A DNA stretch of 64,000 nucleotides from Candidatus Omnitrophota bacterium (GTDB lineage: Bacteria; Omnitrophota; Omnitrophia; Omnitrophales; Aquincolibacteriaceae), in NCBI GenBank assembly GCA_030698625.1, contig JAUYMS010000027.1, forward strand, positions 39,781-103,780, given 5' to 3'. The position numbers and the translations under genes are program-made. Below, one piece after another: positions 1 to 64,000 of this stretch. Within the stretch, counting starts at the first letter, position 1, and every line of letters begins with the position of its first letter. The notes under the pieces were generated by a model. That model was not told where the DNA came from. It saw only the letters and a list, made by a program, of their open reading frames with translations, and made no database searches.

Positions 1-366
1 GAGGATCGCTTCTGTCATTTTAACAAGATCACCGTCAAAGGGAATGGATTTTGCCAAACTTTGGCCTTCGAGAATGACCATGACATGTTTGTCCTCTTTA
101 TGGGTGCCAGGTGCATCGGCGGGTACAAAAACGACCAGGCATTTGGGGAGTGCCTTTTTGATTTTTTTGGAAAGCATCACGCCGTCAAACTCGGGCATAG
201 CAATTTTATTGTAGATAAGATCAATCGACATGCTCTTAGCAAGCTCCACGGCATCCTTCGAGCTTTCGGCCCCTTCGACCACATAGCCGGCAGATTTGAG
301 CTGGTCCTGCGTCGACGCAAGAGTCGCCTTTGTATCATCGATAACAAGTAGTGTGGCTTTGCCCAT
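1..366 (-). CDS. Response regulator receiver (CheY-like) domain protein, partial (3' end beyond window start)
   Basis: Minus-strand ATG at 366-364, open with no stop to position 1 (122 codons). Translation MGKATLLVIDD...SIDLIYNKIAMPEFDGVM... carries the receiver-domain hallmarks LLVIDD and DLI...MPEMDG. The ORF track missed it because there is no in-window stop. Confidence 0.6.
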   Translation of the reverse strand, partial: MGKATLLVIDDTKATLASTQDQLKSAGYVVEGAESSKDAVELAKSMSIDLIYNKIAMPEFDGVMLSKKIKKALPKCLVVFVPADAPGTHKEDKHVMVILEGQSLAKSIPFDGDLVKMTEAIL

Positions 367-452
367 GTGTGTTGCGCCCTGGAAAGTGTGTAAGTCATTC
401 TAAGTCCTATACAAAGGCTACACGATGACCTGCTTCGTTGTAAAGGGCAGAA

Positions 453-935
453 TCAGGCCGCTCGGATAGTCATACCATAATAGCGCCGGATGGCATCACT
501 TAGATCTTCGGGGCAGGCAAGGACAAAGCAGACATTATCAATGTCGGTAGCCCGCTGAAGCAGGGCTTTTAACCAGAAATTGGAGGGGTTGGCGGTAGCG
601 ACGTAAAGGAGACCATTTCCGACTTCTAGGGGCATGATACGATGGGTAAGGATAAGCCACTTGGGGACTGCTTCTAAAGCCTTCGGCTCAATGAGTGAGC
701 GCTCCAAATCAACGAAGGGTATATGATGCTGCATAGCAAGGGCGCGGTAGACATTCCGTCGGCTAACCACCTTACGCTCAACTAAGATCTCGCCAATCAG
801 TCGTCTTGTTACCACTTGCAGCTTGAGGGCCTCCTCAAGCTGGTGCCATGTAATCCATTCCTTCTGGACCATTATTTCGCCAAGGCGCCAACGAGTCTCC
901 TTAACACTTAGTACGGGGGCACTCATGAAACACAC
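453..935 (-). CDS. Standalone MshEN / T2SS-E N-terminal domain protein (putative c-di-GMP binding)
   Basis: 160 aa with two copies of the MshEN-type motif RLGxxLVxxGxIxxxxLxxALxxQ: RLGEIMVQKEWITWHQLEEALKLQ and RLIGEILVERKVVSRRNVYRALAMQ. No ATPase domain follows. Confidence 0.55.
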   Translation of the reverse strand: MCFMSAPVLSVKETRWRLGEIMVQKEWITWHQLEEALKLQVVTRRLIGEILVERKVVSRRNVYRALAMQHHIPFVDLERSLIEPKALEAVPKWLILTHRIMPLEVGNGLLYVATANPSNFWLKALLQRATDIDNVCFVLACPEDLSDAIRRYYGMTIRAA

Positions 936-1128
936 CTCACAGCGCTTATTAATCCCCTCTAATTCAAAGTCTGCCCGACACCTACTTCTTTTACAAGTTA
1001 AGAAAGACTTATCTTCTTTTTCTACAGCAGATTAGCTCTCAGACTCAACCGGAATACTAGTGATTTCAAGCTCATTGCAGGCAGGCTGCTAGCGTTCGAT
1101 AGCGGAGTGACTCATTTTGACACAGGGA

Positions 1129-2160
1129 CTATTTTGTGGCGATGATCATCCAAGATTTCGGACGAAGGATAATCCTCGGTAAAATTGAGAGTTGGTTGAC
1201 TAACGCGCTCAGGCGGGAGTGCGCCTTCAACCAATACGCCAATTTCAGCTTCCAAGTCTGCGGGGCAGAGCGAAGCTCCTTGCGGTCAATATAACAATCT
1301 ATGAAATTGAAAAAATGCAGCTGTACATTCTTAAACCCACCGTCATGGGCACCCTTCTTCCACTGAGGCAGTGTGTAAGCATTCTCATTGAAACCTTCAT
1401 CGATCGCTTCTTGAAGCGCTTTTCCCGACTTATCTTCCAAAAGACCGAAAGCGCACTCGTGGATCGCTACCACCCGTCCGCCGGGTTTTAGTACGCGGCG
1501 AAATTCGCCAAAAAGCGGGCCCAGTTCCTTACAGTGGTGAATCACCGAGTGTGAAAAAATAAGATCGAACGTTTCGTCACCGAACGGCAGGTTGTTCATA
1601 TCGCCGCTAACGCGCTCAAAATAACTGCCATCCTCTTCAAAATATAGGTCTGCCGCCATCAGATAATTCGTCACATCAAGGGCCACCACATCGCAACCGC
1701 GTTGTGCAAACCGCCAGGAACTCCAGCCGAAGCTTGCTCCGACCTCTAGGACTGATTCTCCTCCCTTAAGGTTCAGAAAATCAAGGGTCTTAAAGAAGCG
1801 CGTTGCGTTCCCCGCCTGATTGTCAAACCCCCCTCCCGGCTGAAAGTGCTGGCTGCCGTCTCCCTTTGGAAGCGAAATAAACAGATTTCGATTACGCTCC
1901 AGCGTCTCTCGAGTGATAGGGCACGGGTTTCCATGATCATCCTGAAAATAACTGAAGGACTCCGCGTGTTCTTTTTCGTGCTGCACTTCTTCGGCTAAAT
2001 GATCACCGAGCGTATGCACGATACCGTCAACAATAGCATAGGTCTTTCCGCTGGATTTCGAGCGGATCTCACCCTGACGGATTTCGCGATCGTTTTCTAC
2101 CGTCACCTTGAGCTCCCAATCCGTGGGGTTCGGTAACTTAATAATTAGTTCACGTTTCAT
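1129..2160 (-). CDS. Class I SAM-dependent methyltransferase
   Basis: 343 aa. Motif I LEVGASFGWSSW and acidic motif II VVALDV. 4-bp overlap with the upstream JAMM gene suggests one operon. Confidence 0.7.
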   Translation of the reverse strand: MKRELIIKLPNPTDWELKVTVENDREIRQGEIRSKSSGKTYAIVDGIVHTLGDHLAEEVQHEKEHAESFSYFQDDHGNPCPITRETLERNRNLFISLPKGDGSQHFQPGGGFDNQAGNATRFFKTLDFLNLKGGESVLEVGASFGWSSWRFAQRGCDVVALDVTNYLMAADLYFEEDGSYFERVSGDMNNLPFGDETFDLIFSHSVIHHCKELGPLFGEFRRVLKPGGRVVAIHECAFGLLEDKSGKALQEAIDEGFNENAYTLPQWKKGAHDGGFKNVQLHFFNFIDCYIDRKELRSAPQTWKLKLAYWLKAHSRLSALVNQLSILPRIILRPKSWMIIATK

Positions 2161-2615
2161 GATATAAAGTCCTTCCTTTCATCATTCCAAGTAAAAGTGT
2201 TATGTCCCTTTGCCTTCCCCTCAACAACGGATACGACTAGATACGCGACTCCGGGATAAACGGGCTCACCCTCTGCTGTGGCTGCGCGCTTATCTTCGTC
2301 CGAAAAATAAGCGCCAACATTAATATGGGAGTGGTAGATCACACGAATTTCTTCGCCGCTCTCCCGAGCCTCTTTCTGAATCTCAAGAAGCTCTCTCGGA
2401 TCAATAAAATAAGCTGCCTTGGCGTCTCTCTTGAAGATCTCGGGATCCTTCTGATGATAATCATCCTGAACATTCCTGCACGGCCTTAGCTTCGTCATGT
2501 TCCCGACCTGTGATTTGGGTCCAAGAATCATTCCACAGCATTCATTCGGATACTCTGCTTCTGCCTGCTGAATAATTTGTTTGAGAAAATTTTCCGAAAC
2601 TTCTACCGTGCTCAT
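2157..2615 (-). CDS. JAMM/MPN+ metalloprotease (Mec+-like)
   Basis: 152 aa. JAMM motif E...HSHINVGAYFSDED matches HxHx7Sx2D, with an upstream conserved Glu (EYPNECCG). 4-bp overlaps with both neighbours. Confidence 0.75.
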   Translation of the reverse strand: MSTVEVSENFLKQIIQQAEAEYPNECCGMILGPKSQVGNMTKLRPCRNVQDDYHQKDPEIFKRDAKAAYFIDPRELLEIQKEARESGEEIRVIYHSHINVGAYFSDEDKRAATAEGEPVYPGVAYLVVSVVEGKAKGHNTFTWNDERKDFIS

Positions 2616-3697
2616 AAGGCTGCCAGATGTGTGCTCAGGTATTTCTCTCCCCCATCCGCGAACATGAGAACCGCCATCCCCTCCCGAACACCTTCGAGGG
2701 CATGCAACGCCCCATAGAGAACACCACCGGCCGAAGGACTCACCAAAAGACCTTCTTTACGGACCAATTCAGTCGCCCAATAATAAGCGGGTTCTGTAGG
2801 GATCGTAATCTTACGGTCATACACGCTCGAATCATAAATCGGTACCGGGCTCGAGGAATCCATATTTTTCCACCCTTCGATTCCATGAAAAGCTTCCGGC
2901 TGTAGTGCGATCGTCTGAATCTCAGAATTCTTCTCTTTAAGAAATCTCGCCGTGCCCATCATGGTACCGCTCGTGCCCAATCCCGAAACAAAGTGCGTGA
3001 TACGCCCTTGTGTATCTCGCCATATCTCAGGCCCGGTTGTTTCGTAATGGGCACGCCAGTTTTCAGGATTACTATACTGATCGGGATAAAAGTACTTTCT
3101 CGGTTCCCGCGCGGCTATTTCCGCAGCAACTTCCCTTGCGCCGTCTGACCCCTTCAGAGGGTCGGAGTAGGTAATCGCAGCACCGTAGGCGGTAACGATT
3201 TGTTTTCGTTCCGAACTTACATTTCCCGGCATGACGAGCTCCACGGAAAATCCCATCACCGCCCCTATCATCGCGTAGGCAATTCCCGTATTCCCCGAAG
3301 TGGAGTCGATCAGGGTCTGCCCGGGCTTAAATGCTCCGCTTTCCCGTCCCTTGCGGACCATAAAATAGGCTGGCCGATCCTTTACGGAACCGCCCGGGTT
3401 AAACCACTCGGCCTTCGCGTAGATTTCCAGTAAAGGAGAAACCTCTTGGGGCAAAGCTCTCCGCAAGCGAATCAGGGGTGTATTGCCGATCGAATCAAGC
3501 AGAGATGAGGTTTTTTGAACACCTGCGGGTATCGACATCCGAGAAATACGTCTCCTCATGGGAAATGACTCACAGGCGAGAGCCGAGTTCCCGGGATTTT
3601 TTAAATCAATCTTCGTGAGTAATACTTTTGATCTGACCGGAGCCCAGTTCAACGCGCACATACGGCCCCGGCGAAGAGGAATTCTGCCGGCCGACAC
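2612..3697 (-). CDS. Cysteine synthase family PLP enzyme (CysM/CysK-like; candidate thiocarboxylate-dependent sulfhydrylase)
   Basis: PLP-lysine motif FNPGGSVKDRPA, SIGNTPLIRL, glycine-rich SGNTGIAYA and GTSGT loops. The N-terminal ~50 aa of the ORF are probably upstream of the real start (MRRRISRMSIPAG or MSIPAG). Confidence 0.8.
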   Translation of the reverse strand: MSAGRIPLRRGRMCALNWAPVRSKVLLTKIDLKNPGNSALACESFPMRRRISRMSIPAGVQKTSSLLDSIGNTPLIRLRRALPQEVSPLLEIYAKAEWFNPGGSVKDRPAYFMVRKGRESGAFKPGQTLIDSTSGNTGIAYAMIGAVMGFSVELVMPGNVSSERKQIVTAYGAAITYSDPLKGSDGAREVAAEIAAREPRKYFYPDQYSNPENWRAHYETTGPEIWRDTQGRITHFVSGLGTSGTMMGTARFLKEKNSEIQTIALQPEAFHGIEGWKNMDSSSPVPIYDSSVYDRKITIPTEPAYYWATELVRKEGLLVSPSAGGVLYGALHALEGVREGMAVLMFADGGEKYLSTHLAAL

Positions 3698-5252
3698 GAA
3701 TAAGGATATCGAGATTCGACGAATCGGCCCGCCACGCCGAATCCAGAGTTAATGCGGAATCCTTCGAATCGAGTGAGGCGATTTTCTTTCCCCGCCCGTT
3801 GGCATCACTTTCAATCACTTCGTAACGATAAACGTTGCCATCGCGCGGATGAAAACCCCGCTCCACCGCAAGGTCCTGAAAAACAAGCTGGCCTCCTTTT
3901 ACATCAAAATGGTCCAAGGGATTAGCCTTATCGAACCAGTATTTACCGATAATATCACGACGTTCGATCAAAGTTTTAGCGATGTAATCGACGTCTTCGT
4001 CATTCGTCAACTCGCCCGCCTTAACCATCGCGCGGACATCATCATCTGAAAAAGACATGACGATTTTTGCGGCCCAGAAGGCATCGGCAAGACTCAGATC
4101 CTTAAAAGCAAAGTAAGGGAATTGAGTCTTGTATCGCCCGGGATCAAAATCAATATTGTTAAAATAGCCGATTGCCTCGGAAGGGTGTGGCCGTCCGCCG
4201 GCTTGGCGCCACTTACGCTGCCATGGCTTCTCCCACAGCCCCAGTGATAAAAAGGACTTGGACGATTCTCCGAAATCAAACATATGTTCATACCCGTACA
4301 TCGGCGGTTTTGAGCCGGCCGCGCTCGCACCCAAAGCAGAGTTAAAATCGATCAGGTAGGGCGTCGCGGGGTCATCTTCGTTATTCCCCTGAAGCACATT
4401 CAAACTATTGCTCTCGCGGACATCGTAATTATTAAGCCAGGATGCAAACACGCAAACAGCCCGCATGGCTCGCATATCCTGCTGAGGAACATGTCCGCGC
4501 GGATTGTCTGCGTCGTAACCTTGAAAGGGAACGTTCCCAAAAATTTCGCCGCGTAGTATCTTGCTGGCAGATGCACGAAAACGGCCCTGTGCATCCTGCG
4601 GCAGGAAGAGCACAGACTCTTCAAGCTTTTCGGCTGTTAACGGCCTCTTGAACCCTGTGTCATCGTAAGCCCTCGCTCCGGGAGCAGGCTCAAGTTTTTC
4701 GGGTTTAAATGTCACGATCGTATACTGCGGTACGTTATAACCGATAGCATAGTAGAAGCGGCTGGCAATTACTTCCGCCGCAGTGGCAAGCTCAAAGTTA
4801 GAAACCGGATCAAACTTAAAGAGGTAGCGATCACCGCGCACATCCTGGACAAAGAATCCCGGATGAAGGCCCTCAAGCTTGCCGCTTGTGACCAGAAGCT
4901 TTCCGCTTGCATCAGGGCCCTCACTCTCGCGGTAGCCCCTTTCGAGTTCCGAAAGCGAGAACCGCTTTCGAGCGTGACGGTTTTGGAAAAAACGGGAGTC
5001 CGGTACCTCATCATAGACATTCACATCGCGCGCTCTTGCTTTTTTATTAAAAAGAGCTCGGTACAAACGCTCAAGGTGCAGAAAATTCGTACCTTCATAA
5101 TAAAAGTTCTGGTCGAAACCGTCCCGAAGGAGCCCATGCTGTGCCTTCTTGCCATTTGCAGCTTGGGCAAAATGCGCCCCTAGTGCCGACGAGGCAAAAA
5201 ATACTGCCAGAGTCAGAACGATTAACTTAGAACGGTGTTGCACTTTTGACAT
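3606..5252 (-). CDS. Secreted hypothetical protein (~548 aa)
   Basis: Long ORF. With start at internal M8 (ATG at 5252) it has a signal peptide MSKVQHRSKLIVLTLAVFFASSALGAHFAQA. No recognisable catalytic motif. Confidence 0.5.
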   Translation of the reverse strand: MSKVQHRSKLIVLTLAVFFASSALGAHFAQAANGKKAQHGLLRDGFDQNFYYEGTNFLHLERLYRALFNKKARARDVNVYDEVPDSRFFQNRHARKRFSLSELERGYRESEGPDASGKLLVTSGKLEGLHPGFFVQDVRGDRYLFKFDPVSNFELATAAEVIASRFYYAIGYNVPQYTIVTFKPEKLEPAPGARAYDDTGFKRPLTAEKLEESVLFLPQDAQGRFRASASKILRGEIFGNVPFQGYDADNPRGHVPQQDMRAMRAVCVFASWLNNYDVRESNSLNVLQGNNEDDPATPYLIDFNSALGASAAGSKPPMYGYEHMFDFGESSKSFLSLGLWEKPWQRKWRQAGGRPHPSEAIGYFNNIDFDPGRYKTQFPYFAFKDLSLADAFWAAKIVMSFSDDDVRAMVKAGELTNDEDVDYIAKTLIERRDIIGKYWFDKANPLDHFDVKGGQLVFQDLAVERGFHPRDGNVYRYEVIESDANGRGKKIASLDSKDSALTLDSAWRADSSNLDILIRVGRQNSSSPGPYVRVELGSGQIKSITHED

Positions 5253-6531
5253 AAAAATTGGTCCCTTCGTCACCGTGATTCATTTCCACAGAAAAAAGAA
5301 TATTATTCGCGAGACTTAGACGGAAACCCAAACCGTAAGATTCGCGAAAATCGCGCAGCTGCAAATCACTAAATTCTCCGAAGACCTGACCTTCATCCCA
5401 TGACAGCAAGGCATCAATCTTGAAATCGTTATACTCCCATATGGTGTAGCGATATTCGACGTTGAGTAGCAGAATGCTCTCATCAAAGAAACGATTGAAG
5501 TCATATGCGCGCAGCGGGTGGCCCAGGCGCGGGTAAGTGCCATAGCCTCCCAGTTTTGCCATCTGATGGAACGGAACGATGCCATCATTGACTTCATCAT
5601 TGTGTTCGGCGTAGGCATGCACGGCCAAGACTCGCCGTGGTGACCCCAAACTAAGATAGCGGCTGACTTCGGCTTGATACCTGAGATATCTTGCTCTAGA
5701 ACTTTGCACTCCTTCCACGAAGCTCAGACCCAAACGCCCATAACCTCCCTCGGTTGACAGCGCCTTGAGATTCCTTGAATCTCGATCCCAGACGATTCCC
5801 ACACTCACAAGATCATCACCGGTCAACCCGGGGATGGAGCCCGGAGCGAAAGTGCGGGGAATCACACCGCGCCCTCCGTCTTCACCGTCCTTAATATTGA
5901 CGTTAACGTAACCGACTTTGAGATCTACCCCCATGAGCGGACTGAAATCATACCCGATATTGTAATCCACCTGCGTCCTCTCCATATTGTAAGAAGAGCC
6001 CTCGCCGCGGCTTGTATCAGGCCCAATCCCATAGAAGTGTTCCTCGGGTCTATCGTCATATTGAAAAGAAGCAGAGGTGTGAAGCCCATCTCCGGCAATG
6101 CGCTGAAGTCCGATTTCCGTTCCGACATCGAAGACCACGTCATGCGCCCAATAGACCTTGCCCTTGGCGATCAGATCGGGATAGTCCCCTTTCTTGTGCA
6201 CCAGGCGAACCATATCGACATCGACACCTGCTCCGAGCCGCCCAAGGCTCACCCGCGGTGTAATACCTTGAGCATCGAGGAGATCATAACCCCATTGCAT
6301 TTTCTTAGGAACATGGTATTCATCCAGTGCGACCAGAATCTTATCGATTGGCCACCGCAGAATCTCAAAGGGGTACACCAAAAAATGCTTGCCGGCATTT
6401 TCTACTCTGGAGTCTTCACGGATCTCGGGGAAATTCTGAGCATACGGATCATAGCTCAGTTCCTGTGCCAATACTGCCCCGGGCAGTAGAATGAGGGCAA
6501 AAATTAAAAAAATACTAACTCTGTGTTTCAA
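5227..6531 (-). CDS. Outer-membrane beta-barrel protein (Omp85/surface-antigen-like, no obvious POTRA)
   Basis: Signal peptide MKHRVSIFLIFALILLPGAVLAQ, alternating amphipathic beta-strand pattern, C-terminal ...FYVKSATPF ending in Phe as in OM barrels. Confidence 0.5.
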   Translation of the reverse strand: MKHRVSIFLIFALILLPGAVLAQELSYDPYAQNFPEIREDSRVENAGKHFLVYPFEILRWPIDKILVALDEYHVPKKMQWGYDLLDAQGITPRVSLGRLGAGVDVDMVRLVHKKGDYPDLIAKGKVYWAHDVVFDVGTEIGLQRIAGDGLHTSASFQYDDRPEEHFYGIGPDTSRGEGSSYNMERTQVDYNIGYDFSPLMGVDLKVGYVNVNIKDGEDGGRGVIPRTFAPGSIPGLTGDDLVSVGIVWDRDSRNLKALSTEGGYGRLGLSFVEGVQSSRARYLRYQAEVSRYLSLGSPRRVLAVHAYAEHNDEVNDGIVPFHQMAKLGGYGTYPRLGHPLRAYDFNRFFDESILLLNVEYRYTIWEYNDFKIDALLSWDEGQVFGEFSDLQLRDFRESYGLGFRLSLANNILFSVEMNHGDEGTNFYVKSATPF

Positions 6532-6679
6532 GCGGTTCTATGCTCCCTTAACCAGGTAATCATTTCAAGTGATCGCTGCCGCGACGGATCCTGCCGCAAT
6601 GAAGGGAATTATAGGGAGACTTTTAAGTATGATCAAGGAAGTATTCTATAGTCCCTTTCTTGCGTTTCTCCGGCTTACC

Positions 6680-9079
6680 TCACACATTTTTGGAATCCGA
6701 GGGAGAAATCGAGAATCTCTCAAGTTGTTTCAGCTCCGGCCACCGCTCAGCCAGGGCCAACTCATCAATCAGAAACTGGCTAATCAACGAAAACCAGCGG
6801 TCCCCGGACACTACAAAGCTTTTCAAGATATCAACGACTTCTTCTTCACGTACCTGAATGACATCCGTGCCATCGAGCACCCGCTGTATCATGATGGCAA
6901 GATCAGGTCCGAGGGTATTGGACAAGAGCTCTAAGGCATGGACATGTGTCGGGTCCGACTTATCGTGGTCTATGAGCCGCTGGTGGATCATTTGCATAAG
7001 TTCGTGGGGATACAATAAGCTCAGGTAGTGAAAAATACGCTCGATATTTTCGTCGCGGATTGCCGTCAGAGCCACCCCAAGATAATCCTCGCCTTTGGTT
7101 TTCTTAACACCTTGATTATAGAAAGCACTCACTTGCTGGATACGCTTATGAATGGCCGTCTCCCGCCCTATCTCACTTTTGGCTACAATACGGTTGATCT
7201 CAAGACTTGGCCTCTGATTATGAAGCCGCACCAAGGCCTTTGCCATGACAAATCGAAAAGCGTGATCTTGCGTCGCCGCCAATGTGTGTAAGAGAAGATC
7301 CACCGTTTCCTGGCGAGGGAGATGTTCAAGGACACGGATCGCGCGGCGTTTGGCATCTAGCGACGGGGCATCCTCTCGTATGGTCTCGGCGAGTTTCATG
7401 AGAATCGTCTCGGGTGATTGCGCCACATAATCTTTAACGGATTTTGGTTGATCGGAACCGCGCTCGGCACCCAACCCCATCAAGTTATTGAGAAACTCCA
7501 AATCACGCGAATCCAGGGCCTTGGCATCTTCGGCTTCTTCAATTTTATCGAAAGCCTCTTGCTGCGCCATCTGATCTACAATCTTGCGCGCCGTTTTAAC
7601 ATCTCGAGCCGAACGCCCATAAGCTACGAAATAAGCGGTCGCTGCCAGTTTACGCGCATAAGTCGAACGGTGATTCATAAAAGACTTTGCCTCTTCAAAA
7701 CTTTTCTCGTCATGAAGAAAGCTGAGGACATCGGTGGCACGTTTGGTTTCTACCGTCTTTGCATACTGGGTTTTGCTTAGAAGATTCTTGCGCAAAAGCT
7801 TTGAATAGGCGTGTCGCATCATCCACGCAATCCAAAACCACAGCGGAATCAGTGTCAGGGCAAGCAATCCCAATTTTTCTACCGGGAGATTCAGGAGCGG
7901 GGCCATAAATGCAATATAAATACCCGCGAAGGCCTTCGCGCCGCGGTACCCCAGCATATCAATAACGGGCTTGATCCTGCGGCGTATATCCCCGGCAATC
8001 GGTAGATACAAGACCTCTTTGCTGGCCTGCTGCACCGAATAATTGACGCTGCCATCATACATCTTGAGACAGATGCCGACTGCCAGAACCGGATAGAGAA
8101 AACTGGCGAAAGAGAGAAAAACGAGTCCTACGGGTAATATCCAGATGGATATTCCCACCCCGAGATACCTTAGCGCAAGGCTTGTCACCACAATCTGCAT
8201 GATAAAGGAGAGCATGTTCAGCCAGCCGTAAAACCCCCCGTAAAAGGCCGTCATGGCATCTTTGCCGCTCACGGACATCTCGACGAGGCCGCCGAATTGA
8301 TTGTCGATGATCGTCGCTACCATCTTCGCCATAATCACGATAGCGCACAGCATTACCAAATACGAAGATCCCTTAAAAATTTGAAATACAGAGCCCTGGT
8401 CTTGCTCCTTCGTTTCCCGCTCTTTGATTGTCGCTTTCGACTCCGTTTCGTTCTCACCGTGGTGCCCCAACCTCCACAGAAGGGCCACAACCACCATGCA
8501 CAAGCCCACGATTCCTGCGGAAACCAACAGCAAGTTTTCGGTCCCCACCGTCCGCACCGCATGGCTCGTTAGGAAACCCCCCAAAATTCCGCCGATCGAG
8601 CCCCCGCTAATAATCAGGCCGAAAAGACGCCTGGCCTCATTCGCATTAAAAAGGTCATTCGCCAAAGTCCAAAAAATGGTTGTCAATGTTATGGAAAACG
8701 ATGCCTGCCAAAGATAGAACACGGCCGACAGGTAAGGCACGTTCGCCGCAAAGAGAACCCGAAACAGCAGAAGGTTTGTGATGAAAAATCCCAGAAGCCC
8801 AAAATAAAAGAACCGCCTCGACGCTCGTTTGGCGAACTCCACGTAAAGACTCACCACAAGGATTAAAAAAACACCTTCCCCGATGTTAATAAAGCGCATA
8901 TTGTCAGCGCCAAATTCGGTGAGAAAGAGGGATTTTTGAACGGGCTTAAGAACGTAAATGACCCCGACCGTCAGGGAGAAGTACAAGAACATGAGCAGGG
9001 TCTTCGTGCGCTCCCCTGCACGAATTTCCACAAACGGCTTGGTAACGAAAGTCAGGGAACGAACAAGAAAACTCTTCAC
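6680..9079 (-). CDS. TLC-family (ATP/ADP translocase-like, Npt1/Npt2) nucleotide transporter fused to a C-terminal HEAT-repeat domain
   Basis: 799 aa. The N-terminal ~450 aa have 11-12 predicted TM helices and TLC-like sequence (KPFVEIRAGERTKTLLMFLYFSL...). The C-terminal ~330 aa are alpha-helical with HEAT-like repeats. Confidence 0.65.
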   Translation of the reverse strand: MKSFLVRSLTFVTKPFVEIRAGERTKTLLMFLYFSLTVGVIYVLKPVQKSLFLTEFGADNMRFINIGEGVFLILVVSLYVEFAKRASRRFFYFGLLGFFITNLLLFRVLFAANVPYLSAVFYLWQASFSITLTTIFWTLANDLFNANEARRLFGLIISGGSIGGILGGFLTSHAVRTVGTENLLLVSAGIVGLCMVVVALLWRLGHHGENETESKATIKERETKEQDQGSVFQIFKGSSYLVMLCAIVIMAKMVATIIDNQFGGLVEMSVSGKDAMTAFYGGFYGWLNMLSFIMQIVVTSLALRYLGVGISIWILPVGLVFLSFASFLYPVLAVGICLKMYDGSVNYSVQQASKEVLYLPIAGDIRRRIKPVIDMLGYRGAKAFAGIYIAFMAPLLNLPVEKLGLLALTLIPLWFWIAWMMRHAYSKLLRKNLLSKTQYAKTVETKRATDVLSFLHDEKSFEEAKSFMNHRSTYARKLAATAYFVAYGRSARDVKTARKIVDQMAQQEAFDKIEEAEDAKALDSRDLEFLNNLMGLGAERGSDQPKSVKDYVAQSPETILMKLAETIREDAPSLDAKRRAIRVLEHLPRQETVDLLLHTLAATQDHAFRFVMAKALVRLHNQRPSLEINRIVAKSEIGRETAIHKRIQQVSAFYNQGVKKTKGEDYLGVALTAIRDENIERIFHYLSLLYPHELMQMIHQRLIDHDKSDPTHVHALELLSNTLGPDLAIMIQRVLDGTDVIQVREEEVVDILKSFVVSGDRWFSLISQFLIDELALAERWPELKQLERFSISPSDSKNV

Positions 9080-9474
9080 CGAATTCCCGCCCCGGCATCA
9101 AAGGCGTCTTGAATCAATCTGATCTCAGGCTCCCCTTCTTCTCGGAAAGAGACCGCAACAACATCAAAGGCGACGGAACAATCTGTCGTTTTTGTGGCTT
9201 TCAGATACCACTGCGCCAATTGAATTAATTTTCTCTGCTTGAGTCTGTGCACGGCTTCCTCGGGACGCCCGAATCGGTCGCCTCGTCGCGTCTTAATCTC
9301 CACAAAGGCGAGAAAACCCCGTCGCGTCGCAACCACATCAATTTCACCCATCCGACAGCGATAGTTGCGGGCTTCGATCGAGTACCCGTTTCGGGTCAAA
9401 AAAGCGCAGGCAATCTCTTCACCTCGGCGGCCGAGAGAAAGATGAGTTTCCTTTTCAGATACGGATACGGTCAT
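9076..9474 (-). CDS. yraN: YraN family (UPF0102) endonuclease-like protein
   Basis: GEEIACAFLTRNGYSIEARNYRCRMGEIDVVA...FVEIKTRRG motifs. Start trimmed to internal MTVSV (ATG at 9474), so it does not overlap rnhB. Confidence 0.65.
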   Translation of the reverse strand: MTVSVSEKETHLSLGRRGEEIACAFLTRNGYSIEARNYRCRMGEIDVVATRRGFLAFVEIKTRRGDRFGRPEEAVHRLKQRKLIQLAQWYLKATKTTDCSVAFDVVAVSFREEGEPEIRLIQDAFDAGAGIR

Positions 9475-9484
9475 GATTCGCTTT

Positions 9485-10117
9485 CTACAAAAGCCTGCGC
9501 ACAGGCCCAAAAGTTTTGCGGTGCACCGGTGAAGGACCATTACGGCCTAAGCATTTCAAGTGATGCCGGGTCGGGTACCCCTTATGAGTCTTAAATCCGT
9601 ATTCCGGGTATAGCTCGTCAAGATGAACCATCCACGCATCCCGAAAAACCTTCGCCACAATCGAAGCGGCCGCGACACTGGCTGACTTTTGATCTCCCTT
9701 CACGACTGCTTTCTGCGGCACGGGTAAATCTAACGTCATTGTCCCATCCACGAGAATATATTCGGGACTTCGAGACAAACTCATTACAGCCCGCTTCATC
9801 GCGAGTCGAGTGGCCTGATATATATTAATCTCTTCGATCAGCTGTTCGCTAACCACACCCACACCGACCAGGGCGTGCTGAGTAATTTCTGCAAAAAGGG
9901 CCTCGCGTAAGCGAGGCCTTAACTTCTTAGAATCATTAAGTTTACACAAGGGGGATCTTCGGAGAAAGATAACCGCTGCAGCGACCACAGGACCCGCAAG
10001 CGGGCCTCGTCCTGCCTCATCGATCCCCGCCAGCTGCTTCTGACCGATGTTCGCGGCCTCCTCATCGAAGGCGAAGAGACGCTCGGTTGAGTTGATCTCC
10101 AAAATTGACTCCGGCAC
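9485..10117 (-). CDS. rnhB: Ribonuclease HII
   Basis: GIDEAGRGPLAGPVV catalytic motif, 210 aa. Confidence 0.9.
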   Translation of the reverse strand: MPESILEINSTERLFAFDEEAANIGQKQLAGIDEAGRGPLAGPVVAAAVIFLRRSPLCKLNDSKKLRPRLREALFAEITQHALVGVGVVSEQLIEEINIYQATRLAMKRAVMSLSRSPEYILVDGTMTLDLPVPQKAVVKGDQKSASVAAASIVAKVFRDAWMVHLDELYPEYGFKTHKGYPTRHHLKCLGRNGPSPVHRKTFGPVRRLL

Positions 10118-10141
10118 CCTCCCCTCCCGCGCATGAAAATG

Positions 10142-10462
10142 TTACAAGCGATATTTCTTTTTCCTCAAACTATAAAGCTTAGCGCGATGCGCCTTGCCTT
10201 TGTGGCTGACGGTGACTTTCTCAACCGTCGGAGAATAGACCGGGAATACTTTCTCCACGACATCCCCGTGCGTTTCTTTAAGGACCGTAAAACTAGCGCT
10301 CACGCCACTGCCACGCCTACGGATGCAGACCCCCTCGAAGACTTGAATGCGTGTCTTTTCTCCTTCTTTGACACGCAGATGAATCTTCAGGGTGTCGCCA
10401 ACGCGAAACACGGGTAATTTTTTTAACTCTGTCCTTTTGTCAAATATATCTGTCGCTTTCAT
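10142..10462 (-). CDS. rplS: 50S ribosomal protein L19
   Basis: Conserved L19 sequence (FRVGDTLKIHLRVKEG...QVFEGVCI). Confidence 0.9.
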   Translation of the reverse strand: MKATDIFDKRTELKKLPVFRVGDTLKIHLRVKEGEKTRIQVFEGVCIRRRGSGVSASFTVLKETHGDVVEKVFPVYSPTVEKVTVSHKGKAHRAKLYSLRKKKYRL

Positions 10463-11196
10463 TTTCCTCTCCTCTTGCGAAGCGTTTGCGGACCACGCGA
10501 AGCGTGCGTGCCAAAATCATCTAACTTCAGCAGTAAATCAGGCCTTCGGGTACGCGTCATTTCCTCCATCATATGATTACGCCAATTTTGGACCTGTCCG
10601 TGATTGCCCGAGACAAGCACCTCGGGCACTTTCCATCCTCTATAACTTCGAGGTCTTGTGTATTGTGGATATTCGAGATATCCGGATTCAAAGCTTTCAT
10701 GCGTTAGTGACTCTGCGTTCCCTAAAACGCCGGGAATAAGCCTTACAACGGCTTCGATCATGCACAGAGCCGGTGCCTCCCCGCCCATCGTAACAAAATC
10801 TCCGACGGAGATTTCCTGATCTACCAGGTGCTCGCGAACTCGGTAGTCGACCCCCTCATAGTGGCCCGCAATAAACAGAAGATGCTCCTTGCACGCAAGC
10901 TTTCTGGTCCTTTCTTGTGTGACGGGCTGGCCGCAAGCATCAAGCAATATGACCCACGGACTACCTCCGATATCTTCGACACACTCGAAGATCGGTTCCG
11001 GTTTCATAACCATACCGGCTCCGCCGCCGAAAGGCTTGTCATCGGCGGTCTTGTGCTTATCGTGCGTATAGCCCCGCAGATCATGCACGCGAATCTCAAC
11101 CTTGCGCTTCTGTTGCGCCTTATGTAAAAGCGATGCCCCCAGCGGTCCCGAGAAAAAATCGGGAAACAGCGTGAGGATATCAATCTTCATCCCCAT
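10459..11196 (-). CDS. trmD: tRNA (guanine37-N1)-methyltransferase
   Basis: MKIDILTLFPDFF N-terminus and SPOUT C-terminal region; 4-bp overlap with rplS. Confidence 0.9.
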   Translation of the reverse strand: MGMKIDILTLFPDFFSGPLGASLLHKAQQKRKVEIRVHDLRGYTHDKHKTADDKPFGGGAGMVMKPEPIFECVEDIGGSPWVILLDACGQPVTQERTRKLACKEHLLFIAGHYEGVDYRVREHLVDQEISVGDFVTMGGEAPALCMIEAVVRLIPGVLGNAESLTHESFESGYLEYPQYTRPRSYRGWKVPEVLVSGNHGQVQNWRNHMMEEMTRTRRPDLLLKLDDFGTHASRGPQTLRKRRGK

Positions 11197-11216
11197 GGCA
11201 GTAACCTCAAATGCGG

Positions 11217-11474
11217 TTAAGCGGCAGCCGCTTTGGATTTTCTCTTGAGACGCTTGATTAAGCTATCAACCGTGGGCGAAAGCCGCGCCCCTTCCTTCAG
11301 CCAGTAATCAAGACGATCTTGCTTAAAAAAGATCTTCTCGTCGGCGGGAAGCGGATCATAGTGTCCGATCTCTTCAATGAAACGGCCATCACGCGGTGAA
11401 CGCGAGTCCGCTACAACGACACGCCACTGTTTACGACTTTTAGTTCCAGTTTGCTTCAATCGAATAGTAACCAA
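11217..11474 (-). CDS. rpsP: 30S ribosomal protein S16
   Basis: MVTIRLKQTGTKSRKQWRVVVADSRSPRDGRFIEEIGHYDP. Confidence 0.9.
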   Translation of the reverse strand: MVTIRLKQTGTKSRKQWRVVVADSRSPRDGRFIEEIGHYDPLPADEKIFFKQDRLDYWLKEGARLSPTVDSLIKRLKRKSKAAAA

Positions 11475-11495
11475 AATCTTATCCTCCTTTTTTCC

Positions 11496-12818
11496 TTATC
11501 CTACAGCCTCGAGCTCCAACGCCATACTGCTATCAGATTTTTGCTCAGGCACTTGTTCCTTTTGGCGGCTGATGGCAGCCCCCAATTGAGAAAGCTTTTC
11601 TTCGATACGCTCATACCCACGATCCAAGTGATAGACACGGTGAATCTCAGTCGACCCTTCGGCGACCAATCCGGCGATTACAAGCGCTGCCGAGGCGCGC
11701 AGGTCTGAGGCCATCACGGGTGCACCGCTCAGGCGTTTGACGCCCTGCACGATAGCGCTAGGCCCCTCCAGAAAAATGCGCGAGCCCATGCGGTTCAATT
11801 CGCTGACATGCATGTATCGATCCGGATAAATCTTTTCCGTAATGACACTAATACCCGGAGTAATGGTCATAAGAGCCATCATCTGAGCCTGCAGATCCGT
11901 CGGAAACCCCGGATAGGGGAGCGTCGTCACATTGACGGGTTGCAATCTGCCCGTGCGCCTGACTCGTATACTGCTCTTGCCGCGATCAACGCGGGCGCCG
12001 GCCTGACGTAACTTATCGATAACCACGTTCTGGTGATTCGGATCCGCTTTCTTAACTAACACATCTCCGCCTGTCATTGCTGCCGCAAAGAGATAGGTGC
12101 CAACCTCAACCCGGTCGGCAATAATCGCTGTCTTCGCACCGTGCAGCTTGTTAACCCCTTCGATTTCTATCCTTTTCGATCCGACCCCCTGAATCTTTGC
12201 ACCCATCCTGATGAGAAAACAGGCCAGATCCACAATCTCCGGCTCACAAGCCGCATCCTCGATTGTCGTTTGGCCCCGAGCCAAAGTTGCCGCCATCATA
12301 ACATTAGCCGTGGCCAGCACTGAAGAACCGAACGCCCCGCCCAGATAAATGTCATTTCCTCGAAGCCGCTTATGCATTCGCGCATGAACATATCCATGCC
12401 GTATCTCAGTACTCGCGCCAAGGGCTTCGAGGCCTTTCAAATGCAAGTCAATCGGCCGCGGACCAATGACACAACCACCCGGCAACGAGACTTCCGCGTT
12501 TCCCACGCGAGCGAGCAACGGGCCCAATACGCAAACAGACGCACGCATCGTACTTACAAGTTCATAGGGCGCTACCGGAACCAACGTATTACCAGGTGTG
12601 ATCGTCACCGTCCCGTCCCGGTACTCCCCCTTCGCCCCCAAGGAATTCAGCAAATCAAGCATAGTGCGAATGTCTTTGAGGTTCGGGACATTCTCGATGA
12701 TCGATTCTTGATCCGTTAGCAAGGCCGCTGCCATCATCGGAAGTGCAGCATTCTTGGCCCCAGAGACTTCAACTTCACCTCTGAGCTTTCGTCCTCCCGT
12801 AACAATAATTTTGTCCAT
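11496..12818 (-). CDS. murA: UDP-N-acetylglucosamine 1-carboxyvinyltransferase
   Basis: 440 aa with MurA N-terminus MDKIIVTGGRKLRGEVEVSGAKNAALP and EPT fold repeats. Confidence 0.9.
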   Translation of the reverse strand: MDKIIVTGGRKLRGEVEVSGAKNAALPMMAAALLTDQESIIENVPNLKDIRTMLDLLNSLGAKGEYRDGTVTITPGNTLVPVAPYELVSTMRASVCVLGPLLARVGNAEVSLPGGCVIGPRPIDLHLKGLEALGASTEIRHGYVHARMHKRLRGNDIYLGGAFGSSVLATANVMMAATLARGQTTIEDAACEPEIVDLACFLIRMGAKIQGVGSKRIEIEGVNKLHGAKTAIIADRVEVGTYLFAAAMTGGDVLVKKADPNHQNVVIDKLRQAGARVDRGKSSIRVRRTGRLQPVNVTTLPYPGFPTDLQAQMMALMTITPGISVITEKIYPDRYMHVSELNRMGSRIFLEGPSAIVQGVKRLSGAPVMASDLRASAALVIAGLVAEGSTEIHRVYHLDRGYERIEEKLSQLGAAISRQKEQVPEQKSDSSMALELEAVG

Positions 12819-12827
12819 AGTCTCCGG

Positions 12828-13700
12828 CTACACTCCGCGCTTGCGTGCGCTAACAACCCTTTCAACGCCCCGGAGATCTTTGAAGCTCCGAAGATCCTCA
12901 AACCCACGACTTAAAAGCTGGATAACGGGCGCACTCTGCTCAAAACCCACTTCTAAAAACAACCGGCCCCCAGTCTTTAAAACATCCGGGGCCTTCTTCG
13001 CAATACGACGGTAACAATGAAGGCCGTCTATGCCCCCATCCAGAGCGACGTATGGCTCATAAAAAAGTTCTGCGGAAAGCCTGTTCCAATCGCCGTCCGC
13101 TATGTACGGCGGATTTGAAACAATCGCATCCCACCTTGCGCCGTTAAGTCCTGAAAATAAATCGGCCTGTATTAACCGACCGCGGCGCTGCAGATTATAA
13201 CGACTTAGGTTCTCTCCCGTAATACGCAGAGCTTCGCGAGAAATGTCTAAAAACGTCGCCTCGGCGTTCGTATAATGTCTGAGCAAAGCAATTCCTACGG
13301 CTCCGGACCCCGACCCCAGATCAAGAAATGAAAACGAGTCGTTTTTATCAAATCCTGACACTGCAAGAAATTGCTCGACCAAAATCTCGGTCTCGGGCCG
13401 TGGGACCAGACACTCCGGACCCACCTTCAGGGTTTCATTATAAAAATCAGCCGTGCCAATCAAATAGGCCAGGGGCTCCCCCAACCTACGGCGGCGAATC
13501 AAACCGGCATATTGCTCCGCTACGGGTGCCGCCACAGGGCCCGCTGACCTTAGGTACAGGCTGGCGCGGTCCGCGCCCAATAAATTCCCCAAAAGATACT
13601 CGGCGTTGCGACGCGCCTCTTCGGCGACTAGGCAAGCCAATTCTCGCCGTCCCCAGGCCAGTAACTCGTGAACCGTCATGTCTGCAACAGCTGTCATCAT
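12828..13700 (-). CDS. prmC: Release factor glutamine N5-methyltransferase
   Basis: NPPY motif (VSNPPYI) and SAM motif LDLGSGSGA; located next to prfA. Confidence 0.85.
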   Translation of the reverse strand: MMTAVADMTVHELLAWGRRELACLVAEEARRNAEYLLGNLLGADRASLYLRSAGPVAAPVAEQYAGLIRRRRLGEPLAYLIGTADFYNETLKVGPECLVPRPETEILVEQFLAVSGFDKNDSFSFLDLGSGSGAVGIALLRHYTNAEATFLDISREALRITGENLSRYNLQRRGRLIQADLFSGLNGARWDAIVSNPPYIADGDWNRLSAELFYEPYVALDGGIDGLHCYRRIAKKAPDVLKTGGRLFLEVGFEQSAPVIQLLSRGFEDLRSFKDLRGVERVVSARKRGV

Positions 13701-13774
13701 AATTGATAGACACTATAAAATAATATAATAAAACAACTTACGGACTTTTTCGGGAGGGCTGGTGATGAGTCGCA

Positions 13775-14854
13775 TTAAGCAGCATCTGTCAGCTTGCGAG
13801 CCCTCTCGTCCTGCTCAAGGGCCTGGACGACTTCGTCTAAATAGCCGTTTAAAATATCATCCAGGCTATGCAAAGTCAAACCGATTCGATGATCCGTAAC
13901 CCGTTGATCTGGAAAGTTATACGTACGAATTTTTCCCGATCTGTCTCCGCTCCCCACCTGCTCTTTACGTTCCCGCGCCTTTTTATCATGATGAGCCTGC
14001 CGCTGAGCTTCAAAGATGCGGGCCCGCAACACGCGCATGGCCTTGGCTTTGTTTTTGTGCTGGGAACGTTCATCCTGACAGCTAACGACAACGCCTGTCG
14101 GGAAATGCGTTATGCGGACCGCCGATTCTGTTTTGTTAACATGCTGTCCGCCAGCCCCGGAAGCCCGAAAGACGTCGATCCTTAAATCTTTCGGATCGAT
14201 TTCTACGTCCGTCTCGTCAGCTTCAAGCAAGACCGCAACGGTTACGGCTGATGTGTGAATGCGACCGTTGGACTCCGTTTGAGGAACACGCTGGACCCGA
14301 TGAATTCCGCTTTCATATTTGAAAGCGGAATAAGCGTCTTTTCCCGAAACACCAAAAGCAATTTCTTTGACTCCGCCCATCCCGGTAAGACTCGACGACA
14401 TAATTTCAACCTTTAAACCGTGAGACTCGGCATACTTAGAATACATCCGGAACAAATCCGCTCCAAACAGCGCGGCTTCGTCTCCCCCCGTACCGGCGCG
14501 AATCTCAACAATCACATCACGGTTAGCATTGGGGTCCGAACCCTTTAGGAGGAGTCTCTCCAACTCACCCACCAACCCCTTGCGCCGAGTTTCAAGCATC
14601 TGTTTTTCTTCCTTATAGAGGGCCTTCATATCTGCATCCGCATCCTTGTCTTCGGCCGAACGTCCGATTTCCTCAGCTTCCCGGTTAACTTTGCTGTACT
14701 CGCGAAAGGCCTCGACGATAGGACGCAAACCAGAAAGCTCCTTGACCAACTTCTGGTACGTCGTTTGATCCTTCTGCGCAGACGGATCACTAAGGAGATG
14801 CTCAATCTCCTCGAGCCGCGCCGCCGCCTTCTTTAGTCGTTCCAGAAAAATCAT
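13775..14854 (-). CDS. prfA: Peptide chain release factor 1
   Basis: GGQ motif [11 protein letters not shown] and PxT-type decoding region; 359 aa. Confidence 0.9.
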
Positions 14855-14858
14855 TCGG

Positions 14859-15191
14859 TTACGATTTAGGTTTTTCCGGTTTGGGCAAATCTTTCTTGTC
14901 CGCAGACTTCGACTCCGCGACAGCTTTTTTCAATAAAGCTTTAATCGACGGCCCTTGCGGCTTTTGCTTTTTCTGCGACCCGAGAACGACCTTTCCGCCA
15001 AACTTTTTATTCAAACGATCGATACGGCCCGCGGTATCTAAAAGCTTTTGCTTCCCCGTAAAAAACGGGTGGCAGGATGAGCAGACGTCAATCTGGATCG
15101 GCCCCTCGATCGTACTCCGCGTCTCGAACGTAGCCCCGCAAGTACACCGAACCGTGACGACATCGTATTTTGGATGTATCTCTTGTTTCAT
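14859..15191 (-). CDS. rpmE: 50S ribosomal protein L31 with Lys-rich C-terminal tail
   Basis: [19 protein letters not shown]...[10 protein letters not shown]. Start set at the internal ATG (15191), which is preceded by GGAGAAGAGAAA (RBS); the ORF track start at 15233 adds 14 aa. Confidence 0.85.
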
Positions 15192-15266
15192 TTTCTCTTC
15201 TCCTCTCAAGAATTTATAAAGAAAGGGGCACAAAAAATTGTGCCCCTGTAACTCGTACGGATATCG

Positions 15267-16697
15267 CTAAGAGTTAACTTTACTCATACTGAGCAGAAAC
15301 TCCGCATTACTCTTCGTCTTACGCAGACGGTCAACCAAGAGCTCCATCGCCTCAGCGGGGTTCAGCTCATTCAAGAGCTTCCTCAGCAGCCAAACGCGCT
15401 GCAATTCATCAGGATGCATCAGCATGTCTTCTTTCCTGGTATTAGATTTCTTAACGTCAATAGCAGGGTAAATACGCTTCTGGAAGAGATTGCGATCCAA
15501 CTGCAGCTCTAAGTTACCCGTCCCTTTAAACTCTTCAAAAATAACATCGTCCATGCGCGATCCGGTATCAATCAAAGCGGTCGCAACGATGGTGAGACTT
15601 CCGCCTTCCTCAATGTTGCGGGCCGCACCAAAAAAGCGTTTCGGCTTGTGCAGCGCGTTAGAATCCACACCGCCGGAAAGAATCTTTCCTGAGTGCGGGA
15701 CGACGGTATTATACGCACGCGCCAAGCGCGTGATACTGTCGAGCAAAATGATAACATCTCGCTTATGTTCGACGAGCCGCTTGGCTTTCTCCAGAACGAT
15801 CTCGGCGACCTGAACGTGCCTCTCGGCGGGTTCATCGAAAGTCGAAGCGATCACCTCTCCGCGAACACAACGCTGCATGTCGGTTACTTCTTCGGGACGC
15901 TCGTCGATCAATAACACGATCAGATACACTTCCGGATTATTCGCCATGATACTGTTGGCAATTTTCTGGAGAAGGATTGTTTTACCGCTGTAAGGCGGCG
16001 CCACAATCATGGCACGCTGGCCATAACCGATCGGTGTCAAAAGATCCATAACGCGCGCGGAAACCTCCTCGGGAGTGGTTTCCAAGATAATCCGCTTATC
16101 CGGATAAATCGGCGTCAGGTTATCAAAGGGGATCTTGTCACGCATTCCTTCCGGATCCTCAAAATTGACAAGCTCCACTTTGAGAAGCGCGAAATACCGC
16201 TCTCCCTCTTTGGGAGGGCGAATCTGTCCGCTCACATTGTCGCCCGTGCGCAGATTAAAGCGACGGATCTGACTTGGGCTGACATAAATATCGTCCGGTG
16301 ACGGCAAATAATTATAATTCGGCGATCTCAAGAAGCCGAACCCGTCTTCCAGGATTTCCAGAACACCCTCACCGAACATCAATCCGGATTGCTCTGCCTG
16401 GCCCTGTAGAATTTTGAAGATCAGGTCCTGTTTCTTGACGCCCGTCACGGAGGTCACTTTTACCTTCTTCGCGACTTCGTGCAGCTCGCTGATCTTCATT
16501 TTCTTCAGCTGACCGACATCGAGCTTATCCCCCGATTTGCCCGGTGGCCTGTCGAGGCCCTGATCGGTATCCGGACGATCCGAACCAACCCTTGGGGGTT
16601 GGGCCATCGGTTGCTGTGGACGCCCTCCCGAGTTATGCCGCCTGTGAGGACCTGAATTGTCGCCCCTTTTTGGATTATGTGTTTTTTCTCTTACCAT
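15267..16697 (-). CDS. rho: Transcription termination factor Rho (with ~55-aa basic/Pro-Gly-rich N-terminal extension)
   Basis: RNA-binding OB region ([18 protein letters not shown]), Walker A (APPYSGKT), Q and R loops; 476 aa. Confidence 0.9.
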
Positions 16698-16702
16698 TGT
16701 AA

Positions 16703-17329
16703 TTACGCTGCTCCTTTCGGCGACAGCTTGAGATCTTTCCAGATCTCTTCGACCTGACGCCTGGTTTCTTCTAAAGTTCCGGAGTTGTTCACAACTTTAT
16801 CAGTCCGTTTTAGTTTTTCTTCCAAAGACATTTGCACTTTCGACCTGCGCCGAAACTCACCGCGCGAAATCCCGCGTTTCTTCAAACGCGTCAACACCGC
16901 TTCTTCATCGGTTTTCACCACAACCGAATGGTGACAGTGAAGATGAAACCCCGTTTCAAACAGCAGCGGTATCTCCAGCACGATCACCGAAGCATCGGTT
17001 TGCCCAATCTCCTCGGCAATCCTTTCGAACACATAAGGGTGGATAAGTCCTTCTAACTCCTTCCGCTTCTTATCATCGCGAAAAATGACAGCCGCGATCT
17101 TGTCCCGGTTCAGCGCTTTATCTTCCCGCGCTTCGGGGATAAGCGCGCCGATCTTGTCGAACACCGGGCTTTCTCTGCGCAAAGCCTCATGCGAAAGACC
17201 GTCGGCATCGATCGTGCACGCCCCCATCTCGGCAAAAATCTCGGCAATTGAACTCTTGCCTGCCGCATACCCGCCAGTCAAACCGATCACCACTTTTCGG
17301 GGTTCTCCGTTGCCTAATTTTTGTACCAC
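16703..17329 (-). CDS. coaE: Dephospho-CoA kinase
   Basis: P-loop [13 protein letters not shown]; typical size; 16-bp overlap with polA. Confidence 0.85.
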
Positions 17330-20076
17330 GACTCACCGCAAAAAACATCGACCTTGAGTGGAACCTTCAGCTCGTAGACCCCTTGCATCTCTTCGCGCAC
17401 AAGCATTTCGAGTTTTTCTCTTTCTGCCGGGGGCACATCAAAGACAAGTTCGTCGTGGACCTGAATGGTCATGAGGCTCTCGAGAGCTTCTTTTTCAAGT
17501 CGATCTTGAATGGCGATCATTGCCAATTTAACAAGATCGGCCGCCGTGCCTTGAATCGGCGCGTTGATCGCAGCGCGCTCGGCAAACTGACGAATCTGCA
17601 TATTCCGCACATTAATTTCCGGGAAATACGCGCGGCGCCCGAGCAACGTGGTCAAATAGCCTTGCTCTCTAGCCTTTTCTTTTTGCGCCTCGAGAAAATC
17701 GCGCACCTGGGCGTACCGATTAAAATAATTTTCAATAAAACCATCGGCCTCCGAAATCGAAATCTTCAGATCCTGCGACAGACCGTAAGCGGTCTTTCCA
17801 TAAATAATGCTGAAGTTGATTGTCTTGGCGACATTCCGCATTTCACGCGTCACTTCCTCTTCGGGAATACCGTACAACAAAGTCGCCGTAAAACGGTGCA
17901 CATCCCGATCTTCGTTGAAGGCTTTCGTTAAATTTTTATCTCCCGAAAAGTGGGCGAGAATCCTAAGCTCGACCTGCGAATAGTCGGCCGCAAGGAGCTG
18001 ACCGGCCTTTTTCCCGAATGAACGCGGCACAAAGGCCTTACGGACAAGCCGTCCGGTTTCCGTCTTGATCGGGATATTCTGAAGGTTGGGGTCCGAACTC
18101 GAAAGACGCCCTGTTGCCGTTGTCGTCTGATGAAAAGAAGTGTGAATTCGCTTCGTCTCGGGATTCAGCATCGCCGGCAAAGCTTCCAAATAAGTCGATC
18201 TCAGCTTCGCATTTTCCCGGTAATCGAGAACCTTGCGAGGTAGCTCATAATCGGCAGCTAGTTTCTCGAGCACGCTAACATCGGTAGAATAGCCGGTCTT
18301 GGTTCGCTTAATTATAGGGAGCTGCATTTTGACAAAGAGAATTTCGGCGAGCTGTTTGGTGGAGTTTATGTTGAATTCATCCCCCGCCTCACTCCAGATC
18401 TCCCGGGTCAGGCGTTCGAGTTCTCCTAGCGCATCATCGGAAAGTTTTTTCAAAAACTTGAGGTCCAGACATACGCCGTTGATTTCCATCTTTGCCAGGA
18501 CCATCGCTAAAGGCATTTCAACATTGCGGAACAACTCCGATAGAGCATTTTGCTCAAGCCTCTTGCTCAAGAGCGGCACGAGCCGAAAAACACAATCAGC
18601 ATCCTCGCAGGCATACGTCGAAATGATTTCGAGCGGCACTTCAGCCATCGTAATCTGCTTCTTCCCCGTCCCGATAAGAGAAGCCGTCGGAATCTTTTTG
18701 ATATTCAGGTATTCGAGCGAGATATCATCCAAGTTGTGATTCAGCTTGAGCGGGTTAATGAGGTAGCTGGCGATCATGGTATCAAATGCGATTCCATTCA
18801 GTTCAACGCCATGGCGCCTAAGCACTATCCAGTCATACTTGATATTCTGCCCGTACTTCTTGTGTTCACTGCTTTCCAAATTTACTCTGAGCTTTTCAAG
18901 CACTTCGTCCACGTTGATGCCTTCGGCTCCGTGATGAGTCGATGAAACCGGGATGTAAGTCGCATGAAGCGGCTTCCACGAAAAGCTAAGCCCCACCAGG
19001 TGTGCGCGCATCGGATCGCTGTCGGTGGTTTCCGTATCAAAGCTGTAAGCCGGAACCTTTGCGAGTTCCCGGGCAAAGGCCTCCAGTTCCTTTTGGGTGG
19101 TGATCGTAGTGTAGGCTCGGCCCTTTTCCTCTTCTGCACCCGAAGAGACAACTTCCTTGAGCATTCCGCGAAACTCATAGCGCTTCAGCAGATCTGTGAG
19201 CTTTTCTTCATCGGGCGGATCGATAGTCATCTTTCCCCACTCGAAATCCACCTTTACATCGGTATCGATGGTGACAAGCTCCTTGGAACGCTCGGCATCT
19301 TCTTTGTGGTCTGCGAGCAATGTCCTTTGTGACTTTGACTTTATCTTGTCCAGGTTGCGATAGAGGTTTTCGACCGAACCGAACTGCTGAATGAGCTTGA
19401 CTGCCGTCTTCTCTCCGATCCCCCTTACTCCGGGAATATTGTCGGAGGTATCTCCCATCAGGGTCATGATATCAATCACTTGATCCGGCCCAAGACCGCC
19501 ATAGCGTTTGCGCACGGCATCCGCATCAAAAATGACGTCATTCTTGTTCGGATTCAAGATTTTGACCCTATCATTAACCAATTGCATCGCATCCTTGTCG
19601 CCGGTAACTAAGTAAACGTCAAACCCCTCTTTAGCGCCCTTTGCCGCCAGGGTTCCCATGACGTCGTCCGCCTCAAAACCGGCCATTTCGTAAAGCGCAT
19701 ACCTATGCGCGCGGCAGAACTCTTTGATCGGCTCTATCTGATCCGCCAAATCATCGGGCATGGGCTTTCGGTGCGCCTTGTAGTCCTCATACATTTCGTG
19801 CCGGAAAGTCGGCTCCTTGCGGTCAAAACAGATCGCAAAGTAATCCGGATCATGGTCAGCCACTAACTTGCGCATCATGGTGATAAAACCGTAAATCGCA
19901 TTCGTCGGCTCGCCCTGTGAGTTGGACAAAGACTTTATGGCAAAATAGGCCCGGTAGCAAAAGGACATGCCGTCGATTAAGAAGAGCTTGGGTCTCGCGA
20001 CTTTTGTCATTTCAGATTTAGGTGTTTTCATGGAATCCACGGAAGCCACAGTTAGTTCACTCTCCTCGGGAAGCAA
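17314..20076 (-). CDS. polA: DNA polymerase I
   Basis: 920 aa with 5'-3' exonuclease N-terminus, 3'-5' exonuclease domain and pol motifs (DYSQVELRILAH, QVHDELVFD). Confidence 0.9.
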   Translation of the reverse strand: MLPEESELTVASVDSMKTPKSEMTKVARPKLFLIDGMSFCYRAYFAIKSLSNSQGEPTNAIYGFITMMRKLVADHDPDYFAICFDRKEPTFRHEMYEDYKAHRKPMPDDLADQIEPIKEFCRAHRYALYEMAGFEADDVMGTLAAKGAKEGFDVYLVTGDKDAMQLVNDRVKILNPNKNDVIFDADAVRKRYGGLGPDQVIDIMTLMGDTSDNIPGVRGIGEKTAVKLIQQFGSVENLYRNLDKIKSKSQRTLLADHKEDAERSKELVTIDTDVKVDFEWGKMTIDPPDEEKLTDLLKRYEFRGMLKEVVSSGAEEEKGRAYTTITTQKELEAFARELAKVPAYSFDTETTDSDPMRAHLVGLSFSWKPLHATYIPVSSTHHGAEGINVDEVLEKLRVNLESSEHKKYGQNIKYDWIVLRRHGVELNGIAFDTMIASYLINPLKLNHNLDDISLEYLNIKKIPTASLIGTGKKQITMAEVPLEIISTYACEDADCVFRLVPLLSKRLEQNALSELFRNVEMPLAMVLAKMEINGVCLDLKFLKKLSDDALGELERLTREIWSEAGDEFNINSTKQLAEILFVKMQLPIIKRTKTGYSTDVSVLEKLAADYELPRKVLDYRENAKLRSTYLEALPAMLNPETKRIHTSFHQTTTATGRLSSSDPNLQNIPIKTETGRLVRKAFVPRSFGKKAGQLLAADYSQVELRILAHFSGDKNLTKAFNEDRDVHRFTATLLYGIPEEEVTREMRNVAKTINFSIIYGKTAYGLSQDLKISISEADGFIENYFNRYAQVRDFLEAQKEKAREQGYLTTLLGRRAYFPEINVRNMQIRQFAERAAINAPIQGTAADLVKLAMIAIQDRLEKEALESLMTIQVHDELVFDVPPAEREKLEMLVREEMQGVYELKVPLKVDVFCGESWYKN

Positions 20077-20380
20077 CCTTCCATCGCTAGCGCTGAGACA
20101 AACCCCCTAGCGGGAAAACCACCCTCTCATGCACATGTAAAACACGTCGTCCATGATTAGCGCGGTTTTGGAAAGTATGATCCTGCAGTATTTATCGTAA
20201 TATGGGATTTCAGGGATTATCGCGTCGCTTGCGTGGGCCCTCGCCCCTCTTCATGGGAACGGGTGAACAAGTGAGGCGTGGATAAATCTTAAACCTAAAA
20301 GCGACAACAAGATACCCAAATTGAGGCATCAGGTCAACTGTTTTATTCGTATCTGGGCTGCTAGGAATGTTAGTTTAGAA

Positions 20381-21556
20381 TTACTTCTTGCCAGCCGGCG
20401 CAGCGCCCGTGACCCGCGCCGAAAGCTCCTTCGGATCTTGAGCAACTGCCATCATGATATCGTAGCTTATAATCCCCGCTTGATACAGCTCCCGCAAATG
20501 GTCATCTAGGGCTTTCATGCCGTATTTCAGACCGGTCTGAATCTCGGAGGTAATCTGGTAGGTCTTGTTTTCGCGTATGAGGTTCCTAATAGCCGGGGTT
20601 GCGATCATGATCTCGAAGCACCCCACCCGGCCCTTCCCATCCAGCCGGGGCAGCAGCACTTGTGAAATAACGGCAACGATGGTTGACGCCAGCTGAATGC
20701 GGACCTGCGTCTGCTGATGCGACGGAAACACGTCAATGATGCGATCCACCGTACGGGCAGCCCCGGTCGTGTGCAGGGTCGAGAACACCAGATGCCCTGT
20801 CTCAGCCGCTCCCACCGCCGCTTCCATGGTGGCCATATCGCGCATTTCACCGATGAGGATAACATCAGGATCCTGACGCAGAGCCTTAACAACGGCCTCC
20901 GCGAAACTCGGCACATCTTCACCGACTTCGCGCTGCGTGATAATCGCCTTTTTATGGTTGTGCACGAACTCAATCGGGTCTTCGGCGGTAATAATATGTT
21001 TTGCGGAATTCTCATTGATGTAGTTCAGCATCGTGGCCAAAGACGTTGTTTTGCCCGAACCAGTCGGACCGGTAACAAGTATCAGTCCGCGCGGTCGCGA
21101 CAACAGATCGATCATTTGCTTGGGTAGCCCGATTTGTTCGAAGGTATAAAAACGGGAAGGCAGCAGACGCAAGACCATGGCATAATTGCCTTGCTGCTTG
21201 AAACAGGAAACCCGGAACCGCACCCGATTCTCATAGGAAAAGCCGAAGTCGATACCGCCGACTTCTTCGACGCGCTTGCGCTGCTCCTCGGTCGTAATTT
21301 CACCTGCGAGCTTTTCGGTGTCTTCCGCCGTTAAAGGCGTGTCGTCAATCGAGACAAGGTCACCGTGAAGGCGCACGCTCTTCGGTCTGCCCACGGTCAA
21401 ATGGATGTCCGAAGCATCTTTCTCAATTGCAAAATTCAGAATCTTCTCGATCGCCATGGGCTCACCTTTCCGAAGTATAGCACGCCAAATGCCGCCCTCT
21501 TTCTTTACGGCTGCGGGGAAGTAAAAATTAAGGGAGGATTCCCTGAAGCCCGGCAA
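20381..21556 (-). CDS. pilT: Type IV pilus retraction ATPase PilT
   Basis: Walker A GPTGSGKTT, Asp box, His box and AIRNLIRE motif. Confidence 0.85.
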   Translation of the reverse strand: MPGFRESSLNFYFPAAVKKEGGIWRAILRKGEPMAIEKILNFAIEKDASDIHLTVGRPKSVRLHGDLVSIDDTPLTAEDTEKLAGEITTEEQRKRVEEVGGIDFGFSYENRVRFRVSCFKQQGNYAMVLRLLPSRFYTFEQIGLPKQMIDLLSRPRGLILVTGPTGSGKTTSLATMLNYINENSAKHIITAEDPIEFVHNHKKAIITQREVGEDVPSFAEAVVKALRQDPDVILIGEMRDMATMEAAVGAAETGHLVFSTLHTTGAARTVDRIIDVFPSHQQTQVRIQLASTIVAVISQVLLPRLDGKGRVGCFEIMIATPAIRNLIRENKTYQITSEIQTGLKYGMKALDDHLRELYQAGIISYDIMMAVAQDPKELSARVTGAAPAGKK

Positions 21557-22070
21557 GGATCAACGCGCAAAGAGAGGCCGTCAAAAATAAAATCGGCGCT
21601 CCCCGGACGGGTTGCGGCACGTCAGCAAACAGCAATCTCTGACGCATTCCGAGAATCAGGATTCGGTAGGTCGTAATGAGTACGCTGAATTGCAGACACA
21701 TTAAAAGATAAACGGCCGGCGCGGCCTTGGAGTGATAGAGAAGGAGATAGGTTGTAAAACCAAAAAGGCTCAAAAAAAATGCCGCTGACTTGTGCTGACC
21801 CATTCCTGAGATTACGAAAGCCGCAGGCAGGGCATATAAAACGGCGGGCGGTTCCCAACCGCCCCCAACAGGAATACGTCTTAGTAAAACATAGCAAGCA
21901 ACCAGCAACGCACTTTTAATCCCGAGCTCAATGCCTTGTCCGGCAAGGCTTTGCAGAGCACCCGGCAGAATGCCCCGCCTCTGAGAAAAATCATTTTCGG
22001 CACTCTCTTCGCTTTGGGCAAAACAGAGTAAGGTCCCAAAGGCGATAACCAGCTGCAGCCAATCGATCAT
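21528..22070 (-). CDS. RnfA/NqrE-like membrane subunit
   Basis: C-terminal RQRLLFADVPQPVRGAPILFLTASLCALILAGLQG aligns closely with RnfA/RsxA ([28 protein letters not shown]). Start set at internal ATG 22070, forming an ATGA overlap with the upstream gene. Confidence 0.65.
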   Translation of the reverse strand: MIDWLQLVIAFGTLLCFAQSEESAENDFSQRRGILPGALQSLAGQGIELGIKSALLVACYVLLRRIPVGGGWEPPAVLYALPAAFVISGMGQHKSAAFFLSLFGFTTYLLLYHSKAAPAVYLLMCLQFSVLITTYRILILGMRQRLLFADVPQPVRGAPILFLTASLCALILAGLQGILP

Positions 22071-22576
22071 GACGGTTTTAACCTCCCGAGAACAATTTGG
22101 CCCATCCAAGCAATACCGGCCAGAACGAGAAACCCCCCGATCGGCCCCTGGAACGTGGGAATAAGCGCTTGAACACCGAGCCAATGCCGGAAAGCTGCGG
22201 CGGTGATAACAACCGTCGGAAGACCGGCGCCTTGGAGCAAGCCGACCCTAACAGAATATTTTTCTTCCGCGTTACCGATGACTGTCGGCCACGTAAGAAA
22301 TGCCGGTCCTATAATCCAGAGCGGCGAAAAGTCAAAAAGATAAACCGTCGACTGACTTAACACCGTAAGCCACAGGATCCAGGCCGTTGACCGCAGGCGA
22401 TCCGGAAAAAGGAAGCCCCCAAGGCGAAATATGATCATCGTGCTCCAAATAACCGCCGCTGCCGCCAACGCGTAATAGACAGCCTCTCGCAGGTGGGACG
22501 AAACCAGTAACACTGGAACGGCCGCCAGCAACATGCGAAAGCTCGGGCAATCTTCGATCCTCACGCTCTTAGTCAC
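22067..22576 (-). CDS. RnfE/NqrD-like membrane subunit (GTG start)
   Basis: 169-aa polytopic membrane protein between the RnfD-like and RnfA-like genes, coupled to both by stop-start overlaps. Assignment rests mainly on position and hydropathy. Confidence 0.45.
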   Translation of the reverse strand: MTKSVRIEDCPSFRMLLAAVPVLLVSSHLREAVYYALAAAAVIWSTMIIFRLGGFLFPDRLRSTAWILWLTVLSQSTVYLFDFSPLWIIGPAFLTWPTVIGNAEEKYSVRVGLLQGAGLPTVVITAAAFRHWLGVQALIPTFQGPIGGFLVLAGIAWMGQIVLGRLKPS

Positions 22577-22710
22577 GTCGCCGAATCTCCGATACTATAA
22601 AGCCAGGCACTGTAAACCATGCAGGCAAGCCCCGCGACAAATGCGGCAAAGTATAAGTACTTCATCGCTTCAATCCACGGTTTTGACGGTCTCGTTTTTG
22701 CTTCTCTCAT
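22573..22710 (-). CDS. Small single-TM protein (45 aa) in the RnfG/NqrC position
   Basis: Translates to MREAKTRPSKPWIEAMKYLYFAAFVAGLACMVYSAWLYSIGDSAT. Its ATG overlaps the RnfD-like stop as ATGA, and its TGA overlaps the GTG start of the next gene as GTGA. Confidence 0.4.
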   Translation of the reverse strand: MREAKTRPSKPWIEAMKYLYFAAFVAGLACMVYSAWLYSIGDSAT

Positions 22711-23525
22711 AGAACCTTTGCATTTCTTGGTCGCACGATCTGATCGAACCAAGGCGTCAGTCCGTTCATAACCAGGACAGCCATAAAAATGCCGTCACTA
22801 TGTCGCATGACCTCGCCCAATAAAACCGCCATGACGGCGGTGCCCATCGCAAAAAAGCGCAAACCTCGCCGTGTCTGGGGTGTCGTCACAGGATCCGTGA
22901 TCAAAAAAAAGGCCGCGAACAGAGCACCTCCTCCGATATCCGTAGACAGAAGCGCATAGACGCCTAAAAAAATTACCGGAACTTCCCAGCGAATGAGCCT
23001 AAACCCGACAAGTATGCCCGCTCCCAGAAATAGGCCGACGGGTGACCCGAAACCGATGGCTCCCCCTTCGATGGCCAGCGGAAAACTCACCTGCATCAGC
23101 ACCCGGCCCGCAACAGCCGCATGAAGCGGATAAGCCCCCGGCCCTCCAAACATTTCCTTAATTAGAATAACCGCGATAGCGCTCGTCAGAGCTGCCGCCC
23201 AGGAGGGTGCGGAAGCCGGTAGCATTAAGGCTACTAGCAGTCCCGTTAATACGGCATCACCGCTCTTCAGGCTGATATTTTTGCCGCGGGCCGTCCGCGC
23301 CAGGACTTCCGAAACCAGGGATGCAGAAACAGCCACGCCGATGAGACGCAGGCTATTCCAGGCATTCGCCGCGACAGCTGCGCCTAGAACAGGCGTCAGG
23401 GCCAGGGCAGTAAGCCAGAGAATCGACGGCACGGAGCGCTCAGTTCGTATATGGGGTGCTAAACCCTGTTTATAAGAGGTCACCATAAGAAGCTCTAAAC
23501 TATCAGCAATAAATGAATTGTGCAA
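22707..23525 (-). CDS. RnfD/NqrB-like membrane subunit (short, 272 aa)
   Basis: FFLITDPVTTP matches the conserved RnfD/NqrB ...FF(M)xTDPVT motif. Polytopic and Gly-rich. Confidence 0.6.
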   Translation of the reverse strand: MHNSFIADSLELLMVTSYKQGLAPHIRTERSVPSILWLTALALTPVLGAAVAANAWNSLRLIGVAVSASLVSEVLARTARGKNISLKSGDAVLTGLLVALMLPASAPSWAAALTSAIAVILIKEMFGGPGAYPLHAAVAGRVLMQVSFPLAIEGGAIGFGSPVGLFLGAGILVGFRLIRWEVPVIFLGVYALLSTDIGGGALFAAFFLITDPVTTPQTRRGLRFFAMGTAVMAVLLGEVMRHSDGIFMAVLVMNGLTPWFDQIVRPRNAKVL

Positions 23526-23573
23526 CTATGCGCCGGATAGACAACATATCTATAGATGTAGGGGCTCCGGGCC

Positions 23574-23612
23574 TCCTTGCAATGCCTAGGGGCGTCGGGT
23601 AGACTCTGTTCT
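23574..23612 (+). promoter_or_regulatory. Candidate sigma70-type promoter for the PilZ-acyltransferase operon
   Basis: TTGCAA-N17-TAGACT in the 194-bp divergent intergenic region, about 110 bp upstream of the ATG at 23720. Confidence 0.25.
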
Positions 23613-23719
23613 GTAAGGAATGATACCTTTGAGACTTATATTGGGATGGTCTTTGGGAGCCGATAACTGCTTCAGCCTACATTACTTAAGCGCTTTATAA
23701 ATAACATCATATTCTGATC

Positions 23720-24973
23720 ATGAAAATTAAATCGTCTTTAAACTGGGAACTGGGAATTGGCATACTGGAAGACAACGTATTTGGCCAATGCCCAAAACCT
23801 CAGGAATTGCCTTTCGCAGACCGGCGGCGGGAGCCGAGAATTTCCATGAGTCTCCCGATTCGCTACCGCTCCCAAGCACGCCCCGGCCCCAATTGGCTAG
23901 CTGCCCAGTCAATAGATATATCGCGCAACGGGGTTCGTCTGGCTCTGGAGCAACCCATAAAAGTGGGTAACCGCATTGAACTCGATGTGAAGCTGCCCGA
24001 GACCGACGGCACAATACGAATGGAGGGCATCATTGTCTGGGCCAATCCTTCCTCAAACGGCAAAGATATAACCGAGTGCGGGGTCGCCTTTCAGAATCTA
24101 CGCAAACTCACACAGAAGGAAAAAATAATCTATTTCATGGCGGACAAGATCTGCAGCCTTGCTCACCGCCATGCCACGGATCTCGTTGCCACACCCGCGA
24201 ATTCATTGGATGAGATCAAGGAAGCGTATGAGCTTGTGTACCGTGAATATCTTGCCCGCGGCTACTGTGAAGCCAACCCTTCCAAAATGCACTACAACGC
24301 GCATTGCATGTTTCCCGATTCCCGGGTATTCACTCTGCGTCGCGACGGCCGTCTCCTCGGAACACTGTCACTCATTCCGGATTCGCCCTGCGGCATACCT
24401 CTTGAACACCTCTTTCCCCAGGAGGTCGCACGATTAAGACGCCCGGGACGGCGGATTGCCGAGGTAAGCCTACTTGCTCTCAACGGTGAGTATTTTAAGA
24501 AAAAGACTTTTTCCCTTACAGATTTCCAGAAACTCACCGGATCATTTAGGCTCTTCAAGGTCATGTTCGATTACGCACGTTTTGAGGCGCGTGTGACGGA
24601 TATCGTCATCGGAATGCACCCAAAGCATGAGGAGCTGTATCGCTACCTGTCTTTCGAAACGATCGGTCCCACAAAATCCTATTCCAATGCCTGCGGCAAA
24701 CCGGCTCTCCCTATGTGGATGGACATTCCGCGCAACATAAGCACGGTTTCACTCAAACACGGTGCAGGCTATTACTTCCTCAAGGATGTCATCACGCAGG
24801 ATATCCTGGCCCGTCAATTCCGCTGGAACACCGAAGCCGTACGCGACCTTTTACTTCGACGTCCGCCGCTTTGGAATATGATGCCGATTGCCGGTTGGCA
24901 ATATCTTAAACACTGCTATCCGGGTCTCCATTCCACCAAGCCCCAAACCCCGACTCACGGCTCAAAAACGTAA
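23720..24973 (+). CDS. PilZ domain fused to N-acyl amino acid synthase-like (FeeM/OlsB-type GNAT) domain
   Basis: N-terminus has RxxxR (RREPR) followed by D-I-S-R-N-G (DxSxxG), the PilZ c-di-GMP-binding signature. The C-terminal ~270 aa resemble the FeeM/OlsB-type N-acyltransferase fold (YREYLARGY...FTLRRDGRLLGTLSLIPD...AEVSLLAL). Confidence 0.55.
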   Translation: MKIKSSLNWELGIGILEDNVFGQCPKPQELPFADRRREPRISMSLPIRYRSQARPGPNWLAAQSIDISRNGVRLALEQPIKVGNRIELDVKLPETDGTIRMEGIIVWANPSSNGKDITECGVAFQNLRKLTQKEKIIYFMADKICSLAHRHATDLVATPANSLDEIKEAYELVYREYLARGYCEANPSKMHYNAHCMFPDSRVFTLRRDGRLLGTLSLIPDSPCGIPLEHLFPQEVARLRRPGRRIAEVSLLALNGEYFKKKTFSLTDFQKLTGSFRLFKVMFDYARFEARVTDIVIGMHPKHEELYRYLSFETIGPTKSYSNACGKPALPMWMDIPRNISTVSLKHGAGYYFLKDVITQDILARQFRWNTEAVRDLLLRRPPLWNMMPIAGWQYLKHCYPGLHSTKPQTPTHGSKT

Positions 24974-24975
24974 TC

Positions 24976-26070
24976 ATGAAAAACGATATTCACGAAATCA
25001 TCCGGAAAGGGATACTCGCACCATCCGCAGATAATCTCCAACCGTGGCTTTTCAAAATCGGAGCGGACAACCTTGAGCTGTGGCTTGACGCAAAGCGCTC
25101 GGAAAATTTCTGCGACGCCGGGTATCTAGCCCCTTACATCTCGATCGGTGCCGTCATTGAGAATATGCGAATCGCCGCTGCCGATCGCGGCTATCGCATG
25201 ACTTGTTCCTATTTCCCGGATAAGAAAAATAAGACAAGGGTCGTCACAATCTCCTTCGAAAAGGGAGAAAAGGAGACATCCCCTCTTTTGCCGTTCATAG
25301 GCAAGCGACGCACAAACCGGAAGTTTTACGCTTCACGCCCGAGTGTCGCTCCCGCCGCAAAAGCATCGCTTGAGGAAACAGTATGCGAAGAAGGATTCCG
25401 ACTACACTGGGTAGCGAAAGATGAATCGCGCTACCAAGATCTGTGTAGTATGATCGGTGATGCCGATCAGTTGCGTTTTGAAAACCAAAGACTACACCGA
25501 GAATTTAACAATATATTGCGTTTTACTAAACCGGCGATAAGCGGTGGTGACGGCTTAGACATTAAGACCCTGGAGTCGGGTCCCACGGGGCCCCTTCTTT
25601 TTAAGTTGATGGGCCAGTGGTCCCGGCAAAAGTTTCTGAATAATCTCGGTATTAGCCGGGTCTTCAATGCGTACGCAAAGATCCAGATGCAGTCATCGGC
25701 AGCTGCGGGCCTGATCACGGCCCCCTCTCATGCCCCTGAGGATTATGTTCGCGGGGGGGAGCTCATGGAGCGCCTCTGGCTTGAGGCCACCCGGCAGGGG
25801 CTTTCCCTGCAACCGATGGAAGCACTACCCATTTTTATCATTAACCGGCAACTGCGCAATTTAAGCGATTTTTCAGAAGCTCAAAAGGCGACCATCGAAC
25901 GGCTGACGGCAAATTTCTTTTCGCTCTTCGGTATTAACAATAAGGACGGGCTCATTTTTCTATTCCGCATTGGTCACGCCAAGCCCACCACCACACAGGC
26001 CCTCAGACGCCCGATCGATTCCTTTCTGATGAACAGCGCCGATACAGGAGTTAAATATGTCGTCTCCTGA
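24976..26070 (+). CDS. Two-half-domain nitroreductase-family FMN protein
   Basis: The N-terminal half has the nitroreductase signature APSADNLQPWLF; the second half has RRTNRKF (RRxxRxF). 364 aa; starts 3 bp after the upstream stop. Confidence 0.6.
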   Translation: MKNDIHEIIRKGILAPSADNLQPWLFKIGADNLELWLDAKRSENFCDAGYLAPYISIGAVIENMRIAAADRGYRMTCSYFPDKKNKTRVVTISFEKGEKETSPLLPFIGKRRTNRKFYASRPSVAPAAKASLEETVCEEGFRLHWVAKDESRYQDLCSMIGDADQLRFENQRLHREFNNILRFTKPAISGGDGLDIKTLESGPTGPLLFKLMGQWSRQKFLNNLGISRVFNAYAKIQMQSSAAAGLITAPSHAPEDYVRGGELMERLWLEATRQGLSLQPMEALPIFIINRQLRNLSDFSEAQKATIERLTANFFSLFGINNKDGLIFLFRIGHAKPTTTQALRRPIDSFLMNSADTGVKYVVS

Positions 26071-27010
26071 GTTTGATTACTCCCAAGCTTTCGACCGCAA
26101 CATCGGTTGGCTCACGAAACACGAGCAAGAAAAACTGCGCGGCATCTGCGTCGCTATCGCAGGCCTCGGCGGCGCCGGTGGGTTTCAAGCGCAGGCCCTG
26201 GCCCGTCTCGGCGTCGGGAAATACCGGATTGCCGATCCGGACACTTTTGAAATATCCAACCGAAATCGCCAGATCGGCGCCACGGAGTCAACAGTGGGCC
26301 ACCCCAAGGCCACAACGATTCGTGACATGATTCTTGCCATCAACCCAACCGCCTCAGTAGAAATTTATCCGGAGTGTTTCAGCACGGCCAATGCCGGCGC
26401 AATCCTGGAAAGCGCTGATGTGGCCATAGATGGCATCGACTTCTTCTCTATCGACGATAAAATTCTATTTTTTCAGGAATGCCGAAAACGCGGTATCCCA
26501 GCCATCACCTCTTGCCCTTTGGGCTTCGGCGCATCTCTGATGGTCTTTTCTCCGCAGGGCATGACGTTTGAGGATTACTTTAATTTCCGGCCGGACATGA
26601 GTGAGAAGGATAAGAGAAACAGTTTCGCCTTCGGGCTTTCTCCTTCGCCCCTTTGTTTGAGCTATATGAATCCTGACGCCTTCGGGTCCGACAACAAGCG
26701 CGCCGCGAGCGTTGTTCCGGGACTCATGCTGGTGGGCGCGCTAACAGCGACAGAAGTGGTAAAGCTCGTTACGCATATGGCCCGGCCGAATTCCTGCCCA
26801 CATGTCTATCAGATTGATTTAATGACGCAGCGCGTCAGCAAGAAATATTATCGCTGGGGAATGAGAGGCCCTTGGATGCGCTGTAAGAAAGCGCTGGCCC
26901 TCAAATGGGTGGAGTACAAGCGCCGTAGGCATGCGTCAAATCCAAGCCTTGCGGCTTCGCCGCCGGATGAACATAAGCAAACGGGGAGTGCTCGCCATGC
27001 GGTTTCTTAA
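26057..27010 (+). CDS. ThiF/MoeB-family E1-like adenylyltransferase (non-canonical, no C-terminal CxxC)
   Basis: Rossmann motif IAGLGGAGGF and E1-like ...ADPDTFEISNRNRQ. 14-bp overlap with the upstream nitroreductase gene. Confidence 0.7.
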   Translation: MSSPEFDYSQAFDRNIGWLTKHEQEKLRGICVAIAGLGGAGGFQAQALARLGVGKYRIADPDTFEISNRNRQIGATESTVGHPKATTIRDMILAINPTASVEIYPECFSTANAGAILESADVAIDGIDFFSIDDKILFFQECRKRGIPAITSCPLGFGASLMVFSPQGMTFEDYFNFRPDMSEKDKRNSFAFGLSPSPLCLSYMNPDAFGSDNKRAASVVPGLMLVGALTATEVVKLVTHMARPNSCPHVYQIDLMTQRVSKKYYRWGMRGPWMRCKKALALKWVEYKRRRHASNPSLAASPPDEHKQTGSARHAVS

Positions 27011-27764
27011 ACCAGTCTTGATGGCCTGGGCCGTCGTGTTGAGCCTGATTCCCACACTCAAAGCAGAAACCACGCCGCCGGGCGCTACGGAACTCCTACG
27101 CCGAATGGACCAGGTCCTCCGAGGTGATTCTCACGACATGACCGTAACGCTTGATGTTATAACAGCCCGCTGGGAACGCCATTACAAAATCCGGGTTCGC
27201 ATGCAAGGAATCGACTATGCGTTCGCGCGAGTCTTGGAACCTTCAAAAACCGAGGGACAAGGTTTCTTGAGAATCAAGGCACGTCTCTGGCAATATTTAC
27301 CGACGGCGGAACGCACTATTCTCATACCTCCTTCCTTGATGCTTGATGATTTCATGGGCAGCGATTTTTCCAATGATGACTTCGTAAAGCTTAGCTACTT
27401 GCCGCGGGACTACGACGCTAAGATTGTTGCCGAAGATACAATCAGTGGTTTTGAAGTGCTCGGACTGGAGCTTATTCCTCGCCCTGATGCCCCTGTCACA
27501 TACGGCAAACTTGAAGTTTGGCTGCGAAAGACCGATGCGGCACCCGTACGCTGGCTCTTTTATAATGAAAAAATGCTCTTGATAAGAACTCTGCATTACT
27601 CTGAATTTAAACAATTCGGAACCCACGATATCCCAACCGTATGGCGCATGGAGAATCATCTCGAAGCCGGTCACGAGACCACCGTTACCGTGCTGTCGGC
27701 GGCCTTCGACACTCCGATCGCCCAATCCCAATTCACACGAGAAAACCTAGAAAAGTATCCCTGA
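26997..27764 (+). CDS. LolA-like periplasmic lipoprotein-sorting/lipid-carrier family protein
   Basis: Start at ATG 26997 gives signal peptide MRFLKPVLMAWAVVLSLIPTLKAE. Size and composition fit LolA-like proteins of the kind often found next to FtsX-type ABC transporters. Overlaps the ThiF gene by 14 bp. Confidence 0.5.
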   Translation: MRFLKPVLMAWAVVLSLIPTLKAETTPPGATELLRRMDQVLRGDSHDMTVTLDVITARWERHYKIRVRMQGIDYAFARVLEPSKTEGQGFLRIKARLWQYLPTAERTILIPPSLMLDDFMGSDFSNDDFVKLSYLPRDYDAKIVAEDTISGFEVLGLELIPRPDAPVTYGKLEVWLRKTDAAPVRWLFYNEKMLLIRTLHYSEFKQFGTHDIPTVWRMENHLEAGHETTVTVLSAAFDTPIAQSQFTRENLEKYP

Positions 27765-28987
27765 TGTTTCTCTTCAAGCTCGCGTTTCTTAATATCACCC
27801 GGAATGTTCGCAGGTCCCTAATCACTGTGATGGCTGTCGGCGTCGGTCTCGCCGCGCTTATCTTCCTGTGGGGATTTAATGACGGCACAATCGAGCAGAT
27901 GCGCGAGAACGTCATACGCCTTTTTACGGGCCATGTGCAGATTCATGCTCGCGGCTTCGAAAAATCGCTCTCCCCTGAGCTCTTTCTTGCACAGAGAGAA
28001 AAGGTTCTCATCGATGTTGCGGCAAACCCGGCCGTCTCACGAATCACCGAACGCGTCAAATGCGAAGCGCTTGTCGGCACGAGTGAGAACTCGCGCGGAG
28101 TTCTTTTGGTCGGAGTAGACCCCGAACGTGAAAGACAGATTACCGATCTCGAGGACCACATTGAGGCGGGACGCTATTTGGAGCCGGACGGAAATCGCGA
28201 GATACTAGTCGGAGACCGACTGGCCAAAAAAATAGGCCTCGATCTGGATGACAAAGTCGTCGTGATGACGCAGGCGATGGACGGGACTTTGGCCGGTTAT
28301 GCCTATCGCGTCAAAGGCATCTTTCACACAGGGAGCCAGCAGATTGACGAGGTTTCGGTTTATATCACGCTGGCATCCGCCCAGGAATTACTCGGGCTTG
28401 GGGAAGATGTTCATGAGATTGTGATCCAGCTTTCAGACCGCAAGGGAATAGAACCGTTTCTTGAGTGGGCGAAGATCAGCCTCGGTAGCGAAAAATACGA
28501 GGTTTTGAAGTGGAATGAGCTTATCCCCGAAGTTGATCAATGGACGCAGTGGGCCGAAGCAGTCATTGGAACTATTTTGATCGCCGTCATGGTCGTTATC
28601 GGGGTCAGCATTATGAACACGGTGCTCATGTCCATATATGAAAGGACCCGCGAACTCGGCGTCATGATGGCCATCGGCACAAGCCCCTCCCAGATCGTAC
28701 AACTCATACTGCTTGAGACGCTAATTCTGGAAGGTCTCGGTATTATTCTGGGTTTAGTGGGCGGGTACCTCGTTACAATTTATTTCGGAGAAGTCGGAAT
28801 CTCATTCCACGGCGTCGAAGAGGCCTTTTCGCGTTCTTATATGAGCACGGTTGTCTTCACTAAAGTGGAATGGCCACATGTGGTTCAGTCTGTTATTACG
28901 CTAATTCTCTTAACATCATTCATCGGACTCTATCCGGCCTGGAAGGCATCCCGCATGGAGCCGGTTAAAGCCATCTATTATTCTTAA
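27764..28987 (+). CDS. ABC transporter permease, FtsX/MacB/LolCE type
   Basis: N-terminal TM (ITRNVRRSLITVMAVGVGLAALIF), a ~230-aa periplasmic domain, then three C-terminal TMs (FtsX fold). Its ATG overlaps the LolA-like TGA as TGATG. Confidence 0.75.
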   Translation: MFLFKLAFLNITRNVRRSLITVMAVGVGLAALIFLWGFNDGTIEQMRENVIRLFTGHVQIHARGFEKSLSPELFLAQREKVLIDVAANPAVSRITERVKCEALVGTSENSRGVLLVGVDPERERQITDLEDHIEAGRYLEPDGNREILVGDRLAKKIGLDLDDKVVVMTQAMDGTLAGYAYRVKGIFHTGSQQIDEVSVYITLASAQELLGLGEDVHEIVIQLSDRKGIEPFLEWAKISLGSEKYEVLKWNELIPEVDQWTQWAEAVIGTILIAVMVVIGVSIMNTVLMSIYERTRELGVMMAIGTSPSQIVQLILLETLILEGLGIILGLVGGYLVTIYFGEVGISFHGVEEAFSRSYMSTVVFTKVEWPHVVQSVITLILLTSFIGLYPAWKASRMEPVKAIYYS

Positions 28988-28992
28988 ATATC

Positions 28993-29685
28993 ATGTTCAT
29001 AAAAGCCGAAAATATATCGAAGGTGTTTCAGGACCGCTCGCTCCCAGTCACTGCCCTCAAAGCAGTGAGCGTCGATATTGAGGAGGGGTCCTTTACGGTG
29101 CTCTGCGGGCCGTCGGGTTCCGGCAAGACAACACTCCTAAATCTGCTGGGTTGCCTTGATCGCCCTTCCGGAGGCCGAGTCTTTCTCAGAGGAGAAGAAA
29201 TCAGCGCCCTGTCTCAGGAAAAGCTCACGCGCTACCGGCTGCGGAAAATTGGCTTTGTTTTTCCTGATTTTAATCTCATTCCGACTCTGAGCGCCGTAGA
29301 AAATGTAGAGTATGTCCTTTGGCTTCAGGGCATCTCCGGAACAGAACGCCGCAAGCGCGCCGCCGCCATTTGCGAACGCTTTGGCATCGGCGCTCTAATT
29401 CACCGCCGCCCCCGTGAACTCAGCCGCGGACAACAGCAGCGTGTTGCGGTGGCCCGTGCCATCGTTCACAAACCAGAATTGGTTCTTGGCGATGAATTGA
29501 CCTCGAACCTAGATCATAAGACCGGGTCGGAGCTCATGGGTTTCTTAAAAGAATTAAATCGGGAAGAAAAAATGACTTTTATTTATGCCACCCATGACCC
29601 CGTCATGATCGAACGCGCCGGACGCGTGATTCGAATGCAGGACGGCGAAGTCGTCAGCGATGAAAAGACACGCGTTCATGCTTAG
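28993..29685 (+). CDS. ABC transporter ATP-binding protein (LolD/MacB-NBD-like)
   Basis: Walker A GPSGSGKTT, signature LSRGQQQRVAVARA, Walker B LVLGDELTSNLD. Confidence 0.85.
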   Translation: MFIKAENISKVFQDRSLPVTALKAVSVDIEEGSFTVLCGPSGSGKTTLLNLLGCLDRPSGGRVFLRGEEISALSQEKLTRYRLRKIGFVFPDFNLIPTLSAVENVEYVLWLQGISGTERRKRAAAICERFGIGALIHRRPRELSRGQQQRVAVARAIVHKPELVLGDELTSNLDHKTGSELMGFLKELNREEKMTFIYATHDPVMIERAGRVIRMQDGEVVSDEKTRVHA

Positions 29686-30910
29686 GAAGTTCCTAGCCGG
29701 GTATCTAGCCGCAGCATTACTATTGCCGGTTTGCGCGTTTGCCGAGGAAACGACCCAACCGCCGCTGGAAGTCAAACGGCCCTCTTTGAAAATTCAATTT
29801 TCCGGTTACGCCAAGAGCCAGAGTTTCTTTACGCAAACCAGCGGATTCTCTCCTGAGTTTGTCGACAACCCCGCACTCCTCGAACAGGACGAGAACAGCT
29901 TCAATGCTCTGCAGCGATTAAGACTAAAAATTAAAGCGTTGTATAAAATCTCCGATGAGACACGCGTGAGCGCTAACATCCATTATGACCACCAGGCCAA
30001 TTTCGGCACTTTCATTTCAACCGGAGACGCGCGTATCTCGAGAAAACAGGCGGAGGACCGTCAATTTCTTGACTTGAGTCAGACATTGATCGAGAACGAC
30101 GACACTGACTACCAGCATCGGTTGTACCGAGCCAGCGTTTTGCTTGAAACGCGTTATGCCGACGTAGAGATCGGCCGCCAGCAAATCCCTTGGGGAGTCG
30201 GTCACTTCTTCACGCCGACGGATGTCTTTAATTCCTTCAACCCCACACAAATCGAGCTCGAAGAGCGTGACGGCGTGGATGCCCTGCGCCTTAGATCACC
30301 GGCCATTCGAGGCGTTCAGGGCGAGTTTATTTATACGCCTCAGGGACGCCAGCTTCACCCGAGCCGTTTCATGGGCCGCCTATCGGGCGATTTTCGTGGT
30401 TATGAGATCGGAATTCTTGGCGGGCATATCAAGCGAGATAATGCAGTCGGTTTTGACTTCGCCGGTAATATCGGAGATTCATCGGTGCGCGGGGAACTTC
30501 TTTTCAGAAACGCCGACACTGAAAAGGATTATTTGAAATTTACGGTAAACGCTGACTACAATTTCCCTTTCAATCTCTACGGCCTTATCGAATACCACTT
30601 CAACGGCCAGGGACGTCGCGATACAGCTTCTTATCAACTTGATCGGCTCGTCCGCGGGGATATTCGTGAATTGGGCCGCAATTACGGAGCCGTCATGCTC
30701 GGGTATGATGTCACAGCACTGATTCGTTTGGAGAATAGGCTCATCATGAATTTAGATGACGCGAGCCTTTTTCTAAGACCGGAGGTCCAGTACGAGCTCA
30801 GTTCGGATTTGTTGTTTACCCTCGCGAGTCAGTTATTCCTGGGCTCCAACACCGACGAGTACGGAAGGCCGAAGAATCTCTTCTTCGGAGAGTTGACCTA
30901 CTCCTTCTAA
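29660..30910 (+). CDS. Outer-membrane beta-barrel protein (unknown family)
   Basis: Signal peptide ...AALLLPVCAFAEE, alternating beta-strand pattern rich in Y/F/G, C-terminal GELTYSF ending in Phe. Overlaps the ABC ATPase gene by 26 bp. Confidence 0.5.
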   Translation: MKRHAFMLRKFLAGYLAAALLLPVCAFAEETTQPPLEVKRPSLKIQFSGYAKSQSFFTQTSGFSPEFVDNPALLEQDENSFNALQRLRLKIKALYKISDETRVSANIHYDHQANFGTFISTGDARISRKQAEDRQFLDLSQTLIENDDTDYQHRLYRASVLLETRYADVEIGRQQIPWGVGHFFTPTDVFNSFNPTQIELEERDGVDALRLRSPAIRGVQGEFIYTPQGRQLHPSRFMGRLSGDFRGYEIGILGGHIKRDNAVGFDFAGNIGDSSVRGELLFRNADTEKDYLKFTVNADYNFPFNLYGLIEYHFNGQGRRDTASYQLDRLVRGDIRELGRNYGAVMLGYDVTALIRLENRLIMNLDDASLFLRPEVQYELSSDLLFTLASQLFLGSNTDEYGRPKNLFFGELTYSF

Positions 30911-32248
30911 AGCATATCGAATGAGATCTGCCATCGGGCGTTTTGCCGGGCATACATAACTACAGTTTCCGCAACCGATACAAGCTGAAATTCCCCAATC
31001 GGAAGCCATTTCAAAAAGGTCCGCCTCTGCCGCTTGTGTGATCATAACCGGCGATATCTCCACCGGGCAGGCACTGACGCAATCCCCGCAATGAATGCAG
31101 GCATGCACTTCTTCCGGCTTTGTCACTTCATGAGGCAGCGCAAGAATGGCCTCGGTTTGCGCTATGACGCAGGCATCCCAGTCTCGCTGAGCAATGCCTT
31201 TCATTGGGCCGCCCATGAGAATCTTCTCCGGCCCCCGCATCAGCCCACGGCAACTCTTCACGGCATCCTGAAAAGAAATACCAAAGGGCAACCAAATGTT
31301 ACGGGGTTCAATGATGCATTCTCCGGCCACCGTAACCACCCTTTCATATAAGGGTTTGTGGTACCGTACAGCTTCATAGACCGAAAACAGAGTGGCCGTA
31401 TCTTCAATCGCTATGCCCGCTTGATGAGCGAGCTCAAGATAACCGTCTCGCGCGCTCTCGGCGAATCTCAGTTGCATGAGCGCGCCGGCATTCCGAATTA
31501 AATCGATTCCAAGTACGTCGCGAATGAGCGGGAGGGTTTCCGACTGCGGATACCTTTCGGATAATAACGTGACTTTGAAGTGCTTCCACTTGAGGAAGAA
31601 GATCTTGCTCCGCAGGAGTTCCGCGATTTCGGACTTGCTCGCATCAAGAGCAATCACGACCCGCTCCGCCCCTATGAGGCTTCGCATGCTTTCGGCGCCG
31701 CGGAGGATCTCGACAGGATGCGACATCAGGAGTGCGTGGGCCGAAGTAACGTAGGGGTCGGTTTCGCATCCGTTGACAATCAGTGTCCGGAGTTCGCCTT
31801 GCGAAATGGGCTCGTACTTTGCATGCAGCGGATTTCCTGCTTCCATGCTCATCAAACCGCTCTCGCGAAAGATCGCAAATAAATTACTGCGGCTCAGGAG
31901 CTCCCAACCTTCCCTTTCCGAATTGACCTCCGGTGACCACCCGAAGGTTTCATCACCGCTAATCTCGACGGCAAGACCCGTGCCCCCCTTTGAATCGGGA
32001 AATCGATCAATCCGAGTGACCTCCCCGGGCATGCTGGCGTGGGACGGAACAGCATCGGCATCGACGGGCATCGCGACCACTTGGCCGGCTATCACAACAG
32101 TGCCCACTTCGACACAGACTTCCTGCCGGTAAGGCTCGCGCTCCCGGATGAGAATACGCACTTTCGCAGGACGGGTCCTGCTGCGCTTGATAGCCCAAGA
32201 GACCAAGCTTGACTCTTTCTTCGACTCAAGCGCGAGCCCGCCGATCAT
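30833..32248 (-). CDS. RnfC-like electron-transfer protein with two [4Fe-4S] motifs (paralog with a degenerate NADH site)
   Basis: IVNGCETDPYVT (compare RnfC INAAECEPYIT), MGGPMKG (compare RnfC GGPLMG), and CIHCGDCVSACP plus CIGCGNCSYVCP ferredoxin motifs. The GGAGFPT NADH motif is not conserved. Confidence 0.6.
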   Translation of the reverse strand: MIGGLALESKKESSLVSWAIKRSRTRPAKVRILIREREPYRQEVCVEVGTVVIAGQVVAMPVDADAVPSHASMPGEVTRIDRFPDSKGGTGLAVEISGDETFGWSPEVNSEREGWELLSRSNLFAIFRESGLMSMEAGNPLHAKYEPISQGELRTLIVNGCETDPYVTSAHALLMSHPVEILRGAESMRSLIGAERVVIALDASKSEIAELLRSKIFFLKWKHFKVTLLSERYPQSETLPLIRDVLGIDLIRNAGALMQLRFAESARDGYLELAHQAGIAIEDTATLFSVYEAVRYHKPLYERVVTVAGECIIEPRNIWLPFGISFQDAVKSCRGLMRGPEKILMGGPMKGIAQRDWDACVIAQTEAILALPHEVTKPEEVHACIHCGDCVSACPVEISPVMITQAAEADLFEMASDWGISACIGCGNCSYVCPAKRPMADLIRYALEGVGQLSEEEILRPSVLVGVGAQE

Positions 32249-33165
32249 AAAGTATTCACTGCCTCGTTAAGTCGCCCCTGACGGTAACCTTCGGAATCCA
32301 TTTCCACTGCGGCGAAGCCGAGTTTTCGCAATGTAACGGAAATTCGCTCACGCAAATCGGCGTCATTCATCAGTCGCCCGAGTTCCGCCCCGCCCACTTC
32401 CACGCGGGCTATGGTTCCGCCGTGGCGAACACGTACAATGTGAAAGCCTTCGGCCTTTATCGCGTGCTCTGCTTCGTCAATCATCCGTAGCTTTTCAGCC
32501 GTCACAGACTCCCCGTAGGGAACACGGCTTGAGAGACAGGGGGCCGCCGGTTTATCCCAATTCGGAAGACCCAGGTCTTTGGCAATTGCCCGCACTCTCG
32601 CTTTATTGATACCGGCTTCACACAGCGGGCTGCGGACATTACGCTCACGCCCTGCTGCGATACCGGGACGCCAATCCCCGAGATCATCGGTATTCACACC
32701 GTTGGCAATTATTTTCAGACCCCATTGTTCCGCAAGAGGAAAGAGATGATCGTACAGCTCAGTCTTGCAGTAGTAACACCGGTTATGCGGATTGCGCGCG
32801 TAGTTTGCATTATCCAATTCCCGCGTCTCGACCCATTCATGCCTAAAACCGTGTTGGTGCACCATCTCGTCAATCCAGCCGGCCTCACGAACGGGCAAGG
32901 ACTCGCTTCTCGCCGTGACAGCCAACGCACGATCCCGGCCAAGTATATCGTAAGCCACTTTCATCACAACCGTCGAATCGACACCTCCCGAAAAAGCCAC
33001 GAGGACGCTGTCGTACGATGCGACTATCTGACGCAGCTTCAATAACACTGACCTATCCAATCCAACCGCCCCCAATAACCTTCGTGTCGTCATAGAAAAC
33101 AGCCGCCTGCCCCGGGGTAATGGCATCTTGAGCGTCATCAAAATGAACTTCCACCGCACCGTCAT
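32245..33165 (-). CDS. PP-loop ATP pyrophosphatase, LarE-like (TIGR00268-type sulfur transferase family)
   Basis: PP-loop VAFSGGVDSTVV, conserved Cys in PCLSSR. The track start overlaps mnmA by 113 bp, so the real start is probably an internal or alternative codon. Confidence 0.6.
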   Translation of the reverse strand: MTVRWKFILMTLKMPLPRGRRLFSMTTRRLLGAVGLDRSVLLKLRQIVASYDSVLVAFSGGVDSTVVMKVAYDILGRDRALAVTARSESLPVREAGWIDEMVHQHGFRHEWVETRELDNANYARNPHNRCYYCKTELYDHLFPLAEQWGLKIIANGVNTDDLGDWRPGIAAGRERNVRSPLCEAGINKARVRAIAKDLGLPNWDKPAAPCLSSRVPYGESVTAEKLRMIDEAEHAIKAEGFHIVRVRHGGTIARVEVGGAELGRLMNDADLRERISVTLRKLGFAAVEMDSEGYRQGRLNEAVNTL

Positions 33166-34147
33166 CGCCGACCGTTAATGTCGCCAGCGCCTTTTGATGC
33201 TGCGAACGTATTTTGACATGCGCCCTTATCGGCGCATCTCCTTCCGGCGGCAAAAACCAATTCATGCGCCGCACCGTACAAGTGACATCAAAAACCTCTT
33301 CTTTGGTGCCTACGATCACTTCATTTTTCTTCGGATCAATTTCCACGACGTAAAGCCTTTCGCTGTGGGGAATTCCCAACCCTCGGCGTTGGCCGCGAGT
33401 GTAATGATAATGACCTTGATGTTCGCCGAGCACGCGGCCGTCGCGAGTTCGAATCTTTCCCACGTGAGAGCCGGCCTCAATTTTTTCCGCAGCCTGGTAT
33501 TCGCGATCCAGAAATGTCGCGTAGTCATTGCTGGGAATAAAACAGATCTCTTGCGAATCCGGCTTGTCCATGACGCACAGATTTAACTGCTTGGCCTTTT
33601 CACGAATTGCCGACTTGGTAAAATGTCCAAGGGGCAAAAAAAGATGGGCCAACACGTCGCGGTCCAGCGGGAACAGCACATACGATTGATCCTTGGCGGC
33701 ATCAATACCCTCCGCAATGTAAAAACTATCTGGAGAGTTTCCGTGGTGAAGTTGCGCGTAATGGCCCGTTGCGATCGCCTCATAACCCAGCTGGCGGGCC
33801 CGCTTCAGAAAAAGGCGAAACTTCACATGCTCATTGCAGGCAATACAAGGATTAGGGGTACGGCCCCGCTCATACTCCGAGGCAAAATAATCCACCACGA
33901 ATTTCTTGAAAGGCTTTTCGAAATTGAAAACCCAGTAAGGAATATCCAGGTTCTCTGCTACGCTGCGTGCATCCTCCACACCCGTAAGCCCGCAACAGGC
34001 ACGCGTATTGAGGTCCTCACAACTGTTCGAGGCCCAGGTGCGAATAGTAGCCCCCGCCACGTCATGCCCCTGCTCCTTCAGGATTGCCGCAGCGACAGAA
34101 CTATCCACCCCGCCGCTCATGGCGACGAGTATTCGTTTTTTTTCCAT
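33053..34147 (-). CDS. mnmA: tRNA 2-thiouridine(34) synthase
   Basis: PP-loop VAMSGGVDSSVAA and catalytic Cys residues (CCGLTG, CIACN); 364 aa. Confidence 0.85.
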   Translation of the reverse strand: MEKKRILVAMSGGVDSSVAAAILKEQGHDVAGATIRTWASNSCEDLNTRACCGLTGVEDARSVAENLDIPYWVFNFEKPFKKFVVDYFASEYERGRTPNPCIACNEHVKFRLFLKRARQLGYEAIATGHYAQLHHGNSPDSFYIAEGIDAAKDQSYVLFPLDRDVLAHLFLPLGHFTKSAIREKAKQLNLCVMDKPDSQEICFIPSNDYATFLDREYQAAEKIEAGSHVGKIRTRDGRVLGEHQGHYHYTRGQRRGLGIPHSERLYVVEIDPKKNEVIVGTKEEVFDVTCTVRRMNWFLPPEGDAPIRAHVKIRSQHQKALATLTVGDDGAVEVHFDDAQDAITPGQAAVFYDDTKVIGGGWIG

Positions 34148-34160
34148 TTTAGTATCCTAA

Positions 34161-34943
34161 TTAAACCGGCAGGCTTGGAACGGAATAAATCTGGTCAACT
34201 TGTATCCGTTCTTGAAAAATTTCCTTCAACCGTCCATACCTGCATGTATCCACGTCGAGGTCATCCATTTCAGGCAGGGATCCGAGAACAGGTACACCGG
34301 AGAGCTCGTGAATGACTTTTGGGTTGGTGATTTCAGCCAATGAGACATTCGTTTTGGCCATACGATTGAAAATTACACCGCGCACTTCAAAACCGCGGAT
34401 CACTGCAGCATCGATTGTCAAAAGCGTGTGGTTGATCGCTCCGAGCCCCCCTTTTGAAACAATGAGAAGGGGAAGCTGAAATTCACGGACTAAGTTCGCG
34501 ACAAAATAGTCTTTGGAAAACGGCACGAGTAAGCCGCCGATCCCTTCCACAATGATAAAATCGTAGTTTTTCTGCAATTCTCCGAACGATCTTCGAATCT
34601 GCGGCAGGTCGACCTCGCGCTTCTCCAAAACCGCGGCAACGCTTGGGGCGAGGGCGTGACGGTATCGCACAGGACTGGTTAAAGGCGGGTACTCATTCTC
34701 GGCCGCCTCTAAGAGATAGGCGCTATCATGACAGATCAGACGTTTGCCAAATTCCATACAGCCCGTTCCTACGGGCTTCATGACACCCACCTTCATCCCC
34801 CGGGATTTCAATGCCATGGCCAAACCGGCAGCCACGACGGTTTTTCCGACTCCTGTATCGGTTCCAGTAATAAAAATTCCCGGCTTATACGCAGGCATAC
34901 GCCCCGCCTTTCTCTTTAACCGTCGCCTCGATAATCGACGCAT
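34161..34943 (-). CDS. bioD: Dethiobiotin synthetase
   Basis: P-loop GTDTGVGKT and conserved BioD core. Confidence 0.85.
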   Translation of the reverse strand: MRRLSRRRLKRKAGRMPAYKPGIFITGTDTGVGKTVVAAGLAMALKSRGMKVGVMKPVGTGCMEFGKRLICHDSAYLLEAAENEYPPLTSPVRYRHALAPSVAAVLEKREVDLPQIRRSFGELQKNYDFIIVEGIGGLLVPFSKDYFVANLVREFQLPLLIVSKGGLGAINHTLLTIDAAVIRGFEVRGVIFNRMAKTNVSLAEITNPKVIHELSGVPVLGSLPEMDDLDVDTCRYGRLKEIFQERIQVDQIYSVPSLPV

Positions 34944-36273
34944 AGGTTATGTCCAACAAATCGCCTAACTCATCTATCGTCATTGCAAGCGGGGGCATTA
35001 ACACCACAACTGCGCCCAACGGCCGAATAATTGCCCCCTTTTCACGGGCTTTGAGAATCACCTGATGGCCGATCTGCTCTTCAGCAGCAAACGGGGCCTT
35101 TGCCGCCTTGTTGCGAACGAGTTCAATCCCCACCATAAATCCTGCCTGCCGCACATCCCCCACCGTCTCAAGCACGGAGAAATTTTTGAGTCTTTCGGTC
35201 AGAAATCGAATCTTCGGTTGCAATGCCTCAAGAACGCGGTTCTTTTCAAACAGTGCCAGATTCGCTAGTGCCACACGGCAAGCAAGCGGATTGGCTGTGT
35301 ATGTATGGCCGTGAAAGAACGTCTTGTACTCCCCATACTCGCCCAGGAAAGCCTCGTACACCGCTTCGGTGGCAAGAGTTGCTGCCAGAGGCATATAGCC
35401 CCCGGTAATCCCCTTGGCAAGCGCCATCAAGTCAGGGGTAATACCTTCGTGTTCACTCGCAAACATCGCACCCGTTCGTCCAAAACCCGTGGCGACTTCG
35501 TCAAAAATCAAAAGCACATTGTATTTGCGCGCCAAGTCTCGGGCTCCTGAGAGATATCCGGCGGGCTGATCAATCATACCTCCGGCCCCCTGAATAACAG
35601 GTTCCATGATGAGGGCGGCAATCTCTTCGTGATGGGCGCCGAGCACCTCTTCCATCTTCACAAGCGCTTCTCTGCGTACCTGCTCCGGATCATCGCCGGT
35701 CGGCCAGCGGTAGCGGTAAGGTGTCGGCACCGTATAGGTTTTAAATAATAACGGATGAAAAATCTCGTGAAAGAGATCAATGCCGCCGACACTCACTGAT
35801 CCTAGAGTATCTCCGTGATAAGCCAACGACAACTTAGCAAATTTAGTTTTTGAAGGTTTCCCTTTATGCCGCCAATACTGGAGCGCCATCTTGACGGCCA
35901 CTTCCACTGCGGCAGAGCCGGAATCGGAATAGAAGACGCGAGAGAGTCCGGGAGGAGCTATCGAAATAAGTTTTTCGGCCAGCTCGATCGCCGGAACATT
36001 TGAAAGCCCGAGGAAAGTGGAGTGAGCAACCTGCCCAAGCTGATCCACTATGGCTTGATCCAGCTCCGGCACTTGATGTCCGTGCACGTTACACCAAAGC
36101 GAAGAGACGCCGTCGAGGTACTTCCGACCCCGCACATCTTCAAGATAAACACCGCGAGCCCGCTCAATGACGAGCATCTCATCACGGGCCCAGTCTCTCA
36201 TTTGTGTAAACGGATGCCAAAGGTAGCGCTTATCTTTCGCCTGTAAGGATTCGAATCTCGACTGTGCTTGCAT
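34885..36273 (-). CDS. bioA: Adenosylmethionine-8-amino-7-oxononanoate aminotransferase
   Basis: Class III aminotransferase with PLP-Lys region (FDEVATGFGRTG); located in the bio cluster. Confidence 0.85.
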   Translation of the reverse strand: MQAQSRFESLQAKDKRYLWHPFTQMRDWARDEMLVIERARGVYLEDVRGRKYLDGVSSLWCNVHGHQVPELDQAIVDQLGQVAHSTFLGLSNVPAIELAEKLISIAPPGLSRVFYSDSGSAAVEVAVKMALQYWRHKGKPSKTKFAKLSLAYHGDTLGSVSVGGIDLFHEIFHPLLFKTYTVPTPYRYRWPTGDDPEQVRREALVKMEEVLGAHHEEIAALIMEPVIQGAGGMIDQPAGYLSGARDLARKYNVLLIFDEVATGFGRTGAMFASEHEGITPDLMALAKGITGGYMPLAATLATEAVYEAFLGEYGEYKTFFHGHTYTANPLACRVALANLALFEKNRVLEALQPKIRFLTERLKNFSVLETVGDVRQAGFMVGIELVRNKAAKAPFAAEEQIGHQVILKAREKGAIIRPLGAVVVLMPPLAMTIDELGDLLDITYASIIEATVKEKGGAYACV

Positions 36274-36293
36274 GGGAGGAATAGGCTTCCGGT

Positions 36294-37070
36294 TTAAAAA
36301 CTAACGACAACTTGATTATCATCTTCCCCGATGAGACAACGGAGACGGTTCTTGCCTTCGCGCTTTGCCTGATAAAGCGCCAGGTCTGCTCTCACGAGAA
36401 ATTCCGTCATGGTCTCTCCGAGACGGTAGCTGGTCAGGCCCGCGCTAAAAGTCGTATCGAGCCATTCTTGGACATTGATTTGAATTCGCGCCAAAAATTT
36501 TTCGGAGTTCACCAGATTTGTATGCGGGAGTAGAATGCAAAATTCGTCACCCCCATAGCGCCCCAGGGAATCGCTGGAACGGATTGCTTTTAGAATATGC
36601 TGAGAAAACTTCTTTAACAGTTCGTCTCCGCGAGGATGCCCGTAAGTGTCATTGAATGATTTAAAGTTATCGAGATCAATTAAACAAATGCTAAGAGGAA
36701 ATTTATACCGCCCTGCCCGCCGCATTTCCTCATCCAGAGTCTCTTCGAATGCAGAGCGATTAAAAGCCTGCGTCAATCCATCGTACATAGACTGAATTTC
36801 CAAACGCCGCCACCGGCCTTTCAATCGATTGAAGACAATCTGCTGTGCAACTTGAAAGACGGCGAAAGCCACAAGCAAGCTGAGCAAAACGTAAGGCACC
36901 CAATCTTGGCGTATAAGGGGTTTGCCGGCCGGAAGCAGAAGGTAGAGCAATCCCGCGAGGGCCGCAAAGGTGAACACAGCCGAGCATTTCTGAATAAAGC
37001 TCTGAGAGTCAAAAAGCCCGGCTATTTCTGCGGTAGCTCGGGTTGCTCGCCTTGGCTGCGTTTTTGTCAT
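36294..37070 (-). CDS. Membrane-anchored GGDEF diguanylate cyclase
   Basis: Two N-terminal TM helices, then a GGDEF domain with GRYGGDEF active site and DxLT-type motif (YDGLTQAFNR). Confidence 0.8.
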   Translation of the reverse strand: MTKTQPRRATRATAEIAGLFDSQSFIQKCSAVFTFAALAGLLYLLLPAGKPLIRQDWVPYVLLSLLVAFAVFQVAQQIVFNRLKGRWRRLEIQSMYDGLTQAFNRSAFEETLDEEMRRAGRYKFPLSICLIDLDNFKSFNDTYGHPRGDELLKKFSQHILKAIRSSDSLGRYGGDEFCILLPHTNLVNSEKFLARIQINVQEWLDTTFSAGLTSYRLGETMTEFLVRADLALYQAKREGKNRLRCLIGEDDNQVVVSF

Positions 37071-38326
37071 TGGACAGTTTCCTCCACAAATGGATTTAAC
37101 GGGTCTATTTTATCAGAAAAGAAGTGCTTTTTAACCCTAAACAACGCTTTAATAACATATTCAATATCCCGGTCTTGATGCGCTGCACTTACCGTAAGTC
37201 TAAGTCTGGCCTTGCCTTTCGGCACTGTCGGATAGCGCACAGCCGGTACAAGAATCCCCTCTCGAAGCAGGGCCTCAGCCAACGCTAAGGCCGATTCCTC
37301 TCCTCCGACGACGATTGGGATGATCGGGGAGCTTGCCGGCGCAAGGGAATATCCCGCCTTCTTCAGCCCCGCATGAACCTTGTGAATGTTCTTCCAGAGC
37401 CTCATGCGAATTTCCGGTTCCTGGTCTACAAGCTCCAATGCTCGAGAAGCTGCAGCACACAATAACGGCGGCAATGAGGTATCGAAGATGAACGGCCGAG
37501 AGAAGTTGATGAGATAATCGATCATGGCTGCTGAACCCGCGGCAAATCCACCCAGACAACCGATAGATTTAGAAAGAGTTCCCATGGTGACATCAATGCG
37601 GGATGTCAGATTACTGTCTTCAGCGGCTCCCCGTCCTCGTGATCCAAGCACCCCAATGCCGTGAGCATCATCAATCACCAGAAGACCGTCATGTTTGCCT
37701 TTGAGGCGAACCAATTCCTCCAAATCAGCAACATCCCCATCCATGCTAAAAACGCTGTCGGAAACAAGGATCGTCCGCGCCCCTTTATTGCGCTGGAGGA
37801 TTTCGTCGCAGCGGCGATAATTCTTGTGCGGAAAAACTCGCACCGTCGCTTGTGACAGCCTCGCGGCATCAATGGCTGAAGCGTGGCACAATTTATCCAT
37901 GACGATGACGTCGCCCTTACCCGCTAGCGCCGTCAAGATTCCCAGATTCGCTAAATAGCCCGAAGAATAAAGCAGTGCTGCGGCCGTGCCTTTGAAACGA
38001 GCTATTTCCTCCTCCAAACGCGCGTGCCAGTCGGTCGATCCGGAAATTAGGCGCGCGGCGCCTGAGCCGACACCATGCGTTTGGGCGGTTGTGACGGCCG
38101 CGTCAATAACGCGCGGATCGCGAGACAAGCCGAGATAATCGTTACCGCAAAATAAGAGAACCTCGCGGCCCTCAAATACGGCACGAACGCCGTCGATTTT
38201 CTTTAGCGTTTTTAAACGCCGGTAGAGGTGAGTGTCTTTCAGTTCAGAAATTTCTTTTTCCAAGAAAGTGTTCATTGCTATTGGCCTAAACCTTTTGCAG
38301 CACGACGGCCGCAACATGTCCCCCAA
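37067..38326 (-). CDS. bioF: 8-amino-7-oxononanoate synthase
   Basis: Class II aminotransferase / alpha-oxoamine synthase with PLP-Lys in GTLSKS; located in the bio cluster. Confidence 0.8.
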   Translation of the reverse strand: MGDMLRPSCCKRFRPIAMNTFLEKEISELKDTHLYRRLKTLKKIDGVRAVFEGREVLLFCGNDYLGLSRDPRVIDAAVTTAQTHGVGSGAARLISGSTDWHARLEEEIARFKGTAAALLYSSGYLANLGILTALAGKGDVIVMDKLCHASAIDAARLSQATVRVFPHKNYRRCDEILQRNKGARTILVSDSVFSMDGDVADLEELVRLKGKHDGLLVIDDAHGIGVLGSRGRGAAEDSNLTSRIDVTMGTLSKSIGCLGGFAAGSAAMIDYLINFSRPFIFDTSLPPLLCAAASRALELVDQEPEIRMRLWKNIHKVHAGLKKAGYSLAPASSPIIPIVVGGEESALALAEALLREGILVPAVRYPTVPKGKARLRLTVSAAHQDRDIEYVIKALFRVKKHFFSDKIDPLNPFVEETVQ

Positions 38327-39494
38327 ATCCCATGGAATAAGAAAGTACCGTATTCACTTCGGCTGCTCGCGCCGACCCGCCCGTGTAATCAAGATCGCAT
38401 TCGGGATCCGCTTTTTCGAGACCCACGGTTTGCGGAATAAAACCCTCTTCCATGGCCAGAAGCGACGCGACTATTTCCACTGCCCCGGATGCACCTAGCA
38501 TATGCCCAGTCATTGCTTTTATCGAGCTCATCGGAATCTCATACGCCTTTGCCCCGAACGCGTCCTTGAGTTGATTCGTTTCATAGACATCGCCCGCCCG
38601 GGTTGCTGTACCATGCAAACTGATATAATCCACGTCATCCCTTTTGAGTTCGGCCGTTCCCAGTGCCCGTTGAATTGTCCGGGATAAAGTCTTCCCCTTG
38701 GGATCAAACTTCACGGGATGATGCGAATCCGACCCGTAAGCCGACGCCAAGAGTTCACCATAGATCGTCGCTTTTCTCGCACGCGCCGTCTCAGGCGTTT
38801 CTAAAAAGACAATTCCTGCGCCTTCTCCGACCATAAAACCGTCCCGCTGCCTGTCGAAAGGACGCATGCGCTCTTTGGCCAAAGCACCCATCTTGTAATA
38901 ACCGGCAAGCATAAGAGGGACAATGGAGGCGTCACTTGCCCCCGCAATACAATAATCAACAACTCCACTAGCCACCATCCGTGCCCCCTCAATGACGCTG
39001 ATCGTTCCGGTCGCACACGCTCCCACGTAGCACTTCGCGGGGCCTTTGATCTTCCACCGCCGCGCGATCCATTGCGCCCCGAAGTTTGGCACCGAGTTCG
39101 TGTAAACACGCGCACCTAAAATTGCGCTCGGATTCCTCTGGAGTCTTTCTTTGAAGCGATCGATTGTCGATACGCCTCCCTTGCTCGAACTTACGGAGAT
39201 ACCAATTCGAAACGCGTCTACCTGGTCAGAATCAAAATAGGCATTCCTCATGGCCTCGCTCGCCGCCGCGACGGCATACTGGATAAAGGGATCCAGGACG
39301 TACGTGCCGTGCTCACGGGCATCAAAGTTCTTAACCTCAAAGGCGGTCTTGACCGGGAAAGAACCGGCATCAAATCTCGTGATAGGGGCGGCTCCGCAGA
39401 CGCCGTTACGCAGGGATTCGCGAAAAGCGGTAACGCCTACCCCTATGGGAGAAACCACGCCCATTCCGGAAATAACCACACGACGATTCATCAT
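38286..39494 (-). CDS. Beta-ketoacyl-ACP synthase (KAS I/II-type)
   Basis: Cys-His-His triad context: GACATG (active Cys), HGTAT, GHMLGASG; 402 aa. Confidence 0.8.
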   Translation of the reverse strand: MMNRRVVISGMGVVSPIGVGVTAFRESLRNGVCGAAPITRFDAGSFPVKTAFEVKNFDAREHGTYVLDPFIQYAVAAASEAMRNAYFDSDQVDAFRIGISVSSSKGGVSTIDRFKERLQRNPSAILGARVYTNSVPNFGAQWIARRWKIKGPAKCYVGACATGTISVIEGARMVASGVVDYCIAGASDASIVPLMLAGYYKMGALAKERMRPFDRQRDGFMVGEGAGIVFLETPETARARKATIYGELLASAYGSDSHHPVKFDPKGKTLSRTIQRALGTAELKRDDVDYISLHGTATRAGDVYETNQLKDAFGAKAYEIPMSSIKAMTGHMLGASGAVEIVASLLAMEEGFIPQTVGLEKADPECDLDYTGGSARAAEVNTVLSYSMGFGGHVAAVVLQKV

Positions 39495-40222
39495 GAAATT
39501 TTTCTTGCCTCAAAGTGGAAAAGCTGGCCGGTGACTTGTTTCATTTGATCCGAACAGAGATAGATAAGAAAATCGGCAACTTCTTCGGGATCCGAATACT
39601 CACCAAGCGGACTTGCGGCCAGATTTTGATCGATAACCGCCTGAGACATTCCTTCGGTCATTTTCGATTTCATAAACCCCGGATTCAGCGCATTCACCAA
39701 AACCCTCCTCCTTCCGATTTCGGAGGCCAGGGACCTCGTAAGCGCAATGAGACCCGCTTTAGCCGCTGCATAATTTGAGGTTCCGTAACCTCCCGTCAAC
39801 GCAACGCGGCTCGTTATCATCCAAACTTTGCTGCCAGGCTTCTTTAAAAGCAGCCTGAGCAGCTTCTTTGTCAGGTAGTACGGCGCTTTCAGATCGACGT
39901 TGAGGACGATATCCCAATCTTCGTCACTCATATCACGTATGAGATTATCCCGTACCGCCGCCGCATTATGAATGAGAACATCAATCGACTTGATGTCTCC
40001 TTTTACGTCCCTCACGAATGCGTCTATCGACATAATAGCGCCGAGATCCACCTCAAAACCCTTGGCTCCCGCTTCGATGAGTTGGTCGGCTTTATGCTTA
40101 TTGCTAAAGTAAGTAAAGTAGACAACGGCGTTTTCATGAAGGGCTTTGCGCACAAAAGCTTCGCCGAGTCGCGAAGTGCCGCCGGTAATGAGGATAATTT
40201 TCCCGCTGAGGACCTTTTCCAA
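39491..40222 (-). CDS. SDR-family 3-oxoacyl-ACP reductase (FabG-like)
   Basis: ITGGTSRLG NAD(P)-binding motif and YxxxK (YAAAKAG); 243 aa. Confidence 0.75.
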   Translation of the reverse strand: MEKVLSGKIILITGGTSRLGEAFVRKALHENAVVYFTYFSNKHKADQLIEAGAKGFEVDLGAIMSIDAFVRDVKGDIKSIDVLIHNAAAVRDNLIRDMSDEDWDIVLNVDLKAPYYLTKKLLRLLLKKPGSKVWMITSRVALTGGYGTSNYAAAKAGLIALTRSLASEIGRRRVLVNALNPGFMKSKMTEGMSQAVIDQNLAASPLGEYSDPEEVADFLIYLCSDQMKQVTGQLFHFEARKIS

Positions 40223-40225
40223 GAT

Positions 40226-41251
40226 TTAAGGGGTAGGACTGACCGTCGTCGGTTCTTTCTGCTCTTTGGCAGCTTTCGGCCGGAAACCCGCCCGCCTTAA
40301 CATTTCCATATCCTGCTGCATGGGGTTTCCCTGTGTTGTCAAATATCCCCCCACGATCATTCCATTGGCTCCGCCCCGAAGCGCCATCTCCTGATAATGA
40401 GCTCCCAGATTTGATTCCCTTCCTCCTGCCAGCTTAATATTCGCCTTCGGGTGGACGAAGCGAAAAACCGCCAAAGTCTTTACCATTTCAAGCGGATCCG
40501 GTGCCGGCTGAGCTTCTAGCGGAGTCCCCGGTCGCGGATTGAGAATATTCATCGGTAGACAATGTGGGGCAAAAGGTTTTAATTCGAAAGCGAGTTTGAC
40601 CCTGTCTTCACGGGTCTCGCCCATTCCGAGAATGCCGCCGGAACATATTTCGACATTCCCGTCTTGTAACATCCGCAGGGTCTCCAAGCGTTTGTCATAA
40701 TTATGCGTCGTTACGATGTTGGGATAAAATTCGCGGGAGCTTTGCAGATTGTCATTAAAGCGTCTGAGACCCGCCTCTTTAAGGCGATTGACCCGTTGCG
40801 GCGTCAAAAAACCGAGAGACCCGTCCAAGCTGAGCGAGGTCTCTTCCCCAAGTCGCCGGTACATTTCGAGCACCCTTTCAAACTCCTGATCATTGAGCTC
40901 CCCGCCGCTCGTCACAATACAAAAGTTCTGCGTACCCTTTTTTTCAAAGTCCTTGGCAGCTTGCACCACCTCTTCGACCGGCATGAGTCCGTAGCGATCG
41001 GCTGTAGTGTCGAAACGAACCGACTGCGAACAGAAAGAGCAATCTTCGCCGCACATATAACTTTTCGCGTTAATAAGCGAGCAGAGGCCCGGTTCGTCTG
41101 AGTTGAAGTGATGAGTAATTTCTCGAGCGGCAGCGAGGAGAAGATCCAGGTCTTCACGATCTTCGATCTCTATCAACCGCACGGCCTCATCAAAACTAAC
41201 TTCGCCGCCCTCAAGCACACGGAATTTTAATGCCTGAATAAAGTCTTCCAT
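40226..41251 (-). CDS. bioB: Biotin synthase
   Basis: Radical-SAM CGEDCSFCSQ motif, BioB-like C-terminal region, conserved YNHN-like region (THNYDK). Confidence 0.9.
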   Translation of the reverse strand: MEDFIQALKFRVLEGGEVSFDEAVRLIEIEDREDLDLLLAAAREITHHFNSDEPGLCSLINAKSYMCGEDCSFCSQSVRFDTTADRYGLMPVEEVVQAAKDFEKKGTQNFCIVTSGGELNDQEFERVLEMYRRLGEETSLSLDGSLGFLTPQRVNRLKEAGLRRFNDNLQSSREFYPNIVTTHNYDKRLETLRMLQDGNVEICSGGILGMGETREDRVKLAFELKPFAPHCLPMNILNPRPGTPLEAQPAPDPLEMVKTLAVFRFVHPKANIKLAGGRESNLGAHYQEMALRGGANGMIVGGYLTTQGNPMQQDMEMLRRAGFRPKAAKEQKEPTTVSPTP

Positions 41252-41273
41252 TTAGAAAGCGCCTTCCTGTATT

Positions 41274-41525
41274 TTAGCCTTCGACGATATCTCCCAGAAC
41301 GGATTCTACTTTAACACCTTTTGCCTTCATTTCCTTCTCCGCCTGTTCGATATGTTCCTCGTTACCCTCGAGTTCGATCGTTGCTTCCCCGGCCTCCGCG
41401 GTAATCTTGGCCCGGCGGACATTCAACACTAGGTTCAGATCGCGGGCGATCAGAAACATAATCGGCTCCTTGATAAGATTCTGAGGAAAGTAAAGTTGAA
41501 AAGCTCTTTTAGCCACTGTGATCAC
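41274..41525 (-). CDS. NIL-domain-like small protein
   Basis: 83 aa. Resembles the MetN C-terminal NIL domain found as a standalone module in sulfur-metabolism contexts; 4-bp overlap with the ThiS-like gene. Confidence 0.4.
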   Translation of the reverse strand: MITVAKRAFQLYFPQNLIKEPIMFLIARDLNLVLNVRRAKITAEAGEATIELEGNEEHIEQAEKEMKAKGVKVESVLGDIVEG

Positions 41526-41797
41526 CCTCCGGCGATGGCCGGGATTATGGAAACCTGATCGCCGTCTTTGACCGCGGTCTCTTCCTGGCTTAAGAAACGG
41601 ATGTCTTCCTCGTTGAGGTAGACGTTTACGAAGCGGCGAACCTTACCTGTTTCATCGCACAGGCGATCTTTCATTCCCGGAAAACTCTTCTCGAGTTCTA
41701 CGATGAGCTCCTTGATATTGCCCGCGATGACCTCAACTTCATCCTTGTTCGATGTTAATTTCTGAAGCGGTGTTGGAATTCTAACCTTAACCGGCAT
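41522..41797 (-). CDS. ThiS/MoaD/CysO-family sulfur-carrier protein
   Basis: 91 aa, beta-grasp-sized, ends in ...IPAIAGG (C-terminal Gly-Gly). Confidence 0.65.
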   Translation of the reverse strand: MPVKVRIPTPLQKLTSNKDEVEVIAGNIKELIVELEKSFPGMKDRLCDETGKVRRFVNVYLNEEDIRFLSQEETAVKDGDQVSIIPAIAGG

Positions 41798-41839
41798 GGT
41801 AACTCCTTTTTTGTCGTTTATTATTTGACCGCACTCCCC

Positions 41840-43084
41840 TTACAGCTTGCAGCCTGCCTTCAATACTTCTGCTTCGAAAGAGGAAAGCGACGGGGCTATG
41901 TGGATGGGCTTCCCGACGGCCTCCCGAATCGCCTCCTGAGTCTTCATTCCGTTTCCCGTAATAGCAAGGACGATGGATTCGTCAGACGGAATCTTCCCTT
42001 CATCGATAAGTTTCTTGGCGACGGCAACCGTAACCCCTCCGGCCGTCTCCGTAAATATGCCCTCAGTGCGAGCCAGCAGCTTGATCCCTTCACGAATCTC
42101 ATCGTCTGAGACGATTCCGGCAGTTCCGCCGCTCTGCTTTAAAACATCGATGGCGTAGTAACCATCCGCCGGATTCCCGATCGCCAGAGACTTGGCAATC
42201 GTGGAAGGCTTTACGGGCTTGATGGCATCATGATTCCCCAAAAACGCTGTGGCAATCGGAGAACACCCTTCGGCCTGTGCCAGGTGAACCTTTGTCCTGA
42301 GTTCTCCCTCCAAAAGCCCTAGTTTGTCGAATTCCTTGAGGGACTTCCAGATTTTCGTGACAAGCGAGCCGCTGGCAGCGGGGGCAACAATATGCGCCGG
42401 CGCCTTCCAGCCGAGCTGTTCGGCAATCTCAAAACCCAATGTCTTGGAGCCTTCCGCGTAATAGGCTCTTATATTGATATTCACAAAGCCCCAGCGATAT
42501 TTTGCCGCGATCTCTGCGCACAAGCGATTCACATCGTCATAGTTTCCGTCGACGGCGATAAGGTTTGGCGAGTACACAAGTGTTCCGACGATTTTAGCAA
42601 TTTCCAGATTCGCGGGAATAAAGATAAACCGCTTGAAGCCCGCCCACGCGGCGTGCGCCGCGACGGCGTTGGCAAGGTTTCCAGTGGACGCGCAAGCAAC
42701 GGTGTCAAACTTCAGTTCCCGTGCCCGCGACAACGCAACTGCGACAACACGATCCTTAAACGAACACGTGGGGTGACAAACAGAATCATCCTTCACGTAG
42801 AGTTCTTTAACGCCGAGTTCTTTGCCGAGAATGTCCGCCTTTACGAGCGGCGTAAATCCGGAGTAGTAACCCGCAGCCGGTTCGCCGTCTATCGGCAGAA
42901 GATCTCGGTAACGCCAGAGGCTTTTCGGGCCGGCCTCAATTGTCTTGCGGGTTACCTTTTTGGCAAGGGCTTTATAGTCGTAGCTGACTTCGAGGGAACC
43001 GAAACAGTACTCGCAGACGTAGAGCGCCTCTTTCGGATACTCTCTATCACATTCACGGCATTTTAAACCTAGCATGTAGGACAT
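41840..43084 (-). CDS. thrC: Threonine synthase (or ThrC-family PLP enzyme)
   Basis: N-terminal zinc-ribbon-like CRECDREY...CEYC, PLP-Lys region (CHPTCSFKDR), fold type II PLP enzyme; 414 aa. Confidence 0.75.
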   Translation of the reverse strand: MSYMLGLKCRECDREYPKEALYVCEYCFGSLEVSYDYKALAKKVTRKTIEAGPKSLWRYRDLLPIDGEPAAGYYSGFTPLVKADILGKELGVKELYVKDDSVCHPTCSFKDRVVAVALSRARELKFDTVACASTGNLANAVAAHAAWAGFKRFIFIPANLEIAKIVGTLVYSPNLIAVDGNYDDVNRLCAEIAAKYRWGFVNINIRAYYAEGSKTLGFEIAEQLGWKAPAHIVAPAASGSLVTKIWKSLKEFDKLGLLEGELRTKVHLAQAEGCSPIATAFLGNHDAIKPVKPSTIAKSLAIGNPADGYYAIDVLKQSGGTAGIVSDDEIREGIKLLARTEGIFTETAGGVTVAVAKKLIDEGKIPSDESIVLAITGNGMKTQEAIREAVGKPIHIAPSLSSFEAEVLKAGCKL

Positions 43085-43095
43085 AATTTTCCGGC

Positions 43096-44061
43096 CTAAG
43101 TCTTAAATTTATCGTCCATGCTGAGGTAGCGCTCCCCCGTGTCACAGATGATCGCCACAACGTTTTTGCCCGGCCCGAGCCGCTTAGCGACTTGCACCGC
43201 TGCGTGAAAAATAGCCCCCGTCGAAATACCGCTGAGAATCCCCTCACGCTTTGCCAAATCGAGCATGACATTCCAGGCATCCTGATCTTCGACCTGAATC
43301 ACCTCATCGACGATGGATTGATTCATGACTTCCGGCACAAAACCGGCACCGATGCCCTGAATCTTGTGCTTGCCGGGACTTCCTCCGGAAAGGACCGGCG
43401 ACGATGCCGGTTCCACGGCAATAATTTTGATTTGCGGGTTTCTTTTTTTAAAAACCTCGCCGCATCCGGTAATGGTACCCCCCGTACCCACCCCCGAAAC
43501 GAAGGCGTCAATTTTTCCATCAAGCGCCGTCCAGATTTCTTCAGCCGTTGTCTCGCGGTGAATTTTTGGATTGGCAGGGTTTGAAAACTGCTGTGGGGTA
43601 AAGGTGTTGTCTTCTTTTGCCGCCAGCTCTTCGGCCTTCGCCATAGCGCCCTTCATCCCCTCGGCACCAGGAGTCAAAACGAGGCCGGCACCAAAACGTT
43701 CCAACACGCGCCGCCTTTCAACACTCATGGTATCGGGCATCGTTAGTGTCAGACGATAGCCCTTTACGGCGCAAACCAAGGCGAGACCGATCCCCGTGTT
43801 ACCCGAAGTTGGTTCGATGATATGGGTGTCTTTGTTAACCAGACCCTTTTCCTCGGCATCCAGGATCATGCTGAGACAGATCCGATCCTTGACGCTGTAG
43901 CCCGGAGTAAAAGCCTCTAACTTCCCATAGAGCGTCGCGCTTTCGGGTTTCGTTAGTTTGTTAATCTTAATAAGCGGCGTATTGTAGATTAAATCCAGCG
44001 CCGTCTCTGCAATTAACGGCTTTGTTCCGATTTTTGTGGGGGTAGTCGTCATAGCGGTCAC
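43096..44061 (-). CDS. cysK: Cysteine synthase A (O-acetylserine sulfhydrylase)
   Basis: PLP-Lys SVKDR, TSGNTGIGLA and GTGGT loops; 321 aa. Confidence 0.85.
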   Translation of the reverse strand: MTAMTTTPTKIGTKPLIAETALDLIYNTPLIKINKLTKPESATLYGKLEAFTPGYSVKDRICLSMILDAEEKGLVNKDTHIIEPTSGNTGIGLALVCAVKGYRLTLTMPDTMSVERRRVLERFGAGLVLTPGAEGMKGAMAKAEELAAKEDNTFTPQQFSNPANPKIHRETTAEEIWTALDGKIDAFVSGVGTGGTITGCGEVFKKRNPQIKIIAVEPASSPVLSGGSPGKHKIQGIGAGFVPEVMNQSIVDEVIQVEDQDAWNVMLDLAKREGILSGISTGAIFHAAVQVAKRLGPGKNVVAIICDTGERYLSMDDKFKT

Positions 44062-44070
44062 CTTCCTTGA

Positions 44071-44829
44071 TTAAATTCCGTCCGCCACATGTTGCGGCGG
44101 CTCTTTGTCTTTTTCTTCCTTTTCTTTAACTTCCTTGAATGTATGAATGCCGCATTCCGTCTTTGTCTTGCCCGCCCAGCGGCCCGCGCGTTCGTCGTCG
44201 CCCGGTTGTGCCGCACGCGTGCAGGGCCAGCAACCGATGCTCAGATAGCCGCGCTCGTAAAGCGGGTGCTGCGGGATGTTGTGCTCGTTTAGATACCACC
44301 AGGCATCACGCGAGGTAAAGTTGGCCAGTGGGCTGATCTTGTAAATTTCGCCCTCATATTCTTCCACAAAGCGAATAGATTTCCGATAATCGGTCTGATG
44401 ACGGCGAATTCCGCTCATCCAAGCCTCATAACCTTTAATGGCTTCGTCCAGAGGCTCGACCTTGTTGATTTGGCAGCACAGATCGGGGTCCCTATCGTAG
44501 GGAACTCCTTCATGTTTGGCCACGATCTCCGCCTTACGTGCCGAGTCGGCTCGCAGGTCGATCACATTCTTTAGACCAAAGAGACCCGCTAGCTTGTCGC
44601 GATAAGCGAGCGTTTCCGGAAAATGGTAACCCGTTTCCAGAAAAAGCACCGGCACCGTCTTATCCGCTCGGCTCAACATGTGTAAAAGGACACCGCTCTC
44701 GGGACCAAAAGACGAGGTTATCGCGATACGACCGGCGAATTCCTTCGCCGCCCAGTCTACAATCTCCTGCTGAGTTTTATTTTCGAACTCCCTATTGAGT
44801 TTTTCCAGCGCCAGTTTGTGTGTCAACAC
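44071..44829 (-). CDS. cysH: Assimilatory APS/PAPS reductase (Fe-S type)
   Basis: PAPS_reduct fold (SSFGPESGVLLHML) plus Cys pairs CC...KVEPL and SIGCWPCT, typical of [4Fe-4S] APS reductases, and ECGIH. Confidence 0.8.
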   Translation of the reverse strand: MLTHKLALEKLNREFENKTQQEIVDWAAKEFAGRIAITSSFGPESGVLLHMLSRADKTVPVLFLETGYHFPETLAYRDKLAGLFGLKNVIDLRADSARKAEIVAKHEGVPYDRDPDLCCQINKVEPLDEAIKGYEAWMSGIRRHQTDYRKSIRFVEEYEGEIYKISPLANFTSRDAWWYLNEHNIPQHPLYERGYLSIGCWPCTRAAQPGDDERAGRWAGKTKTECGIHTFKEVKEKEEKDKEPPQHVADGI

Positions 44830-45431
44830 GGGGTTCCTCTGCCTGCCTTACTGCCATTGAAGGCAATATAACCGAGCTCATTGAGACGTCTGATAACTTT
44901 CTCAGCGGATTGTTCTGCGGATTCATCTTCCGTGTCACAAATCACCTCAGCATTTAACGGCTCTTCGTACGGGTCATTGACGCCGGTAAATTCTTGAATT
45001 TCGCCGGCTTTGGCCTTCTTGTAGAGGCCTTTAACGTCACGTTTTTCGCACTCCTCAATAGAAGCACGCACAAACACCTCTACGAAGTTCCCGATCAATC
45101 TGCGGTTGTAGTCGCGAGCTTCGCGATAAGGAGAGATAACGGAAGCAATAGCGATAACGCCATTGCGGCTCAAAAGCTGGCAGATAAAACCAACCCGTTT
45201 GATATTCGTACCCCGATCTTCCCGCGAAAATCCCAGCCCCTTACTCAGATTAGTTCGGATAACATCTCCGTCAAGCAGTTCTACCTTGAGACTCCACTTG
45301 CGAAATTGGCGTTCGACAATGCGTGCGATCGTTGATTTCCCAGAACTCGGAAGTCCCGTAAACCAAACCGTAACTCCTTTCACAGAAACAACATCTGTCT
45401 GATCCCGCACTGATCCACTCATGAGACACAA
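44823..45431 (-). CDS. cysC: Adenylylsulfate kinase
   Basis: P-loop GLPSSGKST and APS-kinase core. Confidence 0.85.
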   Translation of the reverse strand: MCLMSGSVRDQTDVVSVKGVTVWFTGLPSSGKSTIARIVERQFRKWSLKVELLDGDVIRTNLSKGLGFSREDRGTNIKRVGFICQLLSRNGVIAIASVISPYREARDYNRRLIGNFVEVFVRASIEECEKRDVKGLYKKAKAGEIQEFTGVNDPYEEPLNAEVICDTEDESAEQSAEKVIRRLNELGYIAFNGSKAGRGTPC

Positions 45432-45585
45432 CTCCCTTTTCGACGTCCTATCCCTATATAAAATAAAAACTTAGATAATGATGCTTCGCTGCGAAGCGTG
45501 GATAGAAAAAGAGAAATTACTATACACCGAAAGCTAGGGGGTGTCAACGGTTCCGGATTGCGGTAACTCTTTTAGATGAAAGAGG

Positions 45586-45759
45586 TTAGGCTGTTCTCGG
45601 ACGCCTTGCGAGGAAATACCCCAAGTAAAAAACAGCCAGCGACGCTACGAATAGGGTGATGGCACCCCGCTCATCGCGCTCAAAATGGCCCACCCAGATG
45701 GCCGAGGGCATCACAAGCAGCCCGATGCCCTGAAAGATACGGCCGGCCCTGTGAATCAT
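45586..45759 (-). CDS. Small hydrophobic protein (57 aa), translationally coupled to the PNPOx-like gene
   Basis: ATG overlaps the upstream TGA as ATGA. Predicted protein MIHRAGRIFQGIGLLVMPSAIWVGHFERDERGAITLFVASLAVFYLGYFLARRPRTA has two hydrophobic segments. Confidence 0.3.
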   Translation of the reverse strand: MIHRAGRIFQGIGLLVMPSAIWVGHFERDERGAITLFVASLAVFYLGYFLARRPRTA

Positions 45760-46214
45760 TTCAGGACTTCGGCTTTGCCGAAACCACCATACCAGTGAAT
45801 TTCGCGCAACGGCATACTATAAAAATGGAAATCCGCTAGGCCGAAGAAAATTTCAGAACGGGGAAAGACTTTCATATACCGCCCCTTTAGAGACTCGTGA
45901 TTTTCACGGCCCAGGACGGCTTCGACAGTCCCGAGCGCCGTCAGTCTTTTTCTTTCATGAATCGAGAGCGACACCTCAGCTTCGACAACCAGGAGGCTCG
46001 CTTCCGGATTTTTCCTAAGGTTACGCGTGTGGCGGGCCAGATCACTCATCAGATAATAGACTTTGCCTAGCCCCTTTTCGCTCTCGCTATCGTCGTAAAG
46101 AAATCCGGTCGCGGAGACATAAGGCCTGTTTTCCTCCATCGTCCCGAGAGCACCGTCAATCGCTTTAGCAAGCAGCGTCTTGGCTTCCTGGAATGCCGGC
46201 AGAGTTTCGGTCAT
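45756..46214 (-). CDS. Pyridoxamine 5'-phosphate oxidase-family FMN-binding protein
   Basis: PNPOx-like split-barrel signature LLAKAIDGALGTMEENRPYVSATGFLYD; 152 aa. Confidence 0.6.
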   Translation of the reverse strand: MTETLPAFQEAKTLLAKAIDGALGTMEENRPYVSATGFLYDDSESEKGLGKVYYLMSDLARHTRNLRKNPEASLLVVEAEVSLSIHERKRLTALGTVEAVLGRENHESLKGRYMKVFPRSEIFFGLADFHFYSMPLREIHWYGGFGKAEVLK

Positions 46215-47000
46215 CTAAAGCCTCCCATCGAGACGAAGCCATTTGGATTCTTCATACGGCGGCAGATCTTGCGATCCGATCACGTCGACATCCTTGATGC
46301 GTGTCACGTCGAAATCCAGGGAAGCCCGGTCATAGACACCGATAATCTCTGACCGGTGCACCACGAAAAGATCCGAAATGCGGGTTCCATCATCAAGAAC
46401 GGCGGTAATCAAGTGCCCTTCGCGCAGCGTTGGCGGAATGCCCTGTAGTTTTTCGCACAGCGAGCTCGGAAGACTTCGCTCGGATTTCTTTACAAAAATA
46501 CTTCGGAAGATCGGTTTCGTGTTTGCTTGGCGCTCGAGTGCCGCCTTAAAGATCTCGTCGGTTTTCCGGTACATCCAAACCAAAAGAGGCATGAGCGACA
46601 CCAGCCATGTCGCCAAGACTGCCTTTACCCAGGCGGGCTCGAACCCTCCCCCCTCACGCACGGCAATGCGGTCACGATAGTAGAAGCTCCAGGCCAAACA
46701 ACTTGCGATAAGAACTCCGACAAAGTAATTCATCGATACTTGCCAGAGGGCGGCGGCCTTCTCTTGGTCGTCATTGAAGCGTTTCCAAATCCGTTCCTTC
46801 TTACGCATGAAGGGAATCAAAAAGAGGAACCAGCTTCCAAATACCGCGAGGCACCAGGTGAGTTCGAGTTCGTTCTTCTCAATACGGCCGAAGACCGACC
46901 CCAAAAGAAGAGTCCAGAAAATGGCGGATACTGCGAAGGCACCGGCGAAGGAGAGAATCCATTTGAGCCAGAAAGTAAAACCGAAGGACTCGTGAGCCAT
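46215..47000 (-). CDS. Hypothetical membrane protein (4 TM plus a cytoplasmic C-terminal domain)
   Basis: Long ORF with consistent codon usage. Its stop abuts the start of the PNPOx-like gene. Confidence 0.45.
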   Translation of the reverse strand: MAHESFGFTFWLKWILSFAGAFAVSAIFWTLLLGSVFGRIEKNELELTWCLAVFGSWFLFLIPFMRKKERIWKRFNDDQEKAAALWQVSMNYFVGVLIASCLAWSFYYRDRIAVREGGGFEPAWVKAVLATWLVSLMPLLVWMYRKTDEIFKAALERQANTKPIFRSIFVKKSERSLPSSLCEKLQGIPPTLREGHLITAVLDDGTRISDLFVVHRSEIIGVYDRASLDFDVTRIKDVDVIGSQDLPPYEESKWLRLDGRL

Positions 47001-47001
47001 A

Positions 47002-47469
47002 TTAGAATCCCTTATCGTACTTATGGCCCTCCACTTCCATGTATTTTTTATGGGCCTCCTGGGCTTGGGGGAAAGGCATCTTCTTTAGGGTGTGTGCGGC
47101 ATAGAAACGCGTCATTGAGTCGGGCGCCTTTGTCGCCACAATCAGCGGACGTAGGGCCTTTTCTCCATAGACCTGCAGAGAACTCATGGCGCGGTAACGA
47201 ACCGTCTTGGACTCATCGGCCAGGCCTTCAATAAGGATCGGAATAGCAACGTCGGGTTTTGTCGTCCTTCGCCCCAACTCAGCATAGGCCATAGCACGTT
47301 CACGCATGTCAGTGTTATCAGTATCATCAATGATTTCTTCGTATGTGGTCTCATCGCCATAGGGAGAGCGCGAGCAACCGATAAGCGGAACTAACGCGAC
47401 GGCAAGAAAAAGGAGGGTGGTGTATTGCCGGTGAACAGCTCGTCTGTGCGGAGAAAATTTTGATAACAT
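47002..47469 (-). CDS. HEAT-repeat lipoprotein
   Basis: Start at internal ATG 47469, preceded by an AGAGAGG-type RBS. Lipobox LIGCS; the remainder resembles PBS-lyase HEAT repeats. Confidence 0.45.
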   Translation of the reverse strand: MLSKFSPHRRAVHRQYTTLLFLAVALVPLIGCSRSPYGDETTYEEIIDDTDNTDMRERAMAYAELGRRTTKPDVAIPILIEGLADESKTVRYRAMSSLQVYGEKALRPLIVATKAPDSMTRFYAAHTLKKMPFPQAQEAHKKYMEVEGHKYDKGF

Positions 47470-47492
47470 AGGTAGTAACCTCTCTTGCTGCG

Positions 47493-47909
47493 TTAGGTCA
47501 TGTGATAGAGCATCGCGTAAACCAGGACCCCCGTGACCGAGACATAAAGCCAAATCGGGAAGGTTATTCTAGCAATTCTTACGTGCTTTTCAAACTGGCC
47601 TTTTATCCCCCACCACATGGTCAGAAGTACCATCGGTACTATGGCCAAAGCCAGAACGGAGTGAGAAATCAAGAGCGTAAAGTAAACAACACGGCTCCAC
47701 CCTTGTCCTGCAAAGCCTGTCGACCCATGATAATAATGATAAAAGAGATAAGAAACCAGAAAAATCGAAGACATTAAAAAAGCCCCGACCATACACAGGA
47801 CATGGGCTTTCATTGCATTCTGCCGGATAAAGACATACCCCAAAATGAGGAGGAAGGCACTGGCGACATTCAGCGCCGCATTCATGGCAGGCCATCTAAG
47901 AAATTCCAC
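47493..47909 (-). CDS. DUF420-family membrane protein (often associated with cytochrome oxidase/heme A genes)
   Basis: 138 aa with 4 TM helices; N-terminal MNAALNVASAFLLILGYVFIRQ is typical of DUF420. Confidence 0.55.
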   Translation of the reverse strand: MEFLRWPAMNAALNVASAFLLILGYVFIRQNAMKAHVLCMVGAFLMSSIFLVSYLFYHYYHGSTGFAGQGWSRVVYFTLLISHSVLALAIVPMVLLTMWWGIKGQFEKHVRIARITFPIWLYVSVTGVLVYAMLYHMT

Positions 47910-47920
47910 GCTAAAACCCT

Positions 47921-48721
47921 CTACCTGACATCCTCGGCCCTGCCCCGGGAGGCTACCCAGGCCGCAAAAACCATTAGAGCAATTCCAAAAACTACGGTCA
48001 CGATCACGCAGAGCCCTAACGGGGGCGCCGCTGCGGTTTCGTCATAAAGCGATGTTCGCAGTGCAGCCAATCCGTAACGCAGGGGGTTCAGCTTCATGAC
48101 TATCTGAATCCATGCGGGGGAACCTTCAGGCGGGAAAAGAGCCCCTGAGAGCAGCCATAACGGAATGAGTAACAAGTTCATAACAGCGTGAAATCCCTGA
48201 ATGGAGTGCAGGCGCCAAGCAATGACGAATCCAAGCGCGGTCAATGCCACTGAATTCAAGAATAGAACGGCAAGAACTAACAGCCATCCCGAAAGATCCT
48301 GATGAATTCCCATAAGCGGAGCAAACAACAGGAACAGGATGCCTTGCGAACAGGCCAGAGTTGCTCCTCCCAGAATCTTTCCCGTAACCAGCCCCAGGCG
48401 CGAGACCGGCGCCACAAGCACGGATTGCAGAAAACCCTCGCGCCGGTCCTGAATAAGGGAAATAGTCGAAAATATCGCCGTAAACAAAAGTATCAGAAAA
48501 AGAGTCCCCGGATAAAAATACTGCAGGTAATCGCCTCCGGAACTGCCCGCAAAAGAAGACCCGACACCGGAGCCGATGAGCAGCCAGAAGACCAGGGGCG
48601 ATCCGAGCGCGCCCACGACGCGACTCGGCTGGCGATAAAACCGTACGATTTCACGGCTCCAAAGTGAATAAATCGGCAGCACCTTCGAGATCACGATTCC
48701 TGCTCCCCGCCACCGCTCCAA
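47921..48721 (-). CDS. ABC-2 type transporter permease
   Basis: 266 aa with 6 TM helices and ABC-2 family topology. Confidence 0.65.
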   Translation of the reverse strand: MERWRGAGIVISKVLPIYSLWSREIVRFYRQPSRVVGALGSPLVFWLLIGSGVGSSFAGSSGGDYLQYFYPGTLFLILLFTAIFSTISLIQDRREGFLQSVLVAPVSRLGLVTGKILGGATLACSQGILFLLFAPLMGIHQDLSGWLLVLAVLFLNSVALTALGFVIAWRLHSIQGFHAVMNLLLIPLWLLSGALFPPEGSPAWIQIVMKLNPLRYGLAALRTSLYDETAAAPPLGLCVIVTVVFGIALMVFAAWVASRGRAEDVR

Positions 48722-49665
48722 AAGCGCTGGCCCGTTTTATGAAGATAAACGTCTTCTAAGGTTGGCCGGCGAAATGTGACGGCTTGAATAACTCCGGGAA
48801 ACGTCTCCACCAGTTTGGCAACAAAACCGGCGGCGTGCTCATGTTCCATCTGAAGGCTTCCTTTCAAAACCACGCACTTGATTCCAAAAGTCTCTTCGAT
48901 TTTGTGCGCCAGCTGTTCCTCAGAATTTGTCTGAATTTCTAAAACATCGGCACCTATCTCTCCCTTTAAGAGATCCGGCGCGCCCAAGCAAACAAGCTCT
49001 CCGTCACTCAGTATCGCAATCCGGTCGCAGTTCTCAGATTCATCCGTCATATGCGTGGTCACCATGACTGTCACCTTCTCTTGGTCCCGCAATGCGCGCA
49101 GATATTTCCATAAATCAACCCGCGCTCCGGGATCCAGGCCCGTGGAAGGTTCATCCAAAAGAAGGAGTTTCGGGCCATGCAGTAAGCCCTTCGCAATCTC
49201 CACGCGCCTTTTCAAACCACCCGAAAGTTTTCCCACAAGATCACGCGCCCGGTCACTGACCCCAAGCTCTTCCAATAACTCGTGACACCTTTTCTTTAGG
49301 GCATTGCCTCCGAGCCCATAAAGATAGCCCTGGTATCGTAAATTTTCAAAAACAGTCAATTTGTCATCAAGGCTTGGGGACTGGAAGACCACGCCGATCT
49401 GGCGGCGCACGTCGTTGGCCGACTGTGCCAAGGCGAAACCGCCGACACGAATTTCACCGGACGTCGGGCGAAAGAGAGTCGACAATATTCCGAATAGCGT
49501 CGACTTTCCGGACCCATTCGGCCCGAGCAATCCAAAAATCTCGCCGCAAGCCACTTCAAAGCTCACGCCCCGAAGTGCTTCGCGAGTGCCATAACTGTGC
49601 CGAAGCGCCTTGATGGTGATCAGAGTTTGAGTAGCCATTGCTTGCAGTTCTTCCACGTTAGGCAT
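48691..49665 (-). CDS. ABC transporter ATP-binding protein
   Basis: Walker A GPNGSGKST, signature LSGGLKRRVEIA, Walker B LLLLDEPSTGLD. Confidence 0.85.
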   Translation of the reverse strand: MPNVEELQAMATQTLITIKALRHSYGTREALRGVSFEVACGEIFGLLGPNGSGKSTLFGILSTLFRPTSGEIRVGGFALAQSANDVRRQIGVVFQSPSLDDKLTVFENLRYQGYLYGLGGNALKKRCHELLEELGVSDRARDLVGKLSGGLKRRVEIAKGLLHGPKLLLLDEPSTGLDPGARVDLWKYLRALRDQEKVTVMVTTHMTDESENCDRIAILSDGELVCLGAPDLLKGEIGADVLEIQTNSEEQLAHKIEETFGIKCVVLKGSLQMEHEHAAGFVAKLVETFPGVIQAVTFRRPTLEDVYLHKTGQRFWSGGGEQES

Positions 49666-50567
49666 TAGATGATCTTATCGATAACCATAAAGGAAAATAA
49701 GAGAACAATATAGATAAGCGAGGCACGGAACAAAACCGGAGCACTCTCGTTCAGAGTCGACAGACTGGCTGTATTCAACGCCAGATAAGCCATACCGATG
49801 AGAAGCGCGCCAATAAAATAAAAAGAGCCCGTGAGCCCGACGACTGTCGGCAGAAGGCTCGCGAACAACAGGGCGAGGGAATAAAAAAACATGCGCCGTC
49901 CGAGACCCGGCCCGTTTAATTCGCTTTCGGAGAGAACTAAAAAGCCGGCAACTTGATACTCATCACGATATCTCCAGGCGATCGCCAAAAAGTGCGGGAT
50001 CTGCCACAGATACATGATCGCAAAAAGGGTCCACGCACCCGAAGACAAAGACCCCGTGCTCGCTGACCACCCTATAAGCGGCGGTAAAGCGCCCGAAACG
50101 GCTCCGGCCAGAATGCAAAGCGACGTCTTGCGTTTCAACGGAGTATACGCGAAAAGATAAGTCGCAACCGTCAAGGCAGCGACGGAGGCGGCGATAAGAT
50201 TGATTCTGAGCAACAAATAGGCAAGACCTGCCATGGTCAAGAAAGTGCCCCAGACAAACCCCGCAAAAGCCGAAATCCGGCCTGCCGGAATCGGGCGCCC
50301 GGCTGTGCGCGGCATGCGGCCGTCGGCCTGGCGCTCCATCCACTGGTTCAGCGCCAATGATCCCGCACCGACTAAACCCGTCGCCAAGAGTGTGTGCAGC
50401 AACAACACCATGTCCATCGGTAACGCTGAAGCAAGAAAAAAGCCCACCCCCGTCGTTAGTAAAACGAAAAACACAATCGACGGCTTTGCCAATTGCCACA
50501 AGGCCCGTATGATTTCCCGCTTTCCTATATTGGAAGTTGCCTTCGTTTGAGGCGCCGACATGCTCAC
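49665..50567 (-). CDS. ctaB: Protoheme IX farnesyltransferase (heme O synthase)
   Basis: UbiA-family polytopic protein with heme O synthase conserved regions. 1-bp overlap with the ABC ATPase gene and 4-bp overlap with ctaA. Confidence 0.8.
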   Translation of the reverse strand: MSMSAPQTKATSNIGKREIIRALWQLAKPSIVFFVLLTTGVGFFLASALPMDMVLLLHTLLATGLVGAGSLALNQWMERQADGRMPRTAGRPIPAGRISAFAGFVWGTFLTMAGLAYLLLRINLIAASVAALTVATYLFAYTPLKRKTSLCILAGAVSGALPPLIGWSASTGSLSSGAWTLFAIMYLWQIPHFLAIAWRYRDEYQVAGFLVLSESELNGPGLGRRMFFYSLALLFASLLPTVVGLTGSFYFIGALLIGMAYLALNTASLSTLNESAPVLFRASLIYIVLLFSFMVIDKII

Positions 50568-51451
50568 TTTCTGAAACCTGCCCTCTCCTGATCGAATGAA
50601 ATCTTTAGATTCAGTAAAACACTCAGCCCCAGTATTAGTGCTCCGGTCGATTGATGCGCCACGGTGAAAAAAACTTCTGATTTGGGCGGGCTGTAACCTG
50701 CTTCCAGGACTTGCGTGAAAATAAAGGCCCCGAATCCTAGGAAGATTTGAACTAACGTCAGTAAGCCGAGGATCACCGCAAGCCGCTTAAAGGACGCTTC
50801 GTCCTCGGAAAAATTGGAGCTTCGAAGAACGACGAACAAAACGTGAATCAAAACCAAAAAAGCAACGATGACGTGCGGAATTATACCATAACCGGTATGA
50901 CGAACTGTAGCGCCTAGTACAAGCTGAAGGTAGACCCACGAGCTTGTCAGGAGCATTAGCCGGCGAAACGACACTTGTTGAGCCTGCCGTGCAAGGGAGA
51001 CTTCTGCCTGGAATGGGCAAAGAAAGAAGGCTAGAGCAATCACAAGACAGAAGAATGTCTGGGCTAAAACCGCATGCGCAATTGAGACCGGCGGAGGCAG
51101 AAGGGTGACCACGGTGAGGCCTCCGAGAAGCGCTTGGATAACAACCGCCGCAAGCGCGATCAAAGCCATTTTTTTAAGGCGCTTACGCGGCTCCCAGATC
51201 TGTATCGAAACCGCCAGGGCAAGCGTCAACAGGCCCACGGTTCCGGCAATCATTCGGTGCCCGTGTTCCCAGAAGACGTTACCGACCATGGGCGGGAACC
51301 ACTGCCCGTAAGAAAGCGGCCAATCGGGCACCGCAAGGCCGGCGTCATGACTCGTGACCAAACCCCCTGCGACCAGCAGCGCGAGCGTACACCCGGCTAA
51401 GATAAGCGAAAAATAATACAATCCCCTGGAACGTTTCGTCATGATAGACAT
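50564..51451 (-). CDS. ctaA: Heme A synthase (COX15/CtaA)
   Basis: LVAGGLVTSHDAGLAVPDWPLSYGQWFPPM and HGHRMIAG, the His-containing hallmark of CtaA. Confidence 0.75.
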   Translation of the reverse strand: MSIMTKRSRGLYYFSLILAGCTLALLVAGGLVTSHDAGLAVPDWPLSYGQWFPPMVGNVFWEHGHRMIAGTVGLLTLALAVSIQIWEPRKRLKKMALIALAAVVIQALLGGLTVVTLLPPPVSIAHAVLAQTFFCLVIALAFFLCPFQAEVSLARQAQQVSFRRLMLLTSSWVYLQLVLGATVRHTGYGIIPHVIVAFLVLIHVLFVVLRSSNFSEDEASFKRLAVILGLLTLVQIFLGFGAFIFTQVLEAGYSPPKSEVFFTVAHQSTGALILGLSVLLNLKISFDQERAGFRK

Positions 51452-51461
51452 AGGACCTTCA

Positions 51462-52280
51462 TCAGTGAGATGAATTCTGGCGAGCTTCCTCTTTAGAAGG
51501 TGTACTCCAAATCAGATTGTTTTTACTGCCGATAAAACCCATGGCCGGGTCTTCGCCGGACGCCTGCATCAATCCCACGCTCGGCAACCCGTTATCCCCG
51601 TAAAAGAAAAGGCCGCGAGTTCCCTCTTCGGAGACATTTAGTTTGATTGCCGCTTTCTTGTCATCTCGGCTGAAGAGAAGGCTCGGCCGATCGCCCTCGG
51701 CGAGCTCGAGCCGCATGCGGGAAGTTCCGTTGTCATCCAAAAATTCTAACCTCGGCTGACTTGTCTCACCGATACCTAAGGCCATGCGGCGATTGCCTTG
51801 CTGATCATAAAGCGCCAATCCGGAAACACCGCTTTCCAACGCCCCTAACACGACGACTGGCTGAGTGTTTGGTCCGTAAAGCTTTAGAGTCGGTGCCTCG
51901 CTAAATGCCTGGTCCAGCACCATCAGCGGATTTCCTTCGCTATCGACGAAGGCAAACGCCAACCTCCCGTCTTCTTCGACGCCCAAAGAACCCCGGTAAT
52001 TTCCGTCCTTATCAACTACAAAAAATTTTTCCGCCTGTGTTCGCGCGGACCTCTCGACAACCTTTTCAATCACCATGGGCTCTTCGCGAAAAACCCAAAT
52101 CGAAACCATCCCTCCTACCCATCCCGCAATCAGACTGAGTAGAAAAATCCACAGATACGGCGTGCGCCCCTTCGACGCAGCCACGGGCGCACTATCAAAC
52201 GTGGATTCTTTTATCGCGATGCGCTCTTCTAAAAATGGCTGGTCGATTTGAATCTTATTCATCGGCGGCTTATCCCCCAA
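51462..52280 (-). CDS. Single-pass membrane protein with ~5 internal ~35-aa repeats
   Basis: TM segment LWIFLLSLIAGWVGGMVSIWVF followed by repeats (DKDGNYRGSLGVEEDGRLAFAFVD / YDQQGNRRMALGIGETSQPRLEFLD / ...). Confidence 0.4.
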   Translation of the reverse strand: MGDKPPMNKIQIDQPFLEERIAIKESTFDSAPVAASKGRTPYLWIFLLSLIAGWVGGMVSIWVFREEPMVIEKVVERSARTQAEKFFVVDKDGNYRGSLGVEEDGRLAFAFVDSEGNPLMVLDQAFSEAPTLKLYGPNTQPVVVLGALESGVSGLALYDQQGNRRMALGIGETSQPRLEFLDDNGTSRMRLELAEGDRPSLLFSRDDKKAAIKLNVSEEGTRGLFFYGDNGLPSVGLMQASGEDPAMGFIGSKNNLIWSTPSKEEARQNSSH

Positions 52281-52605
52281 AAAACGTTTTGATGGAGCGC
52301 GCCGAATCCTCGTAGAGGGACGCTATTTCATTACGTGTGTCGCCGAAAATGGATTTATTCATCATTTGGTTCTTGAAATCATACCACTCTCTCTGGAAAT
52401 CGGGCTGGCGCATAAGCACAAAACAACATACGAACAGAACAGCCCCCGCTAAAACAAAGAGAATGACATTGGGATTTTTCCGAGGTGACAACCCATCCCC
52501 ATGCCCTGGGTTTTTTATGAGAAGCCGGCCGCAAAACCGGCACTTGACTGCAGTTAGGCCAATCTCCCTGGCGCAATAGGGGCATTTCTTATTCTCCATG
52601 GACAC
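52270..52605 (-). CDS. Zinc-ribbon membrane protein
   Basis: CPYC...CRFC zinc ribbon followed by a TM helix; overlaps the downstream repeat protein by 11 bp. Confidence 0.4.
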   Translation of the reverse strand: MSMENKKCPYCAREIGLTAVKCRFCGRLLIKNPGHGDGLSPRKNPNVILFVLAGAVLFVCCFVLMRQPDFQREWYDFKNQMMNKSIFGDTRNEIASLYEDSARSIKTFFGG

Positions 52606-52739
52606 ATCAAACTACCAAAGTAGGCCTGTAATAGCAAGCCCCCTCGAGCGTCTAAAGGAATTTGTTTGGGGGCATAACGCTTTGGTGTATCATGGGCCTC
52701 TTCGCAACGACCTACTAAAAATCGGGAGGTATCAACGCC

Positions 52740-54071
52740 ATGAGATCGCCTTGGTGTTTAGCTAGTTTCGCAAGTCTTCTACTCCTTTCTATTCCAAAAA
52801 TCGCATGGGCGGCGGAGACCCCGGAGGTCGATTCGGGAATCACTGCTTGGATGCTTACGTCAACCGCTCTCGTGCTCTTAATGATACCGGGCCTTGCGTT
52901 GTTTTACGGGGGGCTCGTGCGGACGAAAAACGTCCTCGGTACAATGATGCACAGTTTTGGTGCGATGGCCGTCATCGGTGTTCTGTGGGTCGTTTGCGGT
53001 TACGCCCTGAGCTTCGGACCCAGCGTCCTCGGCGGATGGATCGGTTGGAGCAACGACTTACTTTTTCTTAAGGGAATCGACGATACGATTATGGACGCCG
53101 GTATTCCTGAGTACGTATTCGCCATGTTTCAGGGGAAGTTCGCCATCATCACGCCAGCTTTGATCGCGGGCGCGTTCGCCGAACGCGTTCGGTTTCGCGG
53201 ATACTGCGTTTTCATCGCATTGTGGTCCGTACTCGTCTATGCTCCCCTCTGTCATTGGGTCTGGGCTGAGGATGGGTTTCTTTTCAACATGGGTGCCAAC
53301 GGTGCGATTGACTTCGCCGGCGGAACCGTCGTTCACATTTCTGCGGGAATAGCCGCACTAGCCGTCATCAGCGTTATTGGATCGCGCCGCGGTTATCCCA
53401 AAACGGCAATGTCGCCTAACAATAACGTCCTCACACTTCTCGGAGCCGGCTTGCTCTGGGTTGGCTGGTTCGGATTTAATGCCGGCAGCTCCGTCTCAAG
53501 CGGTTTGGATACTGCGCGCGCTCTAACTGTAACCCAAGTTGCGGCAGCTTCAGGCGCCCTAGCGTGGATCGTCATCGAGGGCATAAAGCACCATAAAGCC
53601 ACGAGCCTTGGCATTGCCAGTGGTATTTTGGCCGGCCTCGTTGCGATAACGCCGGCGGCCGGAGTCGTACAGCCGTGCGGGGCTATCGCACTGGGTTTGG
53701 GGGCGTCCTTGATATGCTACCTCGCGATCGGCTTAAAAAATAAACTCGGTTACGATGATAGCCTCGACGTATTCGGCATTCATGGAGTAGCCGGGATCTT
53801 CGGCGCGATTTTTCTTACGTTCTTCATCCGTCCCAGCTGGATGGAAGAAGCTCGGGAACTCGCAGGAGGTTCTTGGACCGTCATGAACCAGCTCGGAGTT
53901 CAAGCCACTGCAGTTGCCATTACGATAGCCTACACCGCCATCGTCACCCTTATCCTTACCCTTCTTGTCGAAAAAACAGTCGGTTTTCGTGCATCGCAGA
54001 GGGATGAGATCACCGGCTTGGATGGCAGTTTACATGGTGAGCAGGGATACGGTCTCTTGAACCTGAACTAA
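52740..54071 (+). CDS. amtB: Ammonium transporter
   Basis: Signal peptide plus 11 TM helices and Amt signature regions (GAFAERVRF, FGFNAGS, twin-His context); 443 aa. Confidence 0.9.
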   Translation: MRSPWCLASFASLLLLSIPKIAWAAETPEVDSGITAWMLTSTALVLLMIPGLALFYGGLVRTKNVLGTMMHSFGAMAVIGVLWVVCGYALSFGPSVLGGWIGWSNDLLFLKGIDDTIMDAGIPEYVFAMFQGKFAIITPALIAGAFAERVRFRGYCVFIALWSVLVYAPLCHWVWAEDGFLFNMGANGAIDFAGGTVVHISAGIAALAVISVIGSRRGYPKTAMSPNNNVLTLLGAGLLWVGWFGFNAGSSVSSGLDTARALTVTQVAAASGALAWIVIEGIKHHKATSLGIASGILAGLVAITPAAGVVQPCGAIALGLGASLICYLAIGLKNKLGYDDSLDVFGIHGVAGIFGAIFLTFFIRPSWMEEARELAGGSWTVMNQLGVQATAVAITIAYTAIVTLILTLLVEKTVGFRASQRDEITGLDGSLHGEQGYGLLNLN

Positions 54072-54090
54072 TTGAGCGCGGAGAAAAATC

Positions 54091-54432
54091 ATGAAATTAC
54101 TTACGATTATTATTCAACCCGATAAACTCGACGAAGTACGTCAATCGCTTTTCGATGCGGGCATTACCCGCATCACGGTAAACCGCTGCACGGGTCACGG
54201 CAGACAGGAAAATGAGGAGCTCTACCGGGGCCAAGCCGTTACACCCAACCTGATCCCGAAAGTTAAGCTTGATATTGCTTGCAATGATGAGTTTGTGGAT
54301 ATCGCCATCGCAGCGGTCTTAAGCTCCGCCAAACATAACGGGGGGAAAATCGGCGACGGGAAAATATTCGTAACGCCTTTAGAAAAATGCATACGAATAC
54401 GGACCGGCGAATCCGGCGGAGCCGCGATCTAA
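54091..54432 (+). CDS. glnK: Nitrogen regulatory protein P-II
   Basis: 113 aa with T-loop ...RQENEELYRGQ containing Tyr51, and B-loop GDGKIFV. Confidence 0.85.
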   Translation: MKLLTIIIQPDKLDEVRQSLFDAGITRITVNRCTGHGRQENEELYRGQAVTPNLIPKVKLDIACNDEFVDIAIAAVLSSAKHNGGKIGDGKIFVTPLEKCIRIRTGESGGAAI

Positions 54433-54647
54433 AGCCTAAAGGTTTCGTCCTTTGGCTTGAATTTATCTCTTACATCGTTGAGCTTTTTATCAACGGCGAG
54501 AAAGATCTCCTTAATTTGGGCATCAGAATATTCGTAGCTGTGCTTGTTGCCGCAGTGCCCCAGGATATCGAGTTTCTTAATGACCTCGTTGGTACGCTTT
54601 GCTGCAAGCCTACGAAATCGTTCGCGTTTGCTATCCGGTGTCTCCAT
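54429..54647 (-). CDS. Hypothetical small protein (72 aa)
   Basis: Convergent with glnK; codon usage is plausible but there is no similarity-based support. Confidence 0.25.
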   Translation of the reverse strand: METPDSKRERFRRLAAKRTNEVIKKLDILGHCGNKHSYEYSDAQIKEIFLAVDKKLNDVRDKFKPKDETFRL

Positions 54648-54783
54648 GGAATTCGCTCTCCTGTCTTAGGTTGGGATTCTGTCGGTAACCTGTCGTTAAC
54701 AGAAACAGATCCTATGATTAAGGTATAGCATATGAACTCCGGAAATTATTGGAAGCCGCTATAAATAAAGAGGTTATGAATGC

Positions 54784-54816
54784 AAAAACCCGCTCGTTCG
54801 TGAGCGGGTTTTTGCA
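54784..54816. terminator. Symmetric (bidirectional) Rho-independent terminator
   Basis: AAAAACCCGCTC-gttcgt-GAGCGGGTTTTT: a 10-bp GC-rich stem flanked by an A-run and a T-run, located 32 bp downstream of the minus-strand lipoprotein gene stop. Confidence 0.55.
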
Positions 54817-54847
54817 TTCAGGTTGGAAACATCGGATTCCGAGCTTA

Positions 54848-55330
54848 CTACCGGCCCAAATCCGCCGTTGTTTGCGCTTCGGTAAGCAATGGCGAGTTAA
54901 TATTAAATCCGTGAACTCGCCACTGATCGCCATCATAGAGCATCGTCACGAGCATGCGGCCCTCGTTATCTTTTGAGTAGATAACGTCAAATTTGACAAT
55001 CTTCAAACCGCGCCCCTCACCGGGCGCCACATCGTCAGTCACATCCGTACCCGCACTATGGTTGACATAATTCCCCACAACGGCCTGAGCCGTCTCAAGC
55101 AATTTTGTCGTCATCCCCGTTGTCTCGATCGCAGCATAGCCAGCCGAAACAAACTCATGTGCTGCCGCCGCATCACCGGGCGTCTCATACAACGCAGTGA
55201 TAAATCCGTCGGCAACAGCAAGCGCTTCCTCCGTCTGCCGCGCACCGGAAAATTCTCCGGCGTAATAAGCCCCGAAAACACCTGCGACGATCAATGCGAC
55301 AGAGATAATGATCTTCGGCTTCATGCCCAT
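54848..55330 (-). CDS. Small periplasmic/lipoprotein-like protein
   Basis: Start at internal ATG (55330) gives N-terminus MGMKPKIIISVALIVAGVFGAYYAG, a signal anchor. Sits downstream of the cupredoxin gene. Confidence 0.4.
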   Translation of the reverse strand: MGMKPKIIISVALIVAGVFGAYYAGEFSGARQTEEALAVADGFITALYETPGDAAAAHEFVSAGYAAIETTGMTTKLLETAQAVVGNYVNHSAGTDVTDDVAPGEGRGLKIVKFDVIYSKDNEGRMLVTMLYDGDQWRVHGFNINSPLLTEAQTTADLGR

Positions 55331-55334
55331 GGCG

Positions 55335-56117
55335 TTACCCCGTAAAAGTAAAACTGGCCGACTGCGGAGCAGCGTCATCGACTGTAACATTCATAGTCTG
55401 TGTTCCGTATTTTTCGTGCCAGGCTTCCAGTACATAAGAGCCTGCGGGCAAGTCCTTGATTTCAAAACTACCGTCACTGCCGGTAGTGCTGAAAAAAGGG
55501 TGAGAAACGACACCCACATAAGCATTCATCCAGGGGTGAACGTCACACTTAAACTTTACCATCACCTCGGCGCTATCAAATTTCCTTTTAACACGCATGC
55601 CCGGAATCGGCATTCCAAGATTAAACTCCTTGGAGTTCTTCGGCAGACCGTGAACATTGTGCAGAGTGGGGTCGCTGTTGATAATGTCAACCGGCTGACC
55701 TACCTGCACGCCGAAGACATGAGGCTTATATTGACACCCTTTTTGATCAAGGGTTACCGGAGTGCTGGGCGTATCAAAGGTCTGTCCCTCGAGTCCTTCC
55801 TTCACATAGACAAATACGTTCTGCAGAGCCCCTGCGTCGCCGACAACCACTTCTTCGCTCAAAACGGATTCACTATGTGCACCGGCACAGGTCGGATCGG
55901 CATCCATACTAATGACCGCCGCTTCCGGCGCGGCTCCATCAAATTTAACGGTCCCGGAAACCATCCCCGCATAAGAGGATGCGCTCCACACCGCAAGCAC
56001 AAATAGAGTCGTAAGAGTTACTTTGGCTATCTTCTTCATGGTATCCCTCCCAGGATTTAATAATTTCGAGAAATAGGGCGCTTGTAGCCTGTAACACTTT
56101 GACGATACTACAGGCAA
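55335..56117 (-). CDS. Cupredoxin-like (type-1 copper) protein with a C-terminal beta-sandwich domain
   Basis: Signal peptide. Candidate copper ligands are H in PTLHNVHG and C-x2-H-x2-M in KCDVHPWM (compare amicyanin CTPHPFM), followed by a carboxypeptidase-regulatory-like segment GSYVLEAWHEKYG. Confidence 0.45.
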   Translation of the reverse strand: MPVVSSKCYRLQAPYFSKLLNPGRDTMKKIAKVTLTTLFVLAVWSASSYAGMVSGTVKFDGAAPEAAVISMDADPTCAGAHSESVLSEEVVVGDAGALQNVFVYVKEGLEGQTFDTPSTPVTLDQKGCQYKPHVFGVQVGQPVDIINSDPTLHNVHGLPKNSKEFNLGMPIPGMRVKRKFDSAEVMVKFKCDVHPWMNAYVGVVSHPFFSTTGSDGSFEIKDLPAGSYVLEAWHEKYGTQTMNVTVDDAAPQSASFTFTG

Positions 56118-56213
56118 ATTTATTTAATTCCAGTTAACTTTTTATAAGCGCAGGCTCACGCCACCGTAACTTGTTCTTCAGAAAGAAGTTAGGGGGTTGA
56201 CGTTCTGTAAACT

Positions 56214-59030
56214 TTAGCCGGCTTGCGGCACTTGGGGCTGAGCAGCGCCGTGGGCTTCTTCGGCATTAAAGAGCCATAGATAATCGCGAATCGCTTCAGA
56301 TTGACGAAGTGCGTCACCCCCGAGAATCTCCGGCATGGGCGATTGCCCATCATAGAAGAAGGTCGGCATCATTGTTCCCTCCTGCAGGGCTTGAGGGTCC
56401 ATCAACCACTCGACAACCCAGTCGGGTCGCAGACGGGACTTTGTCATTACCAGATCGGGCGCCAGAAATGATGCTGACAGCCCGGGCTCAGGATTTGACT
56501 TATGGCACTTGATACACTGGAAAGCTTTGAAAAGCTTTTTCCCGGCTTCTATGTTTTCGGCTGTTGGTTTCGGCGTATCGTCCTTATACGAAATCGGTAC
56601 CTCCGAAAGATTTTCAAAATACCGTACGATATGCGTGAGCGACTCTTCGTCAAATTCGAAAGTCGGCATCCGGTAACTCAGCCATGGGCGGATCGTTACC
56701 GGCTTCTCGAGAAAGTCATAAAGCCAGCCGCCGTCAACTTTCTTGCCTTCGCCGGTAAGAAGCGGCGGGGCGTTACCGGCATCGTCAAACACTTTTCGCA
56801 CTTTGCCTTCTTGGCCGTCGAGAGTGTGACATCCCTGGCAATTAAATTTTGCGACTAAATACCGCCCTCGCTCGATCTCCTGCTCCCTGAGGTCAAGCTG
56901 TTTCGACATCTCCAGCGGAATATCCTCCTTCTGCAAACTCAAGAGAAAGGTCGTCAGTCGCTCCGCTTGGTCGTCATTAAAACCGAAATCCGGCATACGA
57001 AGTTTCTCGTGATAAACCTTTTCTTTGCCGCGATCGAAAATCCTCGGCTCCTTAAGCTTCTGATAAAACCAGGCCTGGCGTGTGTGGTCCAGGTGAATGA
57101 GCCCAAAATCAAGTTTGTGGACGTCCTTTGACCCTTCGTCGGTCAACTCAGTGCCGATCGGTTTTGTATCCTCAAAACCGTGGATCGTATGACACCCGAA
57201 ACAACCCTGGTGGACAATGGTCTTTTCGCCTATAAATTCCAAGCGCTCTTGGGCACTCATGGCATTGAGTTTAGCCTGCGCATCATCGTAGCGCAGCCGG
57301 CCCTTGAGAAACATCATTGCCAGTCCATCTACCACTTCAGACTTAACAATCGGCAAACGGATACTCTCGAATTTTTCGTTACGATCTTCCAGAAGATAGG
57401 CCGTGATGTGCGCGGCCTCTTCATTACTCAACCGCATGTTGGGCATGCGGGTTTCGGACGAGTAATGTTTCGGATCTTTGAGCCAGGCATAGAGCCATTC
57501 AGGAGTCACTTTACTCCCCAACCCCGTCAGCTCCGGGCCGAAGTTGTTGGCATCAACTCCGGCTGCCGTGTGGCACCCAAGACAACCTACTTCCTTGACG
57601 AGGGCTTCTCCGGCTTCCGGGTTCCCCTTAGTCGGCAAGCTCCCCAGCGCGATCGGATCGGAATTTTTCATCAGGTATGCTGCGATACCTGCGATGGAGG
57701 CGTCGCTCTTCTCCGCACTTTTCACATCCGATGTGTTTTCCAGGTGAAAAATGCGCGGCATCTTAGTAGAAGCCCTGAATTCTTTCGGATTCATCAGCCA
57801 GCGGATAATCCAGTCCGGCTCAAGCTTACTCTGTACATGCTCCAGACTCGGGCCTACTTTCCACTGCTTCTCAAATCCCTCAATCTTGTGGCAGCCCGCA
57901 CAACCATAAGTACGAGCCAAACGCCTTCCCTCGGCAAGCTTCGGGGCTTGAGGGACATCGACGACTCCGCCGTGGCACTTTGTGCAGGATGCCTCCGTGT
58001 AACTCAAAGGCAACATCTTGCTAATCGCATGCGTCATCTCGCGCCATCCGTAGTCCTTCTTCCACTCTGCGGCCTGCTCATCGGATTGAGGGGTGTGCGC
58101 CGCTGTTGTAAAAGAAACCGACTGTCCGCTCCCTCCGTGACACGTCGTACACCCGAAAGTCTCTGCCGGATGCGGCGAGTTCGCGGAAAGAAACAACTCC
58201 AAACGCGGATGAGTCTGAAAGGGTTTCGGGGCATCCTCAAATCCGGTCTGATCGATACCCAAGTGACAGGTCGTGCATCGATCCACCTTGTTCGATTTCT
58301 TAAAAAAGTAATCGTCATAAAGGTTTTCCAAGACAATCTGCTGGATTTGCAGAGTGGGCTTCATGAAATCAAGCATGGGCGCATTCAAAATGGCCGTTGC
58401 CACGTTCGGGGATAATTTCTTAACTGTGGACTCCAGGCGAGTAATCGATTCGGTCAGCTGCTGTATCTGGCGCGTTAGTTCACGCGCCTTCTGTGTAATC
58501 TCGTTTATGCTCTCCTTTCTGGCGTCGTCCTCTGCCTGCAACCCTTCCAGGTCTCTCTTCAAAGAGTCGATGACCGGGGCGCGTTCTTCCATGCGCTTAG
58601 CAAATTCGGCGGCTTGCTCATCTTCATGATGCAGACGATGCTCCTCGAGGAAATAACGGTCTGAGTCCTGAAACTGCTTTTCATTCTGATACCGCATGGT
58701 CGTCTGAGTAATCTTGATGGCCAGGGCAGCCGTTTCCTTTTCAAGCTCACGAACCTTGCTCTTCTGCTCGTTGGCAGACATGTGCGCTTCTACCAGCTGC
58801 GCTTCAAGCGCCGCTAGCTTTTTCTGGTCCACGGCCTTTCGAGCCTTCTGAAGTTCTCCCTCGGCCTTTTCCCGACTGTAAGTGACGAACTCCTTCTGCC
58901 AGTGCTTCCACTCACGCGTGCTGTCCTCGAGCACCATGGCTACCAGTGAGATCAACAGAACGAGGGAGGAAATGGCAAACCAGACCGTTGTTTTCTTAAG
59001 ATCATAGAGACTAGGGGATTTTCCGGGCAT
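56214..59030 (-). CDS. Membrane-anchored octaheme c-type cytochrome with a ~200-aa coiled-coil linker
   Basis: Eight CxxCH motifs: CTTCH, CTTCH, CTKCH, CAGCH, CLGCH, CFGCH, CQGCH, CIKCH. About five repeated class-I-like units of the form W..L.DP...(x)MP.F. N-terminal TM plus heptad-rich region. Confidence 0.85.
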   Translation of the reverse strand: MPGKSPSLYDLKKTTVWFAISSLVLLISLVAMVLEDSTREWKHWQKEFVTYSREKAEGELQKARKAVDQKKLAALEAQLVEAHMSANEQKSKVRELEKETAALAIKITQTTMRYQNEKQFQDSDRYFLEEHRLHHEDEQAAEFAKRMEERAPVIDSLKRDLEGLQAEDDARKESINEITQKARELTRQIQQLTESITRLESTVKKLSPNVATAILNAPMLDFMKPTLQIQQIVLENLYDDYFFKKSNKVDRCTTCHLGIDQTGFEDAPKPFQTHPRLELFLSANSPHPAETFGCTTCHGGSGQSVSFTTAAHTPQSDEQAAEWKKDYGWREMTHAISKMLPLSYTEASCTKCHGGVVDVPQAPKLAEGRRLARTYGCAGCHKIEGFEKQWKVGPSLEHVQSKLEPDWIIRWLMNPKEFRASTKMPRIFHLENTSDVKSAEKSDASIAGIAAYLMKNSDPIALGSLPTKGNPEAGEALVKEVGCLGCHTAAGVDANNFGPELTGLGSKVTPEWLYAWLKDPKHYSSETRMPNMRLSNEEAAHITAYLLEDRNEKFESIRLPIVKSEVVDGLAMMFLKGRLRYDDAQAKLNAMSAQERLEFIGEKTIVHQGCFGCHTIHGFEDTKPIGTELTDEGSKDVHKLDFGLIHLDHTRQAWFYQKLKEPRIFDRGKEKVYHEKLRMPDFGFNDDQAERLTTFLLSLQKEDIPLEMSKQLDLREQEIERGRYLVAKFNCQGCHTLDGQEGKVRKVFDDAGNAPPLLTGEGKKVDGGWLYDFLEKPVTIRPWLSYRMPTFEFDEESLTHIVRYFENLSEVPISYKDDTPKPTAENIEAGKKLFKAFQCIKCHKSNPEPGLSASFLAPDLVMTKSRLRPDWVVEWLMDPQALQEGTMMPTFFYDGQSPMPEILGGDALRQSEAIRDYLWLFNAEEAHGAAQPQVPQAG

Positions 59031-59038
59031 AGTTTGAG

Positions 59039-60121
59039 CTAGATGTTAAAGAAAAATTCCGGGATGGCCACGATGTACTTGAGATTGAATCCCCAACGCA
59101 AAAACATCTTGATTGGCAACGCCAACATCATCAGCATCAGAATGATAAAGACTCCATAGCGTTCCGGCCCAACCTTTTCGTAAATTTTCTTGCACACAGT
59201 CTTCGCCATAAGGACCGGGGGCACCGCGAAATAAAAAAGGACAATGAGAATCCCCGGGGCCTCTCGCAGAAACCAGTTCGATGGGAGCCCCTGACTGAGC
59301 CACTTGATGAATATGATTTCAGACAGGTTGATGTTTACAAGCGGCACGACCTTATGAACATCCCATACTTCGAAAGGCCCAAAGAAATTCCAGTTCGGGC
59401 CTCTGAGGAATGTCCCGACAATGATCAGGAGAATCCAGAGAATCCAGAAGCCGAACATGAAGAACATGATCGGCATCTTGCGCGCGGCGTAGGAATAGAA
59501 GCCCGAGGTCTTGGTATCGCGATCGATATACGGAAGGGCGCATAGCCCCAGAATAATGAAGGTGGGCAGGAGCACGCCGGCAATCCACGGATCAAAGTAG
59601 ACAAGCATTTCCTGAAGGCCCAGAAAGTACCAGGGGGCTTTGGAAGGATTCGGTGAAATCGTGGGATTAGCCGGCTCTTCGAGCGGGGCCTTTAAGAAAA
59701 TCGACCACAGGACCAGGCCGATCGAGCAGAAAAGCGCCACCACGAACTCGATATAAATGAGATAGGGAAAAACCATGACCTTTTCATCGGCTTCGGTCTT
59801 TTCCCACGGCGGCTCGCCTTTGGCAATTCTCTCATCATTGTCGACGGCTTTTTTCATCGCAAACCACGTGAAGTAGCCGAAGATAAACAGCATAGCAACG
59901 ATCGGCACGTTGTCCGGCTTAGTCACAATTCCCCGAAAATGTTCGTCGGTAAGGCCAAAAGCAAAAAAAGCGAGAAACAAAACGGCGAAAACCGCAGACA
60001 CCCACCTCGTAGTGCACTGCTTGGGGAAGGTCATAAAAACGGCAAAAACGAGGATGGAACCCACAAAGATGCTCACCGGCGATGCAAAGGCGTCAATTGC
60101 CGCCTTGATTGCCTCACCCAT
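59039..60121 (-). CDS. Cytochrome b C-terminal half / subunit-IV-like protein with extra TM helices
   Basis: PNPSKAPWYFLGLQEMLVYF matches the PetD/cyt-b C-terminal PEWY region. 360 aa with additional N- and C-terminal helices. Confidence 0.7.
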   Translation of the reverse strand: MGEAIKAAIDAFASPVSIFVGSILVFAVFMTFPKQCTTRWVSAVFAVLFLAFFAFGLTDEHFRGIVTKPDNVPIVAMLFIFGYFTWFAMKKAVDNDERIAKGEPPWEKTEADEKVMVFPYLIYIEFVVALFCSIGLVLWSIFLKAPLEEPANPTISPNPSKAPWYFLGLQEMLVYFDPWIAGVLLPTFIILGLCALPYIDRDTKTSGFYSYAARKMPIMFFMFGFWILWILLIIVGTFLRGPNWNFFGPFEVWDVHKVVPLVNINLSEIIFIKWLSQGLPSNWFLREAPGILIVLFYFAVPPVLMAKTVCKKIYEKVGPERYGVFIILMLMMLALPIKMFLRWGFNLKYIVAIPEFFFNI

Positions 60122-60142
60122 TACGATAATTCCCCGGATCTC

Positions 60143-60994
60143 TTACAACGGAGCACTGATTCCCCCGTCTTTTCGAATGCGCCAAAAATGAACAGCCATT
60201 AAGATCACTGCTGCCACGGGAATGGCAACACAGTGCAAAATATAAAACCTCAGAAGCGCGGCTTCCCCCACAAAACGACCGCCGAGAAGAGCAAAACGGA
60301 CATCACTACCGGAATGAATTAATTGGATATCACCCAGGGCCAAAAGCGCAGCACCCGGCCCCTCGTGCCCCAGAAAAGGTGTGGCGCGCGCCATGTTGGT
60401 ACCGACGGTAATGGCCCAAATCGCCAATTGGTCCCACGGAAGCAAATATCCCGTAAAACTCAAGAGCAAGGTCAAGACCAGCAGAATGACACCGATCACC
60501 CAGTTGAATTCCCTGGGCGGCTTGTAGGAGCCGGTCATGAAAACGCGAAACATATGTAACCATACCGTGATTATCATGGCGTGGGCCCCCCAGCGGTGGA
60601 GTTCCCGCATGATTCCGAACGGCACATGCTCTCTTAACGCAATGATGTCGTTATACGCGTATTCAACCGTCGGCCGGTAATAGAACATCAACATAATGCC
60701 GCTGACGACCAAGGTCAGGAAAATAAAGAACGTCAGCCCGCCCGCACACCACGTAAATCCGAACCGGGCCCCTGATTTGCGAACTCTTACGGGATGGAGG
60801 TGGAAAAAGACATTCGTCAAAACCGTCATAGCCCGGTCTTTTTCATCATCGGAATACCCATGACGAAACATGGATTTTCCTACCTGAGTCTTTAAACGAA
60901 AATCCTTCCAGCTGAATTTCGGGAGTTTGATCCGCGAAAGAAAATTCAGCGATGATTTCTTTTTCGGTTCTTCTTTGTCCTGATTCTCACCCAT
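60143..60994 (-). CDS. Cytochrome b (b6-type N-terminal half, heme-binding four-helix core)
   Basis: [26 protein letters not shown]...[17 protein letters not shown] carries the conserved cyt b/b6 His ligands; 283 aa. Confidence 0.8.
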
Positions 60995-61016
60995 GCTCTA
61001 AAAACTCCCTTACGGA

Positions 61017-61574
61017 TTACAGATACAAGAAACTATCGGGTTGATTCCATTCGCCCTTCTCTTGCTGAAACTTCCTACTCTTATCGACAATGATATTGCC
61101 GTCCTCGCCGAGACGAATCGCATAACGCTCAAGCGGACGCGGGGCAGGACCTTCAAAATTAATCCCGCTTGCGTAAAAGCCGCTGCCATGACAAGGGCAC
61201 TTGAATTTCTGCTCGCTCTCCATCCAGCTCGGAGTACATCCGAGGTGCGTACAAACCGTTGAAAGCGCATACATGCCCTCGGGTTCTCGCACTAGCCAAA
61301 CTGCGTATTTTTCCTTCCAGCGCAAATCGACTTTTCCGATGTCATAATCGTCGGGCTTGCCCGCGTTAAAAATGGGGTTTGGTTCGAAAAGGACATTGGG
61401 GAACATGAATCTCAGGCAGGTCGAAAGGGCCGCAAGCGTCGCCGCGGCAAAACCTGTCCAAGCAAACCCTAACCAGGTAAAAAGAAAATGACGGCGGGCT
61501 ACAGAGACCGGGGGCTGGGTCTTTGGCGCAGACGCGGGCGGCGAACTTGGCGGCTTAGGTTGCTCTTCACTCAT
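61017..61574 (-). CDS. Rieske [2Fe-2S] protein (Tat-exported)
   Basis: Twin-arginine RRHFL, then CTHLGC and CPCHGS boxes. Confidence 0.85.
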   Translation of the reverse strand: MSEEQPKPPSSPPASAPKTQPPVSVARRHFLFTWLGFAWTGFAAATLAALSTCLRFMFPNVLFEPNPIFNAGKPDDYDIGKVDLRWKEKYAVWLVREPEGMYALSTVCTHLGCTPSWMESEQKFKCPCHGSGFYASGINFEGPAPRPLERYAIRLGEDGNIIVDKSRKFQQEKGEWNQPDSFLYL

Positions 61575-61579
61575 TAAAT

Positions 61580-62446
61580 CTATTCCGTTTCTGCTGATGC
61601 CAGTGCTTCAAGTGCTACTTTACGTACCTTAAGGCTTATGTCTTCTGCTGCTATCTTCTTCAAGATCGGCAGAGACTCTTTATGGTTGAGCAACGCCAAT
61701 CCCTTCACGGCATTGATCATGATCTGCTCAATTTTGCCCTCCTCGAGCCCTTCGTAATGCGCCAGAGTTTCACGATCCAACATCTTAACCATGACATCAT
61801 AGCCGGCGTCATTACCCAGTCTCGCGAGACTGAGCGCCGCATTCCACCGAATGTCACGAGCCTCGTGATTTAAAAGCCGGCTTAACGGCTGCACACCCCG
61901 TGAGTCTCCCAAAACACCTAGGACGTATATCGCCATATTCCGAATATCTTCTTCATCCCGATCCAGATACGGCAGTATGTCCGGAACAGCTTCCCTCACC
62001 TGCTTCTGGCCCAATGCCCAAAGCGAGTAAAGCTCCACTTCAGCCTCGGTTTCAACTCTAAGCGTCGCGCGAAGCGCTTCGGTTGCCTCCGGCTCATCAA
62101 AACGAGTTAGGGCAACCGCCATATAAGAACGCGTCTTGGCGTCATACTCCTCGTGACCATTCAAAATATGAATGATCTCGTTCATCACGCCGGACGAACG
62201 AATCAGGCCACGGCCTTGGTTGAGCTCATTTGAGAGCTCAAAAGCCTTTTGCCAACGCTTACTCGGCGCCCCCGTCTTTATCGCCGTAATAAGTGACTCG
62301 GGGGTCTCTGCTTCACGCGTAAGTAACACGACGGTACACAACAATACCGCCATCCCCACTGCGATCATCAGGGGAAAAATAAAGAGCCCAAAAAATAATT
62401 TCCTGCCGGAACTGCTTATGGGTTCGGAATTTATCACGTTTTCCAT
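61580..62446 (-). CDS. Membrane-anchored HEAT-repeat protein
   Basis: N-terminal TM, then PBS-lyase/HEAT-like repeats (LGDSRGVQPLSRLLNHEARDIRWNAALSLARLG). Confidence 0.5.
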   Translation of the reverse strand: MENVINSEPISSSGRKLFFGLFIFPLMIAVGMAVLLCTVVLLTREAETPESLITAIKTGAPSKRWQKAFELSNELNQGRGLIRSSGVMNEIIHILNGHEEYDAKTRSYMAVALTRFDEPEATEALRATLRVETEAEVELYSLWALGQKQVREAVPDILPYLDRDEEDIRNMAIYVLGVLGDSRGVQPLSRLLNHEARDIRWNAALSLARLGNDAGYDVMVKMLDRETLAHYEGLEEGKIEQIMINAVKGLALLNHKESLPILKKIAAEDISLKVRKVALEALASAETE

Positions 62447-62459
62447 GGCTTATCAATCG

Positions 62460-63992
62460 TCAATTGGCCGACCGTCTCCGAAACGCGTAAACCATCCATC
62501 CTAAGAGCGCTAGATCGACGGCAACTCCGCTCAAGACATACGTAAGACCGCCGCCGCCAAAACCATAACTATGAAGCCCGGCCCCCAAAACAAAGTTGAC
62601 CCCGTACCAAGCCATTAATATACCCAAAAAGGCAACGACCGACCCGACAGCAACACCGAAAGAGCTCAACCACCCGGCCATGCGGCCGTGCAGCACGGCC
62701 AGATACCCGAGTAATGCGATCAGCGCCCAGGTTTCTTTGGGGTCCCACCCCCAGAAACGGCCCCACGAATAATTTGCCCACACGCCACCGAGCACCGTGC
62801 CGCATGCAAGCAGAATAACCCCAATCTGCAAACTGCGGTAAAGATACTGAAAGAGCCGCTGCCTTGTCTGCGCGTTATCCGGACCAAACGCATACTGATA
62901 AACAATACCGTGCCCCAACCCCCATGCCAGCATAAAGGCCCCGTAACTGAGTGTGATGGTCAGGACGTGTACGGTCAACCACAGATTACTGCGAAGTACC
63001 GGCACAAGCGGCGACATAGCGGGGTTCAAGGCTACCGGAAACTTCTCTGCGAGTACTAATGCGAGCGCGGCAACAATCGCGGCCGTTAATCGAATATAGG
63101 GCGCCCGATAGACGGCAAACAAGATGACGGAGAAGAGGACGACGCCCCACGAAACCCATATCATGGATTCGTACATGTTGGTCACGGGAGGACGACCCGA
63201 AATCACAACCCGCAGATAAAAACCGTAGGCATGCGCGACAAACCCCGCGATGAAACACAGGAAGCCCAGGGCGCTGATCGCACGCTGCAATTTGCCCGGC
63301 TCGCCGCCGATAAGTAGAAGCGTCCACGCTATGAGAACACTAACCAGATATAGTTTCCAAGCCCAGTGAAAGGGTTGAAAGCGATTATACAGGATTTCCG
63401 TGCTGTTCACTTTCTCATCCAACATAACCGACGCCGATGAGAACAGAGAGCGCAGGACTTCACGCAAGCGCACCGTGAGTTCCAGCGGCGGCCCCTGCCC
63501 AGAATTTTCTTTAAAACTGTCCAGGATATCGCGAACCGTGATTTGATATTCCGTTAAGAGCTGCCCGGAATAATGGCTGGCCAGGTCACCGCGCCCCTGC
63601 TCCACGGCGAAAGCGGTGAGGGGAAACCAGCCCTTGCGGGGATCATCGGGCTGCGCGATCCAACCAGGTAGGGCTCCGTGGCCGATGCCGCGAAAGAAAG
63701 CAGCCTTCTCATAAAGCGCAACTCTCTTTTTTTCGACCTCCGAAAGTTCTTCTTTGAGTTCCTGTCGGTTAAAACTCTCCTGCACTTGATCGAGAAAGGG
63801 TTGGTGGCTGAGCAGGATTTCGGGGGTAATACGATTGCGGACCATCATGAGGGAAAACTCTTCCCGCAACCCTTTATGCGTGACGGGAATCATGGCCCGG
63901 CGGAACCATTTTTCGGGATCTGCCATCCATTGCCAAACTAGACTCGTCGGCGACTGCCCGTCATAAACGTGTTTACCCGTAACATACAGCAC
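62460..63992 (-). CDS. ccsA: Cytochrome c biogenesis heme lyase CcsA/ResC-type (possibly a CcsBA fusion continuing past the window end)
   Basis: WWD motif WGRFWGWDPKETWAL and conserved His residues in the C-terminal TM bundle. About 215 aa precede the first CcsA helix, and the listed Met at 63992 is 8 nt from the window edge. Confidence 0.7.
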   Translation of the reverse strand: MLYVTGKHVYDGQSPTSLVWQWMADPEKWFRRAMIPVTHKGLREEFSLMMVRNRITPEILLSHQPFLDQVQESFNRQELKEELSEVEKKRVALYEKAAFFRGIGHGALPGWIAQPDDPRKGWFPLTAFAVEQGRGDLASHYSGQLLTEYQITVRDILDSFKENSGQGPPLELTVRLREVLRSLFSSASVMLDEKVNSTEILYNRFQPFHWAWKLYLVSVLIAWTLLLIGGEPGKLQRAISALGFLCFIAGFVAHAYGFYLRVVISGRPPVTNMYESMIWVSWGVVLFSVILFAVYRAPYIRLTAAIVAALALVLAEKFPVALNPAMSPLVPVLRSNLWLTVHVLTITLSYGAFMLAWGLGHGIVYQYAFGPDNAQTRQRLFQYLYRSLQIGVILLACGTVLGGVWANYSWGRFWGWDPKETWALIALLGYLAVLHGRMAGWLSSFGVAVGSVVAFLGILMAWYGVNFVLGAGLHSYGFGGGGLTYVLSGVAVDLALLGWMVYAFRRRSAN

Positions 63993-64000
63993 CGCCTCGC

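Follow-up and report, generated by a model that had tools for sequence, protein, structure and literature searches.

The window, by which we mean the whole stretch of 64,000 nt of Candidatus Omnitrophota DNA that was analysed, carries four minus-strand ORFs between positions 21528 and 23525, seen both by ORF calling and by direct reading of the sequence (Table 1). They encode an RnfD-like subunit (D), a single-helix peptide in the position of RnfG (g), an RnfE/NqrD-like subunit (E) and an RnfA/NqrE-like subunit (A), and are chained by stop/start overlaps that read ATGA, GTGA and ATGA, as described in an earlier sequence-only reading of this DNA. Both motifs quoted in that reading, FFLITDPVTTP and RQRLLFADVPQPVRGAPILFLTAS, were found in the translations. 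The D-like protein is small, as had been said, but the 272 aa given for it is the length of the longest ORF (22707..23525); from the likely ATG start at 23486 the product is 259 aa long and identical to the NCBI-called protein P0001. The lengths of 218 and 272 aa are those of longest ORFs, and the real products probably have 180 and 259 aa.

The operon is divergent from a PilZ-FeeM gene at 23720, which belongs to an opposite-strand block. Domain searches assigned the products of this block as PilZ-FeeM, an Rv1355c-type nitroreductase, ThiF-like, LolA-like and FtsX/MacB proteins, an ABC ATPase and a protein of no assigned family. On the far side of the block lies a gene for an RnfC-like subunit (C), whose start is overlapped by 4 nt by the stop of a LarE gene; the same coupling occurs in the related loci L004, L011 and L015, and a functional link between LarE and RnfC is possible. 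Promoter and terminator scans around the operon and the rnfC-like gene gave no transcription-unit signal above shuffled expectation, and no Rfam RNA family was found in the window.

Table 1. Positions of the module genes and their neighbours in the window
Feature	Position	Strand	Remark
RnfD-like membrane subunit, 259 aa	22707..23486	-	ORF runs to TTG at 23525
Single-helix peptide (g), RnfG position, 45 aa	22573..22710	-	Stop/start overlaps
RnfE/NqrD-like six-helix subunit, 169 aa, GTG start	22067..22576	-	PF02508 near cutoff
RnfA/NqrE-like subunit, 180 aa	21528..22070	-	NF003481 RsxA, family profile
RnfC-family cytoplasmic subunit, 471 aa	30833..32248	-	TIGR01945
Opposite-strand PilZ block between C and D, 7.2 kb	23720..30910	+	Domain matches; no part of module
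LarE-type PP-loop sulfur transferase	32245..33165	-	TIGR00268, 313 bits

Membrane subunits and their ligand positions

The assignment of the D-like protein to the RnfD/NqrB family was borne out by a Pfam search (PF03116, 174 bits, E 6e-51), although the protein scores below the cutoffs of the rnfD model TIGR01946 (129.7 bits, cutoff 207) and of the NqrB models (59-79 bits against cutoffs of 350-792; for one, 79 bits against 414). Alignment showed that the Thr that carries the covalent FMN (Thr153 in C. tetanomorphum) is absent from the D-like proteins of all 12 lineages. In the window, where the sequence-only reading had proposed checking for this residue, and in six relatives the periplasmic loop bearing it is deleted, as judged against canonical RnfD and PDB chains; in L017 the loop is shortened and the FMN-Thr motif gone, and in L002/L006, L013 and L018 the loop is kept but carries H, F or R in place of the Thr. 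The residues of the riboflavin/Na+ pocket, numbered by the C. tetanomorphum RnfD of PMC9588780, fared unequally: the equivalent of Asn90 is gone in 12/12 proteins and that of Glu185 in 10/12, while that of Asp248, within LITDPVTTP, is kept in 11/12. The Asp as a universal feature is ruled out by the exception, L018.

The E-like protein of the window lies slightly under the PF02508 cutoff at 22 bits; 20 of the 61 family members match this model, and none of the 61 matches any other Pfam family. Its AlphaFold model has a pLDDT of 92.7, and the top 13 PDB matches in a fold search were RnfE, NqrD, RnfA or NqrE chains with probabilities of 0.85-1.00 (at least 0.96 for 12 of the 13), RnfE and NqrD leading at 1.00, after which the probability falls to 0.13 or less. 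Both cysteine sites are substituted relative to 7zc6_E, LGxCP reading LAAVP (Cys to Val) and VxNC reading LTWP (Cys to Pro), and an alignment of 122 proteins contains no conserved Cys and no column with more than 12 Cys.

The A-like protein matches the RsxA model NF003481 over its C-terminal 47 aa (E 1e-6) and reaches 16-18 bits against NqrE models with cutoffs of 248-351. The family profile retrieved solely RnfA/NqrE chains from the PDB, nearly over its full length (8ahx_A, E 5e-10; 9eri_A, E 1e-9). Conservation extends to the motif of the C-terminal helix but not to the two positions of the Cys ligands; no Cys is conserved among A-like proteins from eight lineages. A single-sequence structure model of this protein (pLDDT 53) was left out of the analysis, and an hhalign comparison of the A-like with the E-like profile gave no signal (probability 2%). 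All three subunits score far under curated family cutoffs. The Pfam, fold-search and PDB profile matches nevertheless uphold the earlier identification of D, E and A as Rnf/Nqr-type homologues in canonical order, and neither the E-like nor the A-like protein was assigned to a different membrane family in profile searches of Pfam and the PDB, respectively.

The small peptide is no unrelated insert, as its relatives show. Homologues of the 45-aa peptide, with the common motif E-x-x-K/R-x-L-F-F, are found in nine other lineages, and in L015 the homologue is fused to the C-terminus of D. In L013 the same position is occupied by a 235-aa RnfG homologue (7zc6_G, E 0.003) in which the flavin-binding Thr has become Tyr (GAT to GAY) and which gives no match to Pfam FMN_bind. 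L018 has neither the peptide nor the Asp of D. By these comparisons, the 45-aa peptide is identified as a predicted membrane-anchor stub of RnfG, conserved after the FMN domain has gone. In the Rnf complex the RnfG helix packs with helices of RnfA, RnfE and RnfB (Vitt et al., PMC9588780), which would account for retention of the stub. The absence of RnfB and of a functional RnfG noted earlier holds for the family more widely, as no RnfB gene was found at the window operon or at any related locus examined; genes for NqrF and NqrC were likewise not found in the locus.

The RnfC-like subunit and its synteny

The RnfC-like protein exceeds the TIGR01945 cutoff (258 bits, cutoff 246). Its two CxxCxxCxxxCP [4Fe-4S] motifs are intact in the window and invariant in an alignment of eight lineages. 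The GLGGAxFPTH loop that binds FMN is degenerate in seven of these eight (GLMSMEAGNPLH in the window; alignments to 7zc6_C and 9eri_C), and, judging from this motif, most members may have lost FMN binding; the near-canonical GLGGEPFPPH loop of L015 suggests that some may still bind it.

In seven related loci (L002, L004, L006, L007, L011, L014 and L015) the rnfC-like gene lies upstream of D, often translationally coupled, within a recurring order MnmA-(LarE)-RnfC-(DsbA-like)-D-g-E-A-(PilT)-PolA-CoaE-Rho, in which LarE is usually present. The D-g-E-A genes do not adjoin C in the window, L017 or L018. In the window, however, the RnfC-like gene occupies the ancestral position after MnmA-LarE, with the 7.2 kb PilZ operon wedged between C and D. 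The earlier description of this gene as an RnfC paralogue in a different operon is therefore not sustained, given its place directly upstream of D in the seven loci; it would be the cognate C of the D-g-E-A module, its assembly with the module being suggested by synteny in the other lineages. In L002, L006, L007 and L014 a DsbA-like gene, with overlaps of 4 nt, separates C from D and encodes a membrane-anchored, double protein with CPFC motifs; the window contains no such gene, and roughly half of the lineages lack it as well.

Family breadth and selection

An exhaustive profile search recovered at least 157 clusters of E-like proteins (50% identity), of which 108 have E<1e-10. The size of the family was seen only in this way, as word-indexed searches with the D-like and E-like alignments returned few members. 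Pattern scans of genome and metagenome collections returned one and two loci, and are no measure of distribution because the WQNQP pattern is clade-specific. Every long locus shows the same housekeeping synteny and the two named records are Omnitrophota; the taxonomy of most family members rests on shared synteny rather than on names. At the level of the phylum a full rnf locus is found elsewhere, the six-gene rnfBCDGEA being carried by Ace Lake Omnitrophota MAGs.

The ORFs are intact, and their translational coupling is kept, in 12 lineages. Each of the four membrane genes evolves under purifying selection, with dN/dS values of 0.14 (D), 0.11 (g), 0.19 (E) and 0.13 (A) that are approximate, dS being about 1 and near saturation. 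Between lineages whose PolA proteins are 61-68% identical, the membrane subunits are 17-45% identical.

Discussion

The explanation that we favour, and consider reasonably probable as a whole, is that of a cofactor-stripped, five-gene C-D-g-E-A complex derived from Rnf and acting through a scaffold or redox-gated mechanism. The locus would encode its membrane part (D, the G stub, E and A), and the gene for the RnfC-like subunit would lie 7.3 kb upstream, set apart by a foreign operon on the opposite strand. Such a complex would be a paralogue of the canonical Rnf pump, passed on by vertical inheritance and forming one syntenic lineage in all contexts examined. As far as identity and cofactor loss are concerned, we hold the explanation to be very likely correct. 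D has lost the site of its covalent FMN and G its entire flavin domain, E and A are without the four cysteines of the [2Fe-2S] cluster, and in most members the glycine loop of C is apparently lost too. Still present are both [4Fe-4S] motifs of C, the Asp of the cytoplasm-side riboflavin/Na+ pocket of D (11/12), the helix of G, and the fold of each of the subunits D, E and A. The argument for cofactor loss is one of homology of ligand positions, which leaves room for new ligands or non-covalent flavins. Such a complex would have no route for electrons across the membrane and back, and would therefore not be a ferredoxin:NAD+ oxidoreductase.

The specific mechanism is much more speculative, and we think it rather unlikely to be right in its particulars. 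The most likely form would be a membrane scaffold that has kept the ability to bind or conduct a cation, or that undergoes the alternating-access motion of E and A, on which only cytoplasm-side redox chemistry docks: the [4Fe-4S] clusters of RnfC, possibly passing electrons to riboflavin in D. The complex would then be no pump but a conduit that senses, or is gated by, redox state, or else an Fe-S module anchored in the membrane, and the double DsbA-like protein encoded inside the operon in some lineages may be a periplasmic partner. A broader proposition, to which we would commit ourselves only tentatively, is that of a widespread Rnf/Nqr descendant, met so far only in Omnitrophota-type contexts, whose membrane core lacks any intramembrane or periplasmic redox cofactor and has taken on a new role, either as a conduit or transporter for cations that responds to the redox state of the RnfC Fe-S subunit, or as a docking platform for periplasmic DsbA-like proteins. 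If true, this would be the first case in nature of an Rnf/Nqr ion path uncoupled from the electron loop.

The DsbA-like gene, with its 4-nt overlaps in four loci, also lends some colour to a thiol- or sulfur-redox system, in which the complex, the double DsbA-like protein and perhaps LarE/MnmA would move reducing equivalents or sulfur species between cytoplasm and periplasm; the coupling of LarE to the rnfC-like gene in the window and three other loci points the same way. We regard this as improbable, though worth keeping in mind: the DsbA-like gene is missing from the window and from roughly half the lineages, the membrane subunits contain no conserved Cys for a disulfide relay, and MnmA and LarE may be neighbours only incidentally, since the region is a conserved housekeeping syntenic block.

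Considerably less credence can be given to the proposal of the sequence-only reading that a self-contained, minimal D-x-E-A conduit without C channels electrons or ions for the nitroreductase, the flavoenzyme encoded in the divergent PilZ operon. The D-g-E-A genes are indeed divergent to PilZ-FeeM and nitroreductase genes in the window, in L005 (86% aa identity) and in L018 (55%/46% aa identity), and in L017 they also lack an adjoining C. The PilZ operon, however, adjoins D in only 3 of 12 lineages, and in seven lineages it is not found between C and D, RnfC lying directly upstream of D. The PolA of the window is closest to that of L018 (68%), and the three PilZ-adjacent cases may reflect a single insertion event. 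A recent insertion within a single genus was rejected, as L018, whose D is only 35% identical, has the operon too. With the FMN Thr deleted and the [2Fe-2S] Cys gone, the membrane subunits have no recognizable redox ligands, and a transmembrane electron conduit is therefore unlikely.

We judge it very improbable that the module is still a working Rnf/Rsx-type oxidoreductase, either with RnfB and RnfG supplied by a canonical rnf locus at another site or with ligands of a different kind. The score of the RnfC-like protein above its family cutoff, the canonical gene order and the existence of canonical six-gene rnf loci in Omnitrophota would all suit this reading, but the Cys ligands in E and A, like the Thr in D, are internal to these subunits and cannot be supplied in trans, the D-like protein is far under the RnfD and NqrB family cutoffs, and the canonical cofactor set is described in a review as strictly conserved in RNF and NQR (PMC12174285). 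Least credible of all are functionless, decaying remnants of a duplicated rnf operon, which would explain ligand loss throughout, fast-evolving membrane subunits and the further losses of L018, but not intact, coupled ORFs in 12 lineages, dN/dS of 0.11-0.19 even for a 45-aa peptide, or an E-like family of this breadth with conserved motifs and a confidently modelled fold.

The cofactor-stripped complex that we favour bears on how Rnf and Nqr are thought to work, as current mechanisms make the movement of ions depend on the covalent flavins and the [2Fe-2S] cluster. A complex that is under selection and has the folds without those sites would represent a natural dissection, and could show the own role of the D/E/A scaffold in ion binding, alternating access or docking. 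The module is as unusual as had been claimed; in the literature on incomplete, non-canonical or DsbA-linked Rnf we found no description of this arrangement. Automatic annotation names the RnfC and RnfD of the module as subunits of an 'RnfABCDGE type electron transport complex', and E, A and g as hypothetical proteins. A metabolic reconstruction based on counting Rnf genes in Omnitrophota could thus assign an energy-conserving ferredoxin:NAD+ pump to genomes in which only the derivative is present.

Comparison with known systems

With the Rnf complex (RnfABCDGE, a Na+/H+-translocating ferredoxin:NAD+ oxidoreductase; 7ZC6, 8AHX, 9ERI) the module shares homologous C, D, E and A subunits, the C-D-G-E-A order, the two [4Fe-4S] motifs of RnfC, the pocket Asp of D and the six-helix RnfE/NqrD fold of E. 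It differs in having no RnfB gene at the loci examined, a G of which only a helix of about 30-50 aa is left, a deleted flavinylation loop in D, no [2Fe-2S] cysteines at the four positions and a degenerate FMN loop in RnfC. Na+-NQR (NqrABCDEF) has the same core folds, its NqrB, NqrD and NqrE corresponding to D, E and A, but in contrast keeps the [2Fe-2S] cluster, both covalent FMNs, riboflavin and NqrF. Na+-NQR also provides a precedent, as its NqrA, compared with RnfC, lost all cofactors in an Rnf-derived complex and was nonetheless kept; here the reverse would have happened, the membrane core losing its cofactors while the RnfC homologue keeps its Fe-S clusters.

A two-subunit Nqr/Rnf-like system was reportedly noted by Meheust et al. 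in 2021. In such a system, an NqrB/RnfD-like protein without the flavinylation Thr is fused to a cytosolic PF00175 NAD-binding domain and paired with a flavinylated NqrC/RnfG-like subunit, with no C, E or A (Huang et al. 2024, PMC11334425). The D-like protein of the window shares the lack of the flavinylation Thr, but at 259 aa matches PF03116 only, has neither the NAD-binding fusion nor a flavinylated partner, and is accompanied by C, E and A.

More distantly, the ammonium/urea transporter superfamily comprises structural relatives of RnfD/NqrB with a cofactor-free, ten-helix, channel-type fold. The FMN-less D-like protein resembles that ancestral state, but has no sequence-level membership in the superfamily, being clearly a PF03116 protein associated with C, E and A.

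Identity of the module and its membrane subunits

The genes at 21528..23525 belong to a conserved, cofactor-stripped, five-gene Rnf derivative, C-D-g-E-A (RnfC-, RnfD-, RnfE- and RnfA-like proteins, with g a small peptide at the RnfG position), that has been seen in a single syntenic lineage only, the named records of which are Omnitrophota, and that in this genome is split by an unrelated operon. The four minus-strand genes D-g-E-A are followed by PilT, PolA, CoaE and Rho, and a PilZ-FeeM gene starting at 23720 diverges from D. The ATGA, GTGA and ATGA stop-start overlaps and the motifs quoted in the sequence-only reading were all seen directly; its observation of this gene set is confirmed, and its interpretation as a minimal module lacking B, C and G is supported in part. 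The D-like product from the probable ATG is a 100% match to an NCBI-called protein (P0001) of a Candidatus Omnitrophota MAG.

Features of the module, its surroundings and related loci (window positions unless a related locus is named)
Feature	Position	Strand	Details
A-like	21528..22070	-	180 aa
E-like	22067..22576	-	GTG start, 169 aa
Small peptide (g)	22573..22710	-	45 aa
RnfD-like	22707..23525	-	ORF; probable ATG at 23486 gives 259 aa
PilZ block	23720..30910	+	Seven genes: PilZ-FeeM, Rv1355c-type nitroreductase, ThiF-like, LolA-like, FtsX, ABC ATPase, unknown protein
RnfC-like	30833..32248		Behind MnmA and LarE
LarE-type PP-loop sulfur transferase	32245..33165	-	TIGR00268, 313 bits
Housekeeping block	10459..41251	-	
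Respiratory genes	49665..51451; 56214..63992	-	
Amt-family ammonium transporter	52740..54071	+	PF00909, 380 bits
RnfG homologue, L013	2074..2781		235 aa
D-like, L018	2399..3328		
Double DsbA/thioredoxin-domain protein	L002 6542..7921; L006 5277..6668; L007 1603..3336; L014 6548..7798		NCBIfam Rcas_1661-type thioredoxin-like lipoprotein

The D-like protein is a clear member of PF03116 (174 bits), far under the curated cutoffs for RnfD (129.7 vs 207) and NqrB (79 vs 414). As a single sequence the E-like protein is marginal against PF02508 (22 bits, cutoff 23.8); an AlphaFold model built from its alignment was confident (pLDDT 92.7), and the 13 top PDB matches were RnfE, NqrD, RnfA or NqrE chains only (probability 0.85-1.00, at least 0.96 for 12 of them; next matches 0.13 or less). 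PF02508 was matched by 20 of 61 E-like family members, with no match to any other Pfam family. The single A-like sequence matched RsxA, RnfA and NqrE over its last 47 residues only, and a ten-sequence profile retrieved RnfA and NqrE chains alone from the PDB (E 5e-10), one alignment being nearly full length. The same contig encodes an Amt-family ammonium transporter, a distant structural relative of RnfD/NqrB, with no evident link to the module.

A probable cognate RnfC, separated from D by an opposite-strand block

Seven related loci (L002, L004, L006, L007, L011, L014 and L015) share the order (BioA-BioD)-MnmA-(LarE-like)-RnfC-like-(double DsbA-like)-D-like-small peptide-E-like-A-like-(PilT)-PolA-CoaE-Rho, with 4-nt overlaps at many junctions. 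Because the window keeps this order except for the opposite-strand PilZ block between C and D, the RnfC-like gene, previously taken for a paralogue 7 kb away in a different operon, is probably the cognate C in its ancestral place. PilZ-FeeM also adjoins D in L005, a 78%-identical relative, and in the distant L018, each time paired with the nitroreductase; the window PolA is marginally nearest that of L018 (68% vs 61-67%), as one old insertion of the block would predict. Another locus, L017, shows a different rearrangement without an adjacent C.

Within the block, PilZ-FeeM is a fusion protein (N-acyl amino acid synthase), the nitroreductase an FMN protein, the ThiF-like protein an E1, the permease of FtsX/MacB type, and the unknown protein (416 aa) belongs to no family. 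NCBIfam PRK14852, which describes a fusion of 989 aa, matches the first three proteins; they therefore probably share a pathway, perhaps one that makes and exports lipo-amino acids under c-di-GMP control. MnmA lies directly upstream of the LarE-type gene, whose CxxC and PCLSSR cysteines suggest an Fe-S type; in the window, L004, L011 and L015 there is a 4-nt overlap between its stop and the start of the rnfC-like gene.

The wider housekeeping order FabG-FabF-BioF-like-BioA-BioD-MnmA ... PolA-CoaE-Rho-L31-RF1-PrmC-AroA is kept in L002, L014, L015 and L017, among lineages whose PolA proteins share just 61-68% identity; individual lineages have insertions of their own, among them GGDEF, the PilZ block and PilT.

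The small peptide as a probable RnfG stub

Coupled ORFs of 31-50 aa, with the common helix motif E-x-x-K/R-x-L-F-F-...-L, occur in L002, L004, L006, L007, L011, L014, L016 and L017, and the L015 version is fused to the D C-terminus. At the same position, L013 encodes a protein whose PDB matches are RnfG chains only (7zc6_G, E 0.003); its flavinylated GAT motif has become GAY, Pfam FMN_bind is not matched, and we regard it as a full-length, degenerate evolutionary intermediate toward the stub. Given this conservation and the L013 homologue, the small peptide is best read as an RnfG membrane-anchor stub. The RnfG helix packs with helices of RnfA, RnfE and RnfB (Vitt et al., PMC9588780), a structural reason to keep g.

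Loss of cofactor sites without decay

Canonical Rnf cofactors are described as strictly conserved: one FMN and two [4Fe-4S] in C, covalent FMN and riboflavin in D, covalent FMN in G, a four-Cys [2Fe-2S] between A and E, and six [4Fe-4S] in B (PMC12174285). The FMN-attachment Thr for which a check had been proposed is gone: the window protein and those of six relatives have a deletion of its periplasmic loop in D, L017 has a shortened loop, and where the loop is retained Thr is replaced by His (L002, L006), Phe (L013) or Arg (L018). The small peptide has no flavin domain. Both Cys positions of the window E-like protein are replaced, by Val and Pro; no column in an alignment of 122 E-like proteins holds more than 12 Cys, and the A-like proteins of eight lineages share no conserved Cys. 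No RnfB gene was found at any locus examined.

The RnfC-like protein exceeds the RnfC cutoff (258 vs 246), and both CxxCxxCxxxCP motifs are invariant in eight lineages. Seven of the eight have a degenerate version of its NuoF-type glycine loop (GLGGAxFPTH in the RnfC chains of the PDB); L015 alone retains it (GLGGEPFPPH). In D (C. tetanomorphum RnfD numbering), the equivalent of Asp248, in the riboflavin/Na+ pocket on the cytoplasmic side, is retained in 11 of 12 proteins, and that of Asn124 is mostly His. Asn90 and Glu185, the proposed site beside FMN (PMC9588780), are respectively hydrophobic or Thr in all 12 and lost in 10. The redox and ion machinery has lost its periplasmic half and may still have its cytoplasmic one. 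L018, the most degenerate of the members seen, lacks the otherwise invariant Asp, reads LIPYGAAGP in place of LITDPVTTP, and has E directly after D without a small peptide.

In a close-relative comparison (L016, L005; dS ~1), dN/dS was 0.14 (D), 0.11 (g), 0.19 (E) and 0.13 (A). Codons within short N runs, which interrupt the D-like and A-like genes on the contig of the closest relative (L016, ERZ23486746 scaffold_330759), were left out. The membrane subunits are 17-45% identical where PolA is 61-68%, and evolve fast without decay. Searched exhaustively with a profile, 1.84 billion representatives yielded 157 E-like clusters at E <=0.001 (108 at E <=1e-10), nearly all of 145-200 aa; RnfE/NqrD chains in the PDB are longer (194-213 residues). 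Every long context of the module has the housekeeping synteny in common.

Possible function

With no [2Fe-2S], no periplasmic flavin and no RnfB, we infer that an electron loop crossing the membrane twice cannot exist and that the complex does not work as a Fd:NAD+ oxidoreductase. The E/A pair undergoes alternating-access motions in Rnf and Nqr. Our best guess is a model where C, a cytoplasmic two-cluster Fe-S protein, would sit on D over the conserved Asp pocket, with the E/A pair and the G helix remaining in the complex, which would form a cation conduit that senses redox state or is gated by it, or an Fe-S/riboflavin module anchored in the membrane.

A serious alternative is that the complex has a periplasmic thiol-redox partner, as in four lineages a gene between C and D encodes a double DsbA-like protein that is membrane-anchored and has CP[FY]C motifs; the window holds no homologue of it. 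In L014 the stops and starts of this gene overlap with its neighbours.

A putative quinone-linked role is conceivable, since the genome has genes for a Rieske/cytochrome b complex and for haem O and haem A synthases. The respiratory regions encode haem O synthase, a haem A synthase-like protein, a Rieske protein, a cytochrome b6-type protein split into a pair, a multihaem cytochrome c of 938 aa and a protein for cytochrome c assembly; a respiratory chain that oxidises quinol appears to be present.

Relation to known Rnf and Nqr systems

No second Rnf gene lies within the 64-kb window. Omnitrophota MAGs from Ace Lake carry an ordinary six-gene rnfBCDGEA with normal sizes (Table S5, PMC8542988), so a full locus elsewhere does exist at phylum level, and at that level the module is a paralogue. 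Our literature searches did not find the C-D-g-E-A module described. A two-subunit Nqr/Rnf-like system (PMC11334425) likewise lacks the D Thr, but there D carries a fused NAD-binding domain and has a flavinylated G-like subunit as its partner.

Follow-up and report, generated by a model that had tools for sequence, protein, structure and literature searches.

We identify, in an uncultured Omnitrophota bacterium, a seven-gene operon that probably encodes the synthesis and envelope export of a lipid derived from an N-acyl amino acid, most likely an N-acyl oxazolone or a ring-opened N-acyl-dehydro-amino acid. The chemistry of its first three genes (g1–g3) is already known; the proposed regulation and the link of these genes to an export set (g4–g7) are the only new parts. 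The seven-gene arrangement exceeds chance, with all seven genes recurring together at five other loci.

Architecture and conservation of the operon

Within the window, the whole 64,000-nt stretch of DNA that was analysed, seven plus-strand open reading frames lie at 23720-30910, spaced by overlaps or by gaps of at most 5 nt. The first, g1 (23720-24973; 417 aa), encodes a fusion of a PilZ domain and a FeeM-type synthase of N-acyl amino acids (NAS) and ends in a TAA at 24971-24973; g2 (24976-26070), a nitroreductase-superfamily flavin-dependent oxidase (FDO) and predicted desaturase, begins at ATG 24976, leaving a gap of 2 nt rather than the 3 bp given in the original prediction. The next junctions read as predicted. 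A 14-nt overlap (26057-26070) joins g2 to g3 (26057-27010; 317 aa), a ThiF/MoeB-type adenylating enzyme and predicted ATP-dependent oxazolone cyclase, and another joins g3 to g4 (26997-27764; 255 aa), a secreted LolA-superfamily protein and predicted periplasmic lipid carrier, provided that g4 starts at ATG 26997. This start yields a signal peptide and agrees with an independent 255-aa gene call. The sequence TGATG, with a 1-nt overlap at 27764, links g4 to g5 (27764-28987; 407 aa), a MacB/LolC-type (type VII) ABC permease that includes a periplasmic domain, and 5 nt separate g5 from g6 (28993-29685; 230 aa), a LolD/MacB/DevA-type ABC ATPase. The predicted 26-bp overlap of g6 with g7, a predicted outer-membrane beta-barrel of about 18 strands, holds if translation begins at ATG 29660 (416 aa) and shrinks to 8 nt from ATG 29678, where an independent gene call places the start (29678-30910; 410 aa). 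With its packed junctions read from sequence, the single-operon architecture is supported.

The operon had been taken to begin at 23526, which is impossible for g1: its longest open reading frame begins at ATG 23720, a start favored by conservation of the first 30 residues among homologues. Positions 23526-23719 are an intergenic region common to g1 and a divergently oriented RnfD-like gene. Upstream of g1, on the plus strand, lies a putative promoter-like element (23577-23605) of TTGCAA (23577-23582), a 17-nt spacer, and TAGACT (23600-23605); when g1 upstream regions from five genomes are aligned, its core bases do not vary. The element was absent from a sigma-70 scan at a threshold of 9/12 because it matches the consensus at only 8/12 positions.

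A check for co-conservation, suggested with the original prediction, recovered the seven-gene set in five other Omnitrophota genomes at protein identities of 46-72%. Three loci (L003, L005, and L064) share identical gene order and identical flanking genes, one (L007) has g2–g7 inverted relative to g1, and one (L010) has the genes rearranged and a barrel of the DUF1302 type.

The enzymes g1–g3 and the acyl-oxazolone pathway

Acyl-oxazolone pathways combine a FeeM-type NAS, a nitroreductase-superfamily FDO, and a ThiF-like ATP-dependent cyclase, as described for OxzA/OxzB of Pseudoalteromonas (de Rond et al., bioRxiv 10.1101/2020.06.11.147165) and, in Mycobacterium tuberculosis, for TyzA/TyzB/TyzC (Grigg et al. 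2023, PMC10404671) and TrzA/TrzS (PMC12856293). The same gene triad occurs in N-acyl-dehydrotyrosine producers (PMC12479983), a related cassette has been proposed for the stieleriacines of Planctomycetota, and the biochemistry of the triad has been reviewed (PMC12596934); in the literature searched, Omnitrophota is not described as a host phylum for it. NCBIfam models PRK14852, PRK14851, and PRK07877 contain the same domain fusions. All Pfam assignments of the original prediction were reproduced (PilZ, FeeM, Nitroreductase, ThiF, LolA_like, MacB_PCD with FtsX, and ABC_tran), and its outline of the chemistry, in which an acyltransferase makes an N-acyl amino acid, an E1-like enzyme adenylates the carboxylate, and a flavoprotein oxidizes, agrees with the published mechanism. 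For g1–g3, it erred in holding that such enzymes meet in no known pathway; here we find the match to a characterized pathway that it had listed as a ground for refutation, since the set of FeeM-type NAS, ThiF, and FDO-type nitroreductase is already published.

In g1, PilZ (aa 34-137; E 5.8e-16) precedes the FeeM-type NAS domain (aa 168-335; E 8.6e-35) and a conserved C-terminal helical extension. A PDB sequence search aligns g1 with FeeM (2g0b; E 1.5e-11) across the IAEVS motif, which holds Glu248 and is shared with Nas354, where the Glu of this motif is proven essential (PMC4897644). Across 39 homologues, R36 and R40 (RxxxR), G71 (of DxSxxG), and E248 are invariant, and from the invariant binding motifs we infer that the PilZ domain is a putative c-di-GMP sensor. 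The metagenomic synthases Nas354 and Nas343, which make N-acyltyrosine biosurfactants, also fuse NAS to PilZ but in the reverse order (NAS N-terminal, PilZ C-terminal), on DNA of alphaproteobacterial type, and the clones were not reported to carry ThiF, FDO, or export genes (PMC4897644). An N-terminal PilZ fusion to a NAS is not described in the literature searched.

To place g2 and g3 in the exact subfamilies of OxzB, TyzB, and TyzC, we relied on a Rhodococcus protein of the Rv1355c family, a fusion protein of Desulfovibrio vulgaris, and NCBIfam models. The Pfam Nitroreductase protein g2 matches the FDO halves of the Rv1355c (TrzS) family (233.9 bits) and PRK14851 (222.7 bits), the Acg family at 164.9 bits (under its cutoff of 199), Acg itself in the PDB (2ymv; E 1.8e-7), and the Rhodococcus protein (BLASTP E 3e-24). 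For g3, a ThiF domain (E 5.7e-43) is accompanied by matches to PRK08223 (302.6 bits, over its cutoff of 266) and PRK14851 (219.8 bits), much better than those to the Rv1355c-family ThiF half (54 bits) or to ThiF and MoeB proper (about 84-87 bits). Aligned to Escherichia coli MoeB (1jw9), g3 retains GLGGxG, SN..RQ, and PK, and its Asp128 lies opposite MoeB Asp130, whose counterpart TrzS requires (PMC12856293).

The D. vulgaris protein, DVU_RS16045 (PRK14852), is encoded on plasmid pDV1 of Desulfovibrio (Nitratidesulfovibrio) vulgaris Hildenborough and is an uncharacterized 989-aa NAS-ThiF-FDO fusion collinear with the g1 NAS domain (BLASTP E 9e-24), g3 (residues 314-601; 35% identity, E 5e-55), and g2 (residues 616-986; E 7e-35). 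This natural fusion, together with the NCBIfam fusion models, points to a functional link among g1–g3. Unlike the operon, it is one protein, its locus carries PilZ as a separate small gene nearby, and it sits in an XrtA/PEP-CTERM exopolysaccharide locus rather than beside a Lol-like cassette. TOMM systems also combine an E1-like protein with a nitroreductase-superfamily FMN dehydrogenase, and the original prediction had raised the possibility that the two enzymes modify a ribosomal peptide in a TOMM/RiPP-like pathway, with YcaO and precursor encoded elsewhere. We find this scarcely credible: neither YcaO nor a SagB-type dehydrogenase is among the listed Pfam and NCBIfam matches of the seven proteins, g2 falls with Rv1355c/Acg-type FDOs, g3, in contrast to a docking protein that performs no catalysis, retains the catalytic residues of an adenylating enzyme, and NAS is one of the three enzyme domains joined in the D. 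vulgaris fusion.

By published description, the operon resembles the M. tuberculosis N-acyl tyrazolone pathway (TyzA/TyzB/TyzC; Rv2336, Rv2338c, Rv2337c), with its three separate proteins (a FeeM-fold NAS and two enzymes that stand alone, a ThiF-like ATP-dependent cyclase near 318 aa and a monomeric FDO near 370 aa), its adjacent ThiF and FDO genes, and a lipid-transporter gene, mmpL9, beside the cluster, itself a precedent for a link to lipid transport (PMC10404671). The Tyz system differs in its actinomycete host, in the divergence of tyzA from tyzCB, and in having no PilZ, LolA-like carrier, ABC pump, or outer-membrane barrel. OxzA/OxzB (Pseudoalteromonas rubra) and TrzA/TrzS (Rv1356c/Rv1355c) share the three catalytic domains and identical proposed chemistry, but OxzB and TrzS are ThiF-FDO polypeptides where the operon has two overlapping genes, and their clusters have neither a PilZ domain nor export genes (bioRxiv 10.1101/2020.06.11.147165; PMC12856293).

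The envelope set g4–g7

The protein g4 has a signal peptide (N-terminus MRFLKPVLMAWAVVLSLIPTLKA/ETT, read from sequence) and no cysteine, so it is not a lipoprotein; it belongs to PF17131 (LolA_like/TP_0789-like; E 3.6e-45) and matches PDB entries 9tp6, 3buu, 3bk5, and 4z48 (E 1e-13 to 5e-10). The permease g5 carries MacB_PCD (E 1.1e-15) and FtsX (E 2.1e-19), its single gene implying a homodimer, and g6 (ABC_tran; E 3.5e-29) contains Walker A (GPSGSGKT), signature (LSRGQQQR), and Walker B/catalytic DE motifs. No Pfam family matches g7 above threshold, DUF1302 reaching only E 0.016 at an IGRQQIPWG motif. Its AlphaFold2 model (pLDDT 93.8, pTM 0.85) shows about 18 strands arranged as a beta-barrel, in line with the original barrel call, its C-terminus reads ...ELTYSF, and DUF1302 is matched by 11 of 56 homologues (best E 5.5e-7). 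We predict that g7 is a compact, distant DUF1302 relative in the outer membrane.

With LolCDE-LolA-LolB, g4–g6 share three elements: an ABC extractor of type VII that has a periplasmic domain, an ATPase in the cytoplasm, and a LolA-fold carrier soluble in the periplasm. The Lol system, however, uses LolC and LolE where the operon has one permease gene, its carrier is of the LolA family, its outer-membrane partner is the lipoprotein LolB rather than an 18-strand barrel, and its cargo is lipoprotein, whereas that of the operon is likely a small lipid. It is very improbable that g4–g7 serve to take up a hydrophobic molecule, perhaps one made by a host cell, for modification by g1–g3. A TLC-type ATP/ADP transporter-like protein encoded in the window hints at host dependence; against import, NAS substrates are cytoplasmic acyl-CoA or acyl-ACP and amino acids, and the known role of MacB/LolC-type ABC systems, which have one cytoplasmic ATPase and lack a substrate-binding lipoprotein, is extraction or export. 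Some DUF1302/LolA-like/RND sets do sit in gene clusters that break down hydrophobic substrates (bioRxiv 10.1101/072470), but AmeABCD is characterized as an efflux system (PMC6394551).

AmeABCD (Castellaniella defragrans) and Sama_1588-1591, both DUF1302/DUF1329 (LolA-like)/RND cassettes (PMC6394551; bioRxiv 10.1101/072470), and the aryl-polyene cluster set ApeL/ApeN/ApeM (bioRxiv 10.1101/2020.12.19.423268) resemble the operon in joining an outer-membrane barrel, a LolA-superfamily periplasmic protein, and an inner-membrane pump, and are associated with hydrophobic small molecules. The operon differs in its ABC pump, its PF17131 rather than DUF1329 carrier, the absence of a BNR-repeat partner, and a barrel that has about 200 residues fewer than the 605 aa of AmeA and lies under the DUF1302 threshold; Omnitrophota NAS variants L001, L028, and L029 have exactly DUF1302, LolA-like, and MMPL genes.

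Among 17 non-redundant PilZ-NAS loci with flanks of at least 6 kb, 12 have a LolA-like gene, a barrel, and a pump within 12 kb, in varying orders and orientations. The pump is of ABC type in some and of MMPL/RND type in L001, L028, and L029, with the LolA-like/barrel pair kept; another locus (L009) keeps NAS and the export set with an SDR and an AMP-ligase in place of ThiF and FDO. Such tight, recurrent linkage of an oxazolone cassette to a LolA-like/ABC/outer-membrane-barrel set is not described in the literature searched. There is some chance, though a minor one, that the operon instead holds two independent modules, g1–g3 making an intracellular or inner-membrane lipid and g4–g7 serving as a Lol variant for lipoproteins or another envelope lipid. 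The cassette (LolA-like, two FtsX, ABC, and g7-like barrel) stands without NAS, ThiF, or FDO beside unrelated genes in L062 (Pseudomonadota) and L063 (Elusimicrobiota), so the export set is a general module and only linkage points to its cargo here. LolCE and LolD are the named NCBIfam families closest to g5 and g6, and mycobacterial tryptazolones are reported to be mostly cell-associated, which counts against export (PMC12856293). Yet g5 and g6 score far under the curated cutoffs (145 bits against 362 for lolCE; 205 against 307.75 for LolD), g4 is in PF17131 and not the LolA family, no LolB was found among the seven proteins with Pfam or NCBIfam, and a stop-start overlap connects g3 to g4. 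The NAS-export association, moreover, outlasts inversions, duplications, and replacement of ABC by MMPL in Omnitrophota, Thermodesulfobacteriota, and an unclassified MAG.

Proposed mechanism and significance

We propose that the operon couples synthesis to export. By homology, and with its catalytic Glu present, the FeeM-type domain of g1 would acylate an amino acid, by analogy likely an aromatic one, on its amino group, with acyl-CoA or acyl-ACP as donor of the fatty acyl chain. With ATP, g3, which has the adenylation residues, would adenylate the free carboxylate, and attack by the amide oxygen would close the oxazolone ring. The FMN-dependent g2 may introduce an alpha,beta double bond before or after cyclization; in characterized systems, desaturation by FDOs uses O2 and precedes or follows cyclization. 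On this O2 need, we note that a cbb3/FixO-like domain occurs in a cytochrome c encoded in the window, and that D. vulgaris, a strict anaerobe, carries its NAS-ThiF-FDO fusion nonetheless. Linkage and folds suggest that the amphiphile, once at the outer leaflet of the inner membrane, could be extracted by g5/g6, passed to soluble g4, and handed to g7, which could insert it into the outer membrane or let it pass through. The model leaves flipping unaccounted for, as MacB/LolC-type pumps work from the periplasmic leaflet. Aryl-polyene clusters, with LolA/LolB-like proteins and an RND pump, offer a precedent for such an export link (bioRxiv 10.1101/2020.12.19.423268).

The end product may differ, although we consider this unlikely: the pathway could stop at a product resembling stieleriacines or thalassotalic acids, a stable N-acyl-dehydro-amino acid, or pass the activated carboxylate to another nucleophile. 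N-acyl dehydrotyrosine producers have the NAS, ThiF, and nitroreductase triad, and oxazolones were not detected there (PMC12479983); oxazolones hydrolyze within hours at pH 8 and in acidic work-up (bioRxiv 10.1101/2020.06.11.147165; PMC12856293); and tailoring varies among Omnitrophota clusters, with radical-SAM enzymes and a beta-eliminating lyase replacing FDO in L001. Every triad reconstituted in vitro, however, gave oxazolones, and this alternative departs from our preferred explanation in the final product only, leaving the pathway logic unchanged.

For our proposed synthesis-and-export pathway, the conserved binding motifs suggest that the N-terminal PilZ domain of g1 may couple the first committed step to c-di-GMP. 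Against the literature searched, what the operon adds to this enzyme family is limited to that N-terminal PilZ fusion, the recurrent linkage to an export set, and the host phylum.

Layout and conservation of the operon

We identify in Omnitrophota a probable acyl-oxazolone cassette of known type in split form, joined to an N-terminal PilZ fusion and an uncharacterised, putative Lol-like export cassette. Seven ORFs on the plus strand (g1 to g7, 23720-30910) stand among window genes that lie almost all on the minus strand. Their junctions are tight: 2 nt separate the g1 stop (24973) from the g2 ATG (24976), g2 and g3 overlap by 14 nt, as do g3 and g4 (g4 start 26997), g4 and g5 share TGATG at 27764, a 5-nt gap lies between g5 and g6, and g7 overlaps g6 by 26 nt from an ATG at 29660 or by 8 nt from one at 29678. 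The starts of g4-g7 are fixed by independent gene calls on a public contig that encodes identical proteins, where the four genes are 255, 407, 230 and 410 aa long. Pfam and NCBIfam searches reproduced every domain name that the original prediction had given to the proteins, and its sole coordinate error was a g1 start at 23526. The gene begins at ATG 23720, which we prefer over a 375-aa database call because the first 30 residues are conserved in homologues; 23526-23719 is the intergenic region common to g1 and a divergent RnfD-like gene.

Upstream of g1, alignment yielded a weaker but conserved promoter-like element, separated from the start codon by a leader of ~110 nt. A sigma-70 scan at a 9/12 threshold found no site upstream of g1, and sigma-70 and terminator scans gave sites no more numerous than in shuffled sequence. 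The stretch 23630-23719 belongs to this leader, which holds a short block near 23630-23640, TTTGAGAC, that is conserved across genomes, and matches no Rfam family; an Rfam E-value search of 22500-32500 found no riboswitch or leader RNA 5' of g1, such as a c-di-GMP riboswitch.

An RnfC-like gene (30833-32248, minus) and the RnfD-like gene (22707-23525, minus) flank the operon, which runs on the strand opposite to theirs, and the 3' ends of g7 and the RnfC-like gene overlap by 78 nt (30833-30910). Loci L003, L005 and L064 of other genomes share this placement. A full Rnf operon as context was rejected, there being just these two genes and one weak Rnf-Nqr match (ORF 22067-22576, E 1.8e-4) downstream of the RnfD-like gene; beyond it come, in this order, one ORF without a Pfam match and a type II/IV secretion ATPase (20381-21556).

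A protein search returned 64 clusters related to g1, nearly all of which are proteins of 400-430 aa that fuse PilZ with FeeM, come from metagenome-assembled genomes of Candidatus Omnitrophota and are annotated at most as 'PilZ domain-containing protein'. Look-ups of contigs and a scan across GTDB species genomes supplied the gene contexts, which were compared by tblastn. The seven-gene set recurred in this comparison, with g1-g7 all together in L003, L005, L064, L007 and L010. The first three keep the gene order and flanks of the window, in L007 the g2-g7 block is turned round with respect to g1, and L010 has the seven genes rearranged, with a barrel of the DUF1302 type. The window's order also appears in L008, but the g2 match there spans only 44% of the query; this partial match (L008, 11159-11641) may mark a pseudogene or an assembly error. 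The operon is real and conserved.

Predicted oxazolone enzymes encoded by g1 to g3

The g1 protein consists of a PilZ domain (aa 34-137, Pfam 5.8e-16) followed by a FeeM-type synthase of N-acyl amino acids (NAS; aa 168-335, Pfam FeeM 8.6e-35), with a PDB match to 2g0b (E 1.5e-11). The synthase part combines the FeeM/AHL-synthase fold with the catalytic glutamate of acyl-oxazolone cassettes: E248, the predicted catalytic residue, sits in an IAEVS motif and is invariant in the family, and the essential Glu103 of Nas354 lies in the same motif (PMC4897644). Both c-di-GMP binding motifs of PilZ beta-barrels can be read in the N-terminal domain, as RRREPR (R36 and R40; RxxxR) and DISRNG (G71; (D/N)xSxxG), which makes it a predicted c-di-GMP receptor. 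Across 39 g1 homologues R36, R40 and G71 are invariant and S68 is nearly so, and because these binding motifs are invariant we propose that c-di-GMP would control the pathway through the PilZ domain of g1. In the literature searched, an N-terminal PilZ fusion to an NAS was not found, only the reverse order: the NAS-PilZ fusions Nas354 and Nas343 have their domains in the opposite arrangement to g1 and come without tailoring or export genes (PMC4897644).

The two following genes encode the candidate tailoring enzymes. The g2 protein is a duplicated nitroreductase-superfamily member of Acg-like character and a probable oxidase of the flavin-dependent kind (FDO), a candidate for the ThiF-associated FDO-A type; NCBIfam matches it best to the oxidase halves at the C-terminus of the Rv1355c family (233.9 bits) and PRK14851 (222.7 bits), and the Acg family model, at 165 bits, falls below its cutoff and below both of these scores in this placement by family models. 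g3 matches Pfam ThiF (5.7e-43) and NCBIfam PRK08223 (302.6 bits against a cutoff of 266), and retains the glycine-rich loop, SN..RQ, PK and the aspartate aligned to MoeB Asp130. It is thus a ThiF-like enzyme with intact adenylation residues beside a probable FDO, an arrangement that oxazolone cassettes show either as neighbours or as a fusion.

A direct Rosetta-stone test of the g1-g3 link is provided by DVU_RS16045 (989 aa, plasmid pDV1 of D. vulgaris Hildenborough), in which g2-type and g3-type domains are fused in one protein. The NAS part of g1 aligns with residues 7-245 of this protein (E 9e-24), g3 with residues 314-601 (35% identity, E 5e-55) and g2 with residues 616-986 (E 7e-35). A Rhodococcus Rv1355c-family protein likewise aligns with g2 (E 3e-24) and g3 (E 5e-14). 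Searching plasmids by tblastn with g2 and g3 recovered the D. vulgaris fusion, Rv1355c-family genes of Rhodococcus and Mycolicibacterium and one Bdellovibrio match, and no match in Pseudoalteromonas or M. tuberculosis.

The original prediction held that no described pathway combines these enzymes; a full-text search showed that the triad of NAS, ThiF and FDO had already been described. In Pseudoalteromonas and other Proteobacteria, OxzA (an NAS) and OxzB (a ThiF-nitroreductase di-domain 'oxazolone synthetase') make tyrazolones and phenazolones (bioRxiv 10.1101/2020.06.11.147165). In M. tuberculosis, TyzA N-acylates Tyr or Phe, the ThiF homologue TyzB carries out ATP-dependent cyclisation and the nitroreductase-superfamily FDO TyzC an O2-dependent desaturation, and the cluster adjoins mmpL9 (PMC10404671). 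TrzA/TrzS (Rv1356c/Rv1355c) produce N-acyl tryptazolones, with cyclisation before desaturation and a required Asp in the ThiF domain (PMC12856293). The same triad is carried by N-acyl dehydrotyrosine producers, Planctomycetota included (PMC12479983), and ThiF is proposed to adenylate the carboxylate and then close the ring (PMC12596934). The chemistry predicted for the operon is not new, and the speculative scheme of N-acylation, E1-like carboxylate adenylation and flavoprotein oxidation put forward from the sequence agrees with what is published. Given homology to reconstituted enzymes and conserved catalytic residues, we propose that g1 would acylate the substrate, g3 would adenylate and cyclise it, and g2 would desaturate it. 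A TOMM/azol(in)e RiPP pathway was considered and rejected, with no YcaO or SagB-type family among the listed Pfam and NCBIfam matches of the seven proteins.

The window also encodes a 938-aa multihaem cytochrome c with MtrC/MtrF-like, c7/c3-like and cbb3/FixO-like domains (56214-59030, minus) and a cytochrome c assembly protein (62460-63992, minus). Since the characterised FDO desaturases need O2, both genes matter to whether the organism meets it. D. vulgaris is a strict anaerobe, yet bears the NAS-ThiF-FDO fusion.

A candidate trans-envelope route and its variants

The remaining genes encode a putative transport module. g4 is a secreted, cysteine-free protein of the LolA superfamily (PF17131), and g5 and g6 form a MacB/LolC-type ABC system. 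No family scores above threshold for g7, whose structure model (pLDDT 93.8) is a barrel of ~18 strands resembling Occ/OprD porins, AlgE and Wzi. DUF1302 (PF06980) reaches 14.6 bits on g7 against a Pfam gathering threshold of 23.2 (E 0.016), at a common IGxQxIxWG motif; it matches 11 of 56 g7 homologues (best E 5.5e-7), and BLASTP aligns g7 with the DUF1302 protein of L001 across 41 residues (E 5e-4). In variant NAS clusters a DUF1302 protein takes the place of g7 in the export set.

A canonical Lol system was rejected on scores of 145 bits for lolCE against a cutoff of 362 and 205 for LolD against 307.75, and on the single permease gene. A Lol carrier and receptor pair was likewise set aside: the only family that g4 matches is PF17131 (LolA_like/TP_0789-like), LolB is absent, and the 18-strand barrel is the outer-membrane part. 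Precedents for a LolA-superfamily protein with a barrel and a pump, known or proposed to move small hydrophobic molecules, are the AmeABCD-type DUF1302/DUF1329/RND sets and a Shewanella cofitness cluster; ApeL/ApeN/ApeM of aryl-polyene lipid clusters and a Borrelia MacB-like/LolA-like/Omp85 cluster are further precedents for the module. The oxazolone literature searched mentions no LolA-like protein, ABC pump or outer-membrane protein, and mmpL9 alongside the tyz cluster is the nearest hint of an export link.

Among 17 non-redundant PilZ-NAS loci with a flank of at least 6 kb, a LolA-like protein, barrel and pump lie within 12 kb in 12, ThiF is present in nine, and ThiF and FDO occur together in six. 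L001 combines the PilZ-NAS with two B12/radical-SAM-type proteins, ThiF, a beta-eliminating lyase, a LolA-like protein, DUF1302 and an MMPL pump, while in L009 the g4-g7 set accompanies two NAS genes, an SDR and an AMP-dependent ligase, and ThiF and FDO are missing. In L028 (unclassified) and in L029 and L030 (Thermodesulfobacteriota), a PilZ-less NAS is linked to ThiF, with or without FDO, and to LolA-like, DUF1302 and MMPL or ABC genes. Each module also occurs alone: Phycisphaeraceae loci have NAS, ThiF and FDO without export genes, and distant g7 homologues in one Pseudomonadota and one Elusimicrobiota genome belong to stand-alone cassettes of a LolA-like protein, two FtsX permeases, ABC and barrel, with no NAS nearby. 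As the linkage recurs in variants and each module is found by itself, the operon unites a biosynthetic module with a transport module, a union that has been made repeatedly.

Many clusters carry two tandem NAS paralogues (L010, L015-L021, L029-L031, L046 and L050); the FtsX permease is doubled in L017 and L021, and in L017 the ABC ATPase as well. Such duplications suggest product mixtures or heteromeric enzymes. In L011, two AAA_14/DUF4143 ATPases and an AbiEii toxin, inserted defence or selfish genes (13260-19184), split NAS and ThiF from the export genes.

Drawing on the folds and on repeated gene linkage only, we propose that g5/g6 would extract the lipid from the periplasmic leaflet, g4 would carry it and g7 would receive it. 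It is possible, if on balance doubtful, that the PF17131 LolA-like protein, MacB-type ABC system and 18-strand barrel constitute a dedicated trans-envelope route for small acylated lipids rather than lipoproteins, by which an N-acyl oxazolone, reactive and electrophilic, would reach the surface of Omnitrophota cells or the space outside it, with c-di-GMP in control.

Possible links to c-di-GMP and lifestyle

A GGDEF diguanylate cyclase of 258 aa (36294-37070, minus; E 1.3e-40) is encoded ~5.4 kb from the operon end and, linked by proximity only, could be the c-di-GMP source for the g1 PilZ domain. It lies inside a biotin-synthesis-like cluster with BioD-like (34161-34943), BioA-like (34885-36273), BioF-like (37067-38326) and BioB (40226-41251) genes, a ketoacyl synthase and an SDR, an arrangement repeated in L064. 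The D. vulgaris fusion DVU_RS16045 (L059, pDV1, NC_005863.1 28266-47378) lies within an XrtA/PEP-CTERM exopolysaccharide locus with a chain-length determinant, a polysaccharide export protein, several PEP-CTERM proteins and a TIGR03013 glycosyltransferase; a sigma-54 regulator and a PilZ gene that stands alone (DVU_RS16025) lie close by. Here, independently and for a second time, the pathway is associated with c-di-GMP and functions of the biofilm type.

Elsewhere in the window, a 799-aa membrane protein (6680-9079, minus) resembles TLC ATP/ADP transporters (E 1.6e-12) and also matches MFS_1. TLC-type nucleotide transporters are typical of energy parasites, and this one would agree with a host-dependent way of life in this Omnitrophota lineage. 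Under the doubtful trans-envelope reading, the lipid might serve as a surfactant, signal or contact weapon of these very small, possibly host-dependent bacteria.

An operon that would couple the synthesis of bacterial acyl-oxazolones and N-acyl-dehydro-amino acids, compounds of unassigned biological role in every organism found to contain them, to a predicted c-di-GMP receptor and a complete inner-to-outer-membrane transport set suggests that these lipids are secreted or lie at the surface and are linked to the biofilm/motility switch, and so offers a regulatory and localisation clue to the function of bacterial oxazolones. With Omnitrophota, a group known almost solely through metagenomes, the pathway reaches a fourth phylum, and the operon names a candidate, testable cargo for LolA_like/MacB-type/DUF1302-like cassettes, which are widespread and uncharacterised. 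If the trans-envelope reading is true, this would be a first cargo for a widespread orphan cassette and a first physiological setting for bacterial oxazolones.

Follow-up and report, generated by a model that had tools for sequence, protein, structure and literature searches.

A putative c-di-GMP-gated N-acyl amino acid synthase at the head of a predicted acyl-oxazolone operon in Omnitrophota

Operon organization and gene content

The window analyzed here, the whole 64,000-nucleotide stretch of DNA, comes from a Candidatus Omnitrophota genome in which an Rnf complex is present. Judging by gene layout, the gene at 23720-24973 is the first member of a translationally coupled seven-gene operon (23720-30910), in which adjacent genes overlap by 1-26 nt or lie 2-5 nt apart (Table 1). 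[quoted passage not shown] Pfam scores of both domains are far beyond chance: 59.1 bits for PilZ (curated cut-off 22.5, E=5.8e-16) and 120.3 bits for FeeM (cut-off 27, E=8.6e-35, with the full profile 1-158 covered). Since both exceed the Pfam cut-offs, the fusion proposed by a sequence-only reading of this DNA is genuine, and all the strings quoted there (RREPR, DISRNG, YREYLARGY, FTLRRDGRLLGTLSLIPD and AEVSLLAL) are found in the 417-aa translation.

Table 1. Features of the operon headed by the PilZ-FeeM fusion gene (positions in the window)
Feature	Coordinates	Strand	Evidence and remarks
PilZ-FeeM fusion gene	23720..24973	+	ATG-to-stop ORF, 417 aa; operon gene 1
N-terminal conserved segment, residues 7-20, LNWELGIGILEDNV	23738..23779	+	27-sequence alignment; upstream of RxxxR
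PilZ domain, residues 34-137	23819..24130	+	Pfam PF07238; six-strand beta-barrel, then long helix (residues 133-154)
RxxxR motif, R36-R-E-P-R40	23825..23839	+	Read from sequence; R36 and R40 invariant in 27 homologues
(D/N)xSxxG motif, D66-I-S68-R-N-G71	23915..23932	+	27-homologue alignment
FeeM-type NAS domain, residues 168-335	24221..24724	+	Pfam PF21926
E248 codon, putative catalytic Glu, motif RIAEVS	24461..24463	+	Alignment with the Glu of FeeM KLAEV
Flavin-dependent oxidase (FDO), nitroreductase superfamily, 364 aa	24976..26070	+	Resembles TyzC or the oxidase half of OxzB/TrzS
ThiF-like adenylating enzyme, 317 aa	26057..27010	+	Resembles TyzB or the ThiF part of OxzB/TrzS
LolA-like / TP_0789-like periplasmic protein, signal peptide	26997..27764	+	Pfam LolA_like, E=3.6e-45; start from public gene call
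MacB-type FtsX permease	27764..28987	+	Pfam FtsX and MacB_PCD; start from public gene call
ABC transporter ATPase	28993..29685	+	Pfam ABC_tran, E=3.5e-29
Outer-membrane beta-barrel (probable), 416 aa	29660..30910	+	Signal peptide, C-terminal ...TYSF, weak short DUF1302-like motif

In the public annotation of the identical sequence, M43 is taken as the start, giving a protein of 375 aa, in which the RxxxR motif would be lost. Since the N-terminal segment 'MK..W..GIGILEDNVF' is kept across homologues in an alignment of 27 sequences with 35-58% identity, the ATG at 23720 is, on this comparative evidence, the true start. The start at M43 is ruled out, as the first 33 residues are conserved in homologues.

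No known RNAs or riboswitches were detected in the window at gathering scores, and none at E<=1 in positions 23450-23800. A scan of the cassette for sigma-70 promoters and terminators was uninformative, the number of sites being not above that in shuffled sequence.

The PilZ domain

The sequence-only reading had noted both halves of the PilZ signature, RxxxR and DxSxxG, about 25 residues apart. Both are indeed present (RREPR at residues 36-40 and DISRNG at residues 66-71, 25 residues past R40; the family median of the spacer is 24), and the possibility of a degenerate domain, raised in the same reading, finds no echo in the homologue alignment, where G71 is invariant, S68 is kept in at least 90% of the sequences, and position 66 is either D or N. 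In the family of PilZ-FeeM proteins, both motifs are found in 82 of 91 members.

Fold searches with the whole 417-aa protein listed no PilZ structures; because GNAT matches filled that list, a separate model of residues 30-160 was needed. Six strands and then a helix make up the isolated model, and its top Foldseek matches are c-di-GMP-bound BcsA (4P00), MotI, VCA0042, Alg44, YcgR and MrkH, the best of them being the enzyme-fused PilZ domain of BcsA. In the AF2 model of the full-length protein (pLDDT 81, pTM 0.76), the RxxxR segment has low pLDDT and is flexible, as an apo PilZ domain would be expected to show. A conserved segment upstream of this motif, residues 7-20, is predicted as a helix with low confidence (pLDDT ~30 in the same model), and a motif resembling it occurs in 35 of 98 motif-bearing proteins. 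We speculate that this segment is a candidate c-di-GMP-responsive latch.

As the binding motifs are intact and conserved, direct control of the enzyme by c-di-GMP would be the natural reading of the fusion, as the sequence-only reading had suggested. PilZ domains without c-di-GMP binding exist, and the PilB-PilZ structure 7LKM from Xanthomonas is a weak structural match of our PilZ model; the domain might then serve for structure or for protein interactions, as the non-binding PilZ proteins of type IV pilus systems do, with the enzyme outside of second-messenger control. We consider this improbable, given that both motifs are invariant or nearly so at the above level of identity and are kept in most of the family, that c-di-GMP-bound domains are the best structural matches, and that the window contains a diguanylate cyclase gene (GGDEF protein, 36294-37070).

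[quoted passage not shown]

FeeM is the best match of the C-terminal domain both by sequence and by structure, and the domain has the GNAT/LuxI-like alpha/beta fold; a helical extension follows it to approximately residue 400. The earlier assignment as a FeeM/OlsB-type acyltransferase holds in its first half, and the OlsB/Acetyltransf_5 identity is not supported, as PF13444 has no Pfam match at E<=0.1 in the 417-aa protein. LuxI-type AHL synthases are structural neighbors of the domain, yet they stand clearly behind FeeM. The putative catalytic residue E248 is invariant in the 27 homologues and is the counterpart of Glu95 in FeeM and Glu103 in Nas354. The latter protein makes N-acyltyrosine in E. 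coli and requires Glu103, and IAEVS is contained in the respective mutagenesis primer (PMC4897644).

Oxidase, cyclase and exporter genes

Profile searches with the gene 2 product gave matches to three families: NCBIfam 'Rv1355c family', over its FDO half (positions 376-718 of 722, E=3.4e-69), PRK14851 (positions 329-676, E=6.6e-66), and Acg (E=3.1e-48); the PDB match is Acg 2YMV. A Mycobacterium marinum homologue (P0312), considered as a link between gene 2 and tyz, was dropped, its neighbor being a polyketide synthase and not tyz. The product of gene 3 matches Pfam ThiF (E=5.7e-43), NCBIfam PRK08223 (302.6 bits, cut-off 266), and positions 19-300 of PRK14851 (E=5e-65); jointly, the two genes span the full length of this ThiF-nitroreductase didomain family. 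The GLGGAGG loop, SNRNRQ and D128 of gene 3 align with the ATP-site residues of MoeB including D130, and the ATP-site residues are intact; the corresponding residue of TrzS is Asp217, and the role of the conserved Asp has been described (PMC12856293). Gene 3 is annotated as a predicted ATP-dependent cyclase. The best NCBIfam family of the ThiF gene bears just the name 'hypothetical protein'.

An N-acyltransferase gene that adjoins coding sequence for a ThiF-like and a nitroreductase-superfamily FDO function is the arrangement of the OxzAB, TyzACB and TrzAS clusters. In the characterized systems, the flavin oxidase and the ThiF cyclase convert N-acyl amino acids into acyl-oxazolones, and the NAS, FDO and ThiF trio yields tyrazolones, phenazolones and tryptazolones. 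Because the flavin oxidase and ThiF cyclase genes lie directly downstream of the synthase gene, the lipoamino acid named in the sequence-only reading as the product under c-di-GMP control is probably not the end product.

Most characterized substrates of the ThiF family are polypeptides or tRNA, and the nearest solved structures of the gene 3 product are MoeB, ThiF and TcdA. The ThiF and nitroreductase proteins could, on this view, carry out microcin/TOMM-like or ThiS/MoaD-like chemistry on a peptide or sulfur-carrier protein and be unrelated to the acyltransferase. This appears very improbable: intergenic gaps of at most 5 nt leave no space for a precursor or carrier ORF, no YcaO, ThiS or MoaD was found among the seven cassette genes with Pfam and NCBIfam, gene 2 by its profile matches encodes an Acg-like FDO similar to the TrzS family, and fusions with FeeM exist.

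The remaining genes encode a LolA-like carrier, both parts of a MacB-type ABC transporter, and the presumed barrel protein. Identification of the latter as an outer-membrane barrel is weak: its similarity to DUF1302 proteins of related clusters is low (E=5e-4 and 2e-3), and the Pfam DUF1302 match is sub-threshold (E=0.016). A counterpart of this gene is found at the same position in six related clusters (L003, L005, L007, L008, L009 and L011).

Conservation of the fusion and of the operon

The sequence-only reading knew of no description of this architecture. NAS-PilZ fusions in the reverse domain order were published in 2016 (Nas343 and Nas354, Thies et al.), and about 90 database proteins have the PilZ-then-FeeM order, mostly from Omnitrophota MAGs; where named in NCBI, they are called 'PilZ domain-containing protein'. 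A database search with the fusion protein itself yielded 64 homologues, of which about 55 have both domains. As no protein with a C-terminal PilZ domain, the Nas354 type, occurs among the 150 best representatives of the family, the PilZ-then-FeeM order is probably a fusion independent of Nas343/Nas354. One family member, P0143, has a 230-aa C-terminal extension with no Pfam domain in it.

Five of the related clusters (L003, L005, L007, L008 and L009) contain the full cassette, with identities of 42-59% and with genomic surroundings of two kinds, and the NAS, FDO and ThiF trio is kept in all five. FeeM-only relatives in Rhodanobacteraceae have nitroreductase (NTR) and ThiF genes alongside. Fused forms are also observed: P0108 is a PilZ-FeeM-ThiF protein, and the curated family PRK14852, a triple fusion of FeeM-like, ThiF and nitroreductase domains, matches all three genes.

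Many other homologues are present in 2-3 tandem copies with neither a ThiF nor an NTR gene in the flanks, and in one cluster (L001) B12-radical-SAM enzymes take the place of NTR, with an MMPL protein as the exporter; judged by gene content, the oxazolone step is therefore not universal in the PilZ-NAS family. Many PilZ-FeeM homologues (loci L019, L020 and L024) lack a ThiF or NTR gene nearby yet are accompanied by LolA-like, MacB and ABC genes. Loci of this type fit a pathway ending at the N-acyl amino acid, for example a biosurfactant or signal of the N-acyltyrosine type as made by Nas354, with the oxidase and ThiF protein acting elsewhere or on a minor fraction; Nas354 alone suffices for biosurfactant production in E. 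coli, and acyl-tryptophan intermediates of the Trz pathway build up in the supernatant. For the operon described here, we nevertheless regard such an outcome as rather unlikely, since its three genes are split by a 2-nt gap or overlap, the trio is kept in at least five divergent genomes, and its members are fused in PRK14852 and P0108.

Proposed pathway and its regulation

The explanation of the whole operon that we favor, with moderate confidence, is a c-di-GMP-gated NAS followed by oxazolone-forming enzymes (genes 2 and 3) and lipid-moving proteins (genes 4-7). With acyl-CoA or acyl-ACP as donor, the FeeM-type domain would attach a fatty acyl chain to its amino acid substrate, which is most likely aromatic. 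[quoted passage not shown] The LolA-like carrier, the MacB-type ABC transporter, and the outer-membrane barrel would carry the resulting lipid outward, as far as the outer membrane or cell surface.

In the proposed regulation, c-di-GMP made by enzymes such as the GGDEF protein would be bound by the N-terminal PilZ domain, between the flexible RxxxR segment and the DxSxxG face of the barrel. Binding could order the N-terminal segment and thereby switch on the committed step. By analogy with BcsA and Alg44, c-di-GMP would more likely activate the enzyme. Characterized FDOs use O2; the Omnitrophota host, with its Rnf complex, may live anaerobically, and the FDO here may therefore rely on another electron acceptor or a different chemistry.

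We tentatively propose that, in Omnitrophota, an acyl-oxazolone lipid pathway is controlled at its committed step by the direct action of c-di-GMP and is hard-wired to an envelope exporter of its own. The NAS-PilZ fusion as such was already known, in reverse order; what is new is its place at the head of an operon predicted to make and export an oxazolone-type lipid. We found no paper linking c-di-GMP to oxazolones. If the proposal is true, it would give oxazolone pathways their first known regulatory input, provide a case in which PilZ exerts allosteric control over a soluble enzyme of small-molecule biosynthesis, and tie oxazolone lipids to a sessile or surface-associated programme.

Fusions of PilZ domains with enzymes are few, and those understood best control polysaccharide synthases. 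Control of a soluble synthase of lipids or small molecules, an idea raised in 2016, would widen the known modes of c-di-GMP action. Acyl-oxazolones were discovered in 2020-21 and are found in M. tuberculosis. Their physiological role was called 'a major unresolved question' (PMC12856293), and a natural fusion that joins the pathway's first enzyme with a c-di-GMP sensor, next to an exporter of its own, offers a testable hypothesis on when these lipids are made and where they are sent.

Comparison with known systems

The closest precedents of the fusion are Nas343 and Nas354, active metagenomic N-acyltyrosine synthases with a FeeM-like domain and a PilZ domain, for which regulation of NAS activity by c-di-GMP was suggested as a proposal only (Thies et al. 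2016, Sci Rep 6:27035, PMC4897644). They likewise combine a type-I FeeM-like NAS and PilZ in one polypeptide of about 400 aa and share the catalytic-Glu motif IAEVS. In Nas354, however, NAS occupies residues 1-200 and PilZ residues 279-394, the opposite of the order in Table 1, and according to the authors the genes of Nas343 and Nas354 presumably lie outside any biosynthetic operon (PMC4897644). FeeM itself (PDB 2G0B) shares the fold and the catalytic Glu with the present domain, but it uses acyl-ACP and has no regulatory domain. A precedent for activation of NAS by a second messenger is NasP, which, as it is cited in PMC4897644, is directly activated by the nucleotide cAMP; it senses cAMP, whereas c-di-GMP is the predicted ligand of the protein described here. 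In BcsA and Alg44, PilZ is similarly part of, or covalently joined to, a biosynthetic machine gated by c-di-GMP binding, but these are membrane polysaccharide synthases, whereas here PilZ is N-terminal to a soluble small-molecule acyltransferase.

Among oxazolone systems, OxzA/OxzB of Pseudoalteromonas rubra and other Proteobacteria (de Rond, Asay & Moore, bioRxiv 10.1101/2020.06.11.147165) also have an N-acyltransferase gene directly upstream of ThiF and nitroreductase functions, with predicted N-acylation followed by ATP-dependent cyclization and flavin-dependent desaturation. OxzB is a single ThiF-nitroreductase didomain protein, in contrast to two genes here, FDO and then ThiF; for OxzA/OxzB, which belong to another phylum, neither a PilZ domain in OxzA nor a linked exporter is reported. 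OxzA, TyzA and TrzA are FeeM-like by structure with low mutual sequence identity, and FeeM was reported as the closest structural homologue of TyzA (Grigg et al.); our comparison of the NAS domain with these three enzymes follows their published descriptions.

The systems of Mycobacterium tuberculosis, TyzA/TyzB/TyzC (Rv2336/Rv2338c/Rv2337c) and TrzA/TrzS (Rv1356c/Rv1355c) (PMC10404671, PMC12856293), belong to aerobic actinobacteria, in which O2 is known to serve as the electron acceptor. Neither TyzA nor TrzA has a reported sensory domain, and TyzA is divergently transcribed, unlike the fusion gene described here. The tyz genes are nevertheless split as in the present operon, with proteins of similar length (FDO 364 aa and TyzC 372 aa; ThiF 317 aa and TyzB 318 aa), and TrzS gives its name, as Rv1355c, to the family whose FDO half is matched by gene 2. 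In both tyz and the Omnitrophota operon, a lipid exporter adjoins the biosynthetic genes, mmpL9 in M. tuberculosis and the MacB-type ABC transporter here.

Domain architecture and conservation of the PilZ-FeeM protein

The PilZ-FeeM gene is an intact open reading frame from ATG to stop, exactly as called from the sequence alone, and all peptide strings quoted in that reading are present in its 417-aa product. [quoted passage not shown] Both halves of the PilZ signature, placed about 25 residues apart in that reading, were found as R36-R-E-P-R40 (RxxxR; nucleotides 23825-23839, read from the sequence) and, 25 residues beyond it, D66-I-S68-R-N-G71 (DxSxxG). The proposed FeeM/OlsB-type enzyme is retained as FeeM-type only: the OlsB-type family Acetyltransf_5 has no Pfam match in the protein at E<=0.1. 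In the AlphaFold2 model (pLDDT 81, pTM 0.76), residues 1-39, including RxxxR, are disordered and are followed by a beta-barrel (residues 46-124), a long connecting helix (residues 133-154), and a predicted GNAT-like domain (residues 156-335) with a helical C-terminal extension, consistent with a GNAT/FeeM-type fold. A separate model of residues 30-160 is closest to c-di-GMP-bound PilZ domains; that of the cellulose synthase BcsA ranks first, followed by MotI, VCA0042, Alg44, PA0012, YcgR and MrkH.

A search of 5.8 billion proteins identified 64 relatives, mostly from Candidatus Omnitrophota (Omnitrophica) MAGs; about 55 of them contain both domains and span 94-98% of the query length. Full-length relatives among GTDB species representatives all belong to uncultured MAGs tagged Omnitrophota, 'uncultured bacterium' or Planctomycetales. 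Across 27 aligned relatives (35-58% identity), R36, R40, G71 and E248, the Glu of the 'AEV' motif, are invariant, S68 is kept in at least 90% of sequences, and position 66 is D or N. The N-terminal ~20 residues ('MK..W..GIGILEDNVF') are also conserved among homologues, and this comparative evidence identifies ATG 23720 as the authentic start. For the same sequence, the public annotation (L047, 1871-2998) begins at M43 and yields 375 aa; it was rejected, as the conserved N-terminal segment and RxxxR would be lost. M43 has a GGAG-like sequence upstream, whereas no Shine-Dalgarno sequence is evident before ATG 23720 (window 23720-23845).

The search with residues 150-417 against 1.84 billion cluster representatives yielded 2807 relatives at E<=1e-3. 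Among 201 proteins collected, with PilZ called by a family HMM, 91 have PilZ N-terminal to the FeeM-type domain, with both motifs present in 82 of the 91. The Pfam scan of unusual members revealed a PilZ-FeeM-ThiF triple fusion (P0108, 680 aa), PilZ-PilZ-FeeM proteins (P0080 and P0097, about 510 aa) and an FeeM-FeeM protein (P0149, 585 aa). The sequence-only reading holds as an observation and in part as an interpretation, but in being aware of no description of the architecture it overstated the novelty, since NAS-PilZ fusions have been published (Thies et al. 2016, PMC4897644) and the PilZ-first order is common in Omnitrophota. The published proteins, Nas343 and Nas354, were cloned from a biofilm metagenome and make N-acyltyrosine, E103A abolishes activity, and their genes were judged presumably outside any biosynthetic operon (PMC4897644). 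Their domain order is the reverse of that observed here, with NAS N-terminal (1-200) and PilZ C-terminal (279-394). No C-terminal-PilZ protein occurs among the nearest 150 representatives, thus the two orders are probably independent fusions. Galperin and Chou's survey of PilZ domains is silent on fusions to acyltransferases.

The seven-gene cassette and its genomic context

PilZ-FeeM is the first of seven plus-strand genes whose neighbours are 2-5 nt apart or overlap by 1-26 nt, and this context changes the interpretation of the gene. NCBI holds a protein with the same sequence as the gene 2 product (100% identity) under locus tag Q8R76_04395, in a MAG labelled Candidatus Omnitrophota bacterium. 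Gene 2 matches the C-terminal halves of two families: 'Rv1355c family protein' of NCBIfam (E=3.4e-69), and PRK14851 (E=6.6e-66), in which ThiF and nitroreductase domains are joined. Gene 3 matches the N-terminal half of PRK14851 (E=5e-65) and has intact adenylation-site residues: the glycine loop, SNxxRQ, and the catalytic Asp D128, equivalent to MoeB D130. NCBIfam PRK14852 (989 residues, 'hypothetical protein') combines FeeM-like, ThiF and nitroreductase regions, matching genes 1, 3 and 2, respectively, in one protein. The gene 7 product is probably an outer-membrane barrel.

Features of the window discussed in the text
Feature	Position	Strand	Description
rnfD	22707-23525	-	
gene 1	23720-24973	+	PilZ-FeeM
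gene 2	24976-26070	+	nitroreductase superfamily, Acg-like type
gene 3	26057-27010	+	ThiF-family enzyme; PRK08223 above cut-off
gene 4	26997-27764	+	LolA-like / TP_0789-like periplasmic protein
gene 5	27764-28987	+	MacB-type FtsX permease
gene 6	28993-29685	+	ABC ATPase
gene 7	29660-30910	+	signal peptide; C-terminal ...TYSF; weak DUF1302-like motif
rnfC	30833-32248	-	
BioD-like	34161-34943		near GGDEF gene
BioA-like	34885-36273		aminotransferase; near GGDEF gene
GGDEF	36294-37070	-	diguanylate cyclase, 257 aa
BioF-like	37067-38326		near GGDEF gene
ketoacyl synthase	38286-39494		near GGDEF gene

The whole cassette is also present in five other loci (L003, L005, L007, L008 and L009; PilZ-FeeM proteins 42-59% identical); in L008, PilZ-FeeM is divergent from the other six genes. 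In the window and in L003, L007 and L009 the cassette lies between rnfD and rnfC, while in L005 (JGI metagenome 3300014839, 1-8900) the genes just upstream of it encode exosortase EpsH, EpsI, a sugar transferase and a response-regulator activator of the sigma-54 type; hence it holds together across differing surroundings. The rnf operon, normally contiguous, is split here by a cassette on the opposite strand, an arrangement kept in the related genomes L003, L007 and L009 (PolA 64-65% identical). The L005 setting is reminiscent of the genetic association already known for some NAS with PEP-CTERM/exosortase systems.

Other loci retain parts of the cassette. L004/L012 have two tandem PilZ-FeeM genes and ThiF, with exporter and nitroreductase genes on the opposite strand. 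The order in L001 (Omnitrophota MAG GCA_023818545.1, 1253-11530) is PilZ-FeeM, B12-binding radical SAM, a second B12-binding-like gene, ThiF, beta-eliminating lyase, LolA-like, DUF1302 and MMPL; the two B12-radical-SAM proteins and the lyase stand in place of the nitroreductase and MMPL replaces MacB, so this variant may represent an oxygen-independent tailoring route. Tandem paralogues (2-3 copies) occur in many Omnitrophota loci (L006/L022, L018, L019, L020, L023, L024, L028), often near LolA-like/MacB/ABC genes, with no ThiF or nitroreductase found within their flanks; L006 has YdbH-like, DUF1318 and MBOAT genes downstream instead. For PilZ-FeeM genes lacking these two neighbours the oxazolone step may not apply. 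Distant FeeM-only relatives in Rhodanobacteraceae also adjoin nitroreductase and ThiF genes. No Rfam family (tRNA, rRNA, riboswitch) reaches the gathering score in the whole 64-kb window.

Proposed mechanism and comparison with acyl-oxazolone systems

The N-acyltransferase OxzA and the ThiF-nitroreductase didomain protein OxzB make tyrazolones and phenazolones by N-acylation of Tyr or Phe followed by ATP-dependent cyclisation and oxidation (de Rond, Asay and Moore, bioRxiv 10.1101/2020.06.11.147165). The split system of M. tuberculosis, adjoining mmpL9, performs the same chemistry with TyzA (FeeM-like fold), TyzB (ThiF, 318 aa) and TyzC (Acg-like flavin-dependent oxidase, FDO, 372 aa) (Grigg et al.), and TrzA/TrzS (Rv1356c/Rv1355c) is likewise an oxazolone system (Kleetz et al.). 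In sizes, order and family matches, genes 1-3 fit an acyl-oxazolone pathway.

PilZ domains generally hold c-di-GMP in a site with the RxxxR segment on one side and the DxSxxG face of the barrel on the other. By analogy with BcsA, c-di-GMP would bind at this site in the PilZ-FeeM protein, bring order to its N-terminal segment with the conserved helix (residues 7-20), and thereby alter the activity of the attached NAS. As in the Oxz, Tyz and Trz systems, the ThiF enzyme would then cyclise the N-acyl amino acid and the flavin oxidase would desaturate the product to an acyl-oxazolone, which the LolA-like, MacB/ABC and barrel proteins would export. The window also encodes a GGDEF diguanylate cyclase (Pfam E=1.3e-40, GGDEF intact), which stands among biotin-synthesis-like genes.

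The characterised FDOs use O2, whereas the host organism here has an Rnf complex, and the oxidant of gene 2 may differ. Neither PilZ nor c-di-GMP appears in the OxzAB, Tyz and Trz reports (de Rond et al.; Grigg et al.; Kleetz et al.), and a full-text literature search for oxazolone with c-di-GMP gave nothing relevant. The physiological role of oxazolones has been called 'a major unresolved question' (Kleetz et al., PMC12856293). Beyond the NAS-PilZ fusions already known from the literature and the PilZ-then-FeeM order of Omnitrophota, it is the coupling of a putatively PilZ-gated NAS with an acyl-oxazolone pathway and a dedicated exporter that appears to be undescribed.
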